NCBI GenBank assembly: GCA_031366795.1
Contig: JANLOX010000259.1
Location: 220-64,219, forward strand
Direction of reading: 5' to 3'
From: Candidatus Eiseniibacteriota bacterium
Lineage (GTDB): Bacteria > Eisenbacteria > RBG-16-71-46
DNA: 64,000 nucleotides
Position numbers and translations under genes: made by a program. A model generated the notes under the pieces. That model was given only the letters and a program-made list of their open reading frames with translations. It was not told the DNA's origin and ran no database searches. Positions within the stretch are counted from its first letter, which is position 1; every line of letters begins with the position of its first letter. Positions 1 through 64,000 of this stretch are shown here, piece by piece.

Positions 1-1
1 G

Positions 2-271
2 CGGCTCGTCGTCTACGGACAGGACCGCCAGTCGTTGCTCGCGGACCTCGCCAAGGCGATCACCTCGGCGCAAGTGAACATCCGCTCGGCCGGGATTGCG
101 AGCGAGGACAAGACCGCGCGCGGGGTGTTCGTCGTCGAGGTTTCGCACCTGTCCAAGCTGCAGAGCCTGATCGTCGCCATGCGCGCGGTGCCCGGTGTCA
201 GCCGCGTGGAGCGGCGGCATCGCTTTTCGACCGGTCCGTCCTCGCCGCGCCCCGACGAGGGCAAATCGTGA
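2..271 (+). CDS. relA: RelA/SpoT-family (p)ppGpp synthetase/hydrolase, C-terminal ACT-domain fragment (5' end lies outside the window)
   Basis: Frame-2 ORF is open to the window edge. C-terminal regulatory ACT-like sequence (...LADLAKAITSAQVNIRSAGIASEDKTARGVFVVEVSHLSKLQSLIVAMRAVPGVSRVERR). Stop TGA 269-271 overlaps the dtd GTG start. relA/spoT-dtd adjacency is common. Confidence 0.7.
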   Translation, partial: RLVVYGQDRQSLLADLAKAITSAQVNIRSAGIASEDKTARGVFVVEVSHLSKLQSLIVAMRAVPGVSRVERRHRFSTGPSSPRPDEGKS

Positions 272-735
272 GGGCGCTCGTCCAGCGGGTGACGCGAGCG
301 CGCTGCACGGTTGAAGGCGAGGTGACGGGGGAGATCAGCGTGGGACTCGTGGCGCTCGTTGGCGCGACTCACGGTGACGGCGGGCGCGAGGTCGCATGGC
401 TCGCCGCGAAGGTCGCGGGTTTGCGCATCTTCGCCGATGCCGCGGGCAAGATGAACCTCGACGTGCGCGAGGCGGGCGGCGCTGTGCTCGTGATCCCGCA
501 ATTCACATTGTATGGCGATGCGCGGCGCGGACGCCGTCCTGACTTCCTCGCTGCAGCGGCACCCGAACAGGCCGAGCCGCTCGTCGAGCAGTTCTGCGCG
601 GTGCTCGTGAGCGAAGGCGTGAGCGTGGCGCGTGGCAGGTTTCGCACGCACATGAGCATCGAACTCGTGAATGACGGACCGGTCACTTTGATGATCGAAA
701 CGCCCGCGCGTGACGCGGACGAGATCAAACCATGA
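268..735 (+). CDS. dtd: D-aminoacyl-tRNA (D-Tyr-tRNA) deacylase
   Basis: 155 aa. MRALVQRV...GLVALVGATHGD...VLVIPQFTLYGD matches the Dtd family pattern (MRAVIQRV / SQFTL). GTG start overlaps the upstream stop. Confidence 0.9.
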   Translation: MRALVQRVTRARCTVEGEVTGEISVGLVALVGATHGDGGREVAWLAAKVAGLRIFADAAGKMNLDVREAGGAVLVIPQFTLYGDARRGRRPDFLAAAAPEQAEPLVEQFCAVLVSEGVSVARGRFRTHMSIELVNDGPVTLMIETPARDADEIKP

Positions 736-1325
736 AGGATCGTGGTGGCAAATTGCTGTATGCCGGCAAGGCACCGCTGGTGCTGGCCTCGGCCTCGCCA
801 CGTCGCGTCGCACTGTTGCGGCAGGTCGGCGTCGATTTCGTCGTCGCAGACCCTGGCCCCGACCGCCCATGGCCGGGCAAAGCCGAGCCACGCAATGGCG
901 TCCGCGCTGTGGCACTCGCCAAAGCAAACCGCATCGCGGGGGAGCGCCCTACGGCCGTGGTGATCGGCGCCGACACCATCGTCGTCGCGCGCGGAACGCG
1001 GATGGGCAAGCCGGACAGCCCCGCTCAGGCGATCGAGATGTTGCGCCGGCTGCAGGGCAGGACGCATGAAGTGTGGACGGGCCTTGCCGTCGTCCGCGGC
1101 GAGGAATCCCGCACCGCGAGCGAATGCACGAAGGTCCAGTTCGCGCGCATGAGCGAGGTTGAGATCGAAGCCTACGTGGCGACCGGGGAACCGCTCGACA
1201 AGGCGGGAGCTTACGGGATCCAAGGGCGCGGCTCGTTGTTTGTGCGCAAGATCGAGGGCGACTATTTCAATGTGGTCGGGCTACCGCTGCAGCGGCTGAG
1301 GTTGATACTCGCCGAATTTGGGTGA
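732..1325 (+). CDS. maf: Maf-like nucleoside triphosphate pyrophosphatase (septum formation protein Maf)
   Basis: 197 aa. LVLASASPRRVALLRQVGVDF...IGADTIVV...GKPDS motif set of the Maf/YhdE family. ATG 732 overlaps the dtd stop (ATGA). Confidence 0.85.
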   Translation: MKDRGGKLLYAGKAPLVLASASPRRVALLRQVGVDFVVADPGPDRPWPGKAEPRNGVRAVALAKANRIAGERPTAVVIGADTIVVARGTRMGKPDSPAQAIEMLRRLQGRTHEVWTGLAVVRGEESRTASECTKVQFARMSEVEIEAYVATGEPLDKAGAYGIQGRGSLFVRKIEGDYFNVVGLPLQRLRLILAEFG

Positions 1326-1489
1326 GCCTTCGCCGGGCATCCAGACAACCCCGGAACCTCCAGATCAACGGAGAGCGGCTTCGCCGGCGCCAAGAAGCTG
1401 ACGATTCTCAAGTAACGCGGGGGCAAGGGTAGGGGAGGCACGGCATTGGGGCGGTTTACCGAGGCCAGCGGGCAGGTGGGGCCCCGGAA

Positions 1490-1519
1490 TTGACACCCTT
1501 GCGAATATCGTGCTAGCTT
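1490..1519 (+). promoter_or_regulatory. Candidate sigma-70-type promoter for rplM-rpsI (TTGACA -18- TAGCTT)
   Basis: TTGACA at 1490-1495 and TAGCTT at 1514-1519, about 110 nt upstream of the rplM start. The -10 is weak (3/6). Confidence 0.25.
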
Positions 1520-1628
1520 TCGATGTTTCTTGGGGATACGTGTGACTTCGGGCCGCCTTCCGGCTGCCCCGTAAGCTGCGGCATCTCGCGCGGTGCACGT
1601 GCAATTCGTTTCATCTGGGAGATCTGGC

Positions 1629-2078
1629 ATGAAGACGTATACGGCTTGCGCCGGTGACATCGAGCGGCGCTGGTTGCTCGTGGATGCGGAAGGGCAGACG
1701 CTCGGCCGTCTTGCGACGCACATTGCGATGGTGCTGCGCGGCAAGCACAAGCCGACGTATACCGCGCACATGGACACGGGCGACTTCGTCGTCGTGGTGA
1801 ACGCGAGCAAGGTGAAGCTGACGGGCACCAAGATCGACAAAGAACAGATCTTCCGGCACACCATGTACCCGGGCGGTATCCGCTGGACGTCGCTCAAGGA
1901 AACCATGGAAAAATATCCGGATCGAGTGTTCACGGCCGCCGTGCGGGGGATGGTTCCGCGCACCAAGCTGGGTCGCGCGATGATGAAGAAGCTGAAGGTG
2001 TACGGCGGTGCGGAGCATCCGCATGCGGCGCAGCAGCCTGAGGCTTGGACTCCGCCCCACCGCACGAGGAAGGCATGA
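1629..2078 (+). CDS. rplM: 50S ribosomal protein L13
   Basis: MKTYTA...WLLVDAEGQTLGRLA...VVVNASKVKLTGTK is the typical L13 N-terminus. ATG 1629 is preferred over the upstream in-frame ATG 1593 by homology. Confidence 0.9.
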   Translation: MKTYTACAGDIERRWLLVDAEGQTLGRLATHIAMVLRGKHKPTYTAHMDTGDFVVVVNASKVKLTGTKIDKEQIFRHTMYPGGIRWTSLKETMEKYPDRVFTAAVRGMVPRTKLGRAMMKKLKVYGGAEHPHAAQQPEAWTPPHRTRKA

Positions 2079-2470
2079 CCGCTACCGCCACGAAGCCTCT
2101 TACCGGGCGCCGCAAGCACTCGACGGCGCGTGTTCGCCTCGTCGCCGGTGCCGGCACCCACTCGATCAACGGCCGTGAACCGATGGAATACCTCAAGCGC
2201 GACACGCTGGTGATGGCGGCGTACCACCCGCTCAGCGTCGCGAACTTGATCGGCAAGTACAACGTCATCGCGCGTGTCAGCGGCGGTGGACTGACCGGTC
2301 AGTCGGGAGCCCTGCGCATGGCGATCGCCCGCGCGCTGGTGCGCGAGGACGAGGCACTGCGCGGGCTGATGGGCAAGGAAGGCCTGCTCACCCGCGACTC
2401 ACGCATGAAGGAACGTAAGAAGTACGGACAGCCTGGAGCTCGCAAGCGCTTCCAGTTCAGCAAGCGCTAA
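2075..2470 (+). CDS. rpsI: 30S ribosomal protein S9
   Basis: GRRKHSTARVRL..., ...GGGLTGQSGALRMAIARAL..., RDSRMKERKKYG..ARKRFQFSKR C-terminus. ATG 2075 is preceded by GAGGAAGG and overlaps the rplM stop (ATGA). Confidence 0.9.
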   Translation: MTATATKPLTGRRKHSTARVRLVAGAGTHSINGREPMEYLKRDTLVMAAYHPLSVANLIGKYNVIARVSGGGLTGQSGALRMAIARALVREDEALRGLMGKEGLLTRDSRMKERKKYGQPGARKRFQFSKR

Positions 2471-2602
2471 TCGCGCGAGCCAACCCTACGCCCGGATCGG
2501 TGCGCCGGGGTCTCCTGCAGCGAGCCGTAAGCGTTCGCGCGGGAGCAGAGCGCAGATTGAAGCCGGTGCGGGCGGAGACCTAACCCCTTAAAGGAGGAAG
2601 TT

Positions 2603-3385
2603 GTGCCGGATATCCAAATGAAGGATCTGCTCGAAGCAGGAGTCCACTTCGGGCACCAGACGCGCCGTTGGAGCCCTAAGATGAAGAAGTTCATCTTCAT
2701 GGAGCGCAATGGTATCTACATAATCGATCTGCAGAAGACGCTCAAGTGCGTCAACGAGGCGAAGGCTGCCCTGCAGAAGGTGGTGCGTGGCGGCGGGCAC
2801 GTGCTGTTCGTCGGCACCAAGAAGCAGGCCAAGACCATCGTCGTCGAAGATGCCAAGCGGGCAGGTCAGTACTTCGTGACCGAGCGCTGGCTGGGCGGCA
2901 TGCTCACCAACTTCAAGACCATCCGCACCAGCATCAAGCGTCTCCACGAGCTCGATCGCATGGCGTCCGATGGCACCTTCGAGAAGCTCGCCAAGAAGGA
3001 AGTCTCGCGGCTGGGTCGCGAGCGCGAGCGGCTGCAGTTCGCCTTCGAAGGCATCAAGGACATGCCGGGCCTGCCGGCCATGCTGTTCATCATCGACACC
3101 AAGAAGGAAAAGATCGCGGTCGCCGAGGCCAATCGCTTAGGGATTCCGATCGTCGGTGTCGTCGACACGAACTGCGACCCGACGCTGATCAACTTCCCGG
3201 TTCCGGGCAACGACGACGCGATCCGGTCCATCCGCCTGTTCTCCGGGATGGTGGCGGACAGCGTGCTCGAGGCGAAGTCCTTCGCGGCCGAGGGCGCTGA
3301 CCAGGAAACGGTGTCGTTCGGTGGCGACGCGGCCGAGGCCGAAGGCGCCCCGACCCCGACCCCGACGCAGCCGGCTTCCGTCTAG
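2603..3385 (+). CDS. rpsB: 30S ribosomal protein S2
   Basis: [20 protein letters not shown] signature. GTG 2603 is preceded by AAAGGAGGA (2589-2597). Confidence 0.9.
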
Positions 3386-3400
3386 CATCTTGCACCGCAG

Positions 3401-3425
3401 GGTGCCCCCGGCTCGCGGGGGCGCT
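3401..3425 (+). terminator. GC-rich hairpin between rpsB and tsf (possible T-tract-less terminator or attenuator)
   Basis: GCCCCCG (3404-3410) pairs with CGGGGGC (3416-3422), extendable by wobble pairs. No U-tract follows. Confidence 0.2.
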
Positions 3426-3514
3426 GGCGACCTTAACCACCATGAAGCGCAATCAGGCGGCGCGCGAACGGCCCAAGCGCCGGCCGGCCGCCTGTTGCAT
3501 ATGAGGACGTCGAG

Positions 3515-4111
3515 ATGACCATCACCGCAGAACAGGTGAAGCAGTTGCGCGACCAGACGGGCGCCGGCATGATGGAGTGCAAGAAGGCGCTGTCCGAGGC
3601 CTCCGGTGACGTGGGCAAGGCGGTCGACCTGTTGCGCAAGGCCGGCATGGCGCAGGCCGACAAGCGGTCCGGCCGTTCCGCCAGCGAGGGGATCGTCGAT
3701 TCGTACATTCACGCGGGCAATCGTGTAGGCGTGCTGATCGAAGTCAATTGCGAGACGGACTTCGTGGCGCGCACCGACGAGTTCGCCAAGCTGGTTCGCG
3801 ACCTGGCGCTACAGGCCTGCGCGGGCGGCGCCGAGTTCGTGCGCCCCGAAGAAGTGCCGGCGGCGCGCATCGAAAAGGAAAAAGAAATCTTCCGCGCGCA
3901 GATGGAAGGCTCCGGCAAGCCTGCGAACATCATCGAGAAGATTGTCGAAGGGAAGATCTCGAAATTCTATTCCGAGATCTGTCTGCTCGACCAGCCCTTC
4001 ATCAAGGACGACAAGATGACGGTTCAGGAGCTGGTCAAGGCCGCTTCCGCCAAGACCGGCGAGAACATCATCGTCCGCCGTTTCGTCCGGTTCCAGCTCG
4101 GCCAGGAGTAG
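3515..4111 (+). CDS. tsf: Elongation factor Ts (short, about 198 aa form)
   Basis: [26 protein letters not shown] is the typical EF-Ts N-terminal (UBA-like) sequence. The rpsB-tsf-pyrH-frr order is conserved. Confidence 0.9.
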
Positions 4112-4115
4112 CGGC

Positions 4116-4832
4116 TTGCCCGCCGCGTTCCAGCGCATCCTGCTCAAGCTGAGCGGGGAAATCCTCGCCGGCAAGGGGGGGCACGGCGTCGACGAAAACG
4201 TCATGGCGGATCTCGCGGACGAGATTCGCCAGGTGCACGATCTCGGCGTGCAAATCGGCATCGTGGTCGGCGGCGGCAATATCTTCCGCGGCCTCGCCGC
4301 CAGCACGCGCGGCATGGACCGCGCGGGCGCTGACTATATGGGCATGCTCGCCACGGTCATCAATGGCCTGGCGCTGCAGCATGCGCTCGAGAAGCGCGGC
4401 GTTTACACGCGCGTGATGTCGGCGATCGAGATGGACCGCGTGTGCGAGCCCTACATCCGGCGGCGCGCCGTGCGGCACCTCGAGAAGAACCGTATCGTGG
4501 TCCTCGCTGCGGGCACCGGCAATCCCTACTTCACCACCGATACCGCTGCGGCCTTGCGCGCGATCGAGATCGGCGCCGACGTGATCCTCAAGGCGACGAA
4601 GGTCGACGGCATCTATACTGCCGATCCGATGAAGGATCCGGCCGCGACCCGCTTCACCACGATGAACTACATGGAAATCCTGAATCGCGGTCTCAAGGTG
4701 ATGGACTCGACGGCCATCTCCTTGTGCATGGACAACCAGCTGCCCTTGATCGTGTTCAATGTCGGGGTGCGCGGTAACATGCTCCGTGTCGTACAGGGTG
4801 AAGCCGTCGGAACGACCGTCAAGGAGTCTTAA
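4116..4832 (+). CDS. pyrH: Uridylate (UMP) kinase
   Basis: RILLKLSGE...[16 protein letters not shown]...[17 protein letters not shown] motifs. TTG 4116 with AGGAG 7 nt upstream. Confidence 0.9.
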
Positions 4833-4834
4833 GG

Positions 4835-5395
4835 ATGGCGACTCACAAGGTCCTCGCCGAAGGCGAAGAGCGGATGAAGAAGGCCGTCGAGGGTGCGAAG
4901 CGCGAGCTGTCCTCGATTCGCAGCGGCAAGGCGACACCGGCGCTGCTCGACACCATCAAGGTCGAAGCCTATGGCTCACTGGTGCCGCTGACGCAGGTCG
5001 GCAGCGTCTCGGCGCCCGAGGCCCGGCTGATCGTCGTGCAGCCGTGGGACAAGTCGCTGATCAAGGAGATCATCCGCGGCATCCAGCAATCCGAGATGGG
5101 ACTCAATCCCACCGACGATGGCGCCGTGGTGCGCGTGCCGATCCCGCAGTTGACCGAAGAGCGTCGCAAGGACTTGGTGAAGGTCATTGCGAAGCTCGTC
5201 GAAGAAGGCCGCGTGCACGTGCGGCAGGTGCGGCACGACGTCAATCACACCGTCAAGCAGCTGCAGGGCGATAACGAACTGGCCGAGGACGAAGCGAAGC
5301 GGTTGACCGCGGACGTCCAGAAGTTGACCGACCGCTACATTGCGACCCTCGATGAGATCCTGAAGAAGAAGACGGCCGAAGTCATGGAAGTCTGA
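4835..5395 (+). CDS. frr: Ribosome recycling factor
   Basis: 186 aa, ...SIRSGKATPALLD...VQPWDKSL...LTEERRKDLVK. ATG is preceded by AAGGAG. Confidence 0.9.
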   Translation: MATHKVLAEGEERMKKAVEGAKRELSSIRSGKATPALLDTIKVEAYGSLVPLTQVGSVSAPEARLIVVQPWDKSLIKEIIRGIQQSEMGLNPTDDGAVVRVPIPQLTEERRKDLVKVIAKLVEEGRVHVRQVRHDVNHTVKQLQGDNELAEDEAKRLTADVQKLTDRYIATLDEILKKKTAEVMEV

Positions 5396-5424
5396 CGGGT
5401 CTTAAGCCGGGACGCGGAGGCGCG

Positions 5425-6168
5425 TTGTCCAGCGGTACACTGAGCCCTGAGGAACTGCGCCGGAGTGGAGACATCCCCCGGCATATCGCCATCATCATGG
5501 ACGGGAATGGGCGATGGGCCCGCTCCCGCGGTATTCAACGCCTGATGGGGCACCGCGCCGGCCGTGATGCCGTGCGCGACACGGTCCGCGGCTGCGTGGC
5601 ACTGGGTGTCGAGGTGGTGAGCCTGTACACGTTCTCAATCGAGAACTGGAACCGCCCCAAGCGCGAAGTCCAGGCGCTGATGACGATCCTCAAGGACACC
5701 CTGCGCGGCGAACGCGACGAACTGCACAGCAACAATGTGCGACTTCAAGTCATCGGTCATCCTGCCGACCTGCCCGAGTCCGTGCAGCGAGTGATCCGCG
5801 AGACCGAGGACTACCTGTCGGGCAATTCCGGTATGTTGTTGCTCGTGGCGCTCTCCTACAGCGGCCGCGCGGAGATCGTCGATGCGGTGCGCCGGATCCT
5901 CGAGGACCAGAAACATTCGCCGGTGCCGCCCGCGGCCGTCGATGAGGAGCTGGTCGCCAGCTACATGTACACGGCCGGCCTGCCCGATCCCGACCTGCTG
6001 ATCCGCACCAGCGGCGAGATGCGCATCTCGAACTTCCTGCTGTGGCAGCTCGCCTACACGGAACTGTGGATCACCGACACACTGTGGCCGGATTTCAGGA
6101 AGAAGCATCTCTACCGCGCGGTCGCCGACTACCAGACGCGTGACCGCCGCTTCGGGCGCGTGGATTGA
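5425..6168 (+). CDS. uppS: Undecaprenyl-diphosphate synthase (cis-isoprenyl transferase)
   Basis: PRHIAIIMDGNGRWA...SLYTFSIENWNRP...LIRTSGEMRISNFLLWQ signature of UppS. Confidence 0.9.
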   Translation: MSSGTLSPEELRRSGDIPRHIAIIMDGNGRWARSRGIQRLMGHRAGRDAVRDTVRGCVALGVEVVSLYTFSIENWNRPKREVQALMTILKDTLRGERDELHSNNVRLQVIGHPADLPESVQRVIRETEDYLSGNSGMLLLVALSYSGRAEIVDAVRRILEDQKHSPVPPAAVDEELVASYMYTAGLPDPDLLIRTSGEMRISNFLLWQLAYTELWITDTLWPDFRKKHLYRAVADYQTRDRRFGRVD

Positions 6169-7052
6169 ATCCCGAAGGCCTGAGCAAGGAGCCGATGGCC
6201 GTGGCCAGTCGCAAGTCGGCCTGGGCGCTGACCCTGCGCGTAGGGAGCGGCATCCTGTTCGTGCCGCTGCTGCTGCTGCTGGTGTCCCGGGGGGGGGCCG
6301 CGTTCTTCACCTTCGTCGCGGTGCAGGTCGTCATCGGACTGCTCGAATTCTACGGGATGATGCGCAACAAGGGCCTCGATCCGCGGGTGTGGCTCGGGCT
6401 GGCGAGTGGCATCGGTGTCCAGTGGATCGCCTACCGCCCCGAAGGCGCGCAGGCCGACTTTCTGGTGACCGCGGCCCTGCTGCTGGCGCTGGGACTGGCA
6501 TTGCGCCATCCCTCGCGGCCGCGTCAGGTCGAGAACATCGCCGTCACCGCGCTCGGTGTGCTTTACGTGGCATGGCTGTCGTCGCATCTGGTGCTGCTGC
6601 GCGAATTGCCGTGGCGCGTGGGCACCAGTTACTCGACCGGGGCCTCGTTCGTGTTCCTCGCGTTCTTCGTGACCTGGAGCTGTGATACCGGTGCCTATGC
6701 CGTCGGCCGGCTGTGGGGCCGCGTGCGGCCGTGGACCACGATCTCTCCGCGCAAGTCGGTCGAAGGAGCCGTGGGAGGCTTTGGTTGCGCGATCGCGGCG
6801 GCGTTCATCGCGCGCGCGTGGTTCGCGCCCTACCTGCGCGTCATCGACGCGGCCGCACTCGGCATGCTGATCGGCGTGTTCGCGCAAGTGGGCGACTTCG
6901 TCGAGTCGCTGCTCAAGCGCGATGCCCAGCACGATGATTCTTCCGACATCATCCCCGGACATGGGGGCGTGCTCGACCGCTTCGACAGTCTCTATTTCGG
7001 GGCGCCCATCGTGTTCTACTACCTGCGGCTCGTCGTGTTCCAGGCACCATGA
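6165..7052 (+). CDS. cdsA: Phosphatidate cytidylyltransferase (CDP-diglyceride synthase)
   Basis: TWSCDTGAYAVGRLWG...KSVEGAVGG...GHGGVLDRFDS C-terminal CdsA motifs. Multi-TM N-terminus. Start is either TTG 6165 (overlaps the uppS stop) or ATG 6195. Confidence 0.85.
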   Translation: MNPEGLSKEPMAVASRKSAWALTLRVGSGILFVPLLLLLVSRGGAAFFTFVAVQVVIGLLEFYGMMRNKGLDPRVWLGLASGIGVQWIAYRPEGAQADFLVTAALLLALGLALRHPSRPRQVENIAVTALGVLYVAWLSSHLVLLRELPWRVGTSYSTGASFVFLAFFVTWSCDTGAYAVGRLWGRVRPWTTISPRKSVEGAVGGFGCAIAAAFIARAWFAPYLRVIDAAALGMLIGVFAQVGDFVESLLKRDAQHDDSSDIIPGHGGVLDRFDSLYFGAPIVFYYLRLVVFQAP

Positions 7053-8221
7053 CCGTACGCGTCACCGTGTTGGGTTCGACCGGCTCGATCGGCCGCCAGA
7101 CGCTCGAGGTGGTCGGACATTCGCAGGGCCGGCTCGAGGCCGTGGCGCTCGCGGCGGGCTCGGACCTCGAAATGCTGCTGGCGCAAGCGGCGCGCGTGAA
7201 GCCGCAGGCGCTCGGCCTCGAAGTGGCGAGCGATCCCACTGCGGCGCGCGAACGGCTCAAGGCCGTGGCTCCCGCGGCACGCATCGAGATCGGCGCGGGG
7301 GCGGCGGTGCGATTGGCCGCGGAAGTCGATTCCGAGATCGTCGTCAACGGCGTGGTGGGTGCCGCGGGCCTCGAGCCCTCGCTCGCGGCGCTCAACCGCG
7401 GCGCGCGCTTGGCGCTGGCGAACAAGGAGACGCTGGTCATCGGGTCGGTGCTGGTGCGCGCAGCACTCGCGCGCGGCGGTTCGCTCGTGCCGGTCGACAG
7501 CGAGCACAGCGGCGCCCTTCAGGTGTTAGGTGGGCGGCCGGCCGCGGAAGTCGTGCGGCTGACCATCACCGCTTCGGGCGGCGCGTTGCGTGACCATCCC
7601 GACTGGCGCCGCGCCACGCGCGAGCAGGTGCTGGCGCATCCGGTGTGGCCGATGGGCGACCGCATCACCGTCGATTCAGCGTTGATGTTCAACAAGGGCC
7701 TCGAATTGATCGAGGCGCAGGTGTTGTTCGACCTCGAGTGGCATCAACTCGAGGCCGTGCTGCACCCGGAAGCCCGGCTGCATGCGTGGGCGACGTTCGT
7801 CGACGGCTCGACGCTCGTGCAGGCGGCGCGTCCCGACATGGCGTTGCCGATCCAGTTGGCGCTGACCTGGCCCGAGCGCTGGCCGTGCAGCGTCAAGCCG
7901 CTCGAGGCGCAGGACCTTGCGGGGCTGACCATCGGTCCCATTTCGCTCGAGCGCTATCCCGCGCTGGCACTGGTGATCGCCGCGGGGAAGACGGGCGGCA
8001 CGGCACCTTGCGCGATCAACGCCGCCGATGAAGTCGCGGTGCGCGCCTTCCTCGACGGCGCGATCGGGATCGGGGATGTTCCCGATGTGCTGGCGCGCGT
8101 GATGGACCGCTTCGAGCCGGAGGCCGTGGTCTCGGTGGCGCAACTGCGTGAAGTCGATGCGCGCGTCCGCGAGTGGGCGCGCGCCGCAGTAGCCGCGGTG
8201 CCGGCGGGAGGCCGCCCGTGA
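7049..8221 (+). CDS. dxr: 1-deoxy-D-xylulose 5-phosphate reductoisomerase
   Basis: VTVLGSTGSIGRQTLEV...LANKETLV...DSEHSA... Dxr motifs. ATGA overlap with cdsA. Confidence 0.9.
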   Translation: MTVRVTVLGSTGSIGRQTLEVVGHSQGRLEAVALAAGSDLEMLLAQAARVKPQALGLEVASDPTAARERLKAVAPAARIEIGAGAAVRLAAEVDSEIVVNGVVGAAGLEPSLAALNRGARLALANKETLVIGSVLVRAALARGGSLVPVDSEHSGALQVLGGRPAAEVVRLTITASGGALRDHPDWRRATREQVLAHPVWPMGDRITVDSALMFNKGLELIEAQVLFDLEWHQLEAVLHPEARLHAWATFVDGSTLVQAARPDMALPIQLALTWPERWPCSVKPLEAQDLAGLTIGPISLERYPALALVIAAGKTGGTAPCAINAADEVAVRAFLDGAIGIGDVPDVLARVMDRFEPEAVVSVAQLREVDARVREWARAAVAAVPAGGRP

Positions 8222-9309
8222 GCGCGCGTAAGACGGCAACGGTGCGCAAACGTGGCTCCGCATCGCGCAACCGACGCGGCGGTGCCGCAGTCTCGCCCCT
8301 GGTACGCCGTCGCGTGGGCGCACGGGCGTTGCGACCCTGGATAGACAGGCTGCGCGACCTGCCCGCCGTGGTGTGGGGCGACTTCGTGCTGGATGAGTAC
8401 TGGCAGTGCCGCTCGACCCGCGTCTCGCGCGAGGCTCCGGTGCTCGTGCTCGACTATCGCTCGCGCTCGGCGGAGGGCGGCGGCGCCGCCAATGCTGCGC
8501 TCAACATGGCCTCACTTGGCGCACGCGTCGCGGTGGTCGGTTGGGTGGGCGCGGATCCGGCCGGCGAAGAAATCCGCACGCTGCTGGCGCGTGCCGGCTG
8601 TGACGTGCGCGGCCTGCTCGTGCATCCCAGCAATCCCACCATCGTCAAGACGCGCATCGTTGCGGGCGACGTGCACACCGCACTTCAGCAGGTCGTGCGC
8701 GTTGACCGTGGCGAGGCGTTTGCAGCGGACGCCGGTTCGCGTCGTCTATTAATGGAGGCGCTGCGCCGCGCCACGGCTGATGCGCGCGCGCTCGTGATGT
8801 CGGACTATGGCTACGACTCGGTCACCCCGGTGCTGGCGCGGCACGCGGCGCGCGCTTGGCCACGCCAGCTCGTTGTGGGCGTCGATGCGCGCTACCGGCT
8901 GGGCGACTACCGCAACGTCACCGTCGCGACGCCTAATGAGGGCGAGGCGGCCGCGGCGATCGGGCATGCCCTCGGCAGCGACGCCGAGTTGGCGCGCGGC
9001 GCGCAGTCGTTGCGGCGCCGCACGGGCGTCGAGCAGTTGATCGTGACGCGGGGGCGCGATGGCATGACGTTGTGGAATGGCGAAGGGGGTGCCTCGCTCG
9101 AAGCGTGGGGCGGGCACGAAGCGGTCGATGTGACGGGTGCGGGAGACGCGGTGGTCGCCACGGTGACGCTGGCGCTCGCCGCCGGTTCGCCGCCGCTTGC
9201 GGCCGCGGCCCTCGCCAATGTCGCGGGCTGCGTGGCGGTGAGTCGCCGCGGCGCCGTCGCGGTCACGCCGCACGAACTCCGCGACGCACTCGCCGGGGCA
9301 GGGGCCTGA
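8218..9309 (+). CDS. hldA: D-glycero-beta-D-manno-heptose-7-phosphate kinase (HldE domain I-like, PfkB family)
   Basis: AVVWGDFVLDEYW...EAPVLVLD...GGAANAALNMASLGA...DVTGAGDAVVA ribokinase-fold motifs, as in the RfaE/HldE kinase domain. GTG 8218 is preceded by GGGAGG (8206-8211) and overlaps the dxr stop. This start gives a basic 55-aa N-terminal extension. Confidence 0.75.
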   Translation: MSARKTATVRKRGSASRNRRGGAAVSPLVRRRVGARALRPWIDRLRDLPAVVWGDFVLDEYWQCRSTRVSREAPVLVLDYRSRSAEGGGAANAALNMASLGARVAVVGWVGADPAGEEIRTLLARAGCDVRGLLVHPSNPTIVKTRIVAGDVHTALQQVVRVDRGEAFAADAGSRRLLMEALRRATADARALVMSDYGYDSVTPVLARHAARAWPRQLVVGVDARYRLGDYRNVTVATPNEGEAAAAIGHALGSDAELARGAQSLRRRTGVEQLIVTRGRDGMTLWNGEGGASLEAWGGHEAVDVTGAGDAVVATVTLALAAGSPPLAAAALANVAGCVAVSRRGAVAVTPHELRDALAGAGA

Positions 9310-9310
9310 C

Positions 9311-9796
9311 ATGCGGCTCGCGGCCAGCAAGTTGCTCGATGTCGCGGATGCGGTCGCGACGGTCGCGGCATGGCGCGCTCAGGGCTCGCGCGTCGTGCTC
9401 GCCAATGGGGTGTTCGACCTGCTGCATGTCGGGCATGTGCGCTATCTCGAAGATGCGCGTGCCCAGGGTGATCGTTTGATCGTTGCCATCAACGGGGATG
9501 TCGAGACGGCGCGCATGAAGGGCGCCGGGCGTCCGGTGCTGCCCGCGACCGAGCGCGCGGCGCTCGTTGCAGCATTGCGTTGTGTCGACGCCGTGGTGGT
9601 GTTCGATGAGCCCACCGCCGATGCAATCCTCGAACGCCTCGCGCCGAACGTGCACGCCAAGGGCACCGACTACCGCGTGGATTCCGTGCCTGAGCGCGCG
9701 ACCGCCGAGCGCACCGGTGTGGCGACCGTCATCACTGGCGATCCGAAACAACATTCCAGCCGCGAGCTGGTGGAGCGCATTCGTGAACGATTGTAG
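9311..9796 (+). CDS. hldC: D-glycero-beta-D-manno-heptose 1-phosphate adenylyltransferase (HldE domain II-like)
   Basis: VVLANGVFDLLHVGHVRYLEDAR...LIVAINGD cytidylyltransferase-like (HxGH) fold. Sits immediately after the kinase gene. Confidence 0.8.
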   Translation: MRLAASKLLDVADAVATVAAWRAQGSRVVLANGVFDLLHVGHVRYLEDARAQGDRLIVAINGDVETARMKGAGRPVLPATERAALVAALRCVDAVVVFDEPTADAILERLAPNVHAKGTDYRVDSVPERATAERTGVATVITGDPKQHSSRELVERIRERL

Positions 9797-9814
9797 CGGC
9801 TACGGTCCCCGCGG

Positions 9815-10822
9815 ATGAGCGGCGCCGTGCTGGCGATCCGGTTGCGTGCGCTGGGCGACGTGGTCCTGACCACGCCGGCATTGCGCGCGCTGCATCGTGG
9901 CGATTCCGCGGCGCCCATCGATGTGGTGACCGACCAGTCCTATGTCGGATTGCTGGAGGGGTTGCCGGGCATCGATCGCGTCATCGGCCTGCGACGTGGC
10001 GCGGGCGGCATGCGCGCGGTGCTCGGCGCCATCCGCAAACGCTCGTATGCCCGCGCCGTCGACTTCTACGGCAACCCGCGCAGCGCCCTGATGACCAAGG
10101 TGAGCGGGGCGAAGGATTCTTTCGGCTACGATCTGCGCGGCCGCGGGCGCGCCTATCGTCATCGCATCGCGCGCGACGTCCCGATGGTCGAGGGCCGGCG
10201 CGAATACGCGGCGGCCTCGCATGTGCGGTTGGCGGTCGCAGCGGGCGGGCAGGACGACGGACTTGCCGCGCACGTGTCGCTCGCGCCCCAGGCCGTGGCG
10301 CAGGCGTCGGCGCTGCTGCATGCGGCGGGAATCCGCGAGCCGGGCGCAACGCTGGGTTTGATCGCCGCGGGAACGTGGGCCACCAAGACGTGGCCCGCCT
10401 CACATGCGGCGTGGCTCGCGCGCGGTTTGCTCAAGGCAGGGCGCGAAGTCCTGCTGCTCGCCGGGCCGCATGAGGACCACGTGACACACGCGCTCACATC
10501 GCTCGCGCCGGGCATCGCGGTGTTGCCACCGTGCGATGTGCCCTCGCTCGCCGCGGTGATCGCGCGGCTCGCGGGAGTGGTGGGCACCGACAGCGGGCCG
10601 CGCCATCTCGCGGCGGCACTCGGGCGGCCGACGTTCGCGTGGTTCGGCCCCACGCATCCCGATAACTGGACCGCCCCTGATCCTTCGCAAGGCGTGTGGT
10701 GGACCCAGGCGCCGTGCCGTGGTTGCAACCGCACCGCCTGCCCGCACTGGATCTGTCTTCCCGAGTTCCATCCCGACCGCGCCTTCGCGCTGGTGCAGGA
10801 GCATTTCGCGCGTCATGCCTGA
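9815..10822 (+). CDS. ADP-heptose:LPS heptosyltransferase (glycosyltransferase family 9)
   Basis: LAIRLRALGDVVLTTPALRAL...TDSGPRHLAAALGRPTFAWFGPT is the GT9 (WaaC/WaaF-type) pattern. Confidence 0.8.
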   Translation: MSGAVLAIRLRALGDVVLTTPALRALHRGDSAAPIDVVTDQSYVGLLEGLPGIDRVIGLRRGAGGMRAVLGAIRKRSYARAVDFYGNPRSALMTKVSGAKDSFGYDLRGRGRAYRHRIARDVPMVEGRREYAAASHVRLAVAAGGQDDGLAAHVSLAPQAVAQASALLHAAGIREPGATLGLIAAGTWATKTWPASHAAWLARGLLKAGREVLLLAGPHEDHVTHALTSLAPGIAVLPPCDVPSLAAVIARLAGVVGTDSGPRHLAAALGRPTFAWFGPTHPDNWTAPDPSQGVWWTQAPCRGCNRTACPHWICLPEFHPDRAFALVQEHFARHA

Positions 10823-11585
10823 ACGACTGCCGGTCTCCGTACTGCTTCTGGCGCGCGACGAAGCCGTAGCGCTGGCGGTGTTGTTGCCGGCGCTCGCGTT
10901 CGCCGCGGAGTGTGTGGTCGTGGTCGATGCAGCCACCACCGACGACAGCGCAGCCGCGGCCGGGCGCCTGGGTGCGCGCGTGTTCACACGCGCCCTCGAG
11001 GGCTTTGGCGCCCAGCGCAGCTTCGCGCTCGAACAGTGCCGCGAGCCGTGGGTGTTGTGGATCGACGCGGATGAACGGTTGGACAGGGCCGGTGTGGAGA
11101 CGATTTGCGCGGCGGTGACGCGTGGCGACGCGGACGGCTTCCGCATCAAACGTCGCACCTGGTTTCTCGGCCGCCCCATCCGCTTCTGCGGCTGGCGCAA
11201 TGAACGCGTGTTGCGGGTGTTCCGCCGCGATCGCGCGCGCTTCGATGCCAACCTCGTGCATGAGGAAGTGCATGTCGAGGGCCACATCGCGGACCTCGAG
11301 GCGACACTCGAACACCTGAGCTACGAGTCGTGGGACGAGGCGCGCCGCAAGCTGCTGCAATACTCCGCAGCCAATGCGCAACGGCTGGCCGCTGAACAAC
11401 GCACCGTCTCATTGCTGGATGTAATCGCGCGCCCACCGTTGCGCTTCGTGCGCATGTACTTGATGCAACTGGGATTCCTCGACGGCGCACGCGGGGTATT
11501 GCTGTGCGGGCTGGCGGCCACACAGGTGTTCCTCAAATACGCCGGGCGCTGGGCCGCGAGCCGCGGCATTGGGCCAGGCGCGTGA
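10815..11585 (+). CDS. Glycosyltransferase family 2
   Basis: VSVLLLARDEA...VVVVDAATTDDSAA...WVLWIDADERL (DxD) GT-A motifs. ATG 10815 overlaps the GT9 stop by 8 bp. Confidence 0.75.
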   Translation: MPERLPVSVLLLARDEAVALAVLLPALAFAAECVVVVDAATTDDSAAAAGRLGARVFTRALEGFGAQRSFALEQCREPWVLWIDADERLDRAGVETICAAVTRGDADGFRIKRRTWFLGRPIRFCGWRNERVLRVFRRDRARFDANLVHEEVHVEGHIADLEATLEHLSYESWDEARRKLLQYSAANAQRLAAEQRTVSLLDVIARPPLRFVRMYLMQLGFLDGARGVLLCGLAATQVFLKYAGRWAASRGIGPGA

Positions 11586-12652
11586 GGATTGGCTTCTTCG
11601 GCGCCTGGGACGCCGGCTACCCGCGCAATCGGATCCTGCGCGCGGGACTTGTCGCGGCGGGAGCCGAGGTGGTGGAGCTGCGGGTGCGCGAGCGGCGTGT
11701 CGTGTTTCGCTACCCGCGGCTGATGATGGCCTACGCGCGTGCTCCACGATTGGATGCCCTGTTCGTTCCGGCGTTCCGCCACAAGGACATGCCGCTGGCG
11801 CGTTGGCTCGCCGGGCGGCTGCCTGTGGTGTTCGATCCGCTGGTGTCGCGCTGGGACACGCTGGTGGAAGACTGGGCGATCCATGCGACGGACTCGCTGC
11901 AGGCGAAGTGGAATCGCACCATCGACCGGTGGTCCCTGCGGAGCGCGCAGGCGGTGCTGTGCGACACATGGGCGCATGGACGGTTGTTCACGGAGCTCGG
12001 CGCGCGGCCGGATTCGCTGGTTCGCATTCCGGTGGGAGCAGAGCAGCGCTTCTTCGAACTGCCGGACCCCCAGGACTCCGCGATCGTTGAAGTGTTATAC
12101 GTGGGCGGCTTCCTGCCGTTGCACGGTGTGCCGACGTTGATCGAGGCGTTATCGGAGTTGCAGCGTGACGATGCCACGTTGCCCGCCTACCGCGTGCGGT
12201 TCGTGGGCCGTGGTATCCAGGTCGACGTGGCGCGACAGCAGGCCGAGCGCAGGGCGCTGCGCCATGTGGTGTTCGAGGGCCCCCGTCCTTACGCGGATTT
12301 GCCCGTGGTGATGGGCAGTTCGCACATTGTTCTCGGCGCCTTCGGCGCAAGTGCCAAGGCGGGCCGCGTGGTGCCGCACAAAGTGTGGCAGGGGCTCGCC
12401 TCGGGGCGCGCCGTGCTCACCGGTGATGGCGACGGAGTGCGCGAGTGGTTCACCGATGGTGTGGAGCTGCTGAGCGTGCCGCGGGACGACGGGCAGGCGC
12501 TGGTCGCAGCACTGGCACGCCTGATCCGCGACGCCGGCCTGCGGCGCCAACTGGGCAAGGCGGGACGCGCGCGTGCGCTGCGGATCGGAACGCCCGCACA
12601 GCTGGGGCGCGAGTTGCTCGAGGTGTTCGAGCGGGTCGCGGGGGCAGCATGA
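11582..12652 (+). CDS. Glycosyltransferase family 1 (GT4-like)
   Basis: N-terminal VRIGFFGAWDAGYPRN and a C-terminal GT-B region (...VVFEGPRPYADLP...VWQGLASGRAVLTGD). GTG 11582 overlaps the upstream stop (GTGA). Confidence 0.7.
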   Translation: MRIGFFGAWDAGYPRNRILRAGLVAAGAEVVELRVRERRVVFRYPRLMMAYARAPRLDALFVPAFRHKDMPLARWLAGRLPVVFDPLVSRWDTLVEDWAIHATDSLQAKWNRTIDRWSLRSAQAVLCDTWAHGRLFTELGARPDSLVRIPVGAEQRFFELPDPQDSAIVEVLYVGGFLPLHGVPTLIEALSELQRDDATLPAYRVRFVGRGIQVDVARQQAERRALRHVVFEGPRPYADLPVVMGSSHIVLGAFGASAKAGRVVPHKVWQGLASGRAVLTGDGDGVREWFTDGVELLSVPRDDGQALVAALARLIRDAGLRRQLGKAGRARALRIGTPAQLGRELLEVFERVAGAA

Positions 12653-13767
12653 AGATCGCGCACGTCGATACCGGCCGCGAATGGCGAGGGGGACAGGCGC
12701 AGGTGGCGCTGTTGCTCGAGGGTCTTCGAGAGCGCGGGCACGAGGTCATGCTTGCGGCCCCCGACGCGCCGCTGTCGCAACGCGCGCGCGAACGTGGCAT
12801 CGAGTGGCTGGAGCTGAGGACCGGAGGCGACCTCGATCTCGGCGCCGGGGGGCGCCTCGCGCGGCGACTCGAAGCGTGGCGACCGGAACTGCTGCATGCG
12901 CACACGGCGCGCGCCCACACCGTGTCGCGCTCGGCGGGGCGCCGGCTCGGCGTGCCGGTGATCGTGTCGCGGCGTGTGATCACGCCGGTCGCGCGTAACC
13001 CCTTCAGCCGCCGCAAGTATCGCAGCGGCATCGCGCGCTACCTGTGCATCAGCCGCGCGGTGATGGATGTCCTGCGGGAGGGCGGCGTCGAGGCGAAGCG
13101 TTTGGCGCTGGTGCCGAGCGCCGTGGATTGCGAGCGTCTCGCGCAGGTGCGAGCCTCGGTGAACGCGGGGCAGGACCGCGTGTCGTTGCGGAATCTGATC
13201 GGGGCGGCCGAGCACGACACGGTGTTCGGCACTGCCGGGTCGGTCACGCGCGACAAAGGCGTCGATGAGTTTGCCGCCGCCGCGGCGATGGTGCTGGCGC
13301 GGTATCCCAATATGTGGGCCGTGTGGATCGGTGAGGGCCGCGACCGCGCGCGTCTCGAGCGGATCGCTTCAGGCCTCGGCATCGGCGCCCGCCTGCGCGT
13401 GCTGGGATTCCGCGCGGACGCGCATGCCTGCATCGCGCAACTCGACGTGTTTGTCTCGGCATCGCAGCACGAGGGCCTTGGCACCGCGATACTCGAGGCG
13501 CAGGCGCTGGGCGTGCCGGTGATTGCGACGGATTCACGCGGCGTGCGCGATTCCATCGAGGACGGCGTCAATGGCCGCCTGGTCAGCAATCCTCGCGCGC
13601 TGGGTGTGAGTCTGGGCGACGCTCTGGGCGATCGCGCCACACTCGATGGCTGGCGCGATAAGGCGCTGCGTTCGGTGAGGGAGTTCTCGCCACGGACCAT
13701 GCTCGTTCTCACGCTCGCTGAATACATGAAGGTGCGGGCCGAAGCCTCAACCGCTGCAGGGGATTGA
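12649..13767 (+). CDS. Glycosyltransferase family 1 (GT4-like)
   Basis: MKIAHVDTGREWRGGQAQV...; C-terminal ...SQHEGLGTAILEAQALGVPVIATDSRGVRDSIEDGVNG matches the EX7E GT4 motif. ATGA overlap with the upstream gene. Confidence 0.8.
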   Translation: MKIAHVDTGREWRGGQAQVALLLEGLRERGHEVMLAAPDAPLSQRARERGIEWLELRTGGDLDLGAGGRLARRLEAWRPELLHAHTARAHTVSRSAGRRLGVPVIVSRRVITPVARNPFSRRKYRSGIARYLCISRAVMDVLREGGVEAKRLALVPSAVDCERLAQVRASVNAGQDRVSLRNLIGAAEHDTVFGTAGSVTRDKGVDEFAAAAAMVLARYPNMWAVWIGEGRDRARLERIASGLGIGARLRVLGFRADAHACIAQLDVFVSASQHEGLGTAILEAQALGVPVIATDSRGVRDSIEDGVNGRLVSNPRALGVSLGDALGDRATLDGWRDKALRSVREFSPRTMLVLTLAEYMKVRAEASTAAGD

Positions 13768-13897
13768 CCGGAGCGGGACAACCGATTCCGGTCCGGGGAG
13801 TCGAATAGGGGTGATGCGGGTGATTTGGCTCCCATTGCTGGCTGGGTAATTGCGTTCAGGGCGGGGCCAGGGCGGCCCCTGTAGGGACGCGCGGATC

Positions 13898-13926
13898 TTG
13901 ACGCTTCACGAAGCGGGATTTACGCT
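13898..13926 (+). promoter_or_regulatory. Candidate promoter upstream of rseP (TTGACG -17- TACGCT)
   Basis: TTGACGCTT at 13898-13906 shares the TTGACGCT -35 variant seen at two other candidate promoters in this window. The -10 is weak. Confidence 0.2.
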
Positions 13927-13959
13927 GCGCCCAACTTATTAGCAAACAAGGAGTTGTCC

Positions 13960-15342
13960 GTGATCTGGAACAACTGGAACCAAGCGCTTCCCGGCGTGCT
14001 GCTGCTGGGGCTGGTCATTTTCGTGCACGAGCTCGGCCATTTCCTCATGGCGAAATGGCGCGGCGTACGTGTCCTGCGCTTCTCGATGGGCTTCGGCCCC
14101 AAGGTGGTCGGCTTCACGCACGGTGAAACCGAGTACCAGTTGTCGTGGATTCCGCTGGGCGGCTATGTCCAGATGGCGGGCGACGCGCCGGGCGAAGACG
14201 GCACGATGCCGGGCGGCCGCGAAGAATTCCTGTCCCACCCGTGGTTCGGACGCGTGCTGATCGCGGTCGCGGGCCCCGCTGCCAATCTGGTCACCGCGTT
14301 CGTGCTGCTCGCCGTCGTGGCGTTCATCGGGGTGAGCTATCCCGATTACCCGAATGTCGTCGGCGCCGCGCCGGACAGTAGCGTGGCGTACCAACTCGGA
14401 GTGCGCGGCGGCGATCATCTCGTGAGCGTCAACAGCAAACCGACCACCAGCTGGATCGCCGTGTTCGTGCGCAATTCGGCGACGTCGAAGCAGCAGGCGA
14501 TCGACGTGGGCGTGGAGCGCAACGGCGAGCACGTCACGCTCACCATCCCGTCGCGCATGCGCGAGCCGTTCTTCTCGAGCCTCAAGCGGCCCGCCGACGA
14601 ACCGCTGATCGGCGCCGTGGCGACGGGAATGCCGGCATACAAGGCCGGCCTCAAGGAAGGCGATCGCATTGTCGCCGTGGCGGGGCACCCCATCACGACG
14701 TGGGACGAGTTGCCGTTGGCCTTCCATGGCCAGGTCGATAAGCAGGTGCCGATCACGGTGCAGCGCGAGGGCCGTCAGTTCGAGGTCTCGGTCAAGCCAA
14801 TGGACCCCGAGGGCAAGGGTAAGGAGAACGGCCGGATCGGCATCGAGCCGCCGCGCCGTGGGACCTATATCGAGCGCCACGGTCTGCTGGAGTCGGTGGA
14901 TCTCGGCGCGCGCGCGACGGTGGGGCTGGTGAGTTCCGTCTACGCCGGCATGTGGCTCACGGTCAGCCGGCCGCTCTACTACCGCGAGTACGTCGGCGGA
15001 CCGCTGTTCATCGCCCAGGCGGCGCAGCAGCAGGCGAAGCGCGGGTGGGATGCCTACCTGCAGTTCATCGCCATGATCAACGTGGCCATCATGGCGTTCA
15101 ACCTGCTCCCGCTGCCGGTGCTCGATGGTGGTCACATCCTGCTCGCGGTGATTGAAGCGATCCGGCGCCAGGCGATTTCCGCGCGCTCGTACCTGCGCTT
15201 CCAGAAGGCGGGCCTGGCGTTGCTCGGCACCTTGTTGGTGTTGATCCTCGCGAACGATCCGCTGCGGCTGGTGCAGCGTCATCGCGCCATCGACCAGCAA
15301 TCCACGCCTGTTGAGCGGCCGGCTGCTCCGGTCAGCCCATAG
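13960..15342 (+). CDS. rseP: RIP metalloprotease RseP (site-2 protease, M50 family)
   Basis: HELGHFLMAK (HExxH in TM1), PDZ-containing middle and LDGGHIL C-terminal motif. GTG 13960 lies 6 nt after AAGGAG (13948-13953). Confidence 0.9.
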   Translation: MIWNNWNQALPGVLLLGLVIFVHELGHFLMAKWRGVRVLRFSMGFGPKVVGFTHGETEYQLSWIPLGGYVQMAGDAPGEDGTMPGGREEFLSHPWFGRVLIAVAGPAANLVTAFVLLAVVAFIGVSYPDYPNVVGAAPDSSVAYQLGVRGGDHLVSVNSKPTTSWIAVFVRNSATSKQQAIDVGVERNGEHVTLTIPSRMREPFFSSLKRPADEPLIGAVATGMPAYKAGLKEGDRIVAVAGHPITTWDELPLAFHGQVDKQVPITVQREGRQFEVSVKPMDPEGKGKENGRIGIEPPRRGTYIERHGLLESVDLGARATVGLVSSVYAGMWLTVSRPLYYREYVGGPLFIAQAAQQQAKRGWDAYLQFIAMINVAIMAFNLLPLPVLDGGHILLAVIEAIRRQAISARSYLRFQKAGLALLGTLLVLILANDPLRLVQRHRAIDQQSTPVERPAAPVSP

Positions 15343-15373
15343 CGGATCGCTTTCCCAACCCGGAGGACCCGCG

Positions 15374-17452
15374 GTGTCGGCACCATGGAAGGAGCCTGCC
15401 GCTGTTTCGCCAGCCCCACCTTGCAATCGTGGCGCCTCGCGCGCCCGGCGATGGCTTGCGGCGTGCCTCGCGATGGCCGTGACGGCGGTGATTGGAGTGG
15501 GGCTTGCGCCGGTACCTGCGCGGGCCCAGTTCGATTTCCCCGCCCAGCTCAAGACGATCGAGCGGGTGCGCTTTGAGGGCCGCCACCACGTTTCGAAGAA
15601 GGAGCTCTCCGCGGTGCTCAAGACGCGGAACCCTTCGATCTGGCCGTGGCACCATCCGGTGTTGATGCGGCTCGACTTCGTTCGGGCCGACACCTCGGCG
15701 CTCGAGCAGGTGTGCTGGCAGCGTGGCTATCTCGACGCCGTCGTGAACTCCCGCCTCGATCCGGGCACGCGGCCCGAAGGCGTGGTGGTCACGTACGTCA
15801 TCCACGAAGGCCCCCGCTACCACGTCGGCAGCGTGAAAGTATCGGGACTCGATTTGATTCCGGAGGCGCCGATCCGCCGGCATCTGTTTGCCCGCTCCGG
15901 GAAGCCGTACAACCCGTTCTACCTGTATGCCGACACCGCCAGTATCGCGGCCGCGTGCCGTGAGCACGGCTTCCTGCCCGGCGTCTCGGCGCTCGCCGAG
16001 CGGCGCGGCGCGCAAGGGCAGGCGGGCAGCGCGGAACACGACACGACGTTGTACGACATCGAATATTTCGTGGAGTTGGGACGCAAGTACAAGTTCGGTG
16101 AAGTGAACCTGTCGTCCCCGGGGCAGACCCACGTGAAGCCGCGGCTGGTGCTGCGCGAGATCGTGTTCAAGCCGGGCGAGACGTACAAGGCGTCCGAGGT
16201 GCAGGAGTCGATCGAGCAGATTTACGGCACCAGCCTGTTCAACCTGGTCCAGATGACGCCGCTGCCGGACTCGACGAACGGCGTTGTCGAGTTCGATCTC
16301 CACATCCGCGAACGCCGGCCGCGCTGGCTGGCCGCCGGCGTGGGCAGCGGCACGGCGGAGCGTTTCCGCTTCACGGGCGAGTGGGGCCATCGCAACCTCA
16401 ACGCCCGTGGCTTGCAGGCCGTGGTGTCCTCCAAGCTCGCGCTCGACGGCAATGCGCGCTTCCTGTTGGCGCGCGGCGAGGCGACGCTGTACGACCCGTG
16501 GCTGTTGCGCCAACGGCGCCGCGGCTCGGCGACGTTTTTCATCGAGGGCGTGCATGATCGCGCGAACCCGGACTTCTTCCTCAGGCAGGACAGCCGGGGC
16601 GTGAACTTCCAGATCCGCCGCGACTATCACCGATTCACCCGGCTGGTCGTCACGCAGGCAAACAGCTACGTGCACCAGCGCTTCGATCTGCTCGCTGCGG
16701 ACTCGGCTCGCACCGAGGCGCTGCGCGACTCCATTCCGCCGCATTACTCCACCCACCGGCTGCAGTTGGCGGTCGAGCGGGATGACCGCGACGACCTGAT
16801 CAACCCGTTCCGCGGCACCTACACGAATTTCACCGGGGACATCGCGGGCGGGCCCTTGCAGGGCAGCAGCAGTTTCACCCGCGTCTCCGCCACGACATCG
16901 TGGTACGTGACCGTGCACGGCAACTCCGTGCTGGCGTTCAGGGTGCGGGCCGGATCCATCGATCCGTTCGGCAAGGCGAATGTGTTCACGCCCGTCACGA
17001 TCGACTCGCGCGTGCAGCGTGTGCCGATCGAGGATCGCTTTCGCTTAGGGGGAGTGAACTCGATTCGCGGCTATACCGAGAATGCCTTGCCCGGCTCGGG
17101 CGGGCTCGCCATGCTGCTCGCCAATGTCGAATTGCGTGTGCCGCTGGTGGGGCCGTTCGGGGCGGAATTCTTCGGCGACGCCGGCAACGTCTGGGCGCGT
17201 CCTTCATTCATGAACGTGGGAAGCTTTAAGCTCCGGCTTTCGGATGACTACTATGACTTGAACGCGGTGCGCTACGTGGCGGGTATGGGGCTGCGCCTGA
17301 ACCTGCCGTTCGGTCCGCTGCGCTTCGATGTGAGTTGGTCGTCGCAGCCCGACCGTGGCTCGCGCGAGCCCGGAGTTCCGCCGGACTCGAAGCACCAGGA
17401 CCTGCGCGACCGCCGCATCCATCCACAGATTGCCATTGGCACCACCTTCTAG
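15374..17452 (+). CDS. bamA: Outer membrane protein assembly factor BamA (POTRA domains plus Omp85 barrel)
   Basis: Signal peptide RRWLAACLAMAVTAVIGVGLAPVPARAQ. POTRA-like repeats (IERVRFEGRHHVSKKEL...). C-terminal barrel with the SIRGY variant and a terminal ...QIAIGTTF beta-signal. GTG 15374 lies 6 nt after GGAGGA. Directly downstream of rseP, as in many diderms. Confidence 0.85.
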   Translation: MSAPWKEPAAVSPAPPCNRGASRARRWLAACLAMAVTAVIGVGLAPVPARAQFDFPAQLKTIERVRFEGRHHVSKKELSAVLKTRNPSIWPWHHPVLMRLDFVRADTSALEQVCWQRGYLDAVVNSRLDPGTRPEGVVVTYVIHEGPRYHVGSVKVSGLDLIPEAPIRRHLFARSGKPYNPFYLYADTASIAAACREHGFLPGVSALAERRGAQGQAGSAEHDTTLYDIEYFVELGRKYKFGEVNLSSPGQTHVKPRLVLREIVFKPGETYKASEVQESIEQIYGTSLFNLVQMTPLPDSTNGVVEFDLHIRERRPRWLAAGVGSGTAERFRFTGEWGHRNLNARGLQAVVSSKLALDGNARFLLARGEATLYDPWLLRQRRRGSATFFIEGVHDRANPDFFLRQDSRGVNFQIRRDYHRFTRLVVTQANSYVHQRFDLLAADSARTEALRDSIPPHYSTHRLQLAVERDDRDDLINPFRGTYTNFTGDIAGGPLQGSSSFTRVSATTSWYVTVHGNSVLAFRVRAGSIDPFGKANVFTPVTIDSRVQRVPIEDRFRLGGVNSIRGYTENALPGSGGLAMLLANVELRVPLVGPFGAEFFGDAGNVWARPSFMNVGSFKLRLSDDYYDLNAVRYVAGMGLRLNLPFGPLRFDVSWSSQPDRGSREPGVPPDSKHQDLRDRRIHPQIAIGTTF

Positions 17453-17462
17453 GCGCCCACCG

Positions 17463-20400
17463 ATGACCGACCCGACACCTCCCGAATCGAACGAGCCGCC
17501 CAAGGGACCGGAACCGCTCGGTCTGGTGGAGGAGCTGCGCCATGAGATCGAGGAGGTCGTCGAACACGTTCCCGAGAAGGTGCGCTGGACGGTGCGTAAG
17601 CTCGTGCTGATCAGCATCGCCGGTGTGGTCGGGCTCATCGTGCTGGCGATCGTGTCTGTGGCGTTGTACTACGCCAACCGCACCGAGCTCGTAGCGCACG
17701 AGTTGACGCTGTTCCTCAATCACACGCTCGACACCCGCAGCAATGTGCGCATCGAATTCTCCGACATTCGCGGCAATCCATTCCAGCGCCTCCGGCTGGT
17801 GCAGCCTCGCGTGGTGTTCCGTGACAGCGGTCGTCCGCTGCTCGAGGCGCCCTGGATCGAGATTGGTTACTCGCCGATGAGCCTGCTCAAGCGCGACGGC
17901 AAGACGGTGGACGTGGCCGTCGAGTCACCGGCGATCCACTTTGAGCGCGGCGCGGACGGAGCACTGCTGCTGCCTACATGGAAGACGGCGGGCAGCGCCG
18001 GCAGCGCGCGGACGGTTGACATGAAATTCCGGCTGCACCAGGGCACCGTCGATTTGCCCATACAGGAGGGCAGGATCGAGGGACTCGATATCGATGCTTC
18101 GCTGGCGACGGGAGTGGCGAGCCGTGCGGTGATCCGTTCGATGAAGTGGCGCAAGGGTCCTTTCGATTCGCGGCAACTCGAATTCACGGGAGAGGTCTCC
18201 GCCGGTGACAGCGTGCAGGTGCACGTGGAGCGTTTGACCACGGCCGGTTTCGCGCTGAGCGGCGATGGCGGCTGGCGCAAGGGGGAGAAGGCCAAGTGGG
18301 TCCACGCCGCGGTGTCCCGGTTGAGCTGGAAGTACCTTGCGGGCATCAGCGGCAACAACACGTTCGATGTGCCGGGCAATGCGGTGGCCACGATTGATGC
18401 GCGAGGGGACTCGATCTGGCACGGCCAGTTCCGCGCGCAGGTCAACTGGAATGGGCTGGATGCCGCGGGCAACGGAGCGTTCGAGTGGAAGGGCCAGCGC
18501 ATGAGCGTCGAGTCGCTGGCCGCGCAGTCGAAGGCGGGAGACCTCAAGGGACACTTCAGCTGGTCGCGGTTGGGTTGGGATGTCGGCGGGGACGTCAGCG
18601 GTGGCCAGCCGTCGTTGTGGGACGCGATCGGCATTCCCGGTTGGCCCGCGGGTAAGCTGAATGGGCGCTTCGAGTATGCGGTCAGCACACGCAACCGTAT
18701 TTCGAACGGCACACTCACGGCGCAACTGACGCCCTCGGAACTGGCGGGATGGCGCGCCGACTCGACGACCGTGACCGCCGACCTGCCCTCGCGCGGCACG
18801 CGGGTCTTCGATGTGCACTCGTTGCGGCGCGGGGGACACTTCGAGTTGCACGGTGAAACGCTCGAGCACGGCTGGGACGGCACTTACAAGGTGGCGGCAC
18901 TGCCGCTTGACGAGTGGCCGGATGGCCGCGCGAGCGGTATTCGCGGCCTGCTCGACGCGGGTGAGGGGACGGTCCATGTGACCGACGGCAAGATGTCGGT
19001 GACGGGCAATCTCATGGGACGGGGCACCGATTGGCTGGGTCTGCACACGGCGCGCTGGAAACTCTCGGACGTCAACGGACTGTTGTTGCCGGCGCCTGAC
19101 CTGGTGGCGCGCGCCGGGATCGAGGACGTGATGTTCCTCGGGCTGCACTTCGACAGCGCGGCGAGTCCCATTCATCTCGGTGACCGCAATCTCGACCTGC
19201 AGTCCATGACCGCCCAGGCCGGCGACACCCTGCTCGCATTCGCGGGGCGCGCGGATTGGAACGCGGCGGCGTGGCAACTGGAGATGAGCCGCGCGCAGCT
19301 GACGAGCCAGCAGTTTCACTGGACCGCGGATCCGCCCGTGCAGTTCGTCGGCGACCCCCAGGGCGTCACCTTCCGCCGTTTGGTCGCGCACGATGGCGAT
19401 GCCTCGATGCAGATCAGCGGCCGCTGGGGAGGCCCCGGTGGTCGCTACGACTGGCGTGCCGAAGCGCTGCGGCTCGATCTCGCGCGGCTGGGGTTGCCGG
19501 TCGAGTGGGGCCTCAAGGGCACGAGCGATGCGACGTTGCGGGTCGAAGGCGTTTACGGTGATCCGCGCTGGACCTTCGAGGGACGCGCCTCGCAGCCCGC
19601 GTTCGGCGGGCACCATGGTGACTCGCTGGATCTCGCGCTCACCGGCGCGATGTCTCGCGTCGGCATCGACCGCATGAAGTTCATGATCGGCGGTGGCGAG
19701 CTCGCGGCCCACGGCCGCGTGGAGCGGATGACCAGGGCATGGCCCGATTCGCTGACCGGTACCGCCGTGCAACGCTGGTTGCTCACTTCGGCGGCGTGGT
19801 CGGGCGGCATCGATGCGAATGGCTTCCCGATCGAACGCGTGACGGGCCTGTTTCCCGCGAGCAATGGTTGGGCAGGAAGACTCGAAGGGCATGTGGCGGT
19901 GGGCGGGAACCCCGCGCGGCCTGAACTCGATGTGAAGGCGGTGGTGAAGCCACTGACGTGGCACGACTTCAACATGGAAAAGATCGAAGCCGAGGGGAAG
20001 TACGCGGATGAGCGGCTCGCCGTCACGCGGCTCAAGGCGACGCGCCTGCAACTCGAGTCGACGGCCGAGGGAACGATCCCGATCCGGATCGCGTTCGACC
20101 GTCCGTGGGTATTGCTCGACAAGCCGATGGACGCCACCCTGCACGTGCGCCAGGGAGATCTTCGCCTGCTGCCGCGTCTGGTCCCGCAACTGGCCGCGGC
20201 ATCGGGGAGTCTCGAGGCCGACGCCACAATTCATGGAACGCCGCTCAAACCCGATCTGGATGGCCGCGGCCGAATCAGTGGCGGTTCGTTGCGGCTGGCC
20301 GGTCGCGACGAATTGCTCGACCACATGTCGGGGTCCTTCCGGCTCAACCAATCCACGCTTACGCTCGATTCGCTGACGGCCCGCGAGGGCGAGGCGGGGC

Positions 20401-21521
20401 GGCTGCGCGCGAGTGGCAGCGTGAAGCTCGACCGGCTGGTGCCGAGTGGCTACCACATCGATCTCGTCTTGAGCGACTTCACCGCGTCCGACCCGGGGCT
20501 GTATGCCGCGCAATTCGACGGCAACTTCCAGGTGACGGATGGCCCCCACGTGCGCGGCCAGTGGCTGCCACTCGTCACCGGCTCGGCGGTCATCAACCGG
20601 GCAGTGGTCTTGATCGATTTCGCGAACCAATCCGAGAGCGCGCAGCTGGCGTCGTCGAACCCGCCGCTGTACTGGGTGTACCGCATCGACCTGAGTGCCA
20701 AGAGCAACCTGCACTGGCAGCCGCCCGATGGGGACATCGAATTCAGCGCAGACCTGACCGCCGAGCAGACGCCGACGGAGTTGCGGCTGTTCGGGGAGAT
20801 GCAGTCGTTGCGCGGCACCTACTACTTCCTGAGCAACCGCTTCACGGTCAACAACGCGACCCTGACGTTCGACAATGTCTCGGGCCTGAATCCCACGCTC
20901 GACGCGAGCGCCACCACGCGCGTCGTCCCGCTGGCCACCGCCGCGGACATCAGTGCCAACGCCAGCAAACCCGTGGCCCACGAGGTGACGGTCACCATTA
21001 CAGGCAGATCGAGGGAGCCGGTGATCGCGTTCGAGAGCAGTCCTTCCGATTGGGATGAAAACGAAATCCTGCGCGAATTGACGGTGCTGCGGTTCGTGAA
21101 GGGCGGCGTCGCCCAGGGGGATCCGTTCGACAATTACCTGACACGCGCCTTGAACCGCACGCTGTCCGCCGAAATGTCGCGGGCCTTCAAGGGATACGTG
21201 AGCGACTGGACCTTCGAACGCGACCAGGGTGGACTTGCCAGGGGCGAGGGCGAAGTAACGGTGAGCGCCGCCTCGCAGGTGACGCGCAACCTGCTGCTCC
21301 GTTATAGCCAGCGGGTGCCAGGGCTCGGCCGCGATGTCATCGCGGCGCCGACTGTGGGAACGACCCCGTTCGAGCGGGATTTCCAGGCGGAGTACCGGTT
21401 GAACCGCCTGTTCCTCATCAGTTCGGAGCTGCGCCAGCGGCGCAGCCTCACGGGAACTGGGGCAAATCCCTCCTCGGCGCCGGACTTCAACGTCGACTTG
21501 AAGGCTCGTTGGGAATACTGA
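17463..21521 (+). CDS. tamB: Translocation and assembly module protein TamB (AsmA-like, DUF490 C-terminus)
   Basis: 1353 aa. N-terminal signal-anchor (LVLISIAGVVGLIVLAIVSVALYY), a long beta-rich body and a DUF490-like C-terminus (...LLLRYSQRV...EYRLNRLFLISSEL...). 10 bp after the bamA stop. Confidence 0.8.
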   Translation: MTDPTPPESNEPPKGPEPLGLVEELRHEIEEVVEHVPEKVRWTVRKLVLISIAGVVGLIVLAIVSVALYYANRTELVAHELTLFLNHTLDTRSNVRIEFSDIRGNPFQRLRLVQPRVVFRDSGRPLLEAPWIEIGYSPMSLLKRDGKTVDVAVESPAIHFERGADGALLLPTWKTAGSAGSARTVDMKFRLHQGTVDLPIQEGRIEGLDIDASLATGVASRAVIRSMKWRKGPFDSRQLEFTGEVSAGDSVQVHVERLTTAGFALSGDGGWRKGEKAKWVHAAVSRLSWKYLAGISGNNTFDVPGNAVATIDARGDSIWHGQFRAQVNWNGLDAAGNGAFEWKGQRMSVESLAAQSKAGDLKGHFSWSRLGWDVGGDVSGGQPSLWDAIGIPGWPAGKLNGRFEYAVSTRNRISNGTLTAQLTPSELAGWRADSTTVTADLPSRGTRVFDVHSLRRGGHFELHGETLEHGWDGTYKVAALPLDEWPDGRASGIRGLLDAGEGTVHVTDGKMSVTGNLMGRGTDWLGLHTARWKLSDVNGLLLPAPDLVARAGIEDVMFLGLHFDSAASPIHLGDRNLDLQSMTAQAGDTLLAFAGRADWNAAAWQLEMSRAQLTSQQFHWTADPPVQFVGDPQGVTFRRLVAHDGDASMQISGRWGGPGGRYDWRAEALRLDLARLGLPVEWGLKGTSDATLRVEGVYGDPRWTFEGRASQPAFGGHHGDSLDLALTGAMSRVGIDRMKFMIGGGELAAHGRVERMTRAWPDSLTGTAVQRWLLTSAAWSGGIDANGFPIERVTGLFPASNGWAGRLEGHVAVGGNPARPELDVKAVVKPLTWHDFNMEKIEAEGKYADERLAVTRLKATRLQLESTAEGTIPIRIAFDRPWVLLDKPMDATLHVRQGDLRLLPRLVPQLAAASGSLEADATIHGTPLKPDLDGRGRISGGSLRLAGRDELLDHMSGSFRLNQSTLTLDSLTAREGEAGRLRASGSVKLDRLVPSGYHIDLVLSDFTASDPGLYAAQFDGNFQVTDGPHVRGQWLPLVTGSAVINRAVVLIDFANQSESAQLASSNPPLYWVYRIDLSAKSNLHWQPPDGDIEFSADLTAEQTPTELRLFGEMQSLRGTYYFLSNRFTVNNATLTFDNVSGLNPTLDASATTRVVPLATAADISANASKPVAHEVTVTITGRSREPVIAFESSPSDWDENEILRELTVLRFVKGGVAQGDPFDNYLTRALNRTLSAEMSRAFKGYVSDWTFERDQGGLARGEGEVTVSAASQVTRNLLLRYSQRVPGLGRDVIAAPTVGTTPFERDFQAEYRLNRLFLISSELRQRRSLTGTGANPSSAPDFNVDLKARWEY

Positions 21522-21632
21522 CGCATCTCAAAGCGCTGCGGGGAACCGGGAATGGGGCCGAAGGTGTACATTAGTGGGGGGCGTATCGTGCTGGAGTCGG
21601 CGCCGGGTGGTCGATTCGGAAAGGATCGCTGT

Positions 21633-24600
21633 ATGTCTCGTTTCACCCTTGGCCTCCTGGCGGGGCTGATGCTGTGCCTCGGGGTCATCCCCGCGGGTGC
21701 CCAGACCTTTGGCCAGAACAAGGTCCAGTACGCCCGCCACCAATGGCGCTCGATCGGGTCCGACCACTTCGAGGTGTACTTCTACGACGGGCTCGACAGC
21801 CTCGCGATGCGAGTGCTCGACCTGGCCGAGAAGACCAACGCCGTCATGACCGCGCGGCTCGGGCACCAGCTCGGGCGCCGCGTCCCGATCATCCTGTACG
21901 GTTCCCACAACGATTTCGCCCAGACCAACGTCACTCCCGAACTGATCGACGCCGGCACGGGCGGGTTCACCGAAGTGCTGCGCAACCGTGTCGTGCTGCC
22001 CTTCACCGGTTCCTATGAGGACCTGCGGCATGTGGTGGTGCATGAACTGACTCACGCCTACATGTTCGACATGTTGTATGCCGGCTCCGCGGCTTCGCTG
22101 ATTGCGCGGCAAGGCTTCTACTCGGTGCCGTTGTGGTTCGCCGAGGGCATGGCCGAGTACTTCTCGCTCGGCGTGGAGTCGAATGCGGAAGTGTTCCTGC
22201 GCGACGGCACGGTCGAGGGCTACCTGCCGCCGCTCGAGTATTCCGGCGGCTACATCGTCTACAAGCAGGGACAGTCCGCCATCAGCTACCTGGTCGATCG
22301 CTACGGCGAGGACCGGCTGCGTGACATCCTCAAGCGCTCGCGCCAGATGCACAATTTCGACCGCGCCTTCCAGAAGAGCATGGGGCAGCCTGTCTCGAAG
22401 TTCGACGAGGGCTGGCGCACCTGGCTGCGCAAGCGCTACTGGCCGGCCGTCGCGAGCAAGAGCTCGCCCGAGGAATTCGCGCGCCGCCTGACTGACCATC
22501 GCCACGACGAGAGCAACCTCAACACGGCGCCGTCGATTTCGCCGCAGGGCGACCGCATCGCGTTCTTCTCTGACCGCCGCCAGTACACCGACGTGTATGT
22601 CATGTCGGCATTGGACGGCAAGATCATCCGGCGCGTGATTCGCGGCGAGCGCAACGTCCAGTTCGAGAGCATTCCGTCCTTCCGCAGCACGATGACCTGG
22701 TCGCCCGACGGTTCCCGCCTGGCGCTCACCGCAAAGAGCGGCGGCCACGATGTGCTCTATGTGCTCGATGCCCACTCGGGCAGGGTCGAGCGCCGTGTCG
22801 AGATGCCGTGCGACGCGTTGTTCGACCCGGCGTGGTCCCCGGTCTCGGATTCACTCGTCGTGGCGGGCGTCACGGCCGGCCGCTCGGACCTGTGGCTGGT
22901 GGAGCTCAAGACCGGGCACCGCCAGCGGCTGACCGACGATGCGTATGATGAGAAGGAGCCGGCGTGGTCACCCGACGGCTCGCGAATCGTGTTCTCGACC
23001 GATCGCGGCACGCCGGTCGTCCTGCACCCGAAGCGCCATGAAGGCGGCTTCGGCGAGTACGGCCTCTACGAGATGACCGTGGCGGGTGGCGAGGTACGCC
23101 GGGTGCTCGACACGGCGGGGGATGACCACAGCCCGCAGTGGTCGCCCGACGGCAAGCTGCTGGGGTTCATCACCGACTACAGCGGCACGCCGAACATCCA
23201 CGTGTTCGATCCCGCGGACTCCTCGGTGACTCAGCTCACTGATGTGCTCGGGGGAGTGCAGGGCATGTCGTGGTCGCGGCAGAACGACCGCCTGGTGTTC
23301 TCCGCCTACAACCAGGGCGGCTTCGATATCTTCGGCGTGCGTGAGCCGCTCGCCGTCAATGGCGTACTGGCGCGATTGCGTCGCGATGCTCCGTCCGCCG
23401 TTCGCTCGGTGAGCGCGATGTTCGTGGCGCCGAAAGATTCCACGGTTGCGCCGCCGCAATTCGGGGCGCTCGCCGGTGCATGGCCCGATTCGATCGCCGC
23501 GAGTTCGGACAAGGACCGGCGTTCCGAACATCACGATGGCGCCTCGCGCGACACCCTGCGCCTCGACCGCATGGACGAGGACAACCGGCCGGGTTGGATG
23601 GCGGGACCACATCCGTTCCCCGCGTTGCCGGACAGCGTGACGCCACTGGCGACGCGCATCCCACTGCATGATGAAGGGGGGCCGTTCGCGCTCCCTGACT
23701 CGGTGCTGGGCCAGAAGGCTCGCGCCTACCGGCCGCACCTGGCCCCGGACTACGGTGGCGCGGGCTTCTACGCCGCCACGGGCTACGGTTTCGTGGGCAG
23801 CACGCAGTTCGTGTTCTCGGATTTCCTCGGCGACCATAGCCTGTATGTCGCGACGGACGTGTTCAGTAATTCGATTTCCGAGACCAATGCGCTCGCCATT
23901 TACCGTTACCTGCCGCGCCGCTGGGACTTTGGCGCCGGGCTGTTCCACTTCAAGAACTACTTCAACTCGCAGGTGTCCACGCTGGGTGAGTCGTTCGGTT
24001 CATCGCGGTTGTTTTCGGAGCGCAACTTTGGCGGCTTGGTCTCGGCCTCATATCCGTTCGACCGCTTCCATCGCGCGGAGTTCAACTTCACGCAGATGTT
24101 CCTCGAGCGCCAGTTCTTCGTGCGCGATGTGTTCGGGGACGTGGCGGCGGCAAACCACGAGTACCGCTCGGTATCGTCGCCATCGGTATCGCTGGTGTCG
24201 GACAATTCACTGTTCGGCTACTACGGACCGGTCAACGGGCAGCGCTGGAACCTGACCTATGGGCCATCGTTCGCGTGGTTCCAGAATGGACTGGCGTATA
24301 ACACGGTGACGTTCGATGGCCGGCGCTACTGGGACCTCACGCGCGGCTACACCTTCGCGACGCGCGTCCTCGCCGGCGCCAGTGACGGCCGGAATCCGCA
24401 GACCTTCAGGATCGGCGGGTTCTCGACGCTGCGCGGCTTCCCTGACTTCTCCCTCCTCGGCTCGCGCGTGTCGCTCGTATCCGCCGAATTGCGCTACCCG
24501 TTCATCCAGCAACTGGGGCTGGTGGGTCCGCTGCCGGTGGGATTGTTCAACCTGCGCGGCGTCATATTCGGCGACGTGGGTGCGATCTGGAGCGGGGGCG

Positions 24601-24791
24601 AGAAGATCCGCTTCAGCGAAAATGGCCGCCTGACGGATCCGCTCAAAGGTCCAGGCGTCGGGATGAGCTTCGGCACGGGACTGCGCACATCGCTGTTGTT
24701 CCTGATCGTGAAGCTCGATGTGGCGTGGCGCACGGATCTTCAGCAGGTAAGTCGTCCACGCTGGCACTTTAGCCTGGGCCCCGAATTCTAG
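21633..24791 (+). CDS. Omp85-family outer-membrane beta-barrel fused to an N-terminal gluzincin-like peptidase domain and a six-bladed TolB/PD40-type propeller (novel architecture)
   Basis: Signal peptide MSRFTLGLLAGLMLCLGVIPAGAQ. HExxH (VVHELTHAYM, nt 22041-22055) plus WFAEGMAEYF Glu motif. Six PD40-like repeats: ISPQGDRIAF, WSPDGSRLAL, WSPVSDSLVV, WSPDGSRIVF, WSPDGKLLGF, WSRQNDRLVF. C-terminal ~350 aa carries the Omp85 barrel hallmarks (GGFSTLRGF, FGDVGAIW, GMSFGTGLRTSLLFLIVKLDVAW, terminal WHFSLGPEF). ATG is preceded by AAAGGA. Confidence 0.8.
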   Translation: MSRFTLGLLAGLMLCLGVIPAGAQTFGQNKVQYARHQWRSIGSDHFEVYFYDGLDSLAMRVLDLAEKTNAVMTARLGHQLGRRVPIILYGSHNDFAQTNVTPELIDAGTGGFTEVLRNRVVLPFTGSYEDLRHVVVHELTHAYMFDMLYAGSAASLIARQGFYSVPLWFAEGMAEYFSLGVESNAEVFLRDGTVEGYLPPLEYSGGYIVYKQGQSAISYLVDRYGEDRLRDILKRSRQMHNFDRAFQKSMGQPVSKFDEGWRTWLRKRYWPAVASKSSPEEFARRLTDHRHDESNLNTAPSISPQGDRIAFFSDRRQYTDVYVMSALDGKIIRRVIRGERNVQFESIPSFRSTMTWSPDGSRLALTAKSGGHDVLYVLDAHSGRVERRVEMPCDALFDPAWSPVSDSLVVAGVTAGRSDLWLVELKTGHRQRLTDDAYDEKEPAWSPDGSRIVFSTDRGTPVVLHPKRHEGGFGEYGLYEMTVAGGEVRRVLDTAGDDHSPQWSPDGKLLGFITDYSGTPNIHVFDPADSSVTQLTDVLGGVQGMSWSRQNDRLVFSAYNQGGFDIFGVREPLAVNGVLARLRRDAPSAVRSVSAMFVAPKDSTVAPPQFGALAGAWPDSIAASSDKDRRSEHHDGASRDTLRLDRMDEDNRPGWMAGPHPFPALPDSVTPLATRIPLHDEGGPFALPDSVLGQKARAYRPHLAPDYGGAGFYAATGYGFVGSTQFVFSDFLGDHSLYVATDVFSNSISETNALAIYRYLPRRWDFGAGLFHFKNYFNSQVSTLGESFGSSRLFSERNFGGLVSASYPFDRFHRAEFNFTQMFLERQFFVRDVFGDVAAANHEYRSVSSPSVSLVSDNSLFGYYGPVNGQRWNLTYGPSFAWFQNGLAYNTVTFDGRRYWDLTRGYTFATRVLAGASDGRNPQTFRIGGFSTLRGFPDFSLLGSRVSLVSAELRYPFIQQLGLVGPLPVGLFNLRGVIFGDVGAIWSGGEKIRFSENGRLTDPLKGPGVGMSFGTGLRTSLLFLIVKLDVAWRTDLQQVSRPRWHFSLGPEF

Positions 24792-24808
24792 AAGTTCCCC
24801 GGCACGGG

Positions 24809-24837
24809 TGGACGCTCAAGCGGACTTTTCGTAGATT
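24809..24837 (+). promoter_or_regulatory. Candidate promoter for pcrA (TGGACGCTC -17- TAGATT)
   Basis: -35-like TGGACG 24809-24814, -10-like TAGATT 24832-24837. The motif ...GACGCTC...CGTAGATTGC recurs at 58651-58680. Confidence 0.3.
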
Positions 24838-24885
24838 GCGGGGGAGGCGTTTCATTCCCGCATCCCAATCGATCGTGAGTCCTTC

Positions 24886-27088
<2,203 letters not shown>

Positions 27089-27099
<11 letters not shown>

Positions 27100-27382
27100 G
27101 GACGTACGCGGCATCGCCGAGCTGGCGCGCCTGGAAGTAGCCGAAGCAGACCTCGAGCGCACCGCGCGTGAACTGTCCGCCGTGCTCGATTTTGCGGCGA
27201 CGCTACGCGAACTTGACCTGTCGGGCTTCGAAGCCCTCGCCTTCGCGCCTCCCGAGGCGCCGTTACGCGAAGACGTTCTAGATCCACGACGCCTGACGAG
27301 TGCAATGGCCACCGCTGCCGCTGCGGAACACGAGGACGGGTATTTCATCGTGCCGCCGATCGTCGACAACGTTCAGCCGTGA
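27089..27382 (+). CDS. gatC: Glu-tRNA(Gln)/Asp-tRNA(Asn) amidotransferase subunit C
   Basis: 97 aa, V..IAELARLEV.E.DLE...L..VL.F...L.ELD pattern. Immediately precedes gatA-gatB. Confidence 0.85.
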
Positions 27383-28860
27383 GCGCCACTCGCTCTGAAG
27401 CCTGGCGTTGGTCCGCAACGCAAATAGCGGCGCGCGTGAGTCACGCGGGCGCCGTGGTGGCGGATGTCGTCGAATCGGGATTTGCGGGGCCGGGGGCCGC
27501 GTGGGAAGCCGAGGTGCATGCCGTTGTGCACGTTGACGCTGCGCGCCGCGCGGCGGACTCCGCCGTCCGCAAGGCTGGCCCGCTCGCGGGCGTGCCCGTG
27601 CTGGTGAAGGACAATCTGTGCACGCTGGATTACCCGACAACGTGCGGCTCGAAGATCCTCGCGGGCTACCGTCCGCCCTATGACGCCTCGGTCATCACGC
27701 GGCTACGTGAATCGGGCGCGGTCATCATCGGCAAAGGCAACATGGATGAATTCGCCATGGGGTCTTCGACCGAGTTCAGCGCCTATGGCCCGACACGCAA
27801 CCCGTATGACTTGACGCGCGTCCCGGGCGGATCGAGCGGTGGCCCGGCTGCCGCGGTGGCGTATGGACTCTGCCCTGTGGCGTTGGGATCCGACACCGGC
27901 GGCTCCGTGCGCCAGCCCGCCGCGTTCTGCGGGGTGTTCGGCCTGAAGCCGACCTACGGCAGGCTATCGCGCTACGGCCTCGTGGCGTTCGGTTCCTCGC
28001 TCGACCAGGTCGGAGTGTTCGCGCGGCACGCGGGCGATGTGGCGCTGACCTACGCTGCCCTCGCCGGTCGTGATCCCTACGATGCCACGACGCGGCTCGG
28101 GGCGGCTCCCGATGTGTCGGACTGGGATGCGGGCGTTGCGGGCTTGCGCTTTGGCTGGCCGGCCAATCTGTGGGCTGCGGGGGTCGATGCGGAGATCGTT
28201 GCGGCGCTCGAGCGCACGGCGGGCGAGTTGGAAGCCGCCGGGGCCACGCGTGTGCCGTTGGAATTCATTCCGGGTGGGTACTCAGTGGCCACGTACTACC
28301 TTGTGGCGACCGCCGAGGCGAGTTCGAATCTGGCGCGCTTCGATGGCGTGCGCTATGGCTACCGGAGCGAGCGATCAGAAGACCTGCGCGCGCTGTACCT
28401 GAATTCACGCAGCGAAGGATTCGGCCCGGAGGTCAAGCGGCGCATCCTGCTCGGCACCTATGCGCTATCGGCCGGGTACTACGATGCCTATTACGGAACG
28501 GCGCAGCGGGCCAGGGCGCGCATCCGCCACGAGTACGCCACGTCCTTCGAGCGGTGCGACTTCCTGCTGATGCCGGCCTCGCCGACGCTGGCATTCAAGC
28601 TGGGCGAGAAGCTCGACGATCCGCTGGCGATGTACCTGAGCGACATCTTCACCATCGGCGCCAACCTCGCCGGCATTCCGGGAATCAGTTGCCCGGCCGG
28701 GCTCAGCTCCGATGGCCTCCCCATTGGGGTGCAGCTGCTCGGCAAGGATGATGCCGAGCCGGTGTTGTTGCGCGCGGCGCGCGCCATCGAGGTGCATGGC
28801 GACCGAGCCCGCATGGAGCGTGCCCACGAAAAGGAGTTCGCATGGCCTTCGAAGCGGTAA
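27379..28860 (+). CDS. gatA: Glu-tRNA(Gln) amidotransferase subunit A (amidase signature family)
   Basis: [12 protein letters not shown] amidase signature, ...KDNLCT...[12 protein letters not shown]. Confidence 0.9.
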
Positions 28861-30290
28861 TCGGACTCGAGTGCCACCTGCAGCTCAACACCGTGAGCAA
28901 GATGTTCTGCGGTTGCCCGGTGCAATTCGGCGGCGAGCCGAACACCGCCGTGTGCCCGGTTTGCCTCGGCCTGCCGGGTGCCCTGCCGCGCGCCAACCGC
29001 GCCGCGATCGACGCGGCGATCCGCCTGGGGCTGTCGCTCGGCTGCGAGATCCGGGCGGAAAGCGTGTTCGCGCGCAAGCACTACTTCTATCCGGACATGC
29101 CGAAAAATTTCCAGATCAGCCAGTACGACCGGCCGTTGTGCGAGGGCGGTGCGTTGCCGGTAATGGTGGGAGTTGAAGCGCGCACCTTCGCGCTGACGCG
29201 CATTCATGCCGAGGAAGACACCGGCAAGTCGTTCCATCCCGAACGCGTCCACGACCGCCGGCTGTCGCGCGTGGATTTCAATCGCGCCGGCGTGCCGCTG
29301 CTCGAGCTGGTGAGCGAGCCGGTGCTGCACACGCCGGAAGAGTGCGGCGCATTCCTCACGGCATTCCGCCGCCTGGTGCGCTGGCTTGGCATCTCGGACG
29401 GCGACATGGAAAAGGGCCAGCTGCGCTGTGATGCCAATGTCAGCCTGCGACCGGTCGGATCCACGATGCTGGGCACCAAGACCGAACTGAAGAACCTGAA
29501 CTCGATCCGAGGTGTGGAGCGCGGCGTGGCCGCCGAGTGCCGGCGCCAGCAGGCGTTGCTCGAAGCCGGGGAACGCGTGACGCAGGCGACCCTGCTGTAT
29601 GATGCGGACCACGACCACCTCGCGATCATGCGGAGCAAGGAGCACGCGCACGACTACCGCTATTTCCCCGAACCAGACCTGCCGGTGCTGCGTGTGGATG
29701 CCGCCTGGCGGGCGGACGCCGCAGCCCGCACGCCCGAGCTGCCGTGGGTGCGCACCGGGCGCGTGGCGCGCGAGTTCGCGCTGCCGGAGTACGCTGCCGC
29801 CGTGCTGACCGAAACGCGCGGAGTCGCGGACTACTACGAGGCATTGGCGCGCGGAGGCGACGCGAAGCTCGCGAGTAACTGGGTGATGAACGAAGTGCTG
29901 CGGGTCCTCAATGAGCGGGAGTGGGATATTGAGCAGTGGGCCGAACGCGTCCCTGCGGCCAGGCTGAAGGAATTCCTTGAGGCCGTCGGCTCGAAGCAGT
30001 TGCCAGGGCCCCTCGCCAAGCAGGTGTTCGCGTGGCTGCCGGATGAGCCGGGCACGCTCGCTGATGTGCTGGCGCGCCACGAGGTGCGTGTGCAGTCGTC
30101 GTCCGAAGAGTTGCGGCCGCTGGTGCGGGCGGTGATCGAGGAGAACGCGGGCCCCGTCGCGCAGTACCGCGCCGGGCGTGCGGTGACGTTGGGATTTCTC
30201 GTGGGCCAGGTGATGAAGAAGAGCGGGGGGCAGGCGGTGCCGCAGCGTGTGCAGGAATTGTTGCTCGAGGAATTGCAGGGGAACGCGTGA
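28842..30290 (+). CDS. gatB: Glu-tRNA(Gln)/Asp-tRNA(Asn) amidotransferase subunit B
   Basis: [23 protein letters not shown]...RKHYFYPDMPKNFQISQYD is typical GatB. Confidence 0.9.
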   Translation: MAFEAVIGLECHLQLNTVSKMFCGCPVQFGGEPNTAVCPVCLGLPGALPRANRAAIDAAIRLGLSLGCEIRAESVFARKHYFYPDMPKNFQISQYDRPLCEGGALPVMVGVEARTFALTRIHAEEDTGKSFHPERVHDRRLSRVDFNRAGVPLLELVSEPVLHTPEECGAFLTAFRRLVRWLGISDGDMEKGQLRCDANVSLRPVGSTMLGTKTELKNLNSIRGVERGVAAECRRQQALLEAGERVTQATLLYDADHDHLAIMRSKEHAHDYRYFPEPDLPVLRVDAAWRADAAARTPELPWVRTGRVAREFALPEYAAAVLTETRGVADYYEALARGGDAKLASNWVMNEVLRVLNEREWDIEQWAERVPAARLKEFLEAVGSKQLPGPLAKQVFAWLPDEPGTLADVLARHEVRVQSSSEELRPLVRAVIEENAGPVAQYRAGRAVTLGFLVGQVMKKSGGQAVPQRVQELLLEELQGNA

Positions 30291-31594
30291 GTGAAGCTCC
30301 GTTGAACGACCCGCGTTGCATCGTCGTCGTGGGTTCGGGCGGGCGCGAGCACGCGCTGGCCCGCCGGCTCGCCGCGGACCCGGAGCCCGCCCGCGTGGTG
30401 GTGCTTCCGGGCAACGATGGCATCGCTCAATCGTTCGAGTGCGTGGGCCTCGCCGACCACGAGATCGGGACGATCGTCGAAGCATGTGTCGCCCTGAGTC
30501 CTGACCTGGTGGTCATTGGCCCTGAGTCGTTGCTGGCGGATGGGCTCGCAGACCAGCTGGGTGAACGCGGCATCGTCGTGTTGGGCCCAAGTGCGCAAGC
30601 CGCGCGGCTTGAGTCGAGCAAGTGGTTCGCCAAGGAGATCATGCGTGAGGCGGCTGTGCCGACGGCCGAGGCGCGCGTGTTCGAGGATGTGGACGCGGTC
30701 ATCGCCGCACTCGATACGTTTGGTCCCCCGTGGGTGCTCAAGGCCGATGGGCTGGCCGGGGGCAAGGGCGTGCGGGTAACTAAGGAGCGCCCTGCCGCGA
30801 TCCGCTTCGCGCGCGAGGTGTTGAGCGGAACGCGCTTCGCAGGGGCAGGGCGCAGGCTTGTGCTCGAGCGCTTCCTTGAAGGCGAGGAGGTGTCGGTGAT
30901 GGCGGTGTGCGATGGGACGCGCGCGGTGTTGCTGCCGGCGGCGCGGGACTTCAAGCGTGCCTACGATGGCGACACGGGAAACAACACCGGCGGCATGGGT
31001 GCGATCGCGCCGGTACCGGGTTGGGGCGCCGCGGGGGATGCGCTGGTGCTTGAGCGTGTCGTTGAGCCCGTGCTGGCCGCACTCGCGCGCCGTGGCATCG
31101 CCTTCCGCGGCGTGCTGTATTGCGGATTGATGCTCACGTCACACGGCCCGATGGTGCTCGAGTTCAACGTGCGCTTCGGTGATCCGGAAACGCAAGTGAT
31201 CCTGCCGCGCTTAGGCGCCTCCTTGTACGATCTGCTTCATGCGGCGGCGGTGGGCGAGCTGAGCGGCCAGACGGCCGTCATGCGCCCGGGTGCCACCGTG
31301 GCGGTCGCCATCGTGGACACGCGCTACCCGGCGCCGCACTCGGGTGAGGGACTGCTGGCGGGGACCGCCGCTGTCGATACGGGCGGGGAGACGTGGATGC
31401 TTTATGGCGGTGTGAAGCGCATCGAGGGTGGCTGGCACGTGCTCGGGGGCCGGGCGGCCTACGTGTGCGCGGAGGGCGCCACACTGGACGAAGCGCGCCG
31501 GCGGGCGTATGAGGGAACGGCAAGGTTGTCGGGAACAGGCTGGCGCTACCGCACGGATGTCGGCGCGCCGCGCCCGGTTCCCTTGAATCGATAG
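30287..31594 (+). CDS. purD: Phosphoribosylamine--glycine ligase
   Basis: IVVVGSGGREHALA...VVLPGNDGIA...ATP-grasp body...VLYCGLMLTSHGPMVLEFNVRFGDPETQVILP. Confidence 0.9.
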   Translation: MSEAPLNDPRCIVVVGSGGREHALARRLAADPEPARVVVLPGNDGIAQSFECVGLADHEIGTIVEACVALSPDLVVIGPESLLADGLADQLGERGIVVLGPSAQAARLESSKWFAKEIMREAAVPTAEARVFEDVDAVIAALDTFGPPWVLKADGLAGGKGVRVTKERPAAIRFAREVLSGTRFAGAGRRLVLERFLEGEEVSVMAVCDGTRAVLLPAARDFKRAYDGDTGNNTGGMGAIAPVPGWGAAGDALVLERVVEPVLAALARRGIAFRGVLYCGLMLTSHGPMVLEFNVRFGDPETQVILPRLGASLYDLLHAAAVGELSGQTAVMRPGATVAVAIVDTRYPAPHSGEGLLAGTAAVDTGGETWMLYGGVKRIEGGWHVLGGRAAYVCAEGATLDEARRRAYEGTARLSGTGWRYRTDVGAPRPVPLNR

Positions 31595-31612
31595 CGAACG
31601 CGAGGATCTAGT

Positions 31613-32104
31613 ATGGCCGCAACGAAAGGTGCCCGCCCGCGGGTGGGGATCGTCATGGGAAGCGAGTCCGACCGCTCCATCATGGAGGAGGCCGGCAAGG
31701 TGCTGACCGATTTCGCCGTGCCGTTCGAGTTGGTGGTCTATTCGGCGCACCGCACCCCGGACGCGACGGCCCGGTGGGCGCGTGGCGCGCGCGCGCGCGG
31801 GCTCAAGGTGCTGATCGCGGGGGCAGGAGGTGCTGCGCATCTCGCCGGCGCCGTTGCCGCGCAATCGCGGCTGCCTGTGCTGGGCGTACCGCTGGCGAGT
31901 TCGCCGCTGGCCGGATTCGATGCTTTGCTGTCCACGGTCCAGATGCCTCCGGGTGTCCCTGTGGGCACGTTGTCGGTCGGGGTCTGGGGCGCCCGCAATG
32001 CGGCGTTCCTCGCCGTGCGTATACTGGCGCTGGGGGATACCCGCCTGGAACGCGCCCTCGAGGCGCGGGCGGTGGCGGCCCAGAAGCGGACGGGGAGGCG
32101 TTGA
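31613..32104 (+). CDS. purE: N5-carboxyaminoimidazole ribonucleotide mutase
   Basis: [18 protein letters not shown]...[16 protein letters not shown]...VLGVP is the PurE signature. Confidence 0.9.
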
Positions 32105-32751
32105 TGCAAGTGTTGCGCGTGGATTCGGAGCACCCGGACGAGAAGGTCATGCTCGAAGCCGCGGAAGCCGTGCTGCGCGGCGGCGTGATCGCGTTCCCGA
32201 CCGACACGCTCTACGGCCTCGGGTGTTCGCTGTTCGATGTCTCGGCTGTGGAAATGGTGGCGCGCCTCAAGCGTCGCGACCGTTCGCTCGCGGTGATCTC
32301 GCTGATCAGCGATCCCCGCCAGATTCACGGGCTTGCCTCCGATGTCTCGCCGGTCGCCCAACAGCTCGTGGAACAGTTCTGGCCCGGACCGCTGTCGCTG
32401 ATCTTTCGCGCCGCGGCAATTGTTCCCGCGCGCGTGTGTGGTGTCGGCGGCACGATTGCGCTGCGCTGCCCGAACGACAAGCTGTGCCAGCGGCTGCTCG
32501 ACTTCATCGGCGGTCCGGTCGTCTCGAGCAGCGCGAACCTGTCCGGCTTGCCCCCGGCGGAGACTGCCGAGGAGGTCTTGCAGATATTTGGCAACCAGCT
32601 GGACCTGGTCATCGATGGCGGCCCCCGGCGTGGGGGGGTGCCTTCGACGCTGGTGGATGTCAGCGGCCCGCGGCCCCGGCTGTTGCGCCGGGGTGTGCTC
32701 GATGTCACCGCCGTGCTGGGGGACTTCGAGGACGCTTCCGCCAGCGGTTGA
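32104..32751 (+). CDS. tsaC: L-threonylcarbamoyladenylate synthase (YrdC/TsaC domain only)
   Basis: [16 protein letters not shown]...SANLSGLPP...[14 protein letters not shown]rdC-domain motifs. TGATG overlap with purE. Confidence 0.8.
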
Positions 32752-32784
32752 CGCGGCTCGCGGCGCTATCTATCCTCGCCCCGC

Positions 32785-33276
32785 ATGGCCTCTCGTGACA
32801 GCGTTTTCAACGTGCTGCTGGTGTGCACCGGCAACACCTGCAGAAGTCCCATGGCGGCCGGGGCGTTGATGTTGGAGCTGGGGGCGGACAGGGATCGCGT
32901 CGAAGTCGTTTCGGCCGGTACCGGCGCTCTCGAAGGCCAACCCGCGACGGAGTTCTCCGTCGTGGTGGCGGCACGCGAGGGAGTCGATCTTTCGGGTCAC
33001 CGCTCGCAACGGGTCACCCGAACAATGTTGCACAGGGCGGATCTCGTGCTGGGCATGGAGCCTTCTCACCGGGAGGCCGTCATCCATTTGGGTGCGCATC
33101 CCGCGCGGACGTTCGTGATCAGCGAATGGCCGGAATTGGATGCGGCGGCGTGGGTGGTGTCGGATCCGTTCGGCGGGTCGCTTGAAGCTTATGAAGAGTG
33201 CTGGCGCCGGATCCGGCGCCATGTACAACGGGTAACTCCGCGCGTGGCCGAGGCGGCGCGTTCGCGTTCTCTATAA
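32785..33276 (+). CDS. Low-molecular-weight protein-tyrosine phosphatase (or ArsC-type) family protein
   Basis: VLLVCTGNTCRSPMA matches the CX5R(S) P-loop of the LMW-PTP family. Also a DPFG/DP motif near the C-terminus. Confidence 0.8.
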   Translation: MASRDSVFNVLLVCTGNTCRSPMAAGALMLELGADRDRVEVVSAGTGALEGQPATEFSVVVAAREGVDLSGHRSQRVTRTMLHRADLVLGMEPSHREAVIHLGAHPARTFVISEWPELDAAAWVVSDPFGGSLEAYEECWRRIRRHVQRVTPRVAEAARSRSL

Positions 33277-33312
33277 CCGCGTCGTCACGACCCGGTCGAT
33301 CGAGGTAAAGCG

Positions 33313-34296
33313 ATGGCAATCGCAAAGACCGAAAAAATCTGGATGAACGGGCGGTGGGTGGCGTGGGACGACGCGAAGGTCCACATCATGACCCACGCGA
33401 TGCACTATGCTTCGGCGGTGTTCGAAGGCATTCGCGCCTATGAAACGCCGGCGGGACCGGCGGTCTTCCGACTGGGCGAGCACATCGAGCGCCTGATGTT
33501 CTCGGCGCGCGTCTACCGGATGGAAGTCCCCTACACCGCGAAGCAGCTCGAACAGGTCTGCTGCGAGACGGTCGCCACGAACCGGCTGGGGGACTGCTAC
33601 ATCCGCCCGCTGATCTATCGCGGCTACGAGAACATCGGCGTCAACCCGTTCGGCAACCCGATCGACGTGGCGATCGCCGCCTACCCGTGGGGGCAGTATC
33701 TTGGCGCGGATGCGCTGACCAAGGGCGTGGCGGTCAAGATCAGCACCTGGCAGCGCCCGGCCCCGAATACGCTGCCCGTCATGGCCAAGGCGTCGGCGAA
33801 CTACATGAATTCGCAGCTCGCCAAGATGGAAGCCATCGTCGACGGTTATGCCGAGGCGATCTCACTGGATTCGAACGGCTTCGTCAGCGAAGGCAGCGGC
33901 CAGAACGTGTTCACGGTGATGAAGGGCGAGATCGTGACCCCGCAGCTGAACAACAGCATCCTCGCCGGCATCACGCGCTCCACGGTGATTACCCTGGCGC
34001 AAGATCTCGGCATTCCGGTGCGTGAGGCGACGCTACCGCGCGAGGCGCTGTACGCGGCTGACGAAATGTTCTTCAGCGGCACTGCCGTCGAGATTTCGCC
34101 CATCGGCTCGATCGATCGCATGAACATCGGCGATGGGATCAGGGGCCCGGTGACGCAGCGGATCCAGGAAGCGTTCTTCGAAGCGGTGCGCGGTAAGAAC
34201 CCGAAGCATCACGATTGGTTGACGGCAGTCGGCAGTGCTGCCGGCGCCCCCGTTGCGGCGGCCGCGGCCGTCGCGGCATCGGCGCGACCGGTCTAG
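33313..34296 (+). CDS. ilvE: Branched-chain amino acid aminotransferase
   Basis: IWMNGRWV.WDDAKVHIMTHAMHYASAVFEGIRAY...ILAGITR... is the class IV aminotransferase (IlvE) pattern. Confidence 0.85.
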   Translation: MAIAKTEKIWMNGRWVAWDDAKVHIMTHAMHYASAVFEGIRAYETPAGPAVFRLGEHIERLMFSARVYRMEVPYTAKQLEQVCCETVATNRLGDCYIRPLIYRGYENIGVNPFGNPIDVAIAAYPWGQYLGADALTKGVAVKISTWQRPAPNTLPVMAKASANYMNSQLAKMEAIVDGYAEAISLDSNGFVSEGSGQNVFTVMKGEIVTPQLNNSILAGITRSTVITLAQDLGIPVREATLPREALYAADEMFFSGTAVEISPIGSIDRMNIGDGIRGPVTQRIQEAFFEAVRGKNPKHHDWLTAVGSAAGAPVAAAAAVAASARPV

Positions 34297-34306
34297 GGCT
34301 TAAGCC

Positions 34307-34777
34307 ATGCGGGTGGCGATCGGCACTGATCACGCGGGCTTCGAACTCAAGGAGCGGCTCAAGGCGGCGCTCACCGAATGGGGTCACACGGTGGAGGACC
34401 ACGGCACTTTCTCGACGGAGACCGTGGACTACCCGGATTTCTGCTTCCCCGCGGCCGAAAGCGTGGCGCGCGGCACGGCCGATCGCGGCATCGTGCTCGG
34501 TGGGAGCGGGATCGGTGAATCGATCGTGGCCAACAAGGTAGCGGGCGTGCGCGCGGCGCTGGTGACGAGCAATGAGACGGCGCGACTCACGCGGTTGCAC
34601 AACGACTCGAACGTGATCGCGCTGGGCGGGCGCACGAACCCGGACCATGAGCAGGTGGTTCAGTGGCTTAAAGTGTGGCTCGAGACGCCATTCGAAGGCG
34701 GGCGGCACATCGCGCGCCTCGCCAAGATCACGGCCTACGAAGCGGTGCACGGTCGCGTGCGGGATTCGCGTGTCTGA
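34307..34777 (+). CDS. rpiB: Ribose-5-phosphate isomerase B
   Basis: [16 protein letters not shown]...[24 protein letters not shown] is the RpiB/LacAB signature. Confidence 0.85.
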
Positions 34778-36023
34778 GCTGAGCGAGCGCGACCCCGCGC
34801 TTTATGCCGCCCTGGTGGGCGAAGCCGAACGCCAGCGCGGCCACCTCGAGTTGATCGCCTCGGAGAACTTCGTCAGCGCCGCGGTGCTGGAAGCCACAGG
34901 CTCGGTGATGACGAACAAGTACGCCGAAGGGCTGCCGGGCAAGCGCTACTACAGCGGTTGCGAATTCGTGGATGTCGCCGAGCGGCTGGCCATCGAGCGC
35001 TCGCGGCAGTTGTTCGGCGCCGACCACGCCAACGTTCAACCGCACTCGGGCGCCTCCGCGAACCTCGGCGCCTATCTCGCGATCTCGAAGCCGGGGGACA
35101 CCCTGCTCGGCATGAACCTCGCGCATGGTGGCCACCTCACGCATGGCCATCCGGTGTCAGTGAGCGGTCAGTTGTGGAAGGCGTTCCAGTATGGGGTGCG
35201 CCCCGAGGACGGACGCATCGACTACGACCAGGTCGCGGCACTGGCGCGCGAGCATCACCCGCGCATTATCATCGCGGGGGCGAGCGCCTACTCGCGAGTA
35301 ATCGATTTCGAACGCTTCGGCGACATCGCCCGCGAAACCGGCGCCTCATTGCTCGTCGACATGGCGCACATCGCAGGACTCGTCGCCGCTGGATTGCACC
35401 CGAGCCCGGTGCCCCATGCCGACGTCGTCACCACCACCACGCACAAGACCCTGCGGGGCCCGCGCGGCGGCATGGTGCTGTGCCGCGCCGCCGAGGCTGA
35501 AAGAATCGACAAGTCGATGTTCCCCGGACTCCAGGGCGGCCCCCTGATGCACGTGATCGCCGCCAAGGCCGTGTGCTTCGGCGAGGCGCTCCGCCCCGAG
35601 TTCCGCGACTACCAGCAACGCATCGTCGACAACGCGCGCGCCCTCGCCGCCGCCCTCACCGGCCACGGCTTCGACTTAGTCTCCGGCGGCACCGACAATC
35701 ACATGATGCTGCTCGACCTGCAGAAGCGCGCCCTCACCGGCAAAGTAGCCGAGCAGGCCCTCCAACGCGCCCGCATCACTGTCAACAAAAACGCCGTCCC
35801 CAACGACCCCCAAAAACCATGGGTCACAAGTGGCATCCGATTGGGCACGCCCGCCCTCACAACGAGGGGTTTCACCACGAAGGAGATGGCGCTCATAGCG
35901 GGCTGGATCGCAAGGATTCTGGACTCTCCAGAGGACCAAGTCATTGCCGCCAAGGTCGCCGAAGAGGTCCAAGATCTAGCCATGGCCTTCCCGCTCTTCG
36001 CGTGGGCGCCAGTCCGTACCTAG
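34770..36023 (+). CDS. glyA: Serine hydroxymethyltransferase
   Basis: [40 protein letters not shown]...[17 protein letters not shown] 34770 overlaps the rpiB stop. Confidence 0.9.
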
Positions 36024-36073
36024 AAGGTTGCTCAAAACGCCCGCGTGCAAGGCGGCTGCGGCGCGACGAGTGA

Positions 36074-36092
36074 GACGTATCGCAGATACGTC
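36074..36092 (+). terminator. Perfect 8-bp hairpin (GACGTATC-GCA-GATACGTC) about 50 nt after the glyA stop
   Basis: Perfect inverted repeat 36074-36081 / 36085-36092. No U-tract follows. Could be a terminator, an RNA processing site or part of the mgtE leader. Confidence 0.2.
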
Positions 36093-36280
36093 GCAACGAG
36101 GAGCACCGCAGCCAACGCAGCAATCGGGTGTTTTCAGCGACCTCAGCTTCCCCGCCGCCGCAGCCATCCGGAGTTGCGCCGCGCCTGACCCCCCAACGCT
36201 TGCCATCCAGCGCCACGCGGGTTACTTCTAGCCCAACCAGCTTAGGCCCACGACTTCCGTAGAAGTAGAAGAGGAAAGCC

Positions 36281-37615
36281 ATGACGGCTCGCACCACCCC
36301 CGATCGGGACGATCGCCTCACCGCGGAAGAGCTACGCATAGCGTGGCCGCTGCTGGCGGCGGAGGAGCGTGCAGCCAGCTTGCAGACCACTCCCCGCGAC
36401 GAGGCGGAGGACGTGTTTCTCGCGGTGCCCGCCTCCGACCAGGCGGGGATCATTCTCGAGTTACCGCTCGAGGAGCGCCGGTCGTGGATGCGCCTGCTGC
36501 CCCCCGATGACGCGGCGGACGTGATCCAGGAGGCGCCGGGGGAGGAACGCGACGGTCTGCTGACACTGCTCGATGACCAGACGCGGCGGGAAGTGACCGC
36601 CCTGCTCGCCTACGCCGAGGATCGCGCCGGCGGCCTGATGAACCCGCGTTACGCGCGCCTGCGGCCCGACATCACGGTGGATGAGGCAATCAGTTACCTG
36701 CGGCGCCAGGCGCGCGATGTGCTCGAATCGATCTACTACGCCTACGCCATCGACGACGACCAGGTGCTTAAAGGTGTGGTGTCGTTCCGCGAGTTGTTCG
36801 CTGCGGACCCCGTGCTACGGGTGCGCGATGTCATGCAGACCGACATGATCGTCGCGCGTGAGGACCAGGACCAGGAAGTGCTGAGCCGGCTGTTCGACGA
36901 GCACAAGTTGATCGCGATTCCGGTCGTGGATGCCGGTGGGCGCATGAAGGGCATCGTCACGGTCGACGACATCGTCGATGTGGTGCGCGAGGAAACCACC
37001 GAGGACATCCAGAAGATCGGTGGTACCGAGGCGCTCGATGCGCCTTACCTTTCCATCGGGCTTCCCGCCATGATCCGCAAGCGCGTCGGCTGGCTGGCCG
37101 CGCTATTCATCAGCGAGATGCTGACCACCACCGCGATGAGCCGGTTCGAGTCGGAGATCTCGCGCGCTGTGGTGCTCGCGGTGTTCGTGCCGCTGATCAT
37201 TTCAGGCGGAGGTAATTCCGGCTCCCAGGCGTCCACGCTGGTGATCCGCGCCATGGTGCTCGGCGAGGTGCGCCTGCGCGACTGGTGGCTGGTGATCCGG
37301 CGCGAGATGATCACCGGGTTGTCCATGGGATTGATCCTCGGCGCCATCGCCTTCAGCCGCGTTGAGTTGTGGCAGGTGCTGTTTCATTCCTATGGAGTGC
37401 ACCACCTGCTGGTCGCCTCCACGATCGCGGGCAGCGTGATCGGCGTCGTGACCTGGGGGAGCCTTTCGGGGTCGATGTTGCCGTTCCTGCTGCGGCGGTT
37501 CGGCCTCGATCCGGCAACCGCTTCCGCGCCGTTCGTCGCCACGCTGGTGGACGTGACCGGTATCGTCATTTATTTCACGGTGGCAAGTGTCATCCTGCGC
37601 GGAACGCTGCTATAG
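36281..37615 (+). CDS. mgtE: Magnesium transporter MgtE (N-domain, CBS pair and TM domain)
   Basis: CBS region (...VMQTDMIVAREDQDQEVLSRLFDEHKLIAIPVVD..) and a C-terminal TM domain with LIISGGGNSGSQASTLVIRA, typical of MgtE. ATG is preceded by GAGGAAAG. Confidence 0.9.
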   Translation: MTARTTPDRDDRLTAEELRIAWPLLAAEERAASLQTTPRDEAEDVFLAVPASDQAGIILELPLEERRSWMRLLPPDDAADVIQEAPGEERDGLLTLLDDQTRREVTALLAYAEDRAGGLMNPRYARLRPDITVDEAISYLRRQARDVLESIYYAYAIDDDQVLKGVVSFRELFAADPVLRVRDVMQTDMIVAREDQDQEVLSRLFDEHKLIAIPVVDAGGRMKGIVTVDDIVDVVREETTEDIQKIGGTEALDAPYLSIGLPAMIRKRVGWLAALFISEMLTTTAMSRFESEISRAVVLAVFVPLIISGGGNSGSQASTLVIRAMVLGEVRLRDWWLVIRREMITGLSMGLILGAIAFSRVELWQVLFHSYGVHHLLVASTIAGSVIGVVTWGSLSGSMLPFLLRRFGLDPATASAPFVATLVDVTGIVIYFTVASVILRGTLL

Positions 37616-37676
37616 CGCGGTCCGTCCTGCCGCGGTCTGCTGAAGGACCGCCGGCTTCACGAGGGAAGGAGAGATC

Positions 37677-38663
37677 ATGACAGTAGACACACGCTCCGCG
37701 GCGCTGCGGATCGAACGCGCCGGTGCCACGCTGTCGCGGGTGCGCACCGAGGTCGGTCGCGCGGTGGTGGGCCAGCAGGCGATGATCGACCGGCTGCTCG
37801 TCGGCTTGCTCACGGGTGGCCACGTACTGCTCGAGGGCGTTCCCGGCCTGGCCAAGACGCTCGCGGTCAAGAGCCTGTCCGACTCGTTGTCGCTCAAGTT
37901 CCGCCGCATCCAGTTCACGCCGGACCTGCTGCCCGCCGATTTGACCGGCACCATGATCTACAACCCGCGCGAGGGCACGTTCAGCGCCAAGCGCGGTCCG
38001 GTGTTCTCGAACCTTGTGCTGGCCGATGAGATCAATCGCGCCCCGGCCAAAGTGCAGTCGGCGTTGCTCGAAGCGATGCAGGAGAAGCAGGTCACTTTGG
38101 GTGATGAGAGCCACAAACTCGAGGAGCCGTTCCTCGTGCTCGCCACCCAGAACCCGATCGAGCAGGAAGGCACGTATCCGCTACCGGAAGCGCAGAGCGA
38201 CCGCTTCATGCTCAAGGTGAAGGTTGGCTACCCCGAGAAGGCCGAGGAGAAGGAGATCCTGCGTCGCGCGGGGTTGGCGACGCTGCCTTCATTGACGCCG
38301 CAGGCCACGAAGGAAGACGTGATGGAAGCGCGCGCCGCGCTCGGCGACATCTACGTGGACGAGAAAATCCAGGACTACGTGATCGACCTCGTCTCGGCGA
38401 CGCGTGACCCGAAGGCCTATGGTCTTCAGCTCGAGTCGCTGATCACGTTCGGGGCGAGCCCGCGGGCGACGCTGTTCCTGGTGCGCGGCGCCCAGGCCAT
38501 CGCCCTGATGGATGGGCGCGCCTATGTCGTGCCCGAGGATGTGCACCGCATCGCGCTCGACGTACTGCGTCATCGCATCCACGTGTCGTATGAAGCCGAA
38601 GCGGAAGGCATCGACGGCGAGGAGATCGCGCGCCGGCTGCTCGAGCAGGTGCGCGTTCCCTGA
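37677..38663 (+). CDS. moxR: MoxR-family AAA+ ATPase
   Basis: GHVLLEGVPGLAKT (Walker A), ...VLADEINRAPAKVQSALLEAMQE... typical MoxR. Confidence 0.85.
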   Translation: MTVDTRSAALRIERAGATLSRVRTEVGRAVVGQQAMIDRLLVGLLTGGHVLLEGVPGLAKTLAVKSLSDSLSLKFRRIQFTPDLLPADLTGTMIYNPREGTFSAKRGPVFSNLVLADEINRAPAKVQSALLEAMQEKQVTLGDESHKLEEPFLVLATQNPIEQEGTYPLPEAQSDRFMLKVKVGYPEKAEEKEILRRAGLATLPSLTPQATKEDVMEARAALGDIYVDEKIQDYVIDLVSATRDPKAYGLQLESLITFGASPRATLFLVRGAQAIALMDGRAYVVPEDVHRIALDVLRHRIHVSYEAEAEGIDGEEIARRLLEQVRVP

Positions 38664-39544
38664 TGCAGACGACGGACCTGCTGGGAAAGGTACGGCGGCT
38701 CGAGATCCGCAGCCGGCACCTCGTCGAAGACCTGTTCGCGGGTCGTTCGTCGAGCGTGTTCAAGGGCCGCGGCGTCGAGTTCGAGGAAGTGCGCCCGTAT
38801 GTCCCCGGTGACGAGGTGCGCGACATCGACTGGAACGTCACCGCACGCCTGGGTGAACCCTATATCAAGCGGTTCGTCGAGGAGCGCGAGCTCACGGTGA
38901 CGCTGGTGGTCGACGTGTCGCGTTCCATGCGCTTCGGCACCGCCGGCTCCGAGAAGCGCGAGCTCGCAGCGGAATTGGTCGCGGTGCTGGGTTTCGCGGC
39001 CATCAGCAACAATGACCGCGTGGGGCTGGTGCTCGCCAGCGATCGCATAGAGCATTACGTGCCACCCGCGCGCGGGCGGACGCACCTGCTGCGCATGCTG
39101 CGTGACGTGCTGGGGACGCAGCCGGAGGGCCGCGCCACGCGACTGGGCGAGGCCGCGCATTTCCTGGCGCGGGTGGCCAAGCGTCGCAGCCTCGTGTTCT
39201 GGATCTCGGATTTCGAAGCCGATGTCGACTCGCGCGACTGGCGCACGCTGGGCAAGCGTCATGAACTCACCGCACTGCTGTTGCGCGACCCGCGCGATGA
39301 AACGCTGCCCGCGGCGGGATGGGTCGAACTGGAAGATCTCGAGAGTGGCTCGCGGCGCCTCGTCAACACGTCCAACCGTTCGGTGCGTGAATCCTACGCG
39401 CGCGAAAGCGCGGAACGCCGAGCCAGACTCGCGGCGTCCCTGCGTGAGGCGCGTTGCCCTGTGCTGGAGATCCGTACCGACCGTTCCTACTTGCCCGTGC
39501 TGATCCAGTACTTTTCGGCGCGCGGCAGGCGCGGGGTCGCGTGA
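38663..39544 (+). CDS. DUF58 domain protein (MoxR-associated vWA-like partner)
   Basis: F.G.G.EF.EVR.Y.PGD..R.IDWNVTAR...YIKRF.EERELTV.LVVD.S.SM is the DUF58 pattern. TGATG overlap with moxR. Confidence 0.8.
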   Translation: MQTTDLLGKVRRLEIRSRHLVEDLFAGRSSSVFKGRGVEFEEVRPYVPGDEVRDIDWNVTARLGEPYIKRFVEERELTVTLVVDVSRSMRFGTAGSEKRELAAELVAVLGFAAISNNDRVGLVLASDRIEHYVPPARGRTHLLRMLRDVLGTQPEGRATRLGEAAHFLARVAKRRSLVFWISDFEADVDSRDWRTLGKRHELTALLLRDPRDETLPAAGWVELEDLESGSRRLVNTSNRSVRESYARESAERRARLAASLREARCPVLEIRTDRSYLPVLIQYFSARGRRGVA

Positions 39545-39558
39545 CTCGAGTAGTCCGC

Positions 39559-40494
39559 ATGAGGCTGGCGTTGGGGTTCGCGCTGCTGGGCGCGACGCTG
39601 GCGTTGGCGCCTGCGCGCGCGGCGGACCTCAATGTCGGCTCCAGTGTGTCCCCGGCATATGTGCACATCGGGGAGACCGCGAATCTTTCGGCGTTCGTGG
39701 AACTGCCGCCGGGGGCCCCGATGCAGCCGAAGTGGCTGCCCCCGGATTCCTCGATGGCGCTGACGTGGGGGCTGCTGCGTCCTTCGCGACGCCCGACGCG
39801 CACGGGCACCGGCGATACGTTGTTCATCGAGGCCACCGTGCAGGCGTTCCAGTTGGGCAATGTCGTGATTCCGGGGATGTCGTTCATTGACGCCTCGAAG
39901 CCGGGTTCCCCGCCCATGCGGTTGCCCGCCGTGCGGCTGACGGTGTTGCCCATGATCCCCGCCACCGACTCCGCGGCCGACTTGAAGCCGGTGCGCGGTC
40001 CCCTCAAGGCGCCGTGGTGGGAAGTCGTGCCGTGGGGCTGGGTGATCGCCATCGGACTGTTTGCGGGACTGCTCGCCTGGCTCGTGGTGTGGTTGCGCCG
40101 GCGCCCGTCCGCCTCGGTGACGGCCGTGGTGCCGTTCCTCGATCCCACTGAGGTTGCGCTCACGCGGCTCGCCGAGTTGCGCGCGCGCAATCTGCCCGAC
40201 ACGGGGCAATTCGGCGCGCATGCCTTCGAATTAACGGTCATCCTGCGGCGCTTCCTCGAGGCGACGGCAGTGCGACTGCGTCCTGGCTACACGACCTCCG
40301 ACCTGACGCGGCGGCTGGAAGAAGCGTCCGTGCCCGCGGGCGAAGCGATGGTTCTCGTGAGCCTGCTGCGCGTATGGGATCGCGTGAAGTTCGGGCGCGC
40401 GCCGTTCACCATGGATGAGGCGCGCCGTTCGGAAGACGCGGTTGAGCAGTTCGTGCGGCGCCGCAAGCAGCTGGATGGGAAGGAGGCCGCCTGA
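39559..40494 (+). CDS. Hypothetical membrane-anchored protein (DUF4381-like, Bat-operon associated)
   Basis: Signal peptide MRLALGFALLGATLALAPARA, a single central TM helix (VVPWGWVIAIGLFAGLLAWLVVWL) and a helical cytoplasmic tail. Its position between the DUF58 and vWA genes matches DUF4381 genes in Bat-type operons. Only the ATG 39559 start was considered. Confidence 0.6.
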   Translation: MRLALGFALLGATLALAPARAADLNVGSSVSPAYVHIGETANLSAFVELPPGAPMQPKWLPPDSSMALTWGLLRPSRRPTRTGTGDTLFIEATVQAFQLGNVVIPGMSFIDASKPGSPPMRLPAVRLTVLPMIPATDSAADLKPVRGPLKAPWWEVVPWGWVIAIGLFAGLLAWLVVWLRRRPSASVTAVVPFLDPTEVALTRLAELRARNLPDTGQFGAHAFELTVILRRFLEATAVRLRPGYTTSDLTRRLEEASVPAGEAMVLVSLLRVWDRVKFGRAPFTMDEARRSEDAVEQFVRRRKQLDGKEAA

Positions 40495-41471
40495 TGCGCT
40501 TCGAGGCGCCCGCGTTCCTGTTGCTGCTGCTGGTGGTGCCACTGCTGTTGTGGCGCGTGGGCAGCTCCTCCGCGCGCAGGCCCGCCGTGCTGTGGGGGCG
40601 CAACGCGCAGGGCTGGGGGCTGGGCGCGGGTTGGCTGCTGCGGCTGCTCGAGATCCTCCCGTGGCTTGCATTGGTCGCCGGCATCATCGCGTTGGCGCGG
40701 CCGCAGCAGGGCGTGCGGCTCAGCGAGACCGAGACGCGCGGCGTGGACATCGTGCTCGCCATCGATATCTCACCCAGCATGATGGCAGAGGACTTCCAGC
40801 CCGATAATCGCCTGGCTGTCGCCAAGAGCACTGCGCGCACGTTCATCGCGGGGCGTCCGCATGACCGGCTGGGGCTGGTGGGCTTCGCGGCGACGGCCTT
40901 CAACCAGTGCCCACTCACGCTTGATCATGAGGCATTGGTCGAGTTGCTCGATGGGCTTGATTTTGGGCTCGCCGAGGACGGCACGGCGATCGGCATGGGA
41001 CTCGCGACGTCCGTAGCGAGCCTGCGCAGCAGCAAGACCCCGAGCAAGGTGGTCGTGCTGCTGACCGACGGTGAGAACAATCGTGGCGCCATCGATCCGC
41101 TGACCGGCGCCGACCTGGCGCGAGCCTACGGGGTGAAGGTGTACACGGTGCTGGTGGGCCGCGGCGGTGTCGTGCCGGTTCCGGTCGATGACCCGCTGCT
41201 CGGGCGGCGCACCGAAATGGTGCGCATGGATGTCGATGAGGGTACGCTGCGGGAAATCGCGAAGCGCACCGGTGGGCGGTTCTACCGCGCCACGGAGTCC
41301 GCGGCGCTGGCGGGGATCTACGCGCAGATCGACCGGTTGGAGCGCGCCCCAATCAAGGCGGTGACGTACCGTGAATTCTTCGATCTCGGTCCCATGCTGC
41401 TGGGGTTTGCCGTGTTGCTCATGGTGTTCTACTTATTGAGCCGCTCGACGTGGGGATTGACCTCGCCATGA
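40494..41471 (+). CDS. vWA-domain protein, BatA-like
   Basis: Two N-terminal TM helices, then GVDIVLAIDISPSM (MIDAS DxSxS) ...VVLLTDGENN... and a C-terminal TM helix. This is the BatA-type topology. Confidence 0.8.
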   Translation: MRFEAPAFLLLLLVVPLLLWRVGSSSARRPAVLWGRNAQGWGLGAGWLLRLLEILPWLALVAGIIALARPQQGVRLSETETRGVDIVLAIDISPSMMAEDFQPDNRLAVAKSTARTFIAGRPHDRLGLVGFAATAFNQCPLTLDHEALVELLDGLDFGLAEDGTAIGMGLATSVASLRSSKTPSKVVVLLTDGENNRGAIDPLTGADLARAYGVKVYTVLVGRGGVVPVPVDDPLLGRRTEMVRMDVDEGTLREIAKRTGGRFYRATESAALAGIYAQIDRLERAPIKAVTYREFFDLGPMLLGFAVLLMVFYLLSRSTWGLTSP

Positions 41472-41520
41472 ACTTGCCCGTGAACATACAGCGCAGCGGA
41501 CGCACTTGCCGGAGGCGCGC

Positions 41521-43257
41521 GTGGTGAGTTTTTCGGATCCGCGCTGGCTGGCTGCGCTGTGGGCGCTGCCGCTGGTGGTGCTGTCCGAGTGGTGGGCTGG
41601 CCGCCGGGTGCGCCGGCGCCTGGGGCTGCTGGTGGGTGAGCGCCCCGCGCACGCGCTGCTCGAGGGCCGCCTCGATCACGAGCGGTTGATCGGCGCCGCG
41701 CTGCGCATTCTCGCACTCGCGACCTTCATGATCGGGGCCGCCGGCCCCGAATGGGGACGCGAGGTCGTGCGCCGCGGCAGCACCGGTTCCGATGTGGTGT
41801 TGTTGATGGACGTCTCGGCGAGCATGGATACGCGGGACGTTCCCCCGAGCCGTATCGATGAAGCGCGCCGCGAGGCCCTGGCCGCACTCGACCGGCTCTC
41901 GGGCAGCCGCGTCGGCGTGGTGGCCTTCGCCGGGGATGCGGTACGGCTGTGTCCGTTGACGCTGGACGTGCCGGCGGCGCGGCTTGTCGTGGAGTCCATG
42001 TCGACGGGTTCTTTGAGCACACCGGGAACGGATCTCGCCAAGGGCTTGCGCATGGCGCTCAAAGTGATGCCACAAGGGCGGCGCGAGGAGCAGGCGATCG
42101 TGGTATGGACAGACGGTGAGGATCTCGAGGCGGGCGCCCGCACGGCAATCGACGAAGTCGCCACGACCGGGATCCGCGTATTCGCGGTGGGCGTCGGCAC
42201 GCGCGAGGGTGATGTGGTCCCCCTACTCGATGGCGGGGGCCGCGTGACCGACGTGAAGCGCGACGAGAAGGGCAATGCCGTGCGCAGCCGGCTCGACGAG
42301 GGGCTGCTGCGCACCCTCGCGCAACGCACGCACGGGGCATTTTTCGCGGCGAATAGGCCGGGCGGCGAATTGGGCCGGCTACTGGGCGCGATCGACAACC
42401 TCGCGCGCAGCAGCCGCAAGCAGCGCCTGGTCGAGCGCCCCGTGCCGCGCTTCCCATGGTTCGCGCTGCTGGGTCTGCTGCTGCTGGCCGCCGATCGCGC
42501 GCGCCCCAAGCGCCGGCGCGAGCGATCAGGACCGGCGGTGCCGATGAGCGATGGGCGCAAGTCCGCGGCCGCGGTACTGCTGGTGCTGCTGCTGTTGTTG
42601 CCTGGCGCTGCGCGCGCGCAGTCGGCCTGGGCTCGCGGGGATCGCGCCTTCGCCAAGGGCCGCTTCGGCGCCGCGGAGTCCTTGTATGCGAAACGGCTCA
42701 AGCGTGGCGCCAATGACGAAGTGCGCGTCAATCGTGCCACGGCCGCGGGGCTCGCGGGGCGTGCCGCGGATGCCGAGCGCGAACTCGAGCTGCTCTCGAA
42801 GGCGCCAGGCCGCGCGGGCGAGGCCGCGCGCTACAATACCGGCACGCTGAAGGCGGAACGCCGCGCTGACGAGGATGCGCTGGCAGCACTGCGCCGCGCG
42901 CTCGAGGCGAACCCGAAGGACGCGGACGCGCGCTGGAATTACGAAGTCGTGGCCAAGCGCATCGACGAGCAACGCCGCAAGGACGAACAGAAGAAGCCCG
43001 ACAACTCGGGCGGCGGTGGCAACGAGCCGCAGCCCTCACAGCCGAAGCAGCAGCCGCAGGGGCAACAGCCGCAGCCTGCTCCCAAGGCGCCAGCGCAGCA
43101 GGGACCGAACCCGCAGAACCAGAACGCGCAGGGTGGGGGCATGACGAAGGAGCAGGCGGACCGGTTGCTCAACGCCCTGCAAGACCTGTCACGCTCCGTG
43201 CAGCAGAAGCGCCAGACGGTGCGCGCGGCAGGCGAGCGCAAGGGCAAGGACTGGTGA
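41521..43257 (+). CDS. vWA-domain protein fused to a TPR region (BatB/BatC-like fusion) with a low-complexity Q/P-rich tail
   Basis: VVLLMDVSASM (MIDAS) ...VVWTDGED..., then TPR-like helices (FAKGRFGAAESLYAKRL...ALEANPKDADARWNYEV) and a QPQ-rich C-terminus. GTG 41521 lies 5 nt after GGAGG. TTG 41506 is an alternative start. Confidence 0.75.
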   Translation: MVSFSDPRWLAALWALPLVVLSEWWAGRRVRRRLGLLVGERPAHALLEGRLDHERLIGAALRILALATFMIGAAGPEWGREVVRRGSTGSDVVLLMDVSASMDTRDVPPSRIDEARREALAALDRLSGSRVGVVAFAGDAVRLCPLTLDVPAARLVVESMSTGSLSTPGTDLAKGLRMALKVMPQGRREEQAIVVWTDGEDLEAGARTAIDEVATTGIRVFAVGVGTREGDVVPLLDGGGRVTDVKRDEKGNAVRSRLDEGLLRTLAQRTHGAFFAANRPGGELGRLLGAIDNLARSSRKQRLVERPVPRFPWFALLGLLLLAADRARPKRRRERSGPAVPMSDGRKSAAAVLLVLLLLLPGAARAQSAWARGDRAFAKGRFGAAESLYAKRLKRGANDEVRVNRATAAGLAGRAADAERELELLSKAPGRAGEAARYNTGTLKAERRADEDALAALRRALEANPKDADARWNYEVVAKRIDEQRRKDEQKKPDNSGGGGNEPQPSQPKQQPQGQQPQPAPKAPAQQGPNPQNQNAQGGGMTKEQADRLLNALQDLSRSVQQKRQTVRAAGERKGKDW

Positions 43258-45545
43258 TGCGGCTCGCCCCGCGCGTGCAACGTGTCCTGATGGTGTTGGG
43301 CACATTCGCCGTGTGCTCCTACGCTCTCCCTGCGCCCGCGCACGCCGAGGTGACGCTGCAGGCCCAGCTGGATCGCTCGTCGATCCAATCGGGCGAGTCG
43401 GCGACCCTCGTCGTGAGTATCGATGGCGCGGATGGCCCGGTAGGCCAGCCCAACGTGACCTTGCCGGACGGTATCCAGACGCTGGGCACCAGCCGTTCGC
43501 AGAGTTTCTCGTGGATCAACGGCAAGAGCGCATCGCAGACGCAGATTCGCATCGAACTGGGAGCGGATCGCGCCGGCACCTTCGCCATCGGTCCCATCGC
43601 GGTGCGCGTGCGCTCGCAGGTCTACACGCGACCTCCCCTGACGCTCACCGTCGCGGCGGACCGTCCGCGCGTGGGGGGTGCTGCGCGCAGCGGCGCCGCG
43701 GCGATGATCGTGGACGTGTCGCCGTCGAATCCCTATGTCGGGCAGCCGGTGATCCTGCGCGTGCGGCTGGTGCAGCGCACGCCGCTCGCCGAGGACCCGC
43801 AGTACACGCCCCCTGCGACGCCTGGGTTTTGGGGCGAGAAGGCTTCGCAGCCGACGTCCTACTACGCGGACGAGAATGGCTCGCGCGTGCTGGTGACCGA
43901 AACCCGCACGCGGCTCTACCCGCTGGCGGCGGGCACGGCGCGCGTGGGGGAGGCCGTTGCCGTGCTGTCGCTGGCGGTGCCCGAGGGGAGTTCGGATCCG
44001 TTCGGCATCTTCGGCGGCGTGGCGCGGCGTGCCGTGCAGGTGCAGAGCCCGCCGGTCGACGTGCGTGTGCGCGCGCTGCCCGGTGGAGCACCTGAAGGTT
44101 TCGATGGCGCCGTGGGGCGGTTCACGGCAACCTGGCTCGGGGACCGGCAGGAGACCCCGAAGGATGTGCCGGTGACGGTCGTGCTGGACGTGCGCGGTGT
44201 GGGCAACCTGCCGCTGTTCCACACGCCAACGCTCACGAGTTCGGATGCCGAGGTGTTCTCCAGCACGGTGCAGGACAGCCTCGGCGCGCCGGGCTCCCTA
44301 TCCCCGGGGCGGCGCCGCTTCATGTGGACGGTCCTGCCGCGCACGACGGGAACGCTGCAGCTCGCCGCACCTCCGTTGGTGTGGTTCGACGAAGTGAGTG
44401 GGCGCTACGTGGAAGGGGCGTTGCCGCCGATCGTCGTTCAGGTCACGCCACCGGTGGGTGGGCACGCGGGTGAGTCCGGTGGTTTCCCTCCGGTGTTCGC
44501 CGAACACCCATTGCAGGCGCAGGCCGGTCCGGTGTGGGCGTGGGGACTGGCCATCGCGGGAGCACTGCTGGGGTGGGTTCTGCGGCGTGTTCGCGCGCTG
44601 GGTGGCAAGGCGCAGCAGGCCGCAGCACCCGCGCCGTCGTGGGTCGAGGGCTTGCGGCATGCGCGCGGCCCCTCGTTCTGGGCGGCGGCGGGTCGCGCCT
44701 GTGAAACGCTTGCCGGCGAAGGCGTCGATGTCAGCACCTGGAAGACGGAGATCGACGCCGCGCGCTATGGCGGACAGGGCCACGACGAGGACCGCCTGCG
44801 CGGCGCCATGCTGCGGCGCGTCGAATTGAGCGTGCGCACCGCGACACAAACGAGCGCGATCGATTGGGCGCTCCCGGCCGGGGCAGCGGTGGTCGTACTC
44901 GCGCTGGTAGCGCTGAGCCTGGGGCTAGGTCGCGGCGACGCGTTCGCGGCGCGCAGCCTGCAGGCGGAAACGCAGGCGCGGCGCGGCGATGTCGATGGTG
45001 CTGCGAACCGTTGGACGGCATTGTGGAAGGACGGCGCGCGAGCGCCGGGACTTGCGGCTCGGCTGGCGTGGGGGGCAGCGCGAGGCGGTGACGTGGCGCG
45101 CGCTTCCGCCTGGGTGTTGCGGGGCGAACGGGGCGAACCGCGCGACGCCGCGCTGCGCTGGACGACGGGACAGGTGCGCGATGCGGGAGGCCTCGAGGGT
45201 TACTCCCCTGCGCGATTGCCGGTGCGGAATCTCGAATGGGGTCTGCTCGCGCTGGCCCTCGGGCTGGCGTCCGCGTGGGCCGGGAGGCGCGGCGCCATCG
45301 TGTTGCTCGCGCTGGCGGCCGTGATTTCGGTCGCCCCCTGGCTCGACCATGCGCGGGCCTCCAAGCAGCCGCGAGCGGTGGTGTCGCGTGCGGTGTCGCT
45401 CGGTGGGGCAGGCGTGGACCTTGCCCCTGGGCAGGTGGTGCGGGTCATCCGTCTCAATGGTGCCATGGCGCGTGTCGCGGCGGGCCCACAGGTCTTGGGC
45501 GATGTGCCCAGTGGGGCGCTGATCGTGGTTGAGGACAACCGATGA
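43254..45545 (+). CDS. BatD-like protein
   Basis: Signal peptide, a beta-rich body, and a C-terminal TM helix (LALALGLASAWAGRRGAIVLLALAAVI) followed by an SH3/KOW-like tail. Position after the vWA/TPR genes matches BatD. GTG/ATG start overlaps the upstream stop. Confidence 0.65.
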   Translation: MMRLAPRVQRVLMVLGTFAVCSYALPAPAHAEVTLQAQLDRSSIQSGESATLVVSIDGADGPVGQPNVTLPDGIQTLGTSRSQSFSWINGKSASQTQIRIELGADRAGTFAIGPIAVRVRSQVYTRPPLTLTVAADRPRVGGAARSGAAAMIVDVSPSNPYVGQPVILRVRLVQRTPLAEDPQYTPPATPGFWGEKASQPTSYYADENGSRVLVTETRTRLYPLAAGTARVGEAVAVLSLAVPEGSSDPFGIFGGVARRAVQVQSPPVDVRVRALPGGAPEGFDGAVGRFTATWLGDRQETPKDVPVTVVLDVRGVGNLPLFHTPTLTSSDAEVFSSTVQDSLGAPGSLSPGRRRFMWTVLPRTTGTLQLAAPPLVWFDEVSGRYVEGALPPIVVQVTPPVGGHAGESGGFPPVFAEHPLQAQAGPVWAWGLAIAGALLGWVLRRVRALGGKAQQAAAPAPSWVEGLRHARGPSFWAAAGRACETLAGEGVDVSTWKTEIDAARYGGQGHDEDRLRGAMLRRVELSVRTATQTSAIDWALPAGAAVVVLALVALSLGLGRGDAFAARSLQAETQARRGDVDGAANRWTALWKDGARAPGLAARLAWGAARGGDVARASAWVLRGERGEPRDAALRWTTGQVRDAGGLEGYSPARLPVRNLEWGLLALALGLASAWAGRRGAIVLLALAAVISVAPWLDHARASKQPRAVVSRAVSLGGAGVDLAPGQVVRVIRLNGAMARVAAGPQVLGDVPSGALIVVEDNR

Positions 45546-46099
45546 AGACGCTGGTGCTGTTGTTGAGTCTGTTGACGCCGATCGAGCAGGCCGATTCCAC
45601 GTTGCAGCAAGCGATGCAGCAGCACCGCGTGCCCGCGCTGGAGCGCACGATGCGGACGGCTTCGGACATCGGCAAGCCGGTCGTGGTGTTCGGTGTCCTG
45701 CTCGCCATCGCGGTGTGCGATGTCGCGCAGGGGGTGCCGCTGGCGCGCGTGGCGCTGGTGAGTGCTGCGGTGGTCAACCTCGCGGTCGAAGTCATCAAAC
45801 GCACGACCGACAGAACGCGGCCCGATGGCGAGCGCAAACGGTCGAATGCTTCGTTTCCCTCCAGCCATGCGGCCAACGCGTTCGCCCTGGCGGTGTTGTT
45901 CTGCAGGCGCTGGCCCAAGGGCTCGATCCTGTTCCTCGGGGGAGCCACGCTGGTGGCGGTGTCGCGCGTCTACCTTAACCGCCATTTCACCTCGGATGTG
46001 GTGGCAGGGGCCCTGCTGGGCGCGGGGCTAGCGCTGTGGGTGTCGCGGCAAATGCGGTGGCCGGCTGCGTCAGCACCCACGGCGGTGGCGCGCAAGTGA
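45542..46099 (+). CDS. PAP2-family (type 2 phosphatidic acid / undecaprenyl-PP) phosphatase
   Basis: KRTTDRTRP ... SFPSSHAANAF ... SRVYLNRHFTSDVVAG are the three PAP2 signature motifs. ATGA overlap with the BatD-like gene. Confidence 0.8.
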   Translation: MKTLVLLLSLLTPIEQADSTLQQAMQQHRVPALERTMRTASDIGKPVVVFGVLLAIAVCDVAQGVPLARVALVSAAVVNLAVEVIKRTTDRTRPDGERKRSNASFPSSHAANAFALAVLFCRRWPKGSILFLGGATLVAVSRVYLNRHFTSDVVAGALLGAGLALWVSRQMRWPAASAPTAVARK

Positions 46100-46193
46100 A
46101 CCGGCGCAAGCCATCGCGGAAGTGATCGGGGTGCAAATGAATGTGGAGCGGCTCACGCGCATCTGCTAGCCTCCGTTGCGAGGAGGTATTCCC

Positions 46194-46667
46194 GTGCCGA
46201 TGATCTCCGCGTTCGGCGCTGCGCAGCTCGACCCCTCGCTCTACATCCCCGAACTCAAAGTTCGGCGCAAGTTCGCTGTCCTCGATGAACTGGTTCGAAT
46301 CGCTGCCCACGCCGGTGTGGTGCGTGAGCCCGAAGTGCTGTGTGCCTCGCTGAATGTGCGCGAGCGCCTGTTCGGCACCGGCATCGGCAAGGGCGTCGCG
46401 GTGCCGCACCTGCGATCGATCGCGGTCATCGAGCCGCGTCTCGTGATCGCGCGTTCACGTCGGGGCCTCGTCTGGGGCGCAGGCGACGGCGCCGCCGTGC
46501 ACCTCGTCTTGCTCGTGCTCTCCCCGGCGGAGGCCGGCGAGGAGGCGCATCTCGAATTCGTCGCTCGTGTTGCTGCGCTTGGACGGTTGCAGCGTAACCG
46601 CACGCGGCTGATCGAGGCGCGCGAGTTTCCCGAACTGGCGGCGGTGTTCGGTGAAGGCGCGCCATGA
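46194..46667 (+). CDS. PTS EIIA-type 2 domain protein (PtsN / EIIA-Ntr-like)
   Basis: ...ELVRIAAHAGVV...LNVRERLFGTGIGKGVAVPHLRS... matches the fructose/nitrogen EIIA fold, with GVAVPH holding the putative phospho-His. GTG 46194 lies 7 nt after GAGGAGG; ATG 46200 is an alternative. Confidence 0.75.
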   Translation: MPMISAFGAAQLDPSLYIPELKVRRKFAVLDELVRIAAHAGVVREPEVLCASLNVRERLFGTGIGKGVAVPHLRSIAVIEPRLVIARSRRGLVWGAGDGAAVHLVLLVLSPAEAGEEAHLEFVARVAALGRLQRNRTRLIEAREFPELAAVFGEGAP

Positions 46668-47002
46668 GCAACCTCGGAGTCCTGCTGGAACTGCACGACG
46701 TCGATGTGCTGCGCGGGGAGATCGCCGATCCCCGCACGGTGTCGCGCTTGCGCAAGCTCGGCTTCACGTTTCCAGTTGCGGCGGATCTCGATGCGCTGCG
46801 GGAACGCCTCGTGGCGCAACTGGAACCGAGGTGGGCCACTCAATATGAGCGGCTCCAGGGCCGCTACGGCCGCGCGGTCACCGTGGTGCGGGGGCGTGCC
46901 TGCCAGGGATGCTTCATCACCCTGCCGACCCGTGCGGCGCCCTCGGACGGCCAGCCGCTGACGACCTGTGAGTCCTGCGGGCGAATTCTATACTGGCGCT
47001 GA
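46664..47002 (+). CDS. C4 zinc-ribbon protein (short COG1579 / zf-RING_7-like)
   Basis: C-terminal CQGCFITLPT...CESCGRILY is a pair of CxxC motifs ending in CGRIL, the zinc-ribbon signature of COG1579 proteins. ATGA overlap with the EIIA gene. Confidence 0.6.
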   Translation: MSNLGVLLELHDVDVLRGEIADPRTVSRLRKLGFTFPVAADLDALRERLVAQLEPRWATQYERLQGRYGRAVTVVRGRACQGCFITLPTRAAPSDGQPLTTCESCGRILYWR

Positions 47003-47004
47003 GC

Positions 47005-47033
47005 GGGGGGCCGCGGCTGCGGCCAGGCCCCCC
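47005..47033 (+). terminator. GC hairpin after the zinc-ribbon gene (GGGGGGCC ... GGCCCCCC)
   Basis: 8-bp perfect stem (47005-47012 / 47026-47033) with a 13-nt loop, 3 nt after the stop. No U-tract. Confidence 0.25.
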
Positions 47034-47134
47034 ACAGACCCGGCTCCCCACAAGATTTGGGTGCTCGCCCGCGCCGTCGGCTATGCTGAACCTTGCACCG
47101 GGCAGGTTCTCCCGCACCGAGGAGGAGTCACACG

Positions 47135-47575
47135 TTGTTCATCCGGACATCACGCGCCAGCGGCTGGCTGTTGTTGTGCGCACTGGCAGGCGGCACGGGC
47201 TGCACCGCGCTGCGCGAACTGCCTCGCAGTGAGTACGCGGCGCGCCCTGAACGCCAGCACGTCAAGATCGAGACGACCGAAGGCCTGCACTACGAATTCG
47301 ACTACGTCCAGGTGGCGAACGATTCGCTGACCGGCTTCAAGGAACGCGACACCGAAGGACCCGTGAGCGAAGTGAGCACGCTGAGCATGCCGCTGGAAGA
47401 TGTGCGCGCGCTGTCGACACGGCAGATCGACTGGTACAAAACGGGCCTCGCGGGCGGCGGCGCCGTGGCGGCGCTGGTTGCGGCGGTGGTCACGACCATT
47501 CACAAGAACAGCGGCAGCAACGATGGCGGCTTGTCAGGCGGCGGCAAGGGAGGGGTCCCTGGCGGCGGCAACTGA
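47135..47575 (+). CDS. Putative lipoprotein with a Gly-rich C-terminus
   Basis: TTG 47135 lies 7 nt after GGAGGAG. Lipobox-like LLLCALAGGTGC, with Cys at +24. The C-terminal half is Gly/Ala-rich (GLAGGGAVAALVAAVV...GGGKGGVPGGGN). Confidence 0.55.
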   Translation: MFIRTSRASGWLLLCALAGGTGCTALRELPRSEYAARPERQHVKIETTEGLHYEFDYVQVANDSLTGFKERDTEGPVSEVSTLSMPLEDVRALSTRQIDWYKTGLAGGGAVAALVAAVVTTIHKNSGSNDGGLSGGGKGGVPGGGN

Positions 47576-47581
47576 GCGCGG

Positions 47582-48037
47582 CTACTCGATGACGGCGCGT
47601 GTCCCGATGACCGCGACGCCCGCGCCGGCCGCATCGGCCACCAGGTCCACGGCGTCGAAGCCGCTGCTTCCGCTCATGTCCAGGAGTTCCTTGACGAGTC
47701 CCAGCGAGAGGCTGCCGTAGCCGGCGATGCGCGGACTGCGCGTGATGAGGCCGGCGGCCAGCCCCAGTGTCATGGCGAGCGAGGCGTGCTGCAGACGGTC
47801 CGCGCGCAGCAGGCCGACTTGCCAGCGGCGGACCGGCGGTAGCGGAAACGCGATTGCCGCGCGCGCGGTTGCGACGGAATCAGGTGCCGCGAATGGGGTC
47901 GCGGTCGCCACGGTTACGGCGGAGTCAGGGGCAGCGAGTGTAGTGGCAACCGGCGCGGCAGCCCGCGCGGGTGGTGAAGCGAGTACGCTGGCGATGATCA
48001 AGATGACGCACCCCCCCGTGGAACCCGAACGCATCAT
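47582..48037 (-). CDS. Hypothetical secreted/membrane protein with an imperfect tandem APDS...TVATA repeat (the only minus-strand gene candidate in the window)
   Basis: ATG (plus coords 48035-48037) lies 7 nt downstream of a perfect GGAGGA SD on the minus strand. Signal-peptide-like N-terminus ([29 protein letters not shown]) and a protein-like C-terminal half with high GC3. The competing + strand reading is an Arg/Cys-rich extension of cca. Confidence 0.5.
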   Translation of the reverse strand: MMRSGSTGGCVILIIASVLASPPARAAAPVATTLAAPDSAVTVATATPFAAPDSVATARAAIAFPLPPVRRWQVGLLRADRLQHASLAMTLGLAAGLITRSPRIAGYGSLSLGLVKELLDMSGSSGFDAVDLVADAAGAGVAVIGTRAVIE

Positions 48038-48125
48038 GCCCACATCCTCCGATCGATCGAACCTGAACCAGTGGCGGCACCGCCTGGATGCCGCACTCGA
48101 ACGCCTGCGCGAGCGAGCCGGCCTC

Positions 48126-49547
48126 GTGCCGGTGGACCTGCTACGCGAGCGGGCGCGCGCGCGCGCCGAGCGGGTATTGCGCGATCATGCCTGGCCGCCC
48201 ACGGTGCTGCCCGCGCTTAACCGCCTGCGCGAAGCCTCGTCGCCAGCATACCTCGTCGGTGGAAGCGTTCGCGATTGCCTTCTCGATCGCGCGGGCGATC
48301 CCACGCTGGATGTTTCCACCAGCCTGACGCCGCCCGAGGTGATGCGGCGGTTCGCGCGCGTGGAACCGATCGGGCTCCAGCACGGCACGGTGCTCGTCGT
48401 CGAGCCGGGGCTGCGCTTCGAGTGCACGACATTCCGCAGGGAGGGTGAGTACGCCGACGCCCGCCACCCTGACCATGTCGCCTTCACCCACGATCCGCTC
48501 GAAGACCTCGCGCGACGGGACTTTACCGTCAATGCCCTGGCGTTCGATCCCGTGGCGGGAACGCTGCTGGATCCGTTCGGCGGCGCACTCGACCTCGAGC
48601 GCGCCGTGTTGCGCGCGGTGGGCGCGGCGGCCGACCGGTTCCACGAGGATGCGTTGCGGCCGCTGCGCGCCGCGCGCTTCGCCTCGACGCTCGAGTTCGA
48701 TCTCGATCCCGCGACCGAAGCAGCCCTGGGGAGCGTCACCGAACGGGCTCGGCTCGTGGCGATGGAGCGCGTGCGTGAGGAGTGGCTCAAGCTCATGGCG
48801 GCGGCCGCGCCCTCACGCGCCATCGAACTGCTCCGGCGCGCGGGCCTGCTTGCGCTGTGGATGCCCGAACTCGACGCCTGCGTGGGTGTCACGCAGAACC
48901 GCTACCACGCCTATGACGTGTACGAGCACAGCCTCAAGACCTGCGACGCGGCACCCCGCGATAAGCCGCGCGTGCGCTGGGCAGCGCTCCTGCACGACAT
49001 CGGCAAGCCACCGACGAAGGTGATGCGCAACGGCGATGCCACGTTCTATGGCCACGAGGAAGTGGGCGCCGAACTGGCGGATCGACTGCTCGAACGATTC
49101 CGCTTCCCGAATGATGAGCGCGACGCAATCGTCCACCTCGTGCGGCAGCACATGTTCGATTACCGCGCCGAGTGGAGCGATGCCGCGATCCGTCGCTGGC
49201 TGCGGCGCGTGGGCATCGATGCGGTTGCCGATTTGTTCGACCTGCGCATCGCGGACGCCATGGGTAATGGAATTAAGATTTCGAGCCCACGGGCGCTCGA
49301 CGAGCTGCATGAGCGCATCCAGCTGCAGCTGGCGCGTGAGGATGCGCTGAGCGTGCGCGACCTCAAGGTTGATGGACGTGACGTGATGGAGGCGCTGGGG
49401 CTGCCGCCGGGCCCGAGTGTGGGAGAGGTGCTCGAGGCGCTGCTCGAACGCGTCCTCGAAAACCCTGAACTCAACCAGCGCGAGCGGTTGTTGACGTTGA
49501 TGCGTGAGCCTGTAGCGACGGGAAATGCTGGAGGCAACGAGACTTGA
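48126..49547 (+). CDS. cca: CCA-adding tRNA nucleotidyltransferase with HD domain
   Basis: AYLVGGSVRD (head-domain motif at 48246) ...DFTVNALA..., C-terminal HD domain (LLHDIGKP). Start is uncertain. ATG 48036 is the longest ATG ORF but would overlap the divergent minus-strand gene. GTG 48126/48132 or TTG ~48177 give an N-terminus of homolog-like length. Confidence 0.75.
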   Translation: MPVDLLRERARARAERVLRDHAWPPTVLPALNRLREASSPAYLVGGSVRDCLLDRAGDPTLDVSTSLTPPEVMRRFARVEPIGLQHGTVLVVEPGLRFECTTFRREGEYADARHPDHVAFTHDPLEDLARRDFTVNALAFDPVAGTLLDPFGGALDLERAVLRAVGAAADRFHEDALRPLRAARFASTLEFDLDPATEAALGSVTERARLVAMERVREEWLKLMAAAAPSRAIELLRRAGLLALWMPELDACVGVTQNRYHAYDVYEHSLKTCDAAPRDKPRVRWAALLHDIGKPPTKVMRNGDATFYGHEEVGAELADRLLERFRFPNDERDAIVHLVRQHMFDYRAEWSDAAIRRWLRRVGIDAVADLFDLRIADAMGNGIKISSPRALDELHERIQLQLAREDALSVRDLKVDGRDVMEALGLPPGPSVGEVLEALLERVLENPELNQRERLLTLMREPVATGNAGGNET

Positions 49548-49585
49548 CACCCTTTCGACAAGCCCCGTACTCTGCTTGCTTCGAC

Positions 49586-50656
49586 ATGTCCGCACCGACC
49601 CTTTCCATTCCTGACCAGGCGCACGCGCCGCTCCCGATCGCTGAAATCCAGAAGCCGGTACGCCGGGAACTGGAGCGCGTTCAAGAGTGCCTCCGTGAGT
49701 CCTTCCGCACACCGATTCCGATCCTGAATCAGGTGGGTGGTTATGTATTGGCGACGCGGGGCAAGAAGTTCCGCCCCACGCTGCTCCTGCTCGTGGCGCG
49801 GCTCAAGGGCGTGGTGAGCCCGGACGCGCTGATCGCCGCGACCGTGGTGGAAATGGTGCATGCGGCAGCACTCATCCACGACGACTCCGTCGACAAGAGC
49901 GACCTGCGCCGCGGGCGCCCGACGGTGAACGGTCTGTGGACGAACGAGATGGCGATCATCATGGGCGATTACCTGTACGCGCAGTCCATGGCGCTGCTGG
50001 TGAGGCACAAGCTGTACTCCGCGATGGATGTGCTGTCGCGCGTGGTCGCCGAGATGTCGTGCGGCGAAGCGCTGGAGTTCCAATACGCCTACGACCTGGA
50101 TGTGACCCAGGAACAGTACGAGGAACTCATCCAGTACAAGACAGGATCACTCATTGGCGCGGCGACGGAAATGGGCGCCGACCTGACCGGCACGCCCGCG
50201 CAGCGGGAGCGCAGTCTGCACTACCGGCGTTTTGGCGATTTGATTGGCGTGGCGTTCCAGATCGTCGATGACCAGCTCGACTACCTGGGCAGTCCCAAGA
50301 TCACGGGCAAGCCGGTGGGTTCGGATCTCGCCGAGGGCAAGGTGACGCTGCCGCTGATCGCGGCGCTGCGCCAGGCCACTGAAGCCGACCGCCGCGTGTT
50401 GAAGCGGCTCGCGCTGCGCAAGCGCTGGACGAAGGCCCAGTGGGTGCAGTTGCTCGAGTTGGTGGAGAAGTGCGGAGGGTTCGAATTCGCGCGGGGAAGA
50501 GCGCTCGAGCTTGCCGCCGAGGCCCGGCAGTTGGTGCTGGCGGATCCCGCCATGTCGCGGACATCGCGGACCAGTGCCGCGCTCTCGCCGTCGCTCAAGT
50601 CGGTGCGCCGCGCGCTGGACCAGGCGGTCGAGTATTCCGTGCAGCGTAATTCGTGA
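49586..50656 (+). CDS. ispB: Polyprenyl diphosphate synthase (octa/hepta/solanesyl-PP synthase, IspB-like)
   Basis: GKKFRP...AALIHDDSVDKSDLRRG (FARM DDxxD) ... FQIVDDQLDY (SARM) ... KPVGSDLAEGKVTLP. ATG 49586 is chosen; TTG 49544 overlapping the cca stop is an alternative. Confidence 0.8.
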   Translation: MSAPTLSIPDQAHAPLPIAEIQKPVRRELERVQECLRESFRTPIPILNQVGGYVLATRGKKFRPTLLLLVARLKGVVSPDALIAATVVEMVHAAALIHDDSVDKSDLRRGRPTVNGLWTNEMAIIMGDYLYAQSMALLVRHKLYSAMDVLSRVVAEMSCGEALEFQYAYDLDVTQEQYEELIQYKTGSLIGAATEMGADLTGTPAQRERSLHYRRFGDLIGVAFQIVDDQLDYLGSPKITGKPVGSDLAEGKVTLPLIAALRQATEADRRVLKRLALRKRWTKAQWVQLLELVEKCGGFEFARGRALELAAEARQLVLADPAMSRTSRTSAALSPSLKSVRRALDQAVEYSVQRNS

Positions 50657-51078
50657 CGGCGCCCAAAGTGACTGCCCCGCGTCGTAACCCGGCTCCCAAG
50701 GCGCCGGTTCCGCCCGACCCGCTCGCACTTCCCGAACCGTTGCGTGTCGCCGTTGAGGCCGCGCTTGCCAAGAAGGCCACGAACCCGCTGGTGCTCGATC
50801 TGCGCGAGTTGCAGGGCGTGTGTGATTACTTCGTGATCGTCTCGGGTTCGAGCGATGTGCAGGTGAAAGCGATCGCTGAGTCTGTCGAGGATCGCCTGCG
50901 CGAAATAGGTCAGCGCGCCTGGCACGTCGAGGGCCTCGAAGGACGCCGCTGGGTCCTGCTGGACTATGTCGAATTCGTCGTGCACGTCTTCCAGGAGAAG
51001 ACGCGCGACTACTACATGCTGGATCGGTTGTGGGGAGATGCGAGGAGCGTGGAACTTGGTCTGGACGGAACTGACTGA
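50653..51078 (+). CDS. rsfS: Ribosomal silencing factor RsfS (Iojap)
   Basis: ...LDLRELQGVCDYFVIVSGSSDVQVKAIAESVEDRL...WVLLDYVEFVVHVFQEKTRDYYMLDRLWGDA is the Iojap/RsfS pattern. GTGA overlap with ispB. Confidence 0.85.
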   Translation: MTAPKVTAPRRNPAPKAPVPPDPLALPEPLRVAVEAALAKKATNPLVLDLRELQGVCDYFVIVSGSSDVQVKAIAESVEDRLREIGQRAWHVEGLEGRRWVLLDYVEFVVHVFQEKTRDYYMLDRLWGDARSVELGLDGTD

Positions 51079-52780
51079 GATCGTCGCCTTAGGCCTCAAG
51101 GGCGCCGGAATCTACACGGATGAACGGTTGGGCCGCCTCGAGTTGGCGATCCCGCGTGATGCGTCACACGGTGATTGGACGACGAACCTGTCCTTGCTGC
51201 TGTCGAAAGGGGTCGGTCGCGCGCCGCGCGCCATCGCCGAATCGCTACGCGACAGCATGCGGCTCGAGGGCACTTCGTTCGACCGCGTCGACGTTGCCGG
51301 CCCGGGGTTCCTGAACTTCCACTACCGCGATGAGACGATTGCCCGGTTGCCGGAGCGCATTGTCGCCGCGGGCTCAGGCTTCGGCGCCTCGGACCAGGGC
51401 CACGGCGAGTCGGTGCTGGTCGAGTACGTCAGCGCCAATCCCACCGGACCGCTCAACGTGGTCAGCGCGCGCGCGGCGGCCGTGGGAGCGGCTTTGGTGC
51501 GCCTGCTGAACGCCACGGGCTTCAAAGCCGAAGGCGAGTTCTACGTCAACGATGCCGGCAACCAGGTCGACCTGCTTGGCGAGTCCGTCGCCGCCCGCTT
51601 CGCCGAGGCGCACGGGATCGCGCGGGCGTTTCCCGAGAACGGTTATCGCGGCGAGTACCTGCGTGATGTCGCAGCAGCCTTGCCCGAGATGGCCGCACGG
51701 GCCCAGCTCGAGCTGCCTGCTGGGGCAGGTTGGTTCCGCGACCAGGCGCTGGCGTTGATGCTCGCCTGGCAACGCAAGGATCTTGGTGACTACGGTGCGG
51801 AATTCGCGCGTTGGTTCCTCGAGTCGACGCTGCACCAATCGGGCGCCGTGGCGGAGACGCTTAAGGCGCTGGAATCGCGCGGCGTGGTGTACCGCTCGGT
51901 GCACCCGGAGTCGGGTTACGAACGCGAAGCAGATGCGCCCGCGGCCGCCGAGGAATCGGCGGCGTTGTGGTTGCGTGCGTCGCAATTCGGCGACTCGCAG
52001 GATCGCGTGGTCGTGCGCAGCAACGGCGCGCCGACGTACTTGCTGCCGGATACCGCTTACCACCGGGACAAGCGCGCGCGCGGCTTCCGCAGGGCGATCA
52101 ACTTGTGGGGGCCCGATCACCACGCCTACGTGAAGACATTGAGCGCCGCCCTCAAGGCGCTCGGGCTTCCGGACGACTTCCTCGAGGTGCTGATCGTGCA
52201 GCAGGTCAACCTGATGCGCAGCGGCAAGGCGCTCGACATGAGCAAGCGCATGGGCCAGTTCATCACCTTGCGCGAGTTGATGGACGATGTCGGCGCCGAC
52301 AGCGCCAAGTTCTCGTTCCTGATGCGCTCCACCAGCGCGCACTTGGATTTCGACCTCGACCTGGTCAAGCAGCAGAACGATGAAAACCCCGCGTTTTACG
52401 TGCAGTACGCGCATGCGCGCATCGCCTCGGTGATCCGCTATGCGGCCGAGCGCGGGCTGGCGCCGGCGCACGCGGCGACGCTGCGTTACGCGGCGCCGGA
52501 AGAGCGCGCGCTGGTGCGCAAGCTGGCGGCATTCCCTGAAGTGGTTCGGGGTGCCGCGGACATGCGCGAGCCGCACCGTGTGCCCAACTACCTGATCGAG
52601 ACCTCGGCCGAGTTCCACCGCTTCTACCACGCCTGCCGCGTCGTCTCGGATGACGTGGCGCAATCGCGGGACCGCTTGTTACTCGCCGAGGCTACGCGCG
52701 TAACCCTGGCGAATGGCCTCGCCTTGATGGGCGTTGCGGCCCCCGAGCGCATGGAACGCGAAACGGAGCCCGTGGCGTGA
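51038..52780 (+). CDS. argS: Arginine--tRNA ligase
   Basis: ...VEYVSANPTGPLNVVSARAAAVG (HIGH-class region) ...GPDHHAYV... KMSKRMGQFITLREL (KMSK) ... DALR-domain C-terminus. The ATG 51038 start would overlap rsfS by 41 bp; TTG 51053 is an alternative. Confidence 0.85.
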   Translation: MRGAWNLVWTELTEIVALGLKGAGIYTDERLGRLELAIPRDASHGDWTTNLSLLLSKGVGRAPRAIAESLRDSMRLEGTSFDRVDVAGPGFLNFHYRDETIARLPERIVAAGSGFGASDQGHGESVLVEYVSANPTGPLNVVSARAAAVGAALVRLLNATGFKAEGEFYVNDAGNQVDLLGESVAARFAEAHGIARAFPENGYRGEYLRDVAAALPEMAARAQLELPAGAGWFRDQALALMLAWQRKDLGDYGAEFARWFLESTLHQSGAVAETLKALESRGVVYRSVHPESGYEREADAPAAAEESAALWLRASQFGDSQDRVVVRSNGAPTYLLPDTAYHRDKRARGFRRAINLWGPDHHAYVKTLSAALKALGLPDDFLEVLIVQQVNLMRSGKALDMSKRMGQFITLRELMDDVGADSAKFSFLMRSTSAHLDFDLDLVKQQNDENPAFYVQYAHARIASVIRYAAERGLAPAHAATLRYAAPEERALVRKLAAFPEVVRGAADMREPHRVPNYLIETSAEFHRFYHACRVVSDDVAQSRDRLLLAEATRVTLANGLALMGVAAPERMERETEPVA

Positions 52781-53715
52781 CCGCGTCCCCGATTCTGGTC
52801 GTGGGTTCGGTGGCGCTCGATTCCATACGCACACCCTTCGGCGAAGCCATCGACGCGCTGGGCGGTTCGGCCTCGTATTTTTCGGTGTCGGCCAGCCAGT
52901 TCGCGCCGGTGCGGCTCGTGGCGGTGGTGGGCGAGGACTTCCCACCCGAATCACGCGCGCTGCTCGAGTCGCGAGGCATCGACCTGAGCGGACTCGAGAC
53001 GGCGAAGGGACGCACCTTCCGCTGGCGCGGGGAGTATGCGGCCGAGCTGGGTCATGCGCACACGCTCGAAACGCAGTTGAATGTGTTCTCGACGTTCCAT
53101 CCGCATCTCGACGACCAGCACCGGCGCACGCCGTACGTGTTCCTCGCGAACATCGATCCCGACCTGCAGCTCGAAGTGTTGCGCCAGATTCCGCGCCCGT
53201 TGCTGTCGCTGTCGGACACTATGAACTACTGGATCGCGCGCAAACCGGATCGCGTGCTCGAAGTGCTGCGCGAAGTGGACGTGGCCCTGCTGAACGAGGA
53301 AGAAGCGCGCGCGCTGGCGGGAGAAACGCAGCTCACGCGCGCGGCGGACCGTCTGCTCGACCAGGGCGCGCGGGCCGTCATCATCAAGAAGGGCGAGCAC
53401 GGCGCCCTTTACCAGTCCCGTGAGGAACGCTTCATCACACCCGCCTTCCCGGTGGTGGACCTGACCGATCCGACCGGCGCCGGGGACTCGTTCGCCGGCG
53501 GCTTCATCGGCTGGCTGGCCCGCTGCGGGGCCCGCGACGGCAATGCCCTGCGGCAGGCGCTGGCGTGCGGCGCGACCATGGCCTCGCTGGCCATCGAGGG
53601 CTTCAGCCCACAGCGGCTGGCCGAGGCGAGCCCCGAGGACATCACCGCGCGCCTGACGACGCTCCACGGGATGATGCATTTCGACTTGCAGGACCCCTTC
53701 GCCGCGAAGGCCTGA
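52777..53715 (+). CDS. PfkB-family carbohydrate/nucleoside kinase
   Basis: ILVVGSVALDSI...GGSASYFSV... DPTGAGDSFAGGFIGWL is the ribokinase/PfkB anion-hole motif. GTGA overlap with argS. Confidence 0.8.
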   Translation: MTASPILVVGSVALDSIRTPFGEAIDALGGSASYFSVSASQFAPVRLVAVVGEDFPPESRALLESRGIDLSGLETAKGRTFRWRGEYAAELGHAHTLETQLNVFSTFHPHLDDQHRRTPYVFLANIDPDLQLEVLRQIPRPLLSLSDTMNYWIARKPDRVLEVLREVDVALLNEEEARALAGETQLTRAADRLLDQGARAVIIKKGEHGALYQSREERFITPAFPVVDLTDPTGAGDSFAGGFIGWLARCGARDGNALRQALACGATMASLAIEGFSPQRLAEASPEDITARLTTLHGMMHFDLQDPFAAKA

Positions 53716-53830
53716 CGGCCTGCCGCATGGGGAGCTTGAGCACTTACCCGGCGCGCTTGTTCATGTGTTAGGGTTGACGATGCACGGATCATGCGACCTT
53801 GTATGCATTTGCATCTTAGGAGACACACCA

Positions 53831-54604
53831 ATGGACGCCGCCCGCGCAGGTTGGATGAGCCAGGCCGAAGCCGCATTGATGAGCCTTCGCGACGTGGAAG
53901 GCGCGGTCATCCATGCCCAAGGTGACGAGATCCGCGAGATCCACATCGTCACCTCGTCGAACCGCCCCGCGAAGCAGATCGTGCGCGACGTCGAAACGCT
54001 GCTCGCTGCGCGCTTCCATCGTGTGATCAACCACAAGGTGGTCTCGATTGCCTTCACCGGGCATCCCGTCGGCGCTGCCGCGCCGGTTGCGCCCCCCGAA
54101 CCAGCGCCCGCGCACGAGCAGGCGGCGGTCCCCGCGCCGGCTGCCACGGCGGCGCCTGCGGCCTCCCCCGAGCTCGCGGATACGCGCATCCGTTTCAGGG
54201 CCGCGAATGTATTCGTCAATGGGACGCGCGTGCAGGCGCAAGTGGACTTCCAGTGGAAGGGATTGCCGCGTTCGGGCACGGCCGCGGGACACGGCACGCG
54301 CGACGCGGGCCAGCGCCTCGTGGCGCAGGCGGTCCTCCAGGGCATCCAGGACTTCCTCGAGGAGGATCTCGCGTTGTCACTGGATGGCGTTGAATTGGCG
54401 CGCGTCGGGGGACGGGAGGTCGCCGTGGTCACCGTTCAGCTGGTGGCGCACCGTGAGCACAAGAGCCTTGTAGGATGTTGCACGGTGGAGCAGGATGTCC
54501 CCCAGGCGGTCGCTCTGGCGACTTTGGCTGCGGTCAACCGGGTCCTGGGAGGCCTGCCGACCCGCGAGCCCGTCGAATACGTTTTGCGACCGACATCGTT
54601 GTAG
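53831..54604 (+). CDS. Hypothetical protein with two related domains joined by a Pro/Ala-rich linker
   Basis: ATG 53831 lies 7 nt after AGGAGA. Domain 1 (~aa 15-80: LRDVEGAVIHAQGDEIREIHIVTSS...VETLLAARFHRV) and domain 2 (~aa 150-255: LSLDGVELARVGGREVAVVTVQLVAH...ATLAAVNRV) share a weak common pattern. The linker is PVGAAAPVAPPEPAPAHEQAAVPAPAATAAPAASP. No family recognised. Confidence 0.5.
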   Translation: MDAARAGWMSQAEAALMSLRDVEGAVIHAQGDEIREIHIVTSSNRPAKQIVRDVETLLAARFHRVINHKVVSIAFTGHPVGAAAPVAPPEPAPAHEQAAVPAPAATAAPAASPELADTRIRFRAANVFVNGTRVQAQVDFQWKGLPRSGTAAGHGTRDAGQRLVAQAVLQGIQDFLEEDLALSLDGVELARVGGREVAVVTVQLVAHREHKSLVGCCTVEQDVPQAVALATLAAVNRVLGGLPTREPVEYVLRPTSL

Positions 54605-54608
54605 GAGG

Positions 54609-54646
54609 CTAGCGAAGCGGGATCACTAGGTAGCGAAGCGGACTCA
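54609..54646 (+). repeat. Tandem 17-bp direct repeat (TAGCGAAGCGGGATCAC / TAGCGAAGCGGACTCAC) in the intergenic region upstream of the HD-GYP gene
   Basis: Two copies at 54609-54625 and 54630-54646, 15/17 identical, 4-nt spacer. Begins 5 nt after the stop of the upstream gene. Confidence 0.35.
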
Positions 54647-54785
54647 CCGAAACATCCGTTGTGTTCCGGAATCCCTCATGAAGGAGGTGGAGTTCGTGGA
54701 TCTTATCCTGGTTCTCGTGAATTTCTTCGGTCAGGCCGGCTGGTAGTTTGCTTCAGTAGCATGAAATTTTAAGCCCCCGAAGGCG

Positions 54786-56168
54786 ATGTCGGTTTCCTTT
54801 CCTCTCCCATGCCGCAAGGGAATGCGCCCGCAAAACACTCCGCAATCCTTGAAGATCACCCTCCGCGCCCCGAGGCGCTTCGCCCTGTACTACGCCAGCC
54901 TGAGCCTCGTGGCCTTAGGCCTGGTCGCGCAGGCGGTGCCCGGGCTGACCACTCCACCGTGGTTCACGGTGGGGCTCGTGTGGGCGCTGATGTTGGCCAG
55001 CGAATTGAGCCCCATCACGCTCCCGAGCGGCGGCTACGAAAGCGCGAGCGCGGTGTTCGACCTGCCCAGCCTCGTCATCCTGGGGCCCGCCTACACGGCA
55101 TTGCTCGACGTTCTGAGTGCCGTGTTCGTGCAGGGACTGGTGCAACGCAAGCCCCCGCTCAAGATCGGCTTCAACATCGCGTGCTTCATCGTCACCGATT
55201 TTGCCGCGGGCTACGCTTTTCAGGCCGCCGGCGGCCACGTGGGGCAACTGAGGTTGCCGCAGGACGTCTTGCCGCTGCTCGCCAGCGGCGGCGTCTACTT
55301 CGCGCTCAACTCAAGCCTCGTCTCGACGGTGATTGGCTTCTCCGCGGGGCCAAGTCCCTGGCGCGTGTGGCAGCGTAATTTCCAGGCCGGGCTGCTGCAT
55401 CACCTGTCATTTATCGCACTCGGCGCGCTGGTGGCGGTGACCTACTTCGGCGCGGGGCCGTGGGCCCTGGTGCTGTTCGCGATTCCGTTCCTCGTGGCGC
55501 GACAGGCGTTCCAGCTGTACATGGAGATCCGCTCCGACTTGAAGGACTTCGTGCGCGCGCTCACCGAGGTGTTGGACGAGATCGATCCTTATACGCGTCA
55601 TCACTCGATGCGTGTCGCGGAATACAGCGTGCGCCTGGCGCGCGCGCTGCGGCTGCCGGAGCTCGATGTCGAGGAGGTCGAATACGCGGCGCTCGTGCAT
55701 GACCTTGGCAAGATTGGACCTGAGCACCAGCGCATCGTGCAGACGCCGGGAGGGCTGTCCCCGGAAGAACAACGCACGCTGCGCGCACACCCGGCCGCCG
55801 GTGCGGCGATCGTGTCGAAGGTGCGGGCGCTGCGGCGCGCCGCTGAAATCGTGCGCAGCCACCACGAGCAACCCGATGGCCGTGGTTACCCCTACGGATT
55901 GCGCGGCGAGGATGTGCCGGTGGGGGCGAGGATCCTGAAAGTCTCGGACGCCTTTGACGCCATGACGTCGGACCGGCCGTACCGGCGCGCGCTGTCGTTG
56001 GGACAAGCGCTCAACGAGATCGAGCGCGGGGCCGGCTCGCAGTTCGATACCCGCGTCGTCGAGTGCCTCGTGCGTCTGCATCACGGAGGGCGTTTCCCGC
56101 TGCTCCCGAGCCCGAGCAGCGAGGATCTCCAACTACTCAAGGGACGCGCCTCGGGGGCGCACGCGTGA
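54786..56168 (+). CDS. Membrane-anchored HD-GYP domain protein (putative c-di-GMP phosphodiesterase or signalling protein)
   Basis: N-terminal ~250 aa holds 6-7 TM helices. C-terminal HD domain (HHSMRVAEYS ... VHDLGKI ... HHEQPDGRGYPYGL) carries the HD and GYP signatures. ATG 54822 is an alternative start. Confidence 0.8.
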   Translation: MSVSFPLPCRKGMRPQNTPQSLKITLRAPRRFALYYASLSLVALGLVAQAVPGLTTPPWFTVGLVWALMLASELSPITLPSGGYESASAVFDLPSLVILGPAYTALLDVLSAVFVQGLVQRKPPLKIGFNIACFIVTDFAAGYAFQAAGGHVGQLRLPQDVLPLLASGGVYFALNSSLVSTVIGFSAGPSPWRVWQRNFQAGLLHHLSFIALGALVAVTYFGAGPWALVLFAIPFLVARQAFQLYMEIRSDLKDFVRALTEVLDEIDPYTRHHSMRVAEYSVRLARALRLPELDVEEVEYAALVHDLGKIGPEHQRIVQTPGGLSPEEQRTLRAHPAAGAAIVSKVRALRRAAEIVRSHHEQPDGRGYPYGLRGEDVPVGARILKVSDAFDAMTSDRPYRRALSLGQALNEIERGAGSQFDTRVVECLVRLHHGGRFPLLPSPSSEDLQLLKGRASGAHA

Positions 56169-57214
56169 CCCGCTACCGCGATGCCGGCGTGGACGTGGGT
56201 CGCGCGGATGCGGTGAAACGCGACGTGATTCGCGATGCGACTTCGACCTGGACGCCCGCGGTGCGGCGCTTGAGCGGTGGATTCGCCGGCGTGATGGAGT
56301 GGCCCGGTGGCGCGGGTGGCGCAAGCAGCGGGAGCGGAGCGCCGCTGCTGCTGGCGGCGACGATGGATGGCGTGGGAACAAAACTGCATCTCGCACTTGC
56401 GGCCAATCGAGTCGCTGACGCCTCGGCGGATCTTGTCTACCACGGTGCCAACGACCTGCTGGTCCACGGCGCGCGTCCGCTCGCCATGCTCGATTACGTG
56501 GCGCAGGCCCGGCTCGATCCGCAGGTGGTGCGCGAAGTCGTGCGCGGGCTGGCGGCCGCCTGCCGCGAGGTCGGAGCCGTGTTGCTCGGCGGTGAGACCG
56601 CCGAGATGCCAGATACGTATTTGGACGGGGTCGTCGATGTGGCGGGCTGCATGATCGGGTGGGTCGATCCTAAGGCGTTGCGCGATGGTTCGGCCGTGCA
56701 GCCGGGGGATGTCGTGCTCGGACTCGCGGCGGACGGATTGCACACGAACGGGTTTTCGCTTGCGCGGCGTGTGCTCAAGGATTCCGGATTGGCGCTCGAC
56801 TCGCCGTTGCCCGGCGGCGCGGGCGTGAGCATTGGCGATGCTTTGTTGGCGCCGCACCGCTGGTATGGCGCTTCGTTGATCCCCGAGTTGTCGGAATCGC
56901 GTGTGCGCGCCATGGCGCACATCACCGGCGGCGGCATCGCCGGCAATCTCGTGCGCGTGCTCCCCGCCGGATGCCATGCGGTGATCAGCGGGGCCTGGCC
57001 GCGCCCGGCGGTCTACCGGTGGCTGTGCGAGGCCGGCGCGATTCCCGATGCTGACGCGCTCGAAGCGTTCAATCTCGGCATCGGCTTTATCGTCATCGCC
57101 GCGGCGGGCACCGAGCAGGCACTCACGACCGATCTCGAATCGCGCGGGGAGCGGGTGATCGGCTGTGGCGCCGTGATCGCGGGCGAGCGCGGCGTGACGT
57201 GGTCCGCGGGGTGA
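56165..57214 (+). CDS. purM: Phosphoribosylformylglycinamidine cyclo-ligase (AIR synthetase)
   Basis: YRDAGVDV...GGFAGV...DGVGTKL...HGANDLLVHGARPLAMLDY...HITGGGIAGNL is the PurM signature. GTGA overlap with the HD-GYP gene. Confidence 0.9.
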   Translation: MTRYRDAGVDVGRADAVKRDVIRDATSTWTPAVRRLSGGFAGVMEWPGGAGGASSGSGAPLLLAATMDGVGTKLHLALAANRVADASADLVYHGANDLLVHGARPLAMLDYVAQARLDPQVVREVVRGLAAACREVGAVLLGGETAEMPDTYLDGVVDVAGCMIGWVDPKALRDGSAVQPGDVVLGLAADGLHTNGFSLARRVLKDSGLALDSPLPGGAGVSIGDALLAPHRWYGASLIPELSESRVRAMAHITGGGIAGNLVRVLPAGCHAVISGAWPRPAVYRWLCEAGAIPDADALEAFNLGIGFIVIAAAGTEQALTTDLESRGERVIGCGAVIAGERGVTWSAG

Positions 57215-57295
57215 CACAACGCTCCGCCGCGGGGCCACGCCTGGTCGCCCGCGCGGATGCGCCGGTGATGCGTGGGGTTGATGCTCGAGCCGATT

Positions 57296-57313
57296 GGCAT
57301 GATCGGTCATGCC
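57296..57313 (+). promoter_or_regulatory. Perfect palindrome GGCATGA-tcgg-TCATGCC (candidate activator or repressor binding site)
   Basis: 7-bp inverted repeat with a 4-nt spacer, about 130 bp upstream of the stronger sigma-54-type promoter, which is a typical enhancer-binding-protein (EBP) upstream activating sequence (UAS) distance. Confidence 0.3.
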
Positions 57314-57337
57314 GCCCCACCGGTGGACGCCGCGCGG

Positions 57338-57352
57338 TGGCAACGGTGTTGC
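57338..57352 (+). promoter_or_regulatory. Sigma-54-type promoter candidate P1 (TGGCAAC-N4-TTGC)
   Basis: TGGCAACGGTGTTGC has GG and GC separated by exactly 10 nt. It matches TGGCACG-N4-TTGC except at two positions. Confidence 0.3.
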
Positions 57353-57440
57353 GCGGACGTCAACGGCGTGGGCGGATCCGGGGCCGCCTGCGCGCTGTGC
57401 TTCGCGCGTGTTCCCGCCACCGCAGTGCCTTTCCAGACAC

Positions 57441-57455
57441 TGGCGCGTGGTTTGC
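57441..57455 (+). promoter_or_regulatory. Sigma-54-type (-24/-12) promoter candidate P2 (TGGCGCG-N4-TTGC)
   Basis: TGGCGCGTGGTTTGC has one mismatch to the TGGCACG-N4-TTGC consensus, with correct GG/GC spacing. It points at the downstream activator gene, about 165 nt before its start. Confidence 0.45.
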
Positions 57456-57620
57456 GTTAGGGTTCCCACGGTGGCCCCGTTTGTTCTCCAACATGTAACC
57501 CCGGGCGCCGCGGCTGGCGCGCACGCCGTCGATTCATGCCGAATCTTCCCGTTCGGGCGGGTGCGGCGTGACGACCGGGGATCGACGTGAGCGCCGCGGC
57601 GCGGACGCTTTAAGGGACCA

Positions 57621-58676
57621 ATGGGTGTGGGAGGGACGATGGAGCGGCGAGGTCTACTGGAGTGTGCGGTGGAAGCACGGGGACCCGAGATGCTCGGGGA
57701 ATCCCCGCCGTGGCGCAGCATCCGAGATGCCCTGCCGAGCATCGCCATGAGCGAGCTGCCGGTGCTGGTGCTGGGCGAGACGGGCACCGGGAAGGAACTC
57801 ATCGCGCGAGCGCTGCACCAGTTGAGCGCCCGCCGCGCCTTCAGCTTCGTCGCGCACAACTGCGGCGCGACGCCGGACACCCTGATCGAGAGCGAGTTGT
57901 TCGGCCACAGCCGGGGCTCGTTCACCGGCGCCGTCGCGGACCGTGAGGGTCTGTTCGATGCGGCAAATGGAGGCACGCTGTTCCTCGACGAAATCGGCGA
58001 CGCCAGCCCGTTGCTGCAGATGAAGCTGTTGCGCGTACTGCAGGAGGGCGAGGCGCGCCGCGTCGGCGAGACGCGGGTACGGAGGATGGATGTGCGCATC
58101 GTCTCGGCAACGCACCGGCCGCTCGATGAAGGGGTCGAGCAATCGTCGTTTCGCGCCGATTTGTTTTACCGCCTGAATGCCGTGCGCATCATGCTGCCGT
58201 CTTTGCGGGAGCGTGGCAGCGATGTGCTGTTGCTGGCGCGCCACTTCCTGTCGCTGGCCGCCGAGCGAATGGGTTGCGAGACGCCACGATTAGATGCCGA
58301 GCTCGAGGAGTTCGTGCTGCACTACCCATGGCCGGGTAATGTGCGGGAGCTGGCCAATGCGTGCACCTACGCGGTGCGTGTGGCCGGCGCGCGGGGCGAG
58401 GTGGCGTGGGAGCATTGGCCGCGCCCGACGCTGCGCATCGACACGACGCAGGCCGCCGGGCTGCACGCCGAGACGCGCGCCCTGGAAGAGCGTCGGCTCG
58501 TCGAGACGCTCGAGCGCGTTCACTGGAACAAGTCGCGCGCCGCCCGTGCGTTGGGGCTGTCGCGCCAGGGCCTGCTCAAGAAACTCAGGCGCTACGGGCT
58601 GGGCCCGGGGCCCGATGACGTCCTCGGTGCCACCGCGGCGGCCGCGGTGCTTGACGCTCCCGCGGCCCCTGCGTAG
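57621..58676 (+). CDS. Sigma-54-dependent transcriptional activator lacking an N-terminal sensory/receiver domain (AAA+ sigma-54 interaction domain plus Fis-type HTH; PspF/HrpS-like)
   Basis: LVLGETGTGKE (Walker A), GHSRGSFTGAV (GAFTGA-loop variant), GGTLFLDEIGD (Walker B), ...LYRLNAV..., C-terminal HTH (WNKSRAARALGLSRQGLLKKLRRYGL). Only ~20-25 aa precede the AAA+ core. ATG 57639 is an alternative start. Confidence 0.85.
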   Translation: MGVGGTMERRGLLECAVEARGPEMLGESPPWRSIRDALPSIAMSELPVLVLGETGTGKELIARALHQLSARRAFSFVAHNCGATPDTLIESELFGHSRGSFTGAVADREGLFDAANGGTLFLDEIGDASPLLQMKLLRVLQEGEARRVGETRVRRMDVRIVSATHRPLDEGVEQSSFRADLFYRLNAVRIMLPSLRERGSDVLLLARHFLSLAAERMGCETPRLDAELEEFVLHYPWPGNVRELANACTYAVRVAGARGEVAWEHWPRPTLRIDTTQAAGLHAETRALEERRLVETLERVHWNKSRAARALGLSRQGLLKKLRRYGLGPGPDDVLGATAAAAVLDAPAAPA

Positions 58677-58679
58677 ATT
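58651..58679 (+). promoter_or_regulatory. Candidate sigma-70-type promoter (TTGACG -17- TAGATT) inside the 3' end of the activator gene, reading into the oxidoreductase-lnt genes
   Basis: TTGACGCTC 58651-58659 and TAGATT 58674-58679 with a 17-nt spacer. The activator's TAG stop is part of the -10 element. Same motif pair as at 24809-24837. Confidence 0.35.
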
Positions 58680-58820
58680 GCAGCGCCAGCCGGGCGAGGG
58701 TGCGCCGCATGAGGCGTCACGAGGACATCCTGCTCACGCAACGTCCGGCCTGATGTATCGCGCGGCGCTCGACGCCTCAAGCGCCGCGCTCCTGCACCCC
58801 TGGCGTTCAAGGAGGCGGCT

Positions 58821-59834
58821 GTGGCGAGAAAGACGCTGGGTGTAGCGCTCGTCGGAGTCGGCGCGGCGGCCCAGATCAACCACATCCCGGTGCTTAAGCG
58901 CACCGAAGGCGTGGAGTTGCTGGCGCTGGTCGACCGCGACGCCGAAAAGGCCGCGCAGGTGGCGCAGAAGTTCGGCATCCCGCACAGCTTCGGGCGCATC
59001 GAGCAGATGCTCGAGCGCGACGACATCGATGCCGTGGACCTGTGCACGCCGAATTACCTGCACGCCCCGATGGCGATCGCTTCGCTGGAATCGGGCAAGC
59101 ACGTTTTGTGCGAACGGCCGTTCGCGCGCAACGGCGATGAGGCGGCGGCGATGGCCAAGGCGGCGAAGAAGGCCGACCGTGTCCTGATGTCCGCGCTGCA
59201 GCACCGCTTCCGCGCCGACGCCCAGTTGCTTCGCACCTTCGTCGCCAAGGGCGAGCTGGGAGAGATCCACTACGCCAAAGCCGGTTGGCTGCGGCGACGC
59301 ACCGACTGGGACTCCGACGAATGGCGCCGCCAGAAGCGCGAATCCGGCGGTGGCGTGGTGTTGGATCTCGGGTTCCAGATGCTCGATCTGTCTCTGTGGA
59401 CGCTGGGTGGCCCGGCGGTCAAGTCGGTGACGGCGAGTGTGCATCGTTCCAAGAAGGGCGAGGTCGAGGATAGTGCTACCGCGTTCGTGCGCCTCGAGAC
59501 GGGCGCCACGCTGACTCTCGAGTTGACGTGGGGTCTGCTGATGGAGAAGGACTTCGCCTACCTCAACCTGTTCGGCACGGGGGGTGCGGCGTTGCTCAAC
59601 CCGTTCCGCCTGCACAAGGGCATGCACGGCACGCTCGTCAATGTCACCCCCGACCTCGATAACGCGCGCAACCAGTACAAGCAGTCGATGGAGGCGCAGA
59701 TCCTCCACTTCGTCGAGGCGCTGCGCAAGGGCAGCAAGCCAATGGGCTTGCCGGATGAGATCGTGCCCGTGATGGATACGCTCGACGCGATTTACCGCTC
59801 TGCCGAACTCGGCAAAGAGGTCAAACTCGCTTAA
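58821..59834 (+). CDS. Gfo/Idh/MocA-family NAD(P)-dependent oxidoreductase
   Basis: LGVALVGVGAAAQINHIPVL (Rossmann GxGxxA) ... LCERPFARN ... matches the Gfo/Idh/MocA fold. GTG start 6 nt after AAGGAGG. Confidence 0.85.
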   Translation: MARKTLGVALVGVGAAAQINHIPVLKRTEGVELLALVDRDAEKAAQVAQKFGIPHSFGRIEQMLERDDIDAVDLCTPNYLHAPMAIASLESGKHVLCERPFARNGDEAAAMAKAAKKADRVLMSALQHRFRADAQLLRTFVAKGELGEIHYAKAGWLRRRTDWDSDEWRRQKRESGGGVVLDLGFQMLDLSLWTLGGPAVKSVTASVHRSKKGEVEDSATAFVRLETGATLTLELTWGLLMEKDFAYLNLFGTGGAALLNPFRLHKGMHGTLVNVTPDLDNARNQYKQSMEAQILHFVEALRKGSKPMGLPDEIVPVMDTLDAIYRSAELGKEVKLA

Positions 59835-59871
59835 GCGGTGGGGGCATCTCCCGGCGCTGGCGTCCGGCGCT

Positions 59872-61362
59872 TTGTTGGGGGTGGCCTTCTTCCCGGCGCC
59901 GCTGGGTTTCGTGGCTTGGTTCGCGCTCATCCCGCTGTTGATCGAGCTCGACCGGCGCATCAGCGCCGGCGATCGCGCTCGCGTGCTGTTCCGCACCGGC
60001 TATGTTTACGGCCTCGCGTTCTACCTGACGGGCATGCACTGGATCGCCCTGCTCTCGAATGTCGCGATGACGACACCGTGGCTCAAGTACCCGGCGTGGC
60101 TGCTGGCGGGCGGCTATCTCGCGTTGTTCGCCGGGCTCACCACGGTGGTTGCGGGCGTCATCGTGAGGCGGCTGCGGTTGTCGCTGGCGATCGTCTTCCC
60201 GGTGGTCGCGCTTGCGGTCGAGGCAGTGCGCGCTTCGGGTGAGATGGGTTTCCCGTGGTTCCAGCCGGGCTACACGCAGCACGCCTACTTGCCGCTCATC
60301 CAAATGGCCGCTCTCGGCAGCGTCTCACTCGTGACGCTGTGGATCTACGCGCTCAATGTGTGCGGCTGGCTGGCGTGGCGTTCACGCCGTCCCGTGCGCT
60401 GGATCGCCGTGGCGCTCTTGTTGGCGTGTCCCTGGGTGCTCGGCGGCATCACGGTGTGGCGCGCGCCGGTGGCTACCGGGCCCGCCGTTGGGCTCGTCCA
60501 GGGTTGCATCCCGGGGGAGATCAAGTGGGCGGGGGGGCATGAGCAGGAAATCTTGAACACCTTCCTCGATCTGTCCACCCAGGCCGCGGCGGATTCCCGG
60601 CACCCCGGCATCATCATCTGGCCCGAGACCGCGACCGGCAGTTACCTGCGCAAGCAACTCGACCAGCTGCTGGCCGTGACGGAGTTCGCAGGGATGCACA
60701 AGGTGGACATCTTCTCGGGCACACCGGACTACATGCTCGATAGCACAGGCCAGCCGCGCTACTACAACGCGGGCGCGCTGTTCCGGGCCGAGGGTCCCTA
60801 CGATTCGATCTATGCGAAGCGACATCTTGTCCCCTTCGGGGAGCGGATTCCGTTCCAACGCATCATCCCCACTCTCGGCAAGCTACAGTTCGGGCAGGCG
60901 GAATGGACTCCCGGCACTTCGCCCGTCCTGTTTCCGGGCGGTGGCGGCCGTTTTGGTTGTCTCGTGTGTTTCGAGTCGATCTTCCCCGAGCTGGCGCGCG
61001 AGGACGTGCGGCACGGCGCCACCTGGCTCGTCAACATCACGAACGATGAATGGTTTGGATTGGGCGCGGCACTTTACCAGCACGCGGCGATGGCGGTGTT
61101 CCGCGCCGTCGAGAATCGCGTCCCGATTGCGCGTTGCGCCAACACCGGCCTCACCCAGATGATCGATCCCTATGGCCGCATCACCGCGCAAGCGCCGGTG
61201 TGGAAGCCGGCGTTCATCGTGGCGCGGTTGGCCGCGCCGGGGAAGCAGACGCTCTATGGCGCGCTGGGTGACTGGCCGAGTGTGCTGGCGCTGCTGGCCA
61301 CGTTCATCGCGTTCGCGGGGTCGCTCGCGCGTGTTTTGACAGGACGGCGGCGCGCTGAATAA
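59872..61362 (+). CDS. lnt: Apolipoprotein N-acyltransferase
   Basis: Multi-TM N-terminal half, then a CN-hydrolase domain (IIWPETATGSY ... CFESIFPEL ... NITNDEWFG; the Cys of CFES is the putative catalytic Cys) and a C-terminal TM. Start is uncertain: TTG 59872, or an upstream in-frame CTG. Confidence 0.8.
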   Translation: MLGVAFFPAPLGFVAWFALIPLLIELDRRISAGDRARVLFRTGYVYGLAFYLTGMHWIALLSNVAMTTPWLKYPAWLLAGGYLALFAGLTTVVAGVIVRRLRLSLAIVFPVVALAVEAVRASGEMGFPWFQPGYTQHAYLPLIQMAALGSVSLVTLWIYALNVCGWLAWRSRRPVRWIAVALLLACPWVLGGITVWRAPVATGPAVGLVQGCIPGEIKWAGGHEQEILNTFLDLSTQAAADSRHPGIIIWPETATGSYLRKQLDQLLAVTEFAGMHKVDIFSGTPDYMLDSTGQPRYYNAGALFRAEGPYDSIYAKRHLVPFGERIPFQRIIPTLGKLQFGQAEWTPGTSPVLFPGGGGRFGCLVCFESIFPELAREDVRHGATWLVNITNDEWFGLGAALYQHAAMAVFRAVENRVPIARCANTGLTQMIDPYGRITAQAPVWKPAFIVARLAAPGKQTLYGALGDWPSVLALLATFIAFAGSLARVLTGRRRAE

Positions 61363-61365
61363 CAT

Positions 61366-61390
61366 GCGCGCCTTCGGTCGCGCTTTGTCT
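61366..61390 (+). terminator. Putative intrinsic terminator after lnt (GCGCG-C-CTTCGG-T-CGCGC then TTTGTCT)
   Basis: Hairpin with a TTCG-type loop at 61366-61383, followed by a T-rich run at 61384-61390. It is the only hairpin in the window with a clear U-tract. Confidence 0.4.
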
Positions 61391-61436
61391 GCCGCCGGCC
61401 ACGAACATTCCCGCACCACCTGAATCCGGATAGGGC

Positions 61437-62456
61437 ATGAGCTACCGCGTTGCCGTTCTCGGTGCCACTGGTCTCGTTGGGCGAACCATGCTCGAACTGC
61501 TGGAGGCGCGCGGGTTCCCCGTGAGTGATGCCGTGCTGCTCGCCAGCGAGCGGTCCGCCTCGCGCGAGTTGCCGTTCCGCGGCCGTTCCATCGCGGTGCG
61601 CGCCGTCAGCAGCGAGGGATTCAAGGGGGTCGACGTCGCGTTGTTCGCCAGCGCCAACGCCGTGAGCCAGGAGTGGGCCGGGGCAGCACAGGCCGCGGGC
61701 GCGCTGGTGGTCGACAACAGCAGCGCGTTCCGTTACGTCGATGAAGTGCCGTTGGTCGTGCCCGAGGTCAACGGCGAACTGCTGGATGCCCGCCCGACGC
61801 TGGTCGCCAACCCGAATTGTTCCACCATCGCCATCGTCATGGCGTTGGCACCGTTGGCGCGGGAGATCGGGATCGAGCGCGTCGTCGTCTCGACCTACCA
61901 GTCGGTCTCGGGTGCCGGATCGCAGGCCGTCGAAGAACTCGAGGCCGGCATTCGCGCCGGGCTCGAAGGGCCGCCCCCGCCGCGCGCGGGAGGGTTGCCG
62001 CCGTTCGCTTTCAACGTGGTGCCGCAGATCGATCGCTTCGAGGCGAACGGCTACTCGCGCGAGGAGATGAAAGTGATCTGGGAGACGCGCAAGATCCTGG
62101 GCCTGCCCGGGCTGCCGGTCACGGCCACCGCGGTGCGCGTGCCGGTGCGCATCGGCCACGCCGCCGCCATCAACGTCACGTTCCGGCGGGCGACCACGCC
62201 AGAAGAAGCTCGTGCGCTGTGGGCGAAGACGCCCGGCGTCATTGTGGTGGACGATCCCGCGCAGGGCCGCTACCCGACGCCGCTCGAAGCTGCGGGCCGC
62301 GATGAAGTGCTGGTGGGCCGCGCGCGTCACGACATTTCGCAGCAACATGGGCTCGACTTCTTCGTGGCCTCTGATAACTTGCGCAAGGGTGCCGCACTCA
62401 ACGCGGTCCAGATCGCCGAACGCCTCATGGGTGGTCCGAGGGCGAACCGCTCGTGA
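61437..62456 (+). CDS. asd: Aspartate-semialdehyde dehydrogenase
   Basis: VAVLGATGLVGRTMLELL...NPNCSTIAIV (active-site Cys) ...SGAG... ASDNLRKGAALNAVQIAE is the typical Asd. Confidence 0.9.
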   Translation: MSYRVAVLGATGLVGRTMLELLEARGFPVSDAVLLASERSASRELPFRGRSIAVRAVSSEGFKGVDVALFASANAVSQEWAGAAQAAGALVVDNSSAFRYVDEVPLVVPEVNGELLDARPTLVANPNCSTIAIVMALAPLAREIGIERVVVSTYQSVSGAGSQAVEELEAGIRAGLEGPPPPRAGGLPPFAFNVVPQIDRFEANGYSREEMKVIWETRKILGLPGLPVTATAVRVPVRIGHAAAINVTFRRATTPEEARALWAKTPGVIVVDDPAQGRYPTPLEAAGRDEVLVGRARHDISQQHGLDFFVASDNLRKGAALNAVQIAERLMGGPRANRS

Positions 62457-63187
62457 ACTTAAGGCCGGAGCCACGTCCGCCGCGGGCGGCCGGCCCGGTG
62501 CTGCTCGGCGCACTCGTCGCAGCGCTCGTGGCGGGCCGATTCGAGACGGCCCTCGGCTGCGTGCTGCTCGCGGTGCTGACGGCGGCGTGGGCGGGAGCGC
62601 GCATGATTACCACGCGGGACGCGAAGCTGTTGGGCCTCGGGGCAACCGTCGCCATTGTGTTGAATGTCTGGCTCGTGCGGGGCGCGCCGTTGTTGCCCCT
62701 GCCTGGGGGTTGGGCGGGCTCGTGGGAAGGATTGCGCGCGGGTCTCCTGCTGTCGCTGCGGCTGGCGGGCGCCGGCATCGCCCTGCATGGCCTGCGCTCC
62801 GCGTGGCCGGGGGAGCGGGCCGCGGACGAACTCGCGGCGCGCGCGGGATTCCTCGAACGCCTCCGCGTGCCGGTGCGCTCGGCACGTGCCGTCGCAGGGC
62901 TGGCGCTGCGCTTTGCTCCGTTGGTCGCCGCCGAGGCCCAGCGCATCGCCGCGTTGCAAGACCACCGCGCAGGCACACGTCCCCCATCGCGGCGGCAGTG
63001 GCTGGTGCGGCGCCGCGCGTTGGTGGTGCCGTTGCTGGTGTGCACGCTCGAGCGGGCCGAACGCGTCGCACTGGGGCTCGAAGCGAGGCACTATCGCGTG
63101 CGCCCGGTGCCCCACGTCGCGCGGCCGCTGGGCGCCGAATTGTTCGCGCTCGCGTTGATTGCCACCTCGGTTCTCTGGCGTGCGTGA
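62453..63187 (+). CDS. Hypothetical polytopic membrane protein (possible CbiQ/EcfT-like transmembrane component)
   Basis: Several hydrophobic helices (LLGALVAALVAG, LLAVLTAAWAGA, LLGLGATVAIVLNVWLV). The C-terminal LERAERVALGLEARHYR resembles the conserved ERAxxIxxAMExRGY tail of EcfT/CbiQ. The assignment is weak. GTGA/ATG coupling on both sides. Confidence 0.45.
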   Translation: MNLRPEPRPPRAAGPVLLGALVAALVAGRFETALGCVLLAVLTAAWAGARMITTRDAKLLGLGATVAIVLNVWLVRGAPLLPLPGGWAGSWEGLRAGLLLSLRLAGAGIALHGLRSAWPGERAADELAARAGFLERLRVPVRSARAVAGLALRFAPLVAAEAQRIAALQDHRAGTRPPSRRQWLVRRRALVVPLLVCTLERAERVALGLEARHYRVRPVPHVARPLGAELFALALIATSVLWRA

Positions 63188-63937
63188 ATGCGAACATTCC
63201 GGCTACTCATAGGGTACGATGGCACTGCCTTCCACGGCTGGCAGGTCCAACCTGGTCTGCGCACCGTGCAGGGCGTGCTGGAGGAAGCGGTGCACGGCAT
63301 CCTGAATGGCGAGACGCCACGCGTGTCGGGAGCGGGACGGACCGATGTCGGAGTGCATGCGAGAGGGCAGGTCGCTTCATTCCAGGCCGTGTTGAACGTG
63401 CCGGGCCACGCGCTGGCCCCGCTGCTCAATCGCCGCCTGCCGCGGGATGTGCGCGTCCGCTCCGCCACCGAGGCAGCACCGCCGTTTCACGCGCGGCATT
63501 ACGCGCGCGGCAGGCGCTACGCCTACCGGGTGCTCGAGACGGACGATGTGCTGCTGGAGCGCTTCGCCTGGAACATCCGCCGCGTTCCCGATTGGGAGAA
63601 GGTGCAGCAGGCGACGCGCGTGCTCGAAGGTGAGCAGGACTTCAGCGCCGTCGCAGCGGCGGGGAGCGCCGTCGGTTCGAATAACTGCAAGGTGCGTCGC
63701 GCGCGCTGGAGACTGCAGCGGGGCGGGGCGAGGCTGGACATCGTGTCCGACCATTTCCTGTATCACATGGTGCGCAACGTGGTGAGCACCGTGTTGCGGG
63801 CCTCGCGCGACAGCGATCCCGCTGCCACGATGCGTGACATCCTTGCCTCACGAAACCGCGCGCGCGCCGCGGGAACCGCGCCCGCGCATGGACTTTGCCT
63901 TGAAGCGGTCCACTACCCGGTGGAGGACGTGTCATGA
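63188..63937 (+). CDS. truA: tRNA pseudouridine(38-40) synthase
   Basis: LLIGYDGTAFHGWQ.QPGLRTVQG.LE.A...GAGRTDVGVHARGQV (catalytic Asp) is the TruA signature. Confidence 0.9.
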   Translation: MRTFRLLIGYDGTAFHGWQVQPGLRTVQGVLEEAVHGILNGETPRVSGAGRTDVGVHARGQVASFQAVLNVPGHALAPLLNRRLPRDVRVRSATEAAPPFHARHYARGRRYAYRVLETDDVLLERFAWNIRRVPDWEKVQQATRVLEGEQDFSAVAAAGSAVGSNNCKVRRARWRLQRGGARLDIVSDHFLYHMVRNVVSTVLRASRDSDPAATMRDILASRNRARAAGTAPAHGLCLEAVHYPVEDVS

Positions 63938-64000
63938 ATCGCAGGGGTTTGAATGTCGCGGTCATCGCGCTGGTTGCGGCACTTAGTCTTGGGCAGGTCC
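63934..64000 (+). CDS. 5' end of an unidentified gene (MNRRGLNVAVIALVAALSLGQV..., signal-peptide-like) running off the window
   Basis: ATG 63934 overlaps the truA stop (ATGA). Only 22 codons are visible. Confidence 0.3.
   Translation, partial: MNRRGLNVAVIALVAALSLGQV

Follow-up and report, generated by a model that had tools for sequence, protein, structure and literature searches.

A metallopeptidase-propeller Omp85 protein without POTRA domains encoded downstream of bamA and tamB in Candidatus Eiseniibacteriota

The gene at positions 21633-24791 (+ strand) encodes a true Omp85-barrel protein with intact RGF and FxDxG motifs, located directly behind a bamA-tamB pair. Its 1052-aa product, referred to below as the fusion protein, lacks POTRA and belongs to the WD40-Omp85 subfamily (Heinz & Lithgow 2014), and the linkage of its gene to tamB reaches well beyond the host organism. 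Judged by analogy, it is most likely an outer-membrane-anchored periplasmic protease in envelope biogenesis.

Organization of the locus

The stretch of DNA analysed here (64 kb, the window) has the look of Candidatus Eiseniibacteriota. The features that flank the fusion gene are as follows.

8152-9306, + strand: PfkB-family sugar kinase gene (Pfam PfkB, 2.1e-33)
9242-9793, + strand: cytidylyltransferase-like gene (Pfam CTP_transf_like, 9.6e-16)
13954-15342, + strand: rseP, site-2 protease with M50 and PDZ domains (Peptidase_M50 1.7e-57, PDZ_6 6.5e-16)
15374-17452, + strand: bamA, Omp85 insertase with POTRA domains (Omp85 8.3e-41, POTRA 3.8e-18)
17463-21521, + strand: tamB, AsmA-like, with an inner-membrane anchor and spanning the periplasm (PF04357 TamB, 1.9e-33, at aa 970-1326)
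21522-21632, + strand: intergenic gap between tamB and the fusion gene, 111 nt (RNA fold z-score +0.8, AAGGA motif)
24886-27099, + strand: pcrA (UvrD-helicase, 1.7e-86)

The locus lies in the conserved housekeeping block of ribosomal and envelope genes (rpsB…dxr…rseP-bamA) of a Candidatus Eiseniibacteriota genome, with maf, rplM, rpsI, rpsB, tsf, pyrH, frr, uppS, cdsA, dxr, the hldE-like genes, GT9/GT2/GT4 glycosyltransferase genes, rseP and bamA in this order. GC3 values of 0.83-0.87 in the called frames indicate that the genes are real. The gene order rseP, bamA, tamB, fusion gene, pcrA given in the initial annotation was recovered with all its coordinates, and the successive gaps measure 31, 10, 111 and 94 nt. 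The reported lack of skp, lpxD and fabZ also held, as none of the GC3-supported ORFs in the whole window matched OmpH/Skp, LpxD or FabZ. The same annotation had described bamA, tamB and the fusion gene as one co-directional module. The shared strand is correct but unremarkable, since virtually all genes of the 64 kb lie on the + strand. The PfkB and cytidylyltransferase-like genes (8152-9793) make up a split hldE-like pair, a conserved neighbour of tamB.

Gene rseP occupies its classical place ahead of bamA and downstream of rpsB-tsf-pyrH-frr-uppS-cdsA-dxr, and this block makes housekeeping BamA the best reading of the gene at 15374-17452. Its GTG start at 15374 is uncertain by tens of codons, since relatives are called at 635-665 aa. 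The predicted product has a signal peptide (...AVIGVGLAPVPARAQ), an L6 motif IRGY at residues 564-567 and FGDAG at about 606-610. Its best NCBIfam match was TIGR03303 (BamA; 205.6 bits, below the cut-off of 297), covering profile positions 151-721 only; because the match begins at position 151, the protein apparently has fewer POTRA domains than the five of E. coli BamA.

The tamB product carries all three marks of TamB, namely a signal anchor, a C-terminal DUF490 region (PF04357; 116.7 bits, cut-off 22.4) and an OMP-like C-terminal strand, and shares these traits with E. coli TamB. The N-terminal transmembrane anchor (LVLISIAGVVGLIVLAIVSVALYY) has its helix at about aa 47-70, and the C-terminus (...DLKARWEY) resembles an OMP beta-signal. 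Against the proteobacterial equivalog NF047952 it scored just 48 bits (cut-off 825), which is expected given the distant phylum. The bamA-tamB gap of 10 nt is conserved, relatives having 0-10 nt. These two genes represent the ancestral, widespread BamA-TamB pairing, known from described operons and complexes (PMC4494059, PMC5582053, PMC13382580). In Borrelia burgdorferi, where BB0795/BB0794 (BamA-TamB) form a hybrid BAM-TAM system (PMC5582053, PMC13382580; survey in PMC4494059), bamA likewise adjoins tamB; also in common, no tamA is visible nearby in the window and bamA stands in the canonical place after rseP. In the window, by contrast, the order is bamA, tamB and then the Omp85 protein of the third gene.

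Domain structure of the fusion protein

The third gene had been annotated as encoding an Omp85 barrel with a protease-propeller part, and Pfam/NCBIfam, AF2 models, Foldseek and profile comparisons agreed with this description. Its features are listed below.

21633-24791, + strand: fusion gene, 1052 aa
21633-21704, + strand: Sec signal peptide in the translation, aa 1-24, with cleavage predicted between ...IPAGAQ and TFGQNKVQY
21705-22472, + strand: predicted MA-clan zinc metallopeptidase domain (Peptidase_MA_2, 36.9 bits, cut-off 32.4)
22041-22055, + strand: HELTH motif, aa 137-141 (HExxH)
22134-22160, + strand: WFAEGMAEY motif, carrying E171
22479-23408, + strand: six-bladed TolB-like (PD40) beta-propeller (PD40, 1.3e-22)
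23439-23732, + strand: disordered linker, ~100 aa, A/P/D-rich (pLDDT below 50 at aa 617-686 in both AF2 models)
23742-24791, + strand: 16-strand Omp85-type beta-barrel (AF2 pLDDT about 85-95, Foldseek, profile)
24429-24440, + strand: LRGF, aa 933-936, Omp85 loop-6 (L6) motif
24567-24581, + strand: FGDVG, aa 979-983, Omp85 strand-13 FxDxG motif

The ATG start codon at 21633 is preceded, about 8 nt upstream, by a Shine-Dalgarno-like AAGGA that recurs in relatives, and the signal peptide follows right after it. This peptide is of the SPI type and contains no lipobox Cys, and almost all family members share an FGxNK motif just past the point of predicted cleavage. The sequence of the N-terminal domain identifies it as an MA-clan HExxH…E metallopeptidase domain. 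In isolation it matched Peptidase_MA_2 (PF13485) at 1e-10, and in a 51-sequence alignment (28-59% identity) H137, E138, H141 and E171 are at least 90% conserved while W168, G172 and E175 are invariant. In the AF2 model, aa 38-275 adopt an alpha/beta plus helical fold, and the peptidase is packed beside the six-bladed TolB-like propeller to make up the N-terminal module. The propeller matched NCBIfam propeller_TolB at 1.5e-39 and TolB by Foldseek (E 7e-12, rmsd 2.4-4.1 A over 271-281 columns), and the family profile found TolB in the PDB at 2.8e-29. The linker sequence is not conserved among homologues and matched no Pfam family at E values up to 10. This linker takes up the region where POTRA would sit in the AF2 models, and Pfam detected no POTRA in the C-terminal 419 aa even at E values up to 10.

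The barrel gave only a weak Pfam match (ShlB, E 0.012), and its only NCBIfam matches at E<=1e-3 were Omp85_fam (35.5 bits) and BamA (27.4 bits). In Foldseek searches of the PDB the top 50 matches were all BamA barrels (E 3.3e-11, prob 1.0), and the family profile matched BamA of F. nucleatum (1.1e-17) and of E. coli (about 1e-12). Diverse alignments of the family, at 28-59% identity, show no variation at R934 and G935 and at least 90% conservation of F979, D981 and G983; the C-terminal residue is Phe. A BamA-seeded jackhmmer search matched the C-terminal region in 81 of the 84 sampled loci; the three that it missed (L033, L081, L014-like truncations) stop before or within the barrel.

A TolB-like propeller N-terminal to an Omp85-type barrel, together with the lack of POTRA, is the architecture of WD40-Omp85 proteins, whose propeller also has TolB as its closest structural likeness (PMC4104836). 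The passages of that paper covered here describe the propeller alone, whereas in this protein and throughout the sampled family an MA-clan HExxH…E metallopeptidase stands before it and a disordered linker of ~100 aa after it. The fusion protein has 5912 homologues, and the family comprises 1712 clusters (50% identity) at E<=1e-30. Among the top 150 matches many have about 900-1130 aa; several align to the whole query, and many others align in two or three stretches that add up to a similar length. Members occur in Eiseniibacteriota, Krumholzibacteriota, Latescibacterota, Bacteroidota, Ignavibacteria, Balneolales, Calditrichota, KSB1, Fibrobacterota and Gemmatimonadota. WD40-Omp85 is a large, little-studied family across the FCB-group phyla; apart from the classification of 2014 and one passing mention, no literature on it was found, and no experiment on any member.

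The disordered linker between the N-terminal module and the barrel would also suit a self-exporting surface protease of the type Vd kind, in which the Omp85 barrel would translocate a peptidase-propeller passenger and the linker would thread the pore. There is a precedent in PlpD (patatin-Omp85), discussed in PMC4104836, where an enzymatic module other than POTRA likewise forms the N-terminal part of an Omp85 protein. The exported passenger of PlpD is a lipase; that of the fusion protein would be a peptidase-propeller without POTRA. PlpD has one POTRA, whereas none lies between passenger and barrel here. Moreover, a folded six-bladed propeller plus peptidase of ~570 aa would be a bulky passenger, the closest propeller is that of periplasmic TolB, and the family acts as a conserved, vertically inherited housekeeping gene rather than as a variable virulence-type factor. 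Self-export is thus very unlikely.

Linkage to tamB

The fusion gene follows tamB directly on the same strand, with a ribosome-binding site of its own. The 111-nt gap between them contains no terminator-like or sigma70-like consensus, and its RNA structure is nothing unusual (z +0.8). In relatives this gap measures 83-196 nt, and only the AAGGA ribosome-binding motif is common to them.

Comparative synteny, proposed earlier as a check on a TamB partnership, gave a mixed answer. Gene tamB lies upstream of the fusion gene in 23 of 84 loci (20 of the 57 with at least 7 kb of upstream flank). All 11 loci of the Eiseniibacteriota/Krumholzibacteriota/UBP1 clade have it immediately upstream, while 12 loci from Bacteroidota, Ignavibacteria and Balneolales show the order tamB-rnr-fusion, with tamB ~2.1-2.3 kb upstream and only rnr, the RNase R gene, in between. 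In six Bacteroidota/Ignavibacteria loci the order is pfkB-CTP-tamB-rnr-fusion, homologues of the hldE-like pair being directly upstream of tamB. The TamB proteins of the two groups are homologous from end to end (hhalign 99.8%, E 2.8e-30), and the linkage is present in two separate sub-clades of the fusion family tree, down to about 30% identity. On the other hand, tamB is absent from the fusion locus in 20 of 20 Gemmatimonadota and in several other lineages. In Gemmatimonadota the fusion gene is instead flanked by rpsF, rplI and rsfS and, at its opposite end, by a SPOR-domain gene, smc and a DAHP synthase gene.

These observations bear on the view that the fusion protein has no functional tie to TamB or BamA and serves, for instance, peptide scavenging or a role related to Tol-Pal or peptidoglycan, with its place after tamB an inherited order in a highly collinear housekeeping region. 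Within Eiseniibacteriota the entire 23 kb, pcrA and gatCAB included, is collinear at 60-94% identity, and adjacency there therefore carries little information. The tamB-fusion gap is no tighter than the similar fusion-pcrA gap (94 nt), and the co-directionality of the window fits this view too. The presence of the unrelated rnr between tamB and the fusion gene, and of unrelated housekeeping neighbours in most lineages (37 of the 57 long-flank loci), points the same way and makes the neighbourhood a weak guide to function. However, of 22 other window genes compared, none but tamB and the hldE-like pair is found again next to the family in the distant Bacteroidota-type loci, and inertia alone hardly explains a linkage that has lasted across several phyla. 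The Omp85 barrel with its intact RGF and FxDxG motifs also points to a function in outer-membrane biogenesis. A complete lack of functional connection is accordingly rather improbable.

Comparison with TamA and TamL

The initial annotation had proposed that the fusion protein may be the TamA equivalent of this organism. It would then be TamB's outer-membrane docking partner, with strand β1 of its barrel augmented by the C-terminal strands of TamB, giving a TAM-like trans-envelope machine in which a protease/propeller arm replaces POTRA. Several parts of this proposal stood. The protein has a true Omp85 barrel and intact catalytic-type motifs, its gene adjoins tamB as an Omp85 gene does in the E. 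coli TamA-TamB system (PMC12800296), with no terminator in between, and the linkage extends to both sub-clades and several phyla. In the cryo-EM structure of TamAB, the last strand of TamB pairs with barrel strand β1, and the membrane-embedded contact of the hybrid barrel needs only this strand (PMC12800296); in principle, TamB could thus dock to a protein that offers just a barrel.

Other evidence argues against the proposal. The three POTRA domains of TamA form all three periplasmic interfaces with TamB, and deletion of POTRA2 is lethal (PMC12800296), whereas the fusion protein has no POTRA and bears an extra protease-propeller arm. The TamA equivalog NF047950 was not among its NCBIfam matches at E<=1e-3. 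With POTRA missing by both Pfam and AF2, assignment as a TamA-like protein was rejected. In Proteobacteria tamA precedes tamB; here the fusion gene follows tamB after 111 nt, a gap that is never below 83 nt in relatives, and has a ribosome-binding site to itself, while BamA is encoded 10 nt upstream of tamB and so is tighter to it. The missing linkage in Gemmatimonadota and the uniform strand of the window also weaken the proposal, and we consider it unlikely.

TamL of Bacteroidota/Chlorobi is likewise an alternative Omp85 of the FCB group, and it is functionally tied to TamB (PMC12045153). It is a lipoprotein with three POTRA domains, reportedly encoded outside the main tamB operon, and it co-purifies with TamB experimentally in Bacteroidota (PMC12045153), a phylum that carries tamB-rnr-fusion; this pull-down also speaks against a TamA-like role of the fusion protein. 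The latter, by contrast, carries a signal peptide of the SPI type, lacks a lipobox Cys and has no POTRA. It did not match the TamL model NF052279, against which a Bacteroidota homologue scored 35 bits only (cut-off 400), and assignment as TamL was rejected as well.

A bolder possibility is that WD40-Omp85 provides, across the FCB phyla, a second, POTRA-less docking site for TamB, whose C-terminal strands would augment the barrel to give a TAM-like machine with a propeller-gated active metalloprotease as its periplasmic arm. We regard this as doubtful. If it were true, lipid/OMP delivery would be coupled to proteolytic quality control, and the partnership would have left its trace in the genomes as the tamB-(rnr)-fusion linkage of at least six phylum-level lineages.

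Proposed role of the fusion protein

The explanation that we prefer, with about an even chance of being right, combines the ancestral bamA-tamB pair with a separate outer-membrane-anchored periplasmic protease for envelope biogenesis. TamB would be held in the inner membrane by its N-terminal helix and, as in Borrelia, would dock with its C-terminal beta-strands into the neighbouring BamA barrel. The fusion protein would be a separate factor, with its barrel in the outer membrane and the peptidase-propeller module, joined to it by the flexible linker of ~100 aa, hanging in the periplasm; this placement is assumed from the norm of the Omp85 family. The arm may degrade or trim unfolded envelope proteins, with the propeller as a substrate filter.

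Such a quality-control or processing role in outer-membrane biogenesis would follow the logic of BepA at the BAM complex. In E. coli, BepA is a periplasmic M48 HExxH zinc protease with a TPR scaffold that acts in OMP quality control at this complex. The analogy is functional only and implies no homology, as BepA belongs to another peptidase family and has TPR instead of a propeller; BepA is moreover a soluble partner, whereas the protease of the fusion protein is joined to an Omp85 barrel. That the gene has stayed near tamB and LPS-heptose genes for so long in several FCB phyla may reflect co-regulation within envelope biogenesis, and need not imply an obligatory TamA-like partnership.

The tamB-fusion linkage in several phyla appears to be new, as no mention of it was found in those parts of the literature that were covered. 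Taken together, the locus offers a useful lead but does not amount to a new TAM machine.

Gene content of the rseP to pcrA region

The coordinates of rseP, bamA, tamB, the fusion gene and pcrA in the initial annotation were all confirmed by the ORF list and by sequence reads. The five genes are as follows:

13954-15342, + strand, rseP (Pfam Peptidase_M50 and PDZ)
15374-17452, + strand, bamA (Pfam POTRA 3.8e-18, Omp85 8.3e-41)
17463-21521, + strand, tamB (Pfam TamB/DUF490 1.9e-33)
21633-24791, + strand, fusion gene of 1052 codons, encoding a protease-propeller Omp85 protein (ORF list and sequence)
24886-27099, + strand, pcrA (Pfam UvrD helicase domains)

The intergenic gaps are, in order, 31, 10, 111 and 94 nt. 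The G+C content of the window is about 67%, and GC3 lies at 0.83-0.87 in all called frames. Upstream of the ATG at 21633 lies an AAGGA ribosome-binding motif, also seen in relatives, and a signal peptide follows directly. The start of bamA is uncertain by tens of codons, since the bamA genes of relatives are called at 635-665 aa.

The reported absence of skp, lpxD and fabZ also held, as OmpH/Skp, LpxD and FabZ were unmatched in all GC3-supported ORFs of the 64 kb. The description of bamA, tamB and the fusion gene as a co-directional module is true as to strand. It carries no weight, however, because practically all genes of the window lie on the + strand and the GC skew is positive throughout; moreover, the tamB-fusion gap is not shorter than the fusion-pcrA gap (111 versus 94 nt). 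Essentially all of the ~55 GC3-supported genes are on the + strand; 31 of the 32 bins of 2 kb have a positive skew, and its cumulative curve climbs almost monotonically over 1-64000. From this strand bias and positive skew, the window is probably leading-strand DNA of a single replichore in which gene orientation is extremely biased.

Upstream, the genes maf, rplM, rpsI, rpsB, tsf, pyrH, frr, uppS, cdsA and dxr precede a split hldE-like pair (PfkB kinase and cytidylyltransferase), which is followed, before rseP-bamA, by a GT9 heptosyltransferase gene, a GT2 gene and two GT4 genes. The locus is thus a classical rpsB…dxr-rseP-bamA block that contains an insertion of LPS-core genes (8152-13767), which makes the housekeeping BamA the best reading of bamA. 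Among NCBIfam models its product matches TIGR03303 BamA best (205.6 bits, under the cut-off). As this match begins only at profile position 151, it suggests that the protein may have fewer than five POTRA domains.

Further downstream, a Bat/aerotolerance-like operon (37644-45545) encodes a MoxR AAA ATPase, a DUF58 protein, a DUF4129-like protein, two VWA proteins and BatD, and is followed by a PAP2 phosphatase gene. For three + strand ORFs (47090-47572, 53765-54601 and 62212-63630) Pfam gave no family at E<=0.01. Of these, 47090-47572 passed the GC3 filter, and 62212-63630, which overlaps other candidates, may be spurious.

Domain architecture of the fusion protein

The layout below was derived from Pfam and NCBIfam matches and two AlphaFold2 models.

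Domains of the fusion protein
aa 1-24, signal peptide, without lipobox
aa ~38-275, metallopeptidase (Peptidase_MA_2 over the gathering threshold)
aa ~297-570, six-bladed PD40/TolB-like propeller
aa ~603-700, disordered A/P/D-rich linker, poorly conserved
aa 704-1049, 16-strand barrel

Propeller and barrel matches dominate when the full-length model is searched with Foldseek. The top matches of the barrel are exclusively BamA barrels (E 3.3e-11, prob 1.0), and the propeller superimposes on TolB with 2.4-4.1 Å rmsd. Against PDB sequences, the family profile matches TolB (2.8e-29), Fusobacterium nucleatum BamA (1.1e-17) and Escherichia coli BamA (~1e-12). Both Omp85 motifs, the loop-6 RGF and FxDxG, are there and are invariant or nearly so. 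No POTRA domain was found by Pfam or in the AlphaFold2 models.

The isolated peptidase domain gave no meaningful match in a single-sequence PDB search. At least 90% of the sequences in a 51-member alignment spanning 28-59% identity retain its HELTH (aa 137-141) and WFAEG (with E171) motifs, which argues for the head being an active enzyme. Such a head on an Omp85 barrel might also belong to a self-exported surface protease, a reading that we consider very improbable.

At the predicted signal-peptide cleavage site (aa 23-33; 21699-21731) lies the motif AQxFGxNKVQY. Its residues F26, G27, N29 and K30 are nearly invariant family-wide, down to 28% identity, and AlphaFold2 confidence is low there.

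Size and distribution of the family

Homologues of the fusion gene are named from Candidatus Eisenbacteria (Eiseniibacteriota) MAGs. When 1.84 billion cluster representatives were searched exhaustively with HMMER, 1712 matches were obtained at E<=1e-30. Among the best 150 of the 1712, many proteins are ~900-1130 aa long with 31-60% identity. Several of these proteins match along the full length of the query, and many others in two or three segments of similar total extent, consistent with the same predicted three-part layout. When one genome per species was scanned with an 18-sequence alignment as query, at least 363 loci with a fusion-family gene were obtained. The 80 loci kept span Eiseniibacteriota, Krumholzibacteriota, UBP1, Latescibacterota, Bacteroidota, Ignavibacteria, Balneolales/Rhodothermales, Calditrichota, KSB1, Fibrobacterota and Gemmatimonadota.

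This is the architecture of the WD40-Omp85 subfamily, which has had no assigned function since its definition in 2014 and which the consulted passages of the classification paper describe with the propeller only (Heinz and Lithgow, PMC4104836); the peptidase head is a feature found here. Our literature search on WD40-Omp85 function yielded only that classification and passing mentions, and a broader search gave one unrelated paper. The WD40-Omp85 family is large and appears to be vertically inherited across the FCB superphylum.

MAGs labelled Eisenbacteria also carry divergent paralogues (~35% identity) away from tamB (L013:2849-5704, L013:9551-13015 and L019:9488-13102). The two copies of locus L013, 4 kb apart, belong to separate major branches of the family tree. 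The family member on contig JBOICE010000420.1 (L074), labelled as a Pseudomonas sp. MAG, groups with Longimicrobiales (Gemmatimonadota), and the contig is probably mis-binned.

Linkage of the fusion gene to tamB

Gene order was surveyed by iterated profile searches in 84 loci, comprising the 80 from the genome scan and four fetched from close homologues. Eiseniibacteriota relatives (60-94% identity) share one gene order throughout the 23 kb (GT-GT-rseP-bamA-tamB-fusion-pcrA-gatCAB-purD-purE and beyond), so that adjacency within this phylum says little alone. In all 11 Eiseniibacteriota, Krumholzibacteriota and UBP1 loci, tamB lies directly upstream of the fusion gene at 83-196 nt, and the Krumholzibacteriia locus (L017) retains the order rseP-bamA-tamB-fusion-pcrA. 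Its bamA (3971-5963) appears as two overlapping ORFs (3971-4867 and 4560-5963), owing to a frameshift or to faulty assembly.

A different spacing occurs in 12 loci of Bacteroidota, Ignavibacteria and Balneolales, where the fusion gene is preceded at 2.1-2.3 kb by a TamB-like gene of ~1500 aa and the RNase R gene alone separates the two. A phmmer search with the window TamB reached no further than close relatives and, with weak matches, two Bacteroidota loci; iterated jackhmmer was required to uncover these 12. End-to-end homology of the two TamB groups was confirmed by hhalign (99.8%, E 2.8e-30). The ~700-aa intervening gene was considered as a TamL2 and rejected, its Pfam match being RNase R (L023, L027, L030, L034, L041, L043, L047, L048, L059, L068, L077 and L081; RNB 1e-111 to 1e-115, at ~7.4-10.0 kb in each locus, with abutting ORFs). 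In these loci a cytoplasmic RNA exonuclease sits within an envelope-gene cluster.

Overall, tamB is present in 20 of the 57 loci having at least 7 kb of upstream sequence. It was found near the fusion gene in none of 20 Gemmatimonadota loci, nor, within the 84-locus survey, in Calditrichia, Latescibacterota, Fibrobacteraceae or the divergent Eisenbacteria-labelled paralogues. In Gemmatimonadota the fusion gene is flanked by rpsF, rplI and rsfS to one side, and by a SPOR-domain gene, smc and a DAHP synthase gene to the other. The gene that follows the fusion gene there, ahead of smc and the DAHP synthase gene (L038:12955-14607 and 22 other loci), encodes a conserved ~520-aa protein that ends in a SPOR domain (1.5e-8) and also gives a weak, BamB-like match to PQQ_2 (2e-4).

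As a control, 22 other window genes were compared with the Bacteroidota-type loci. Recurrence was confined to tamB and the hldE-like kinase/cytidylyltransferase pair, and six of these loci show the order pfkB-CTP-tamB-rnr-fusion. In a neighbour-joining tree the two tamB-linked groups share one major branch with unlinked lineages between them, a pattern compatible with a linkage that is ancient and was lost in some lineages, or with one that arose twice independently. The comparison of gene order proposed in the initial annotation thus found tamB linkage in several phyla (11 direct and 12 with rnr among 84 loci). That the fusion protein has no functional link seems unlikely to us.

The partner of TamB

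The initial annotation had proposed the fusion protein as the TamA equivalent, that is, as the true docking partner of TamB. This is partly supported, because the association with tamB is conserved across several phyla while the protein does not belong to the TamA family. It is a genuine Omp85 barrel, and in TamAB the membrane contact is a hybrid barrel formed by strand β1 of TamA and the last strand of TamB (PMC12800296). Nor was a terminator or promoter consensus, or unusual RNA structure, found in the 111-nt gap that could set the fusion gene apart from tamB. Alignment of the gaps of 11 loci gave no conserved element besides the ribosome-binding site; recurring TAnnnT "-10-like" hexamers were not counted as a promoter because ~0.7 per gap is expected by chance at this base composition.

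However, TamA contacts TamB through three POTRA interfaces, and deletion of POTRA2 is lethal (PMC12800296), whereas the fusion protein has no POTRA and is unmatched by the NCBIfam TamA and TamL models. The bamA-tamB spacing is conserved at 0-10 nt, as in the widespread BamA-TamB operon (PMC4494059), and a BamA-TamB complex is known in Borrelia (PMC5582053, PMC13382580). In Bacteroidota, TamL pulls down TamB and other OMPs are not significantly enriched (PMC12045153). The conserved rnr insertion also shows that, at these loci, a lasting neighbour is not necessarily a partner in function. BamA is more likely the primary partner of TamB, and docking of TamB on the fusion protein is improbable.

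We give about an even chance to another arrangement. TamB would span the envelope and dock on BamA, while the fusion protein would be a distinct Omp85 with its own outer-membrane anchor. The arm of metalloprotease and propeller, on a flexible linker of ~100 aa, would have as its periplasmic substrates envelope proteins that are unfolded or wrongly assembled, and the propeller would restrict entry to the peptidase active site. Such restriction is known in other propeller-gated peptidases.

The window itself is mostly clean annotation, with a normal rseP-bamA-tamB block and one WD40-Omp85 member; the envelope-biogenesis block is conserved, and the subfamily is already known but uncharacterised. 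What is added here is the conserved catalytic-type peptidase head, the tether-plus-barrel anatomy and the cross-phylum linkage to tamB and hldE-like genes, which together offer a concrete experimental handle. The apparently catalytic zinc-protease head, as judged from its conserved motifs, would be one handle on WD40-Omp85 function, and the linkage to tamB and LPS-heptose genes is a second. TamB partners in these phyla are still being established, with BamA in spirochaetes and TamL in Bacteroidota. The protease head and the tamB linkage lead to a testable hypothesis on outer-membrane homeostasis outside Proteobacteria.

Follow-up and report, generated by a model that had tools for sequence, protein, structure and literature searches.

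The Omp85/TpsB superfamily includes a 'WD40-Omp85' subfamily, defined by Heinz & Lithgow in 2014 (PMC4104836), in which PD40 repeats precede the Omp85 barrel and POTRA domains are absent. Table S3 of that work gives hits to the BamA/TamA barrel, to TolB and to 'aminopeptidase' structures (1z5h, 4kxd, 4ar1 and 3qnf) for ca. 95 members, i.e., an aminopeptidase/collagenase-like N-terminal domain; its main text treats the WD40 part alone ('a BamA-BamB fusion') and leaves the peptidase site undiscussed (PMC4104836). Later mentions of the subfamily are found in PMC5582053, PMC11116518 and PMC11358297, the second of which, in 2024, counts the WD40-like proteins among those 'not well characterized'. 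Beyond the catalogue of 2014, our literature searches for a functional study of the family brought up nothing but brief mentions, and WD40-Omp85 is among the few large Omp85 subfamilies without a known function.

In PlpD, of the patatin-Omp85 proteins (formerly 'type Vd'), an N-terminal enzyme domain is also fused to an Omp85 barrel, there a patatin lipase with one POTRA domain, and this N-terminal domain, formerly thought to be secreted, is periplasmic (PMC11116518). TamA binds TamB through strand beta1 of its barrel and the beta-signal of TamB, and its three POTRA domains bind the coupling loop and helices of TamB (PMC13119328). Operons and complexes of BamA with TamB are documented (PMC4494059, PMC5582053). 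BepA, a periplasmic zinc peptidase (M48) and chaperone that docks on BAM, at the site of outer-membrane assembly, both promotes the maturation of LptD and degrades it (PMC8423444).

Here we have analysed a gene of Candidatus Eisenbacteria (gene X in the following) within a window of 64,000 nucleotides, which is the whole stretch of DNA considered (Table 1). X is an additional member of the known WD40-Omp85 subfamily, with the same PD40 repeats, peptidase-like N-terminal domain and lack of POTRA domains, and the architecture itself is no discovery. The novelty implied by the original prediction does not hold in this respect, as the architecture was catalogued in 2014 and is very common (1,712 representatives at E<=1e-30, 50% clustering); what stands is the lack of a characterised member (PMC11116518).

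Table 1. Features of gene X and of the genes preceding it in the window.
Feature	Position (strand)	Residues or details	Basis
rseP (M50 site-2 protease, PDZ)	13954..15342 (+)		Pfam Peptidase_M50 E 1.7e-57
BamA-type Omp85 with POTRA	15311..17452 (+)	longest ORF	Pfam Omp85 E 8.9e-41, POTRA E 4.3e-18
tamB	17355..21521 (+)	directly upstream of X	Pfam TamB E 2.2e-33, junction sequence, synteny
Signal peptide, Sec/SPase I type (X)	21633..21704 (+)	aa 1-24, ...IPAGA/QT (slash, cleavage site)	translation, homolog N-termini
Gluzincin (clan MA) peptidase domain (X)	21705..22502 (+)	aa 25-290
HExxH zinc-binding/catalytic motif (X)	22041..22055 (+)	H137 E138 L T H141	invariant in 74-sequence diverse alignment
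EGMAE motif (X)	22143..22157 (+)	E171...E175	E171, G172, E175 invariant (74-sequence alignment)
Six-bladed TolB/PD40-type beta-propeller (X)	22521..23339 (+)	aa 297-569	PD40 E 1.1e-22 (Pfam)
Disordered, poorly conserved linker (X)	23340..23741 (+)	aa 570-703	pLDDT <50 at aa 614-657
16-strand Omp85-type beta-barrel (X)	23742..24788 (+)	aa 704-1052, aromatic end ...GPEF	AlphaFold2, profile, Foldseek
Loop-6 RGF motif (X)	24432..24440 (+)	R934 G935 F936, beta11-beta12 loop
FxDxG motif (X)	24567..24581 (+)	F979 G D981 V G983, strand 13 (969-986)

Gene integrity and domain architecture

X is a single intact ORF at 21633-24791 (+), coding for 1052 aa in a frame that is open from the ATG at 21633 to the stop at 24789-24791. 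There is a second in-frame ATG upstream, at 21552; nevertheless, the homologs begin at the MSRF... position. Frameshifts or split genes had been considered possible around ~22530 and ~23700, but the continuous frame and the hundreds of full-length homologs rule out such an artefact: the protein was full length in more than 120 cluster representatives with 60-94% identity and in 132 of the 150 best representatives (50% clustering). The AlphaFold2 model of the whole product had a pLDDT of 85.9 and a pTM of 0.86, with the signal-peptide helix (2-16) modelled at low pLDDT. We discarded a lipoprotein, as the Cys of the signal peptide lies outside any lipobox and no lipobox Cys is conserved in the homologs.

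The barrel has exactly 16 long strands within aa 704-1048 in the AlphaFold2 model, with pLDDT mostly >90, and matched BamA barrels in Foldseek with a probability of 1.0. The family profile aligned with the E. coli BamA barrel (E ~1e-8, BamA 493-808, ~290 positions) and with 9ccg_A (E 2.6e-11), and tblastn connected the protein to the BamA encoded in the same window (E ~1e-5). The motifs (V/I)RG(F/Y) in loop 6 and (F/G)xDxG on strand 13 define the Omp85 proteins, and both were found here; RGF falls between strands 907-919 and 945-963, with R934 and G935 kept in >=90% of the 74 aligned sequences, and FxDxG is conserved at the same level (at least 90%). The last residue is aromatic in 125 of the 132 full-length representatives. 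In the Pfam scan, PF01103 had no match when the studied sequence was used alone, and the NCBIfam scores were below the curated cut-offs (Omp85_fam E 7.9e-9, BamA E 1e-6, the latter model, TIGR03303, with 27.4 bits against a 297-bit cut-off); many homologs do carry PF01103. The matches by BamA profile, Foldseek and tblastn, the PF01103 domain of the homologs and the two motifs confirm that X belongs to the Omp85 superfamily.

The 16-strand barrel, the L6 RG[FY], the FxDxG, the aromatic C-terminus and a short last strand are all shared with BamA and TamA. However, these two are POTRA-bearing proteins, whereas for X there was no POTRA match in Pfam and no POTRA-like fold in the AlphaFold2 model, and it scored below the curated cut-offs for both. 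Orthology with BamA (typically with five POTRA domains) was therefore rejected, and so was orthology with TamA, which requires three. A separate BamA is encoded two genes upstream.

The propeller is made up of 24 strands in the AlphaFold2 model, arranged in six groups of four and hence forming six blades, as in the six-bladed PD40 propellers of TolB and tricorn. It matched TolB structures by profile (E 4e-31) and by Foldseek (E 1e-11), and the Pfam models Tricorn_N and Tricorn_2nd match homologs. Still, X is not a TolB ortholog, since the NCBIfam TolB model (E 1.5e-39) reached 136 bits against an equivalog cut-off of 343 bits and matched the propeller part alone; the N-terminal TolA-binding domain is missing. 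Between propeller and barrel, the length of the linker in the family ranges over 61-198 aa, and its column conservation is ~0.18. A POTRA domain hidden in this region was also rejected, given the low conservation and disorder, the lack of a Pfam match and the absence of any POTRA-like fold.

Much of the original prediction was borne out by these data. The cleavable signal peptide agrees with both translation and homolog N-termini, the six PD40-like repeats and the 16-strand BamA-type barrel are found by domain search or profile and in the AlphaFold2 model, and the three-part architecture without POTRA domains is supported by Pfam and the same model. From the set of Pfam domains that had been expected, PD40 and Peptidase_MA_2 were found and PF01103 was the one that the sequence by itself did not reach. 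The structural relatives recovered here are those of Table S3 of the 2014 catalogue. A sequence search retrieved no experimentally solved family member, the hits being TolB, tricorn, BamA and collagenase structures, each to a separate domain.

Peptidase domain

The N-terminal domain matched Pfam Peptidase_MA_2 with 37.0 bits (cut-off 32.4) and combines HExxH with a Glu further downstream, the predicted ligand, on a fold like that of thermolysin, as is typical of clan MA gluzincins; HExxH lies exactly where it had been predicted. This motif is present in 128 of the 132 full-length representatives, and in all 128 an EGxxE follows 28-35 aa downstream. Seven residues (H137, E138, H141, E171, G172, E175 and Y210) do not vary across the alignment of 74 diverse members. 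The EGMAE stretch aligns with W-W-S-E-G-V-A-E-Y of the M9 collagenases, and by this alignment the third zinc ligand is probably E175.

The nearest folds are those of secreted collagenases, lugdulysin and aminopeptidases, not that of BepA (M48), and neither Peptidase_M48 nor TPR had a match in the Pfam scan of the protein. The overlap with the clan MA gluzincins of families M9, M30 and M1 is limited to the catalytic domain (~265 aa). From the M9 collagenases only the peptidase subdomain aligns and the activator domain is absent, while Peptidase_M9 scored 16.9 bits for a cut-off of 26, so that X was not considered a collagenase of this family. Identity as an M1 aminopeptidase was likewise rejected: GGFTE (aa 110-114) replaces GxMEN, the domain has only ~265 aa without the N-terminal and C-terminal domains of M1, and the Pfam scan gave no Peptidase_M1 match.

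Among members with an intact motif the peptidase is the best conserved part, with identities for peptidase, propeller and barrel of 84, 73 and 68% in one comparison, 55, 42 and 40% in another and 46, 37 and 36% in a third. Together with the invariant residues, this conservation supports a predicted catalytic competence of the intact members. We also found four orthologs, in the same slot after tamB, that have lost the catalytic motif (HQMVH, HQLTH, RELAQ and RELAR). They keep the propeller, the barrel, RG[FY], FxDxG and the GPEF C-terminus, and in them the peptidase domain is no longer the best conserved part.

Genomic context

The conserved block rseP-bamA-tamB-X is headed by rseP. The best NCBIfam model for the ORF that follows it is BamA (E 1.5e-60), whose true start may be later than 15311; that of tamB is probably downstream of 17355. 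The product of tamB has an aromatic C-terminus (...KARWEY), and no terminator-like sites were seen at the junctions in the window. We examined 10 Eisenbacteria loci, and rseP-bamA-tamB-X(-uvrD) was kept in all seven with sufficient upstream sequence, and an eighth locus has the 3' end of tamB directly before X. The order is also kept in two more divergent loci (L015 and L019, ~42-43% identity), with uppS-cdsA-dxr further upstream, so that down to ~42% identity X is immediately 3' of tamB in every ortholog of the Eisenbacteria lineage examined. The start and stop of the two genes overlap in L015 (by 4 bp), L023 and the P0123 contig. Downstream in the window there are uvrD, gatAB and purD, unrelated in function yet equally syntenic.

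Members at <=~39% identity (L012, L013, L016, L018 and L022) are not adjacent to bamA or tamB, which indicates that the linkage is lineage-specific; L016, for example, is found next to TPR, heptosyltransferase, ExbBD-TonB and OEP genes. The synteny with bamA/tamB that the original prediction proposed to look for does exist, within the Eisenbacteria lineage only. A scan of species-representative genomes recovered only close relatives, labelled Eisenbacteria save for MAGs and one record labelled Saccharimonadaceae, and for the wider taxonomic spread of the family the evidence is the 2014 paper together with metagenome representatives. In other phyla there appear to be several paralogs per genome, judging from runs of similar UniProt accessions in Table S3. 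In the literature searched we found no report of the linkage to bamA-tamB or of orthologs with a dead active site.

Possible functions

The functional ideas of the original prediction (a quality-control protease, a capture module or a TamB partner) are plausible and draw some support from the synteny of the lineage. We tentatively propose, as a possibility that falls a little short of probable, that X codes for an outer-membrane-tethered periplasmic capture-and-cleave module that would work with BamA and TamB and whose role would be partly independent of catalysis. After the Sec signal peptide there would be a rigid module, the gluzincin peptidase packed against the six-bladed TolB-like propeller, joined by a disordered tether of 60-200 residues to the 16-strand barrel, for which fold and motifs support a role as outer-membrane anchor. 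On this flexible tether the module would be periplasmic, like the N-terminal domains of the Omp85 proteins with determined topology, PlpD included. The propeller might capture unfolded or disordered polypeptides for the peptidase to cleave, as suggested by the invariant catalytic residues and by the way in which the propellers of TolB, tricorn and prolyl oligopeptidase act. Operon membership suggests that in this lineage the protein may act together with BamA and TamB, either in the biogenesis of the outer membrane or in quality control. Since orthologs without the active site keep propeller and barrel, part of the role could be that of a scaffold or chaperone. The principle would be that of BepA, which has proteolytic and non-proteolytic roles (PMC8423444). 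However, BepA is not homologous to X; it is a soluble M48 peptidase with TPR that is recruited to BAM, whereas X has an M9/M1-like gluzincin and a propeller covalently fused to a barrel of its own.

There are several other explanations for the same data. The gene could code for a TamA-like receptor, with the barrel and the C-terminal beta-signal strand of TamB forming a hybrid barrel, in what would be a third TAM after TamA and TamL, the peptidase-propeller being an accessory that was inactivated in some lineages. The position directly 3' of tamB, which is that of all orthologs examined, the overlaps already described, the barrel motifs and operon position retained by the motif-less orthologs and the aromatic end of TamB (...RWEY) all fit, and the pairing of TamA with TamB provides a precedent (PMC13119328). 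Nevertheless, we regard this as unlikely. TamB also requires contacts with POTRA2 and POTRA3 of TamA (PMC13119328) and X has no POTRA; the gene immediately before tamB codes for a BamA with POTRA domains, and operons and complexes of BamA with TamB have been documented (PMC4494059, PMC5582053). Moreover, the distant family members are unlinked to tamB, and this reading would not account for an active site that 128 of the 132 members share. A related reading, in which WD40-Omp85 would be the dedicated POTRA-less TamB partner ('third TAM') of Eisenbacteria and related lineages, its barrel forming the hybrid barrel with TamB, and the tethered propeller-peptidase would link the delivery of lipids or proteins to quality control by proteolysis, seems distinctly unlikely to us; catalysis would be secondary in it, given that orthologs survive without the catalytic motif.

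A role away from BAM and TAM has also to be considered. The module could be displayed at the surface, type V-like, with the linker threaded through the barrel and the peptidase degrading environmental proteins for nutrition. Family members are common in phyla that degrade polymers, and in FhaC the N-terminal helix passes through an Omp85-type pore; the disordered linker of variable length ahead of the barrel and the kinship of the peptidase to secreted collagenases and lugdulysin would also be in keeping with export. We find this very doubtful, as all Omp85 N-terminal domains of experimentally determined topology are periplasmic, including PlpD (PMC11116518), the barrels of BamA and TamA do not open to the exterior (PMC4104836), and neither the bamA/tamB operon nor the retention of catalytically dead orthologs would be accounted for. 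Alternatively, X could be a general periplasmic peptidase anchored to the outer membrane (serving, for example, to turn over peptides or lipoproteins or to remodel the envelope) without any specific link to BAM or TAM, its synteny in a single lineage being a chance association frozen within the conserved uppS-cdsA-dxr-rseP-bamA neighbourhood. The synteny does not go beyond the Eisenbacteria-related clade, the neighbours in L016 are of another kind, and uvrD, gatAB and purD are just as syntenic without being functionally related; but translational coupling to tamB, and a slot that is kept after catalytic decay, are hard to square with a purely enzymatic role, and we consider this explanation improbable. 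The capture-and-cleave proposal has difficulties of its own: the members at <=~39% identity are unlinked to bamA/tamB, the peptidase is structurally nearest to secreted collagenases and aminopeptidases and not to BepA, and the apparent paralogs per genome, if real, would be more readily explained by a set of diversified hydrolases than by a single housekeeping factor.

The position of the gene inside the rseP-bamA-tamB operon points to BAM and TAM as the place to look for its partners and substrates, and the naturally occurring catalytically dead orthologs suggest a separate function for the propeller and the barrel. If the capture-and-cleave proposal is true, these bacteria would have a quality-control or scaffold factor that is fused to its own barrel, unlike BepA, which has to be recruited to BAM.

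Domain architecture

The gene X (window positions 21633-24791, forward strand) is one unbroken open reading frame of 1052 codons. A second in-frame ATG lies upstream, at 21552, and the close homologs start, like X, at MSRF..., so that a typical signal peptide, with cleavage after AGA (aa 24), falls at the N-terminus. All the motifs named in the original prediction were found at the positions it gave, and its description of the protein proved accurate: the finding is real.

Features of X and its orthologs without HExxH
Feature	Position	Strand	Source or context
HELTH	aa 137-141, nt 22041-22055	+	X translation
EGMAE	aa 171-175	+	X translation
WSPDG-type repeats	aa about 300-570	+	X translation
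FGDVGAIW	aa 979-986	+	X translation
C-terminal end ...WHFSLGPEF		+	X translation
Alpha/beta domain	aa 26-290	+	X model
Six four-stranded blades (24 strands)	aa 297-569	+	X model
Low-confidence segment	aa about 600-690	+	X model
Exactly 16 long strands	aa 704-1048	+	X model
P0122, HQMVH	L020, 10001-12970		rseP-bamA-tamB-X-uvrD-gatCAB-purD, 4.16-Mb contig
P0125, HQLTH	L021, 1479-4523		tamB-X-uvrD
P0123, RELAQ, with QGLAE			tamB-X, start/stop overlap
P0136, RELAR	L023, 10001-12808		rseP-bamA-tamB-X-uvrD-gatCAB

Residues 72-266 matched Pfam Peptidase_MA_2 (37.0 bits against a cut-off of 32.4), and in a profile of the N-terminal domain HExxH paired with HEYVH of the Vibrio collagenases, and W-F-x-E-G-x-A-E-Y with their W-W-S-E-G-V-A-E-Y (E 2.3e-4). 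The propeller matched PD40 (Pfam, E 1.1e-22) and the NCBIfam TolB model (E 1.5e-39, far short of the equivalog cut-off), while the NCBIfam matches of the barrel to Omp85_fam (E 7.9e-9) and BamA (E 1e-6) were both under the cut-offs. Of the Pfam domains expected at the outset, PF07676 (PD40) and a Peptidase_MA-type model were thus recovered, but PF01103 gave no match to X itself in the local Pfam scan and is recorded only for homologs, many of them. The Omp85 identity of X is based on profile, fold and motifs. A profile built from 74 diverse members of the family matched the E. coli BamA barrel (residues 493-808, E about 1e-8) and also 9ccg_A, an Omp85 chain (E 2.6e-11), and the C-terminus of X aligned with the window's own BamA, two genes upstream (29-31% identity, E about 1e-5).

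The AlphaFold2 model of full-length X, computed from the 74-sequence alignment, was confident (mean pLDDT 85.9, pTM 0.86), and Foldseek matched it to TolB (E 1e-11) and BamA (E 1e-10), both with probability 1.0. The two hallmark Omp85 motifs are the RGF of loop 6 and the FGDVG of strand 13; in the model RGF (934-936) falls in the strand 11-12 loop, which is loop 6, and FGDVG (979-983) on strand 13, both being at least 90% conserved across the alignment. No POTRA domain was detected, by Pfam match or by fold in the model. Conservation is lowest in the linker (column conservation about 0.18), whose length in the family varies between 61 and 198 residues. Together, these results bear out the predicted three-part protein lacking POTRA domains, and we have very little doubt about this architecture.

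The family and its earlier record

Searched exhaustively, a set of 1.84 billion representatives (clustering at 50% identity) gave 1,712 proteins at E<=1e-30, and more than 120 cluster representatives with 60-94% identity to X are full-length proteins. Among the best 150 of the 1,712, 132 have at least 900 aa; 128 of these 132 carry HExxH followed 28-35 residues on by EGxxE, and 125 have an aromatic residue at the C-terminus. The invariant residues of the 74-sequence alignment (mean column identity 28%) include H137, E138, H141, W168, E171, G172, E175 and Y210; in most of the family the catalytic residues are unchanged. An artefact was rejected given the abundance of full-length homologs; judged by these, the architecture is neither artefactual nor rare. 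One further match (L011, 3-116) covers 38 residues, with 63% identity to peptidase aa 214-251, and sits at the extreme end of an Ilumatobacteraceae-labelled (Actinomycetota) contig; its shortness precludes interpretation, and it could reflect chance or contamination during binning.

Nor is the architecture new, although the original prediction implied that it was; that impression arose because no member had been characterised, which still holds. Heinz and Lithgow (Front Microbiol 2014, PMC4104836) included 'WD40-Omp85' among ten Omp85/TpsB subfamilies, with PF07676 plus PF01103 architectures (Table S2) and about 95 members, each with BamA/TamA barrel and TolB matches and a 'best aminopeptidase hit' (1z5h, 4kxd, 4ar1/4ar9, 3qnf; Table S3). 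These structural relatives are identical to those recovered for X. In their text the propeller is likened to a BamA-BamB fusion, and the peptidase site is not taken up. Passing mentions are all that later papers contain, as 'WD40-Omp85' (PMC5582053), as 'divergent WD40 and peptidase domains' (PMC11358297), and among subfamilies that 'have not been well characterized ... intriguing targets' (PMC11116518). We found no functional study of such a protein in the literature searched, and no solved structure spanning more than one of the domains. The architecture has thus been catalogued since 2014 and is uncharacterised, and X is a new WD40-Omp85 member from Candidatus Eisenbacteria.

Genomic context

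X lies in a canonical envelope-biogenesis neighbourhood, in the order rpsB ... uppS, cdsA, dxr; a PfkB-type kinase, a heptosyltransferase and two GT4 glycosyltransferases; rseP, bamA (POTRA plus Omp85; best NCBIfam model BamA), tamB and X; then uvrD/pcrA, gatA, gatB and purD. No terminator-like site was seen at the bamA/tamB/X junctions in the window, and the 111-nt gap ahead of the X start codon contains a Shine-Dalgarno-like AAAGGA.

Species-representative genomes, most of them labelled Candidatus Eisenbacteria, supplied ten related loci. Seven of these reach far enough upstream, and all seven show rseP-bamA-tamB-X in this order (down to 51% identity); in one more, X comes straight after the 3' end of tamB, and in two short loci only X and then uvrD are visible. 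The same order, with uppS-cdsA-dxr upstream, recurs at 42-43% identity in L015, with a 4-bp tamB/X overlap, and in L019. Five distant members (L012, L013, L016, L018, L022; 31-39% identity) have unrelated neighbours. The linkage to bamA-tamB is therefore real but limited to one clade, and X belongs to this operon in the Eisenbacteria lineage.

Several other observations concern these loci. The kinase, GT9 heptosyltransferase and GT4 genes (8173-13767, LPS-core-like) interrupt an otherwise canonical uppS-cdsA-dxr-rseP-bamA cluster; glycosyltransferase genes also directly precede rseP in L020 and L023, and dxr does so in L015 and L019. The last residues of TamB (21480-21521) are ...DLKARWEY, an aromatic ending that resembles a beta-signal. 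Read as their longest ORFs, bamA (from 15311) and tamB (from 17355) extend about 30 and 100 nt into the genes before them, and the tblastn alignments to TamB set in near aa 78, so the true starts are probably further downstream. In L016 (13138-20777) the genes after the family member (32% identity) encode a TPR protein, a heptosyltransferase, ExbB-ExbD-ExbD-TonB and an OEP/TolC-like protein, a neighbourhood that is envelope-related yet different from the window's. Unrelated to X, a MoxR-type AAA+ ATPase (AAA_3, bpMoxR; 37677-38663) and several following same-strand ORFs may form a MoxR-vWA type operon.

Orthologs without the catalytic motif

The four long representatives without HExxH are all located directly after tamB and are not stray paralogs. 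In intact-motif members the peptidase is the domain best conserved relative to X (peptidase/propeller/barrel identities of 84/73/68, 74/61/55, 55/42/40 and 46/37/36%), an advantage that is gone in the four degenerate orthologs (49/51/50, 44/54/45, 48/52/47 and 40/46/41%). Three of them lack Y210, whereas RG[FY], FxDxG and the GPEF C-terminus are kept in all four. Judging from these patterns, it is the peptidase domain in particular that has come under weaker constraint; propeller and barrel persist after catalytic decay and are still under selection at the same operon position. In L020 the neighbours are as similar to the window's as in ordinary Eisenbacteria loci (RseP 66%, GatA 74%) but X is only 46% identical, which suggests accelerated divergence following catalytic loss.

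Possible function

In an even-stranded Omp85 barrel both termini are periplasmic. All experimentally tested Omp85 N-terminal domains are periplasmic too, including that of PlpD, a patatin-Omp85 long thought secreted (PMC11116518). By analogy, the N-terminal module of X probably lies in the periplasm. Peptidase and propeller would form one unit; in the model a strand (aa 283-285) lies beside the first blade and may be part of the propeller sheet. TolB binds disordered peptides, and the propellers of tricorn and prolyl-oligopeptidase gate; on this analogy the propeller of X would capture or filter unfolded polypeptide for the active site, and the flexible tether would allow the module to range over the periplasmic side of the outer membrane close to BAM and TAM. 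The role may be partly non-catalytic, as with the M48 protease-chaperone BepA, which PMC8423444 describes as both promoting and degrading LptD. A BAM/TAM-associated capture-and-cleave role is proposed tentatively, at rather less than an even chance; the best explanation of X as a whole we would put just below even.

Two conserved segments stand apart. The mature N-terminus, (Q)xFGQNKVQY (aa 25-34, 21705-21734), is strongly conserved family-wide (G27 invariant; F26, N29, K30 and Y33 at least 90%), which is unusual at such an extreme position; it could be a structural strand, an active-site plug or pro-segment, or a docking peptide. A near-invariant GGFTE (aa 110-114, 21960-21974; G111, T113 and E114 at least 90%) lies on a strand 23 residues before HExxH, where M1 aminopeptidases carry their GxMEN exopeptidase motif, which hints at a domain that may anchor a free N-terminus, with aminopeptidase-like specificity.

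The gene order tamB-X, the translational coupling of the two genes and the dead-enzyme orthologs would all suit a TamA-like receptor for TamB. However, TamB contacts the POTRA domains of TamA (PMC13119328), which X lacks, and the gene just before tamB encodes a POTRA-bearing BamA. Operons that join BamA and TamB are on record (PMC4494059), and an interaction of the two is reported in Borrelia (PMC5582053). We consider such a receptor unlikely. Surface display as a nutritional protease, to which the long linker and the collagenase-like peptidase fold might point, is at odds with Omp85 topology and with the operon context, and seems very unlikely. It is also improbable that X is a generic outer-membrane-anchored periplasmic peptidase whose synteny is accidental.

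What the analysis adds is a lineage-specific bamA-tamB-X operon and catalytically dead orthologs, which make the uncharacterised WD40-Omp85 family more testable.
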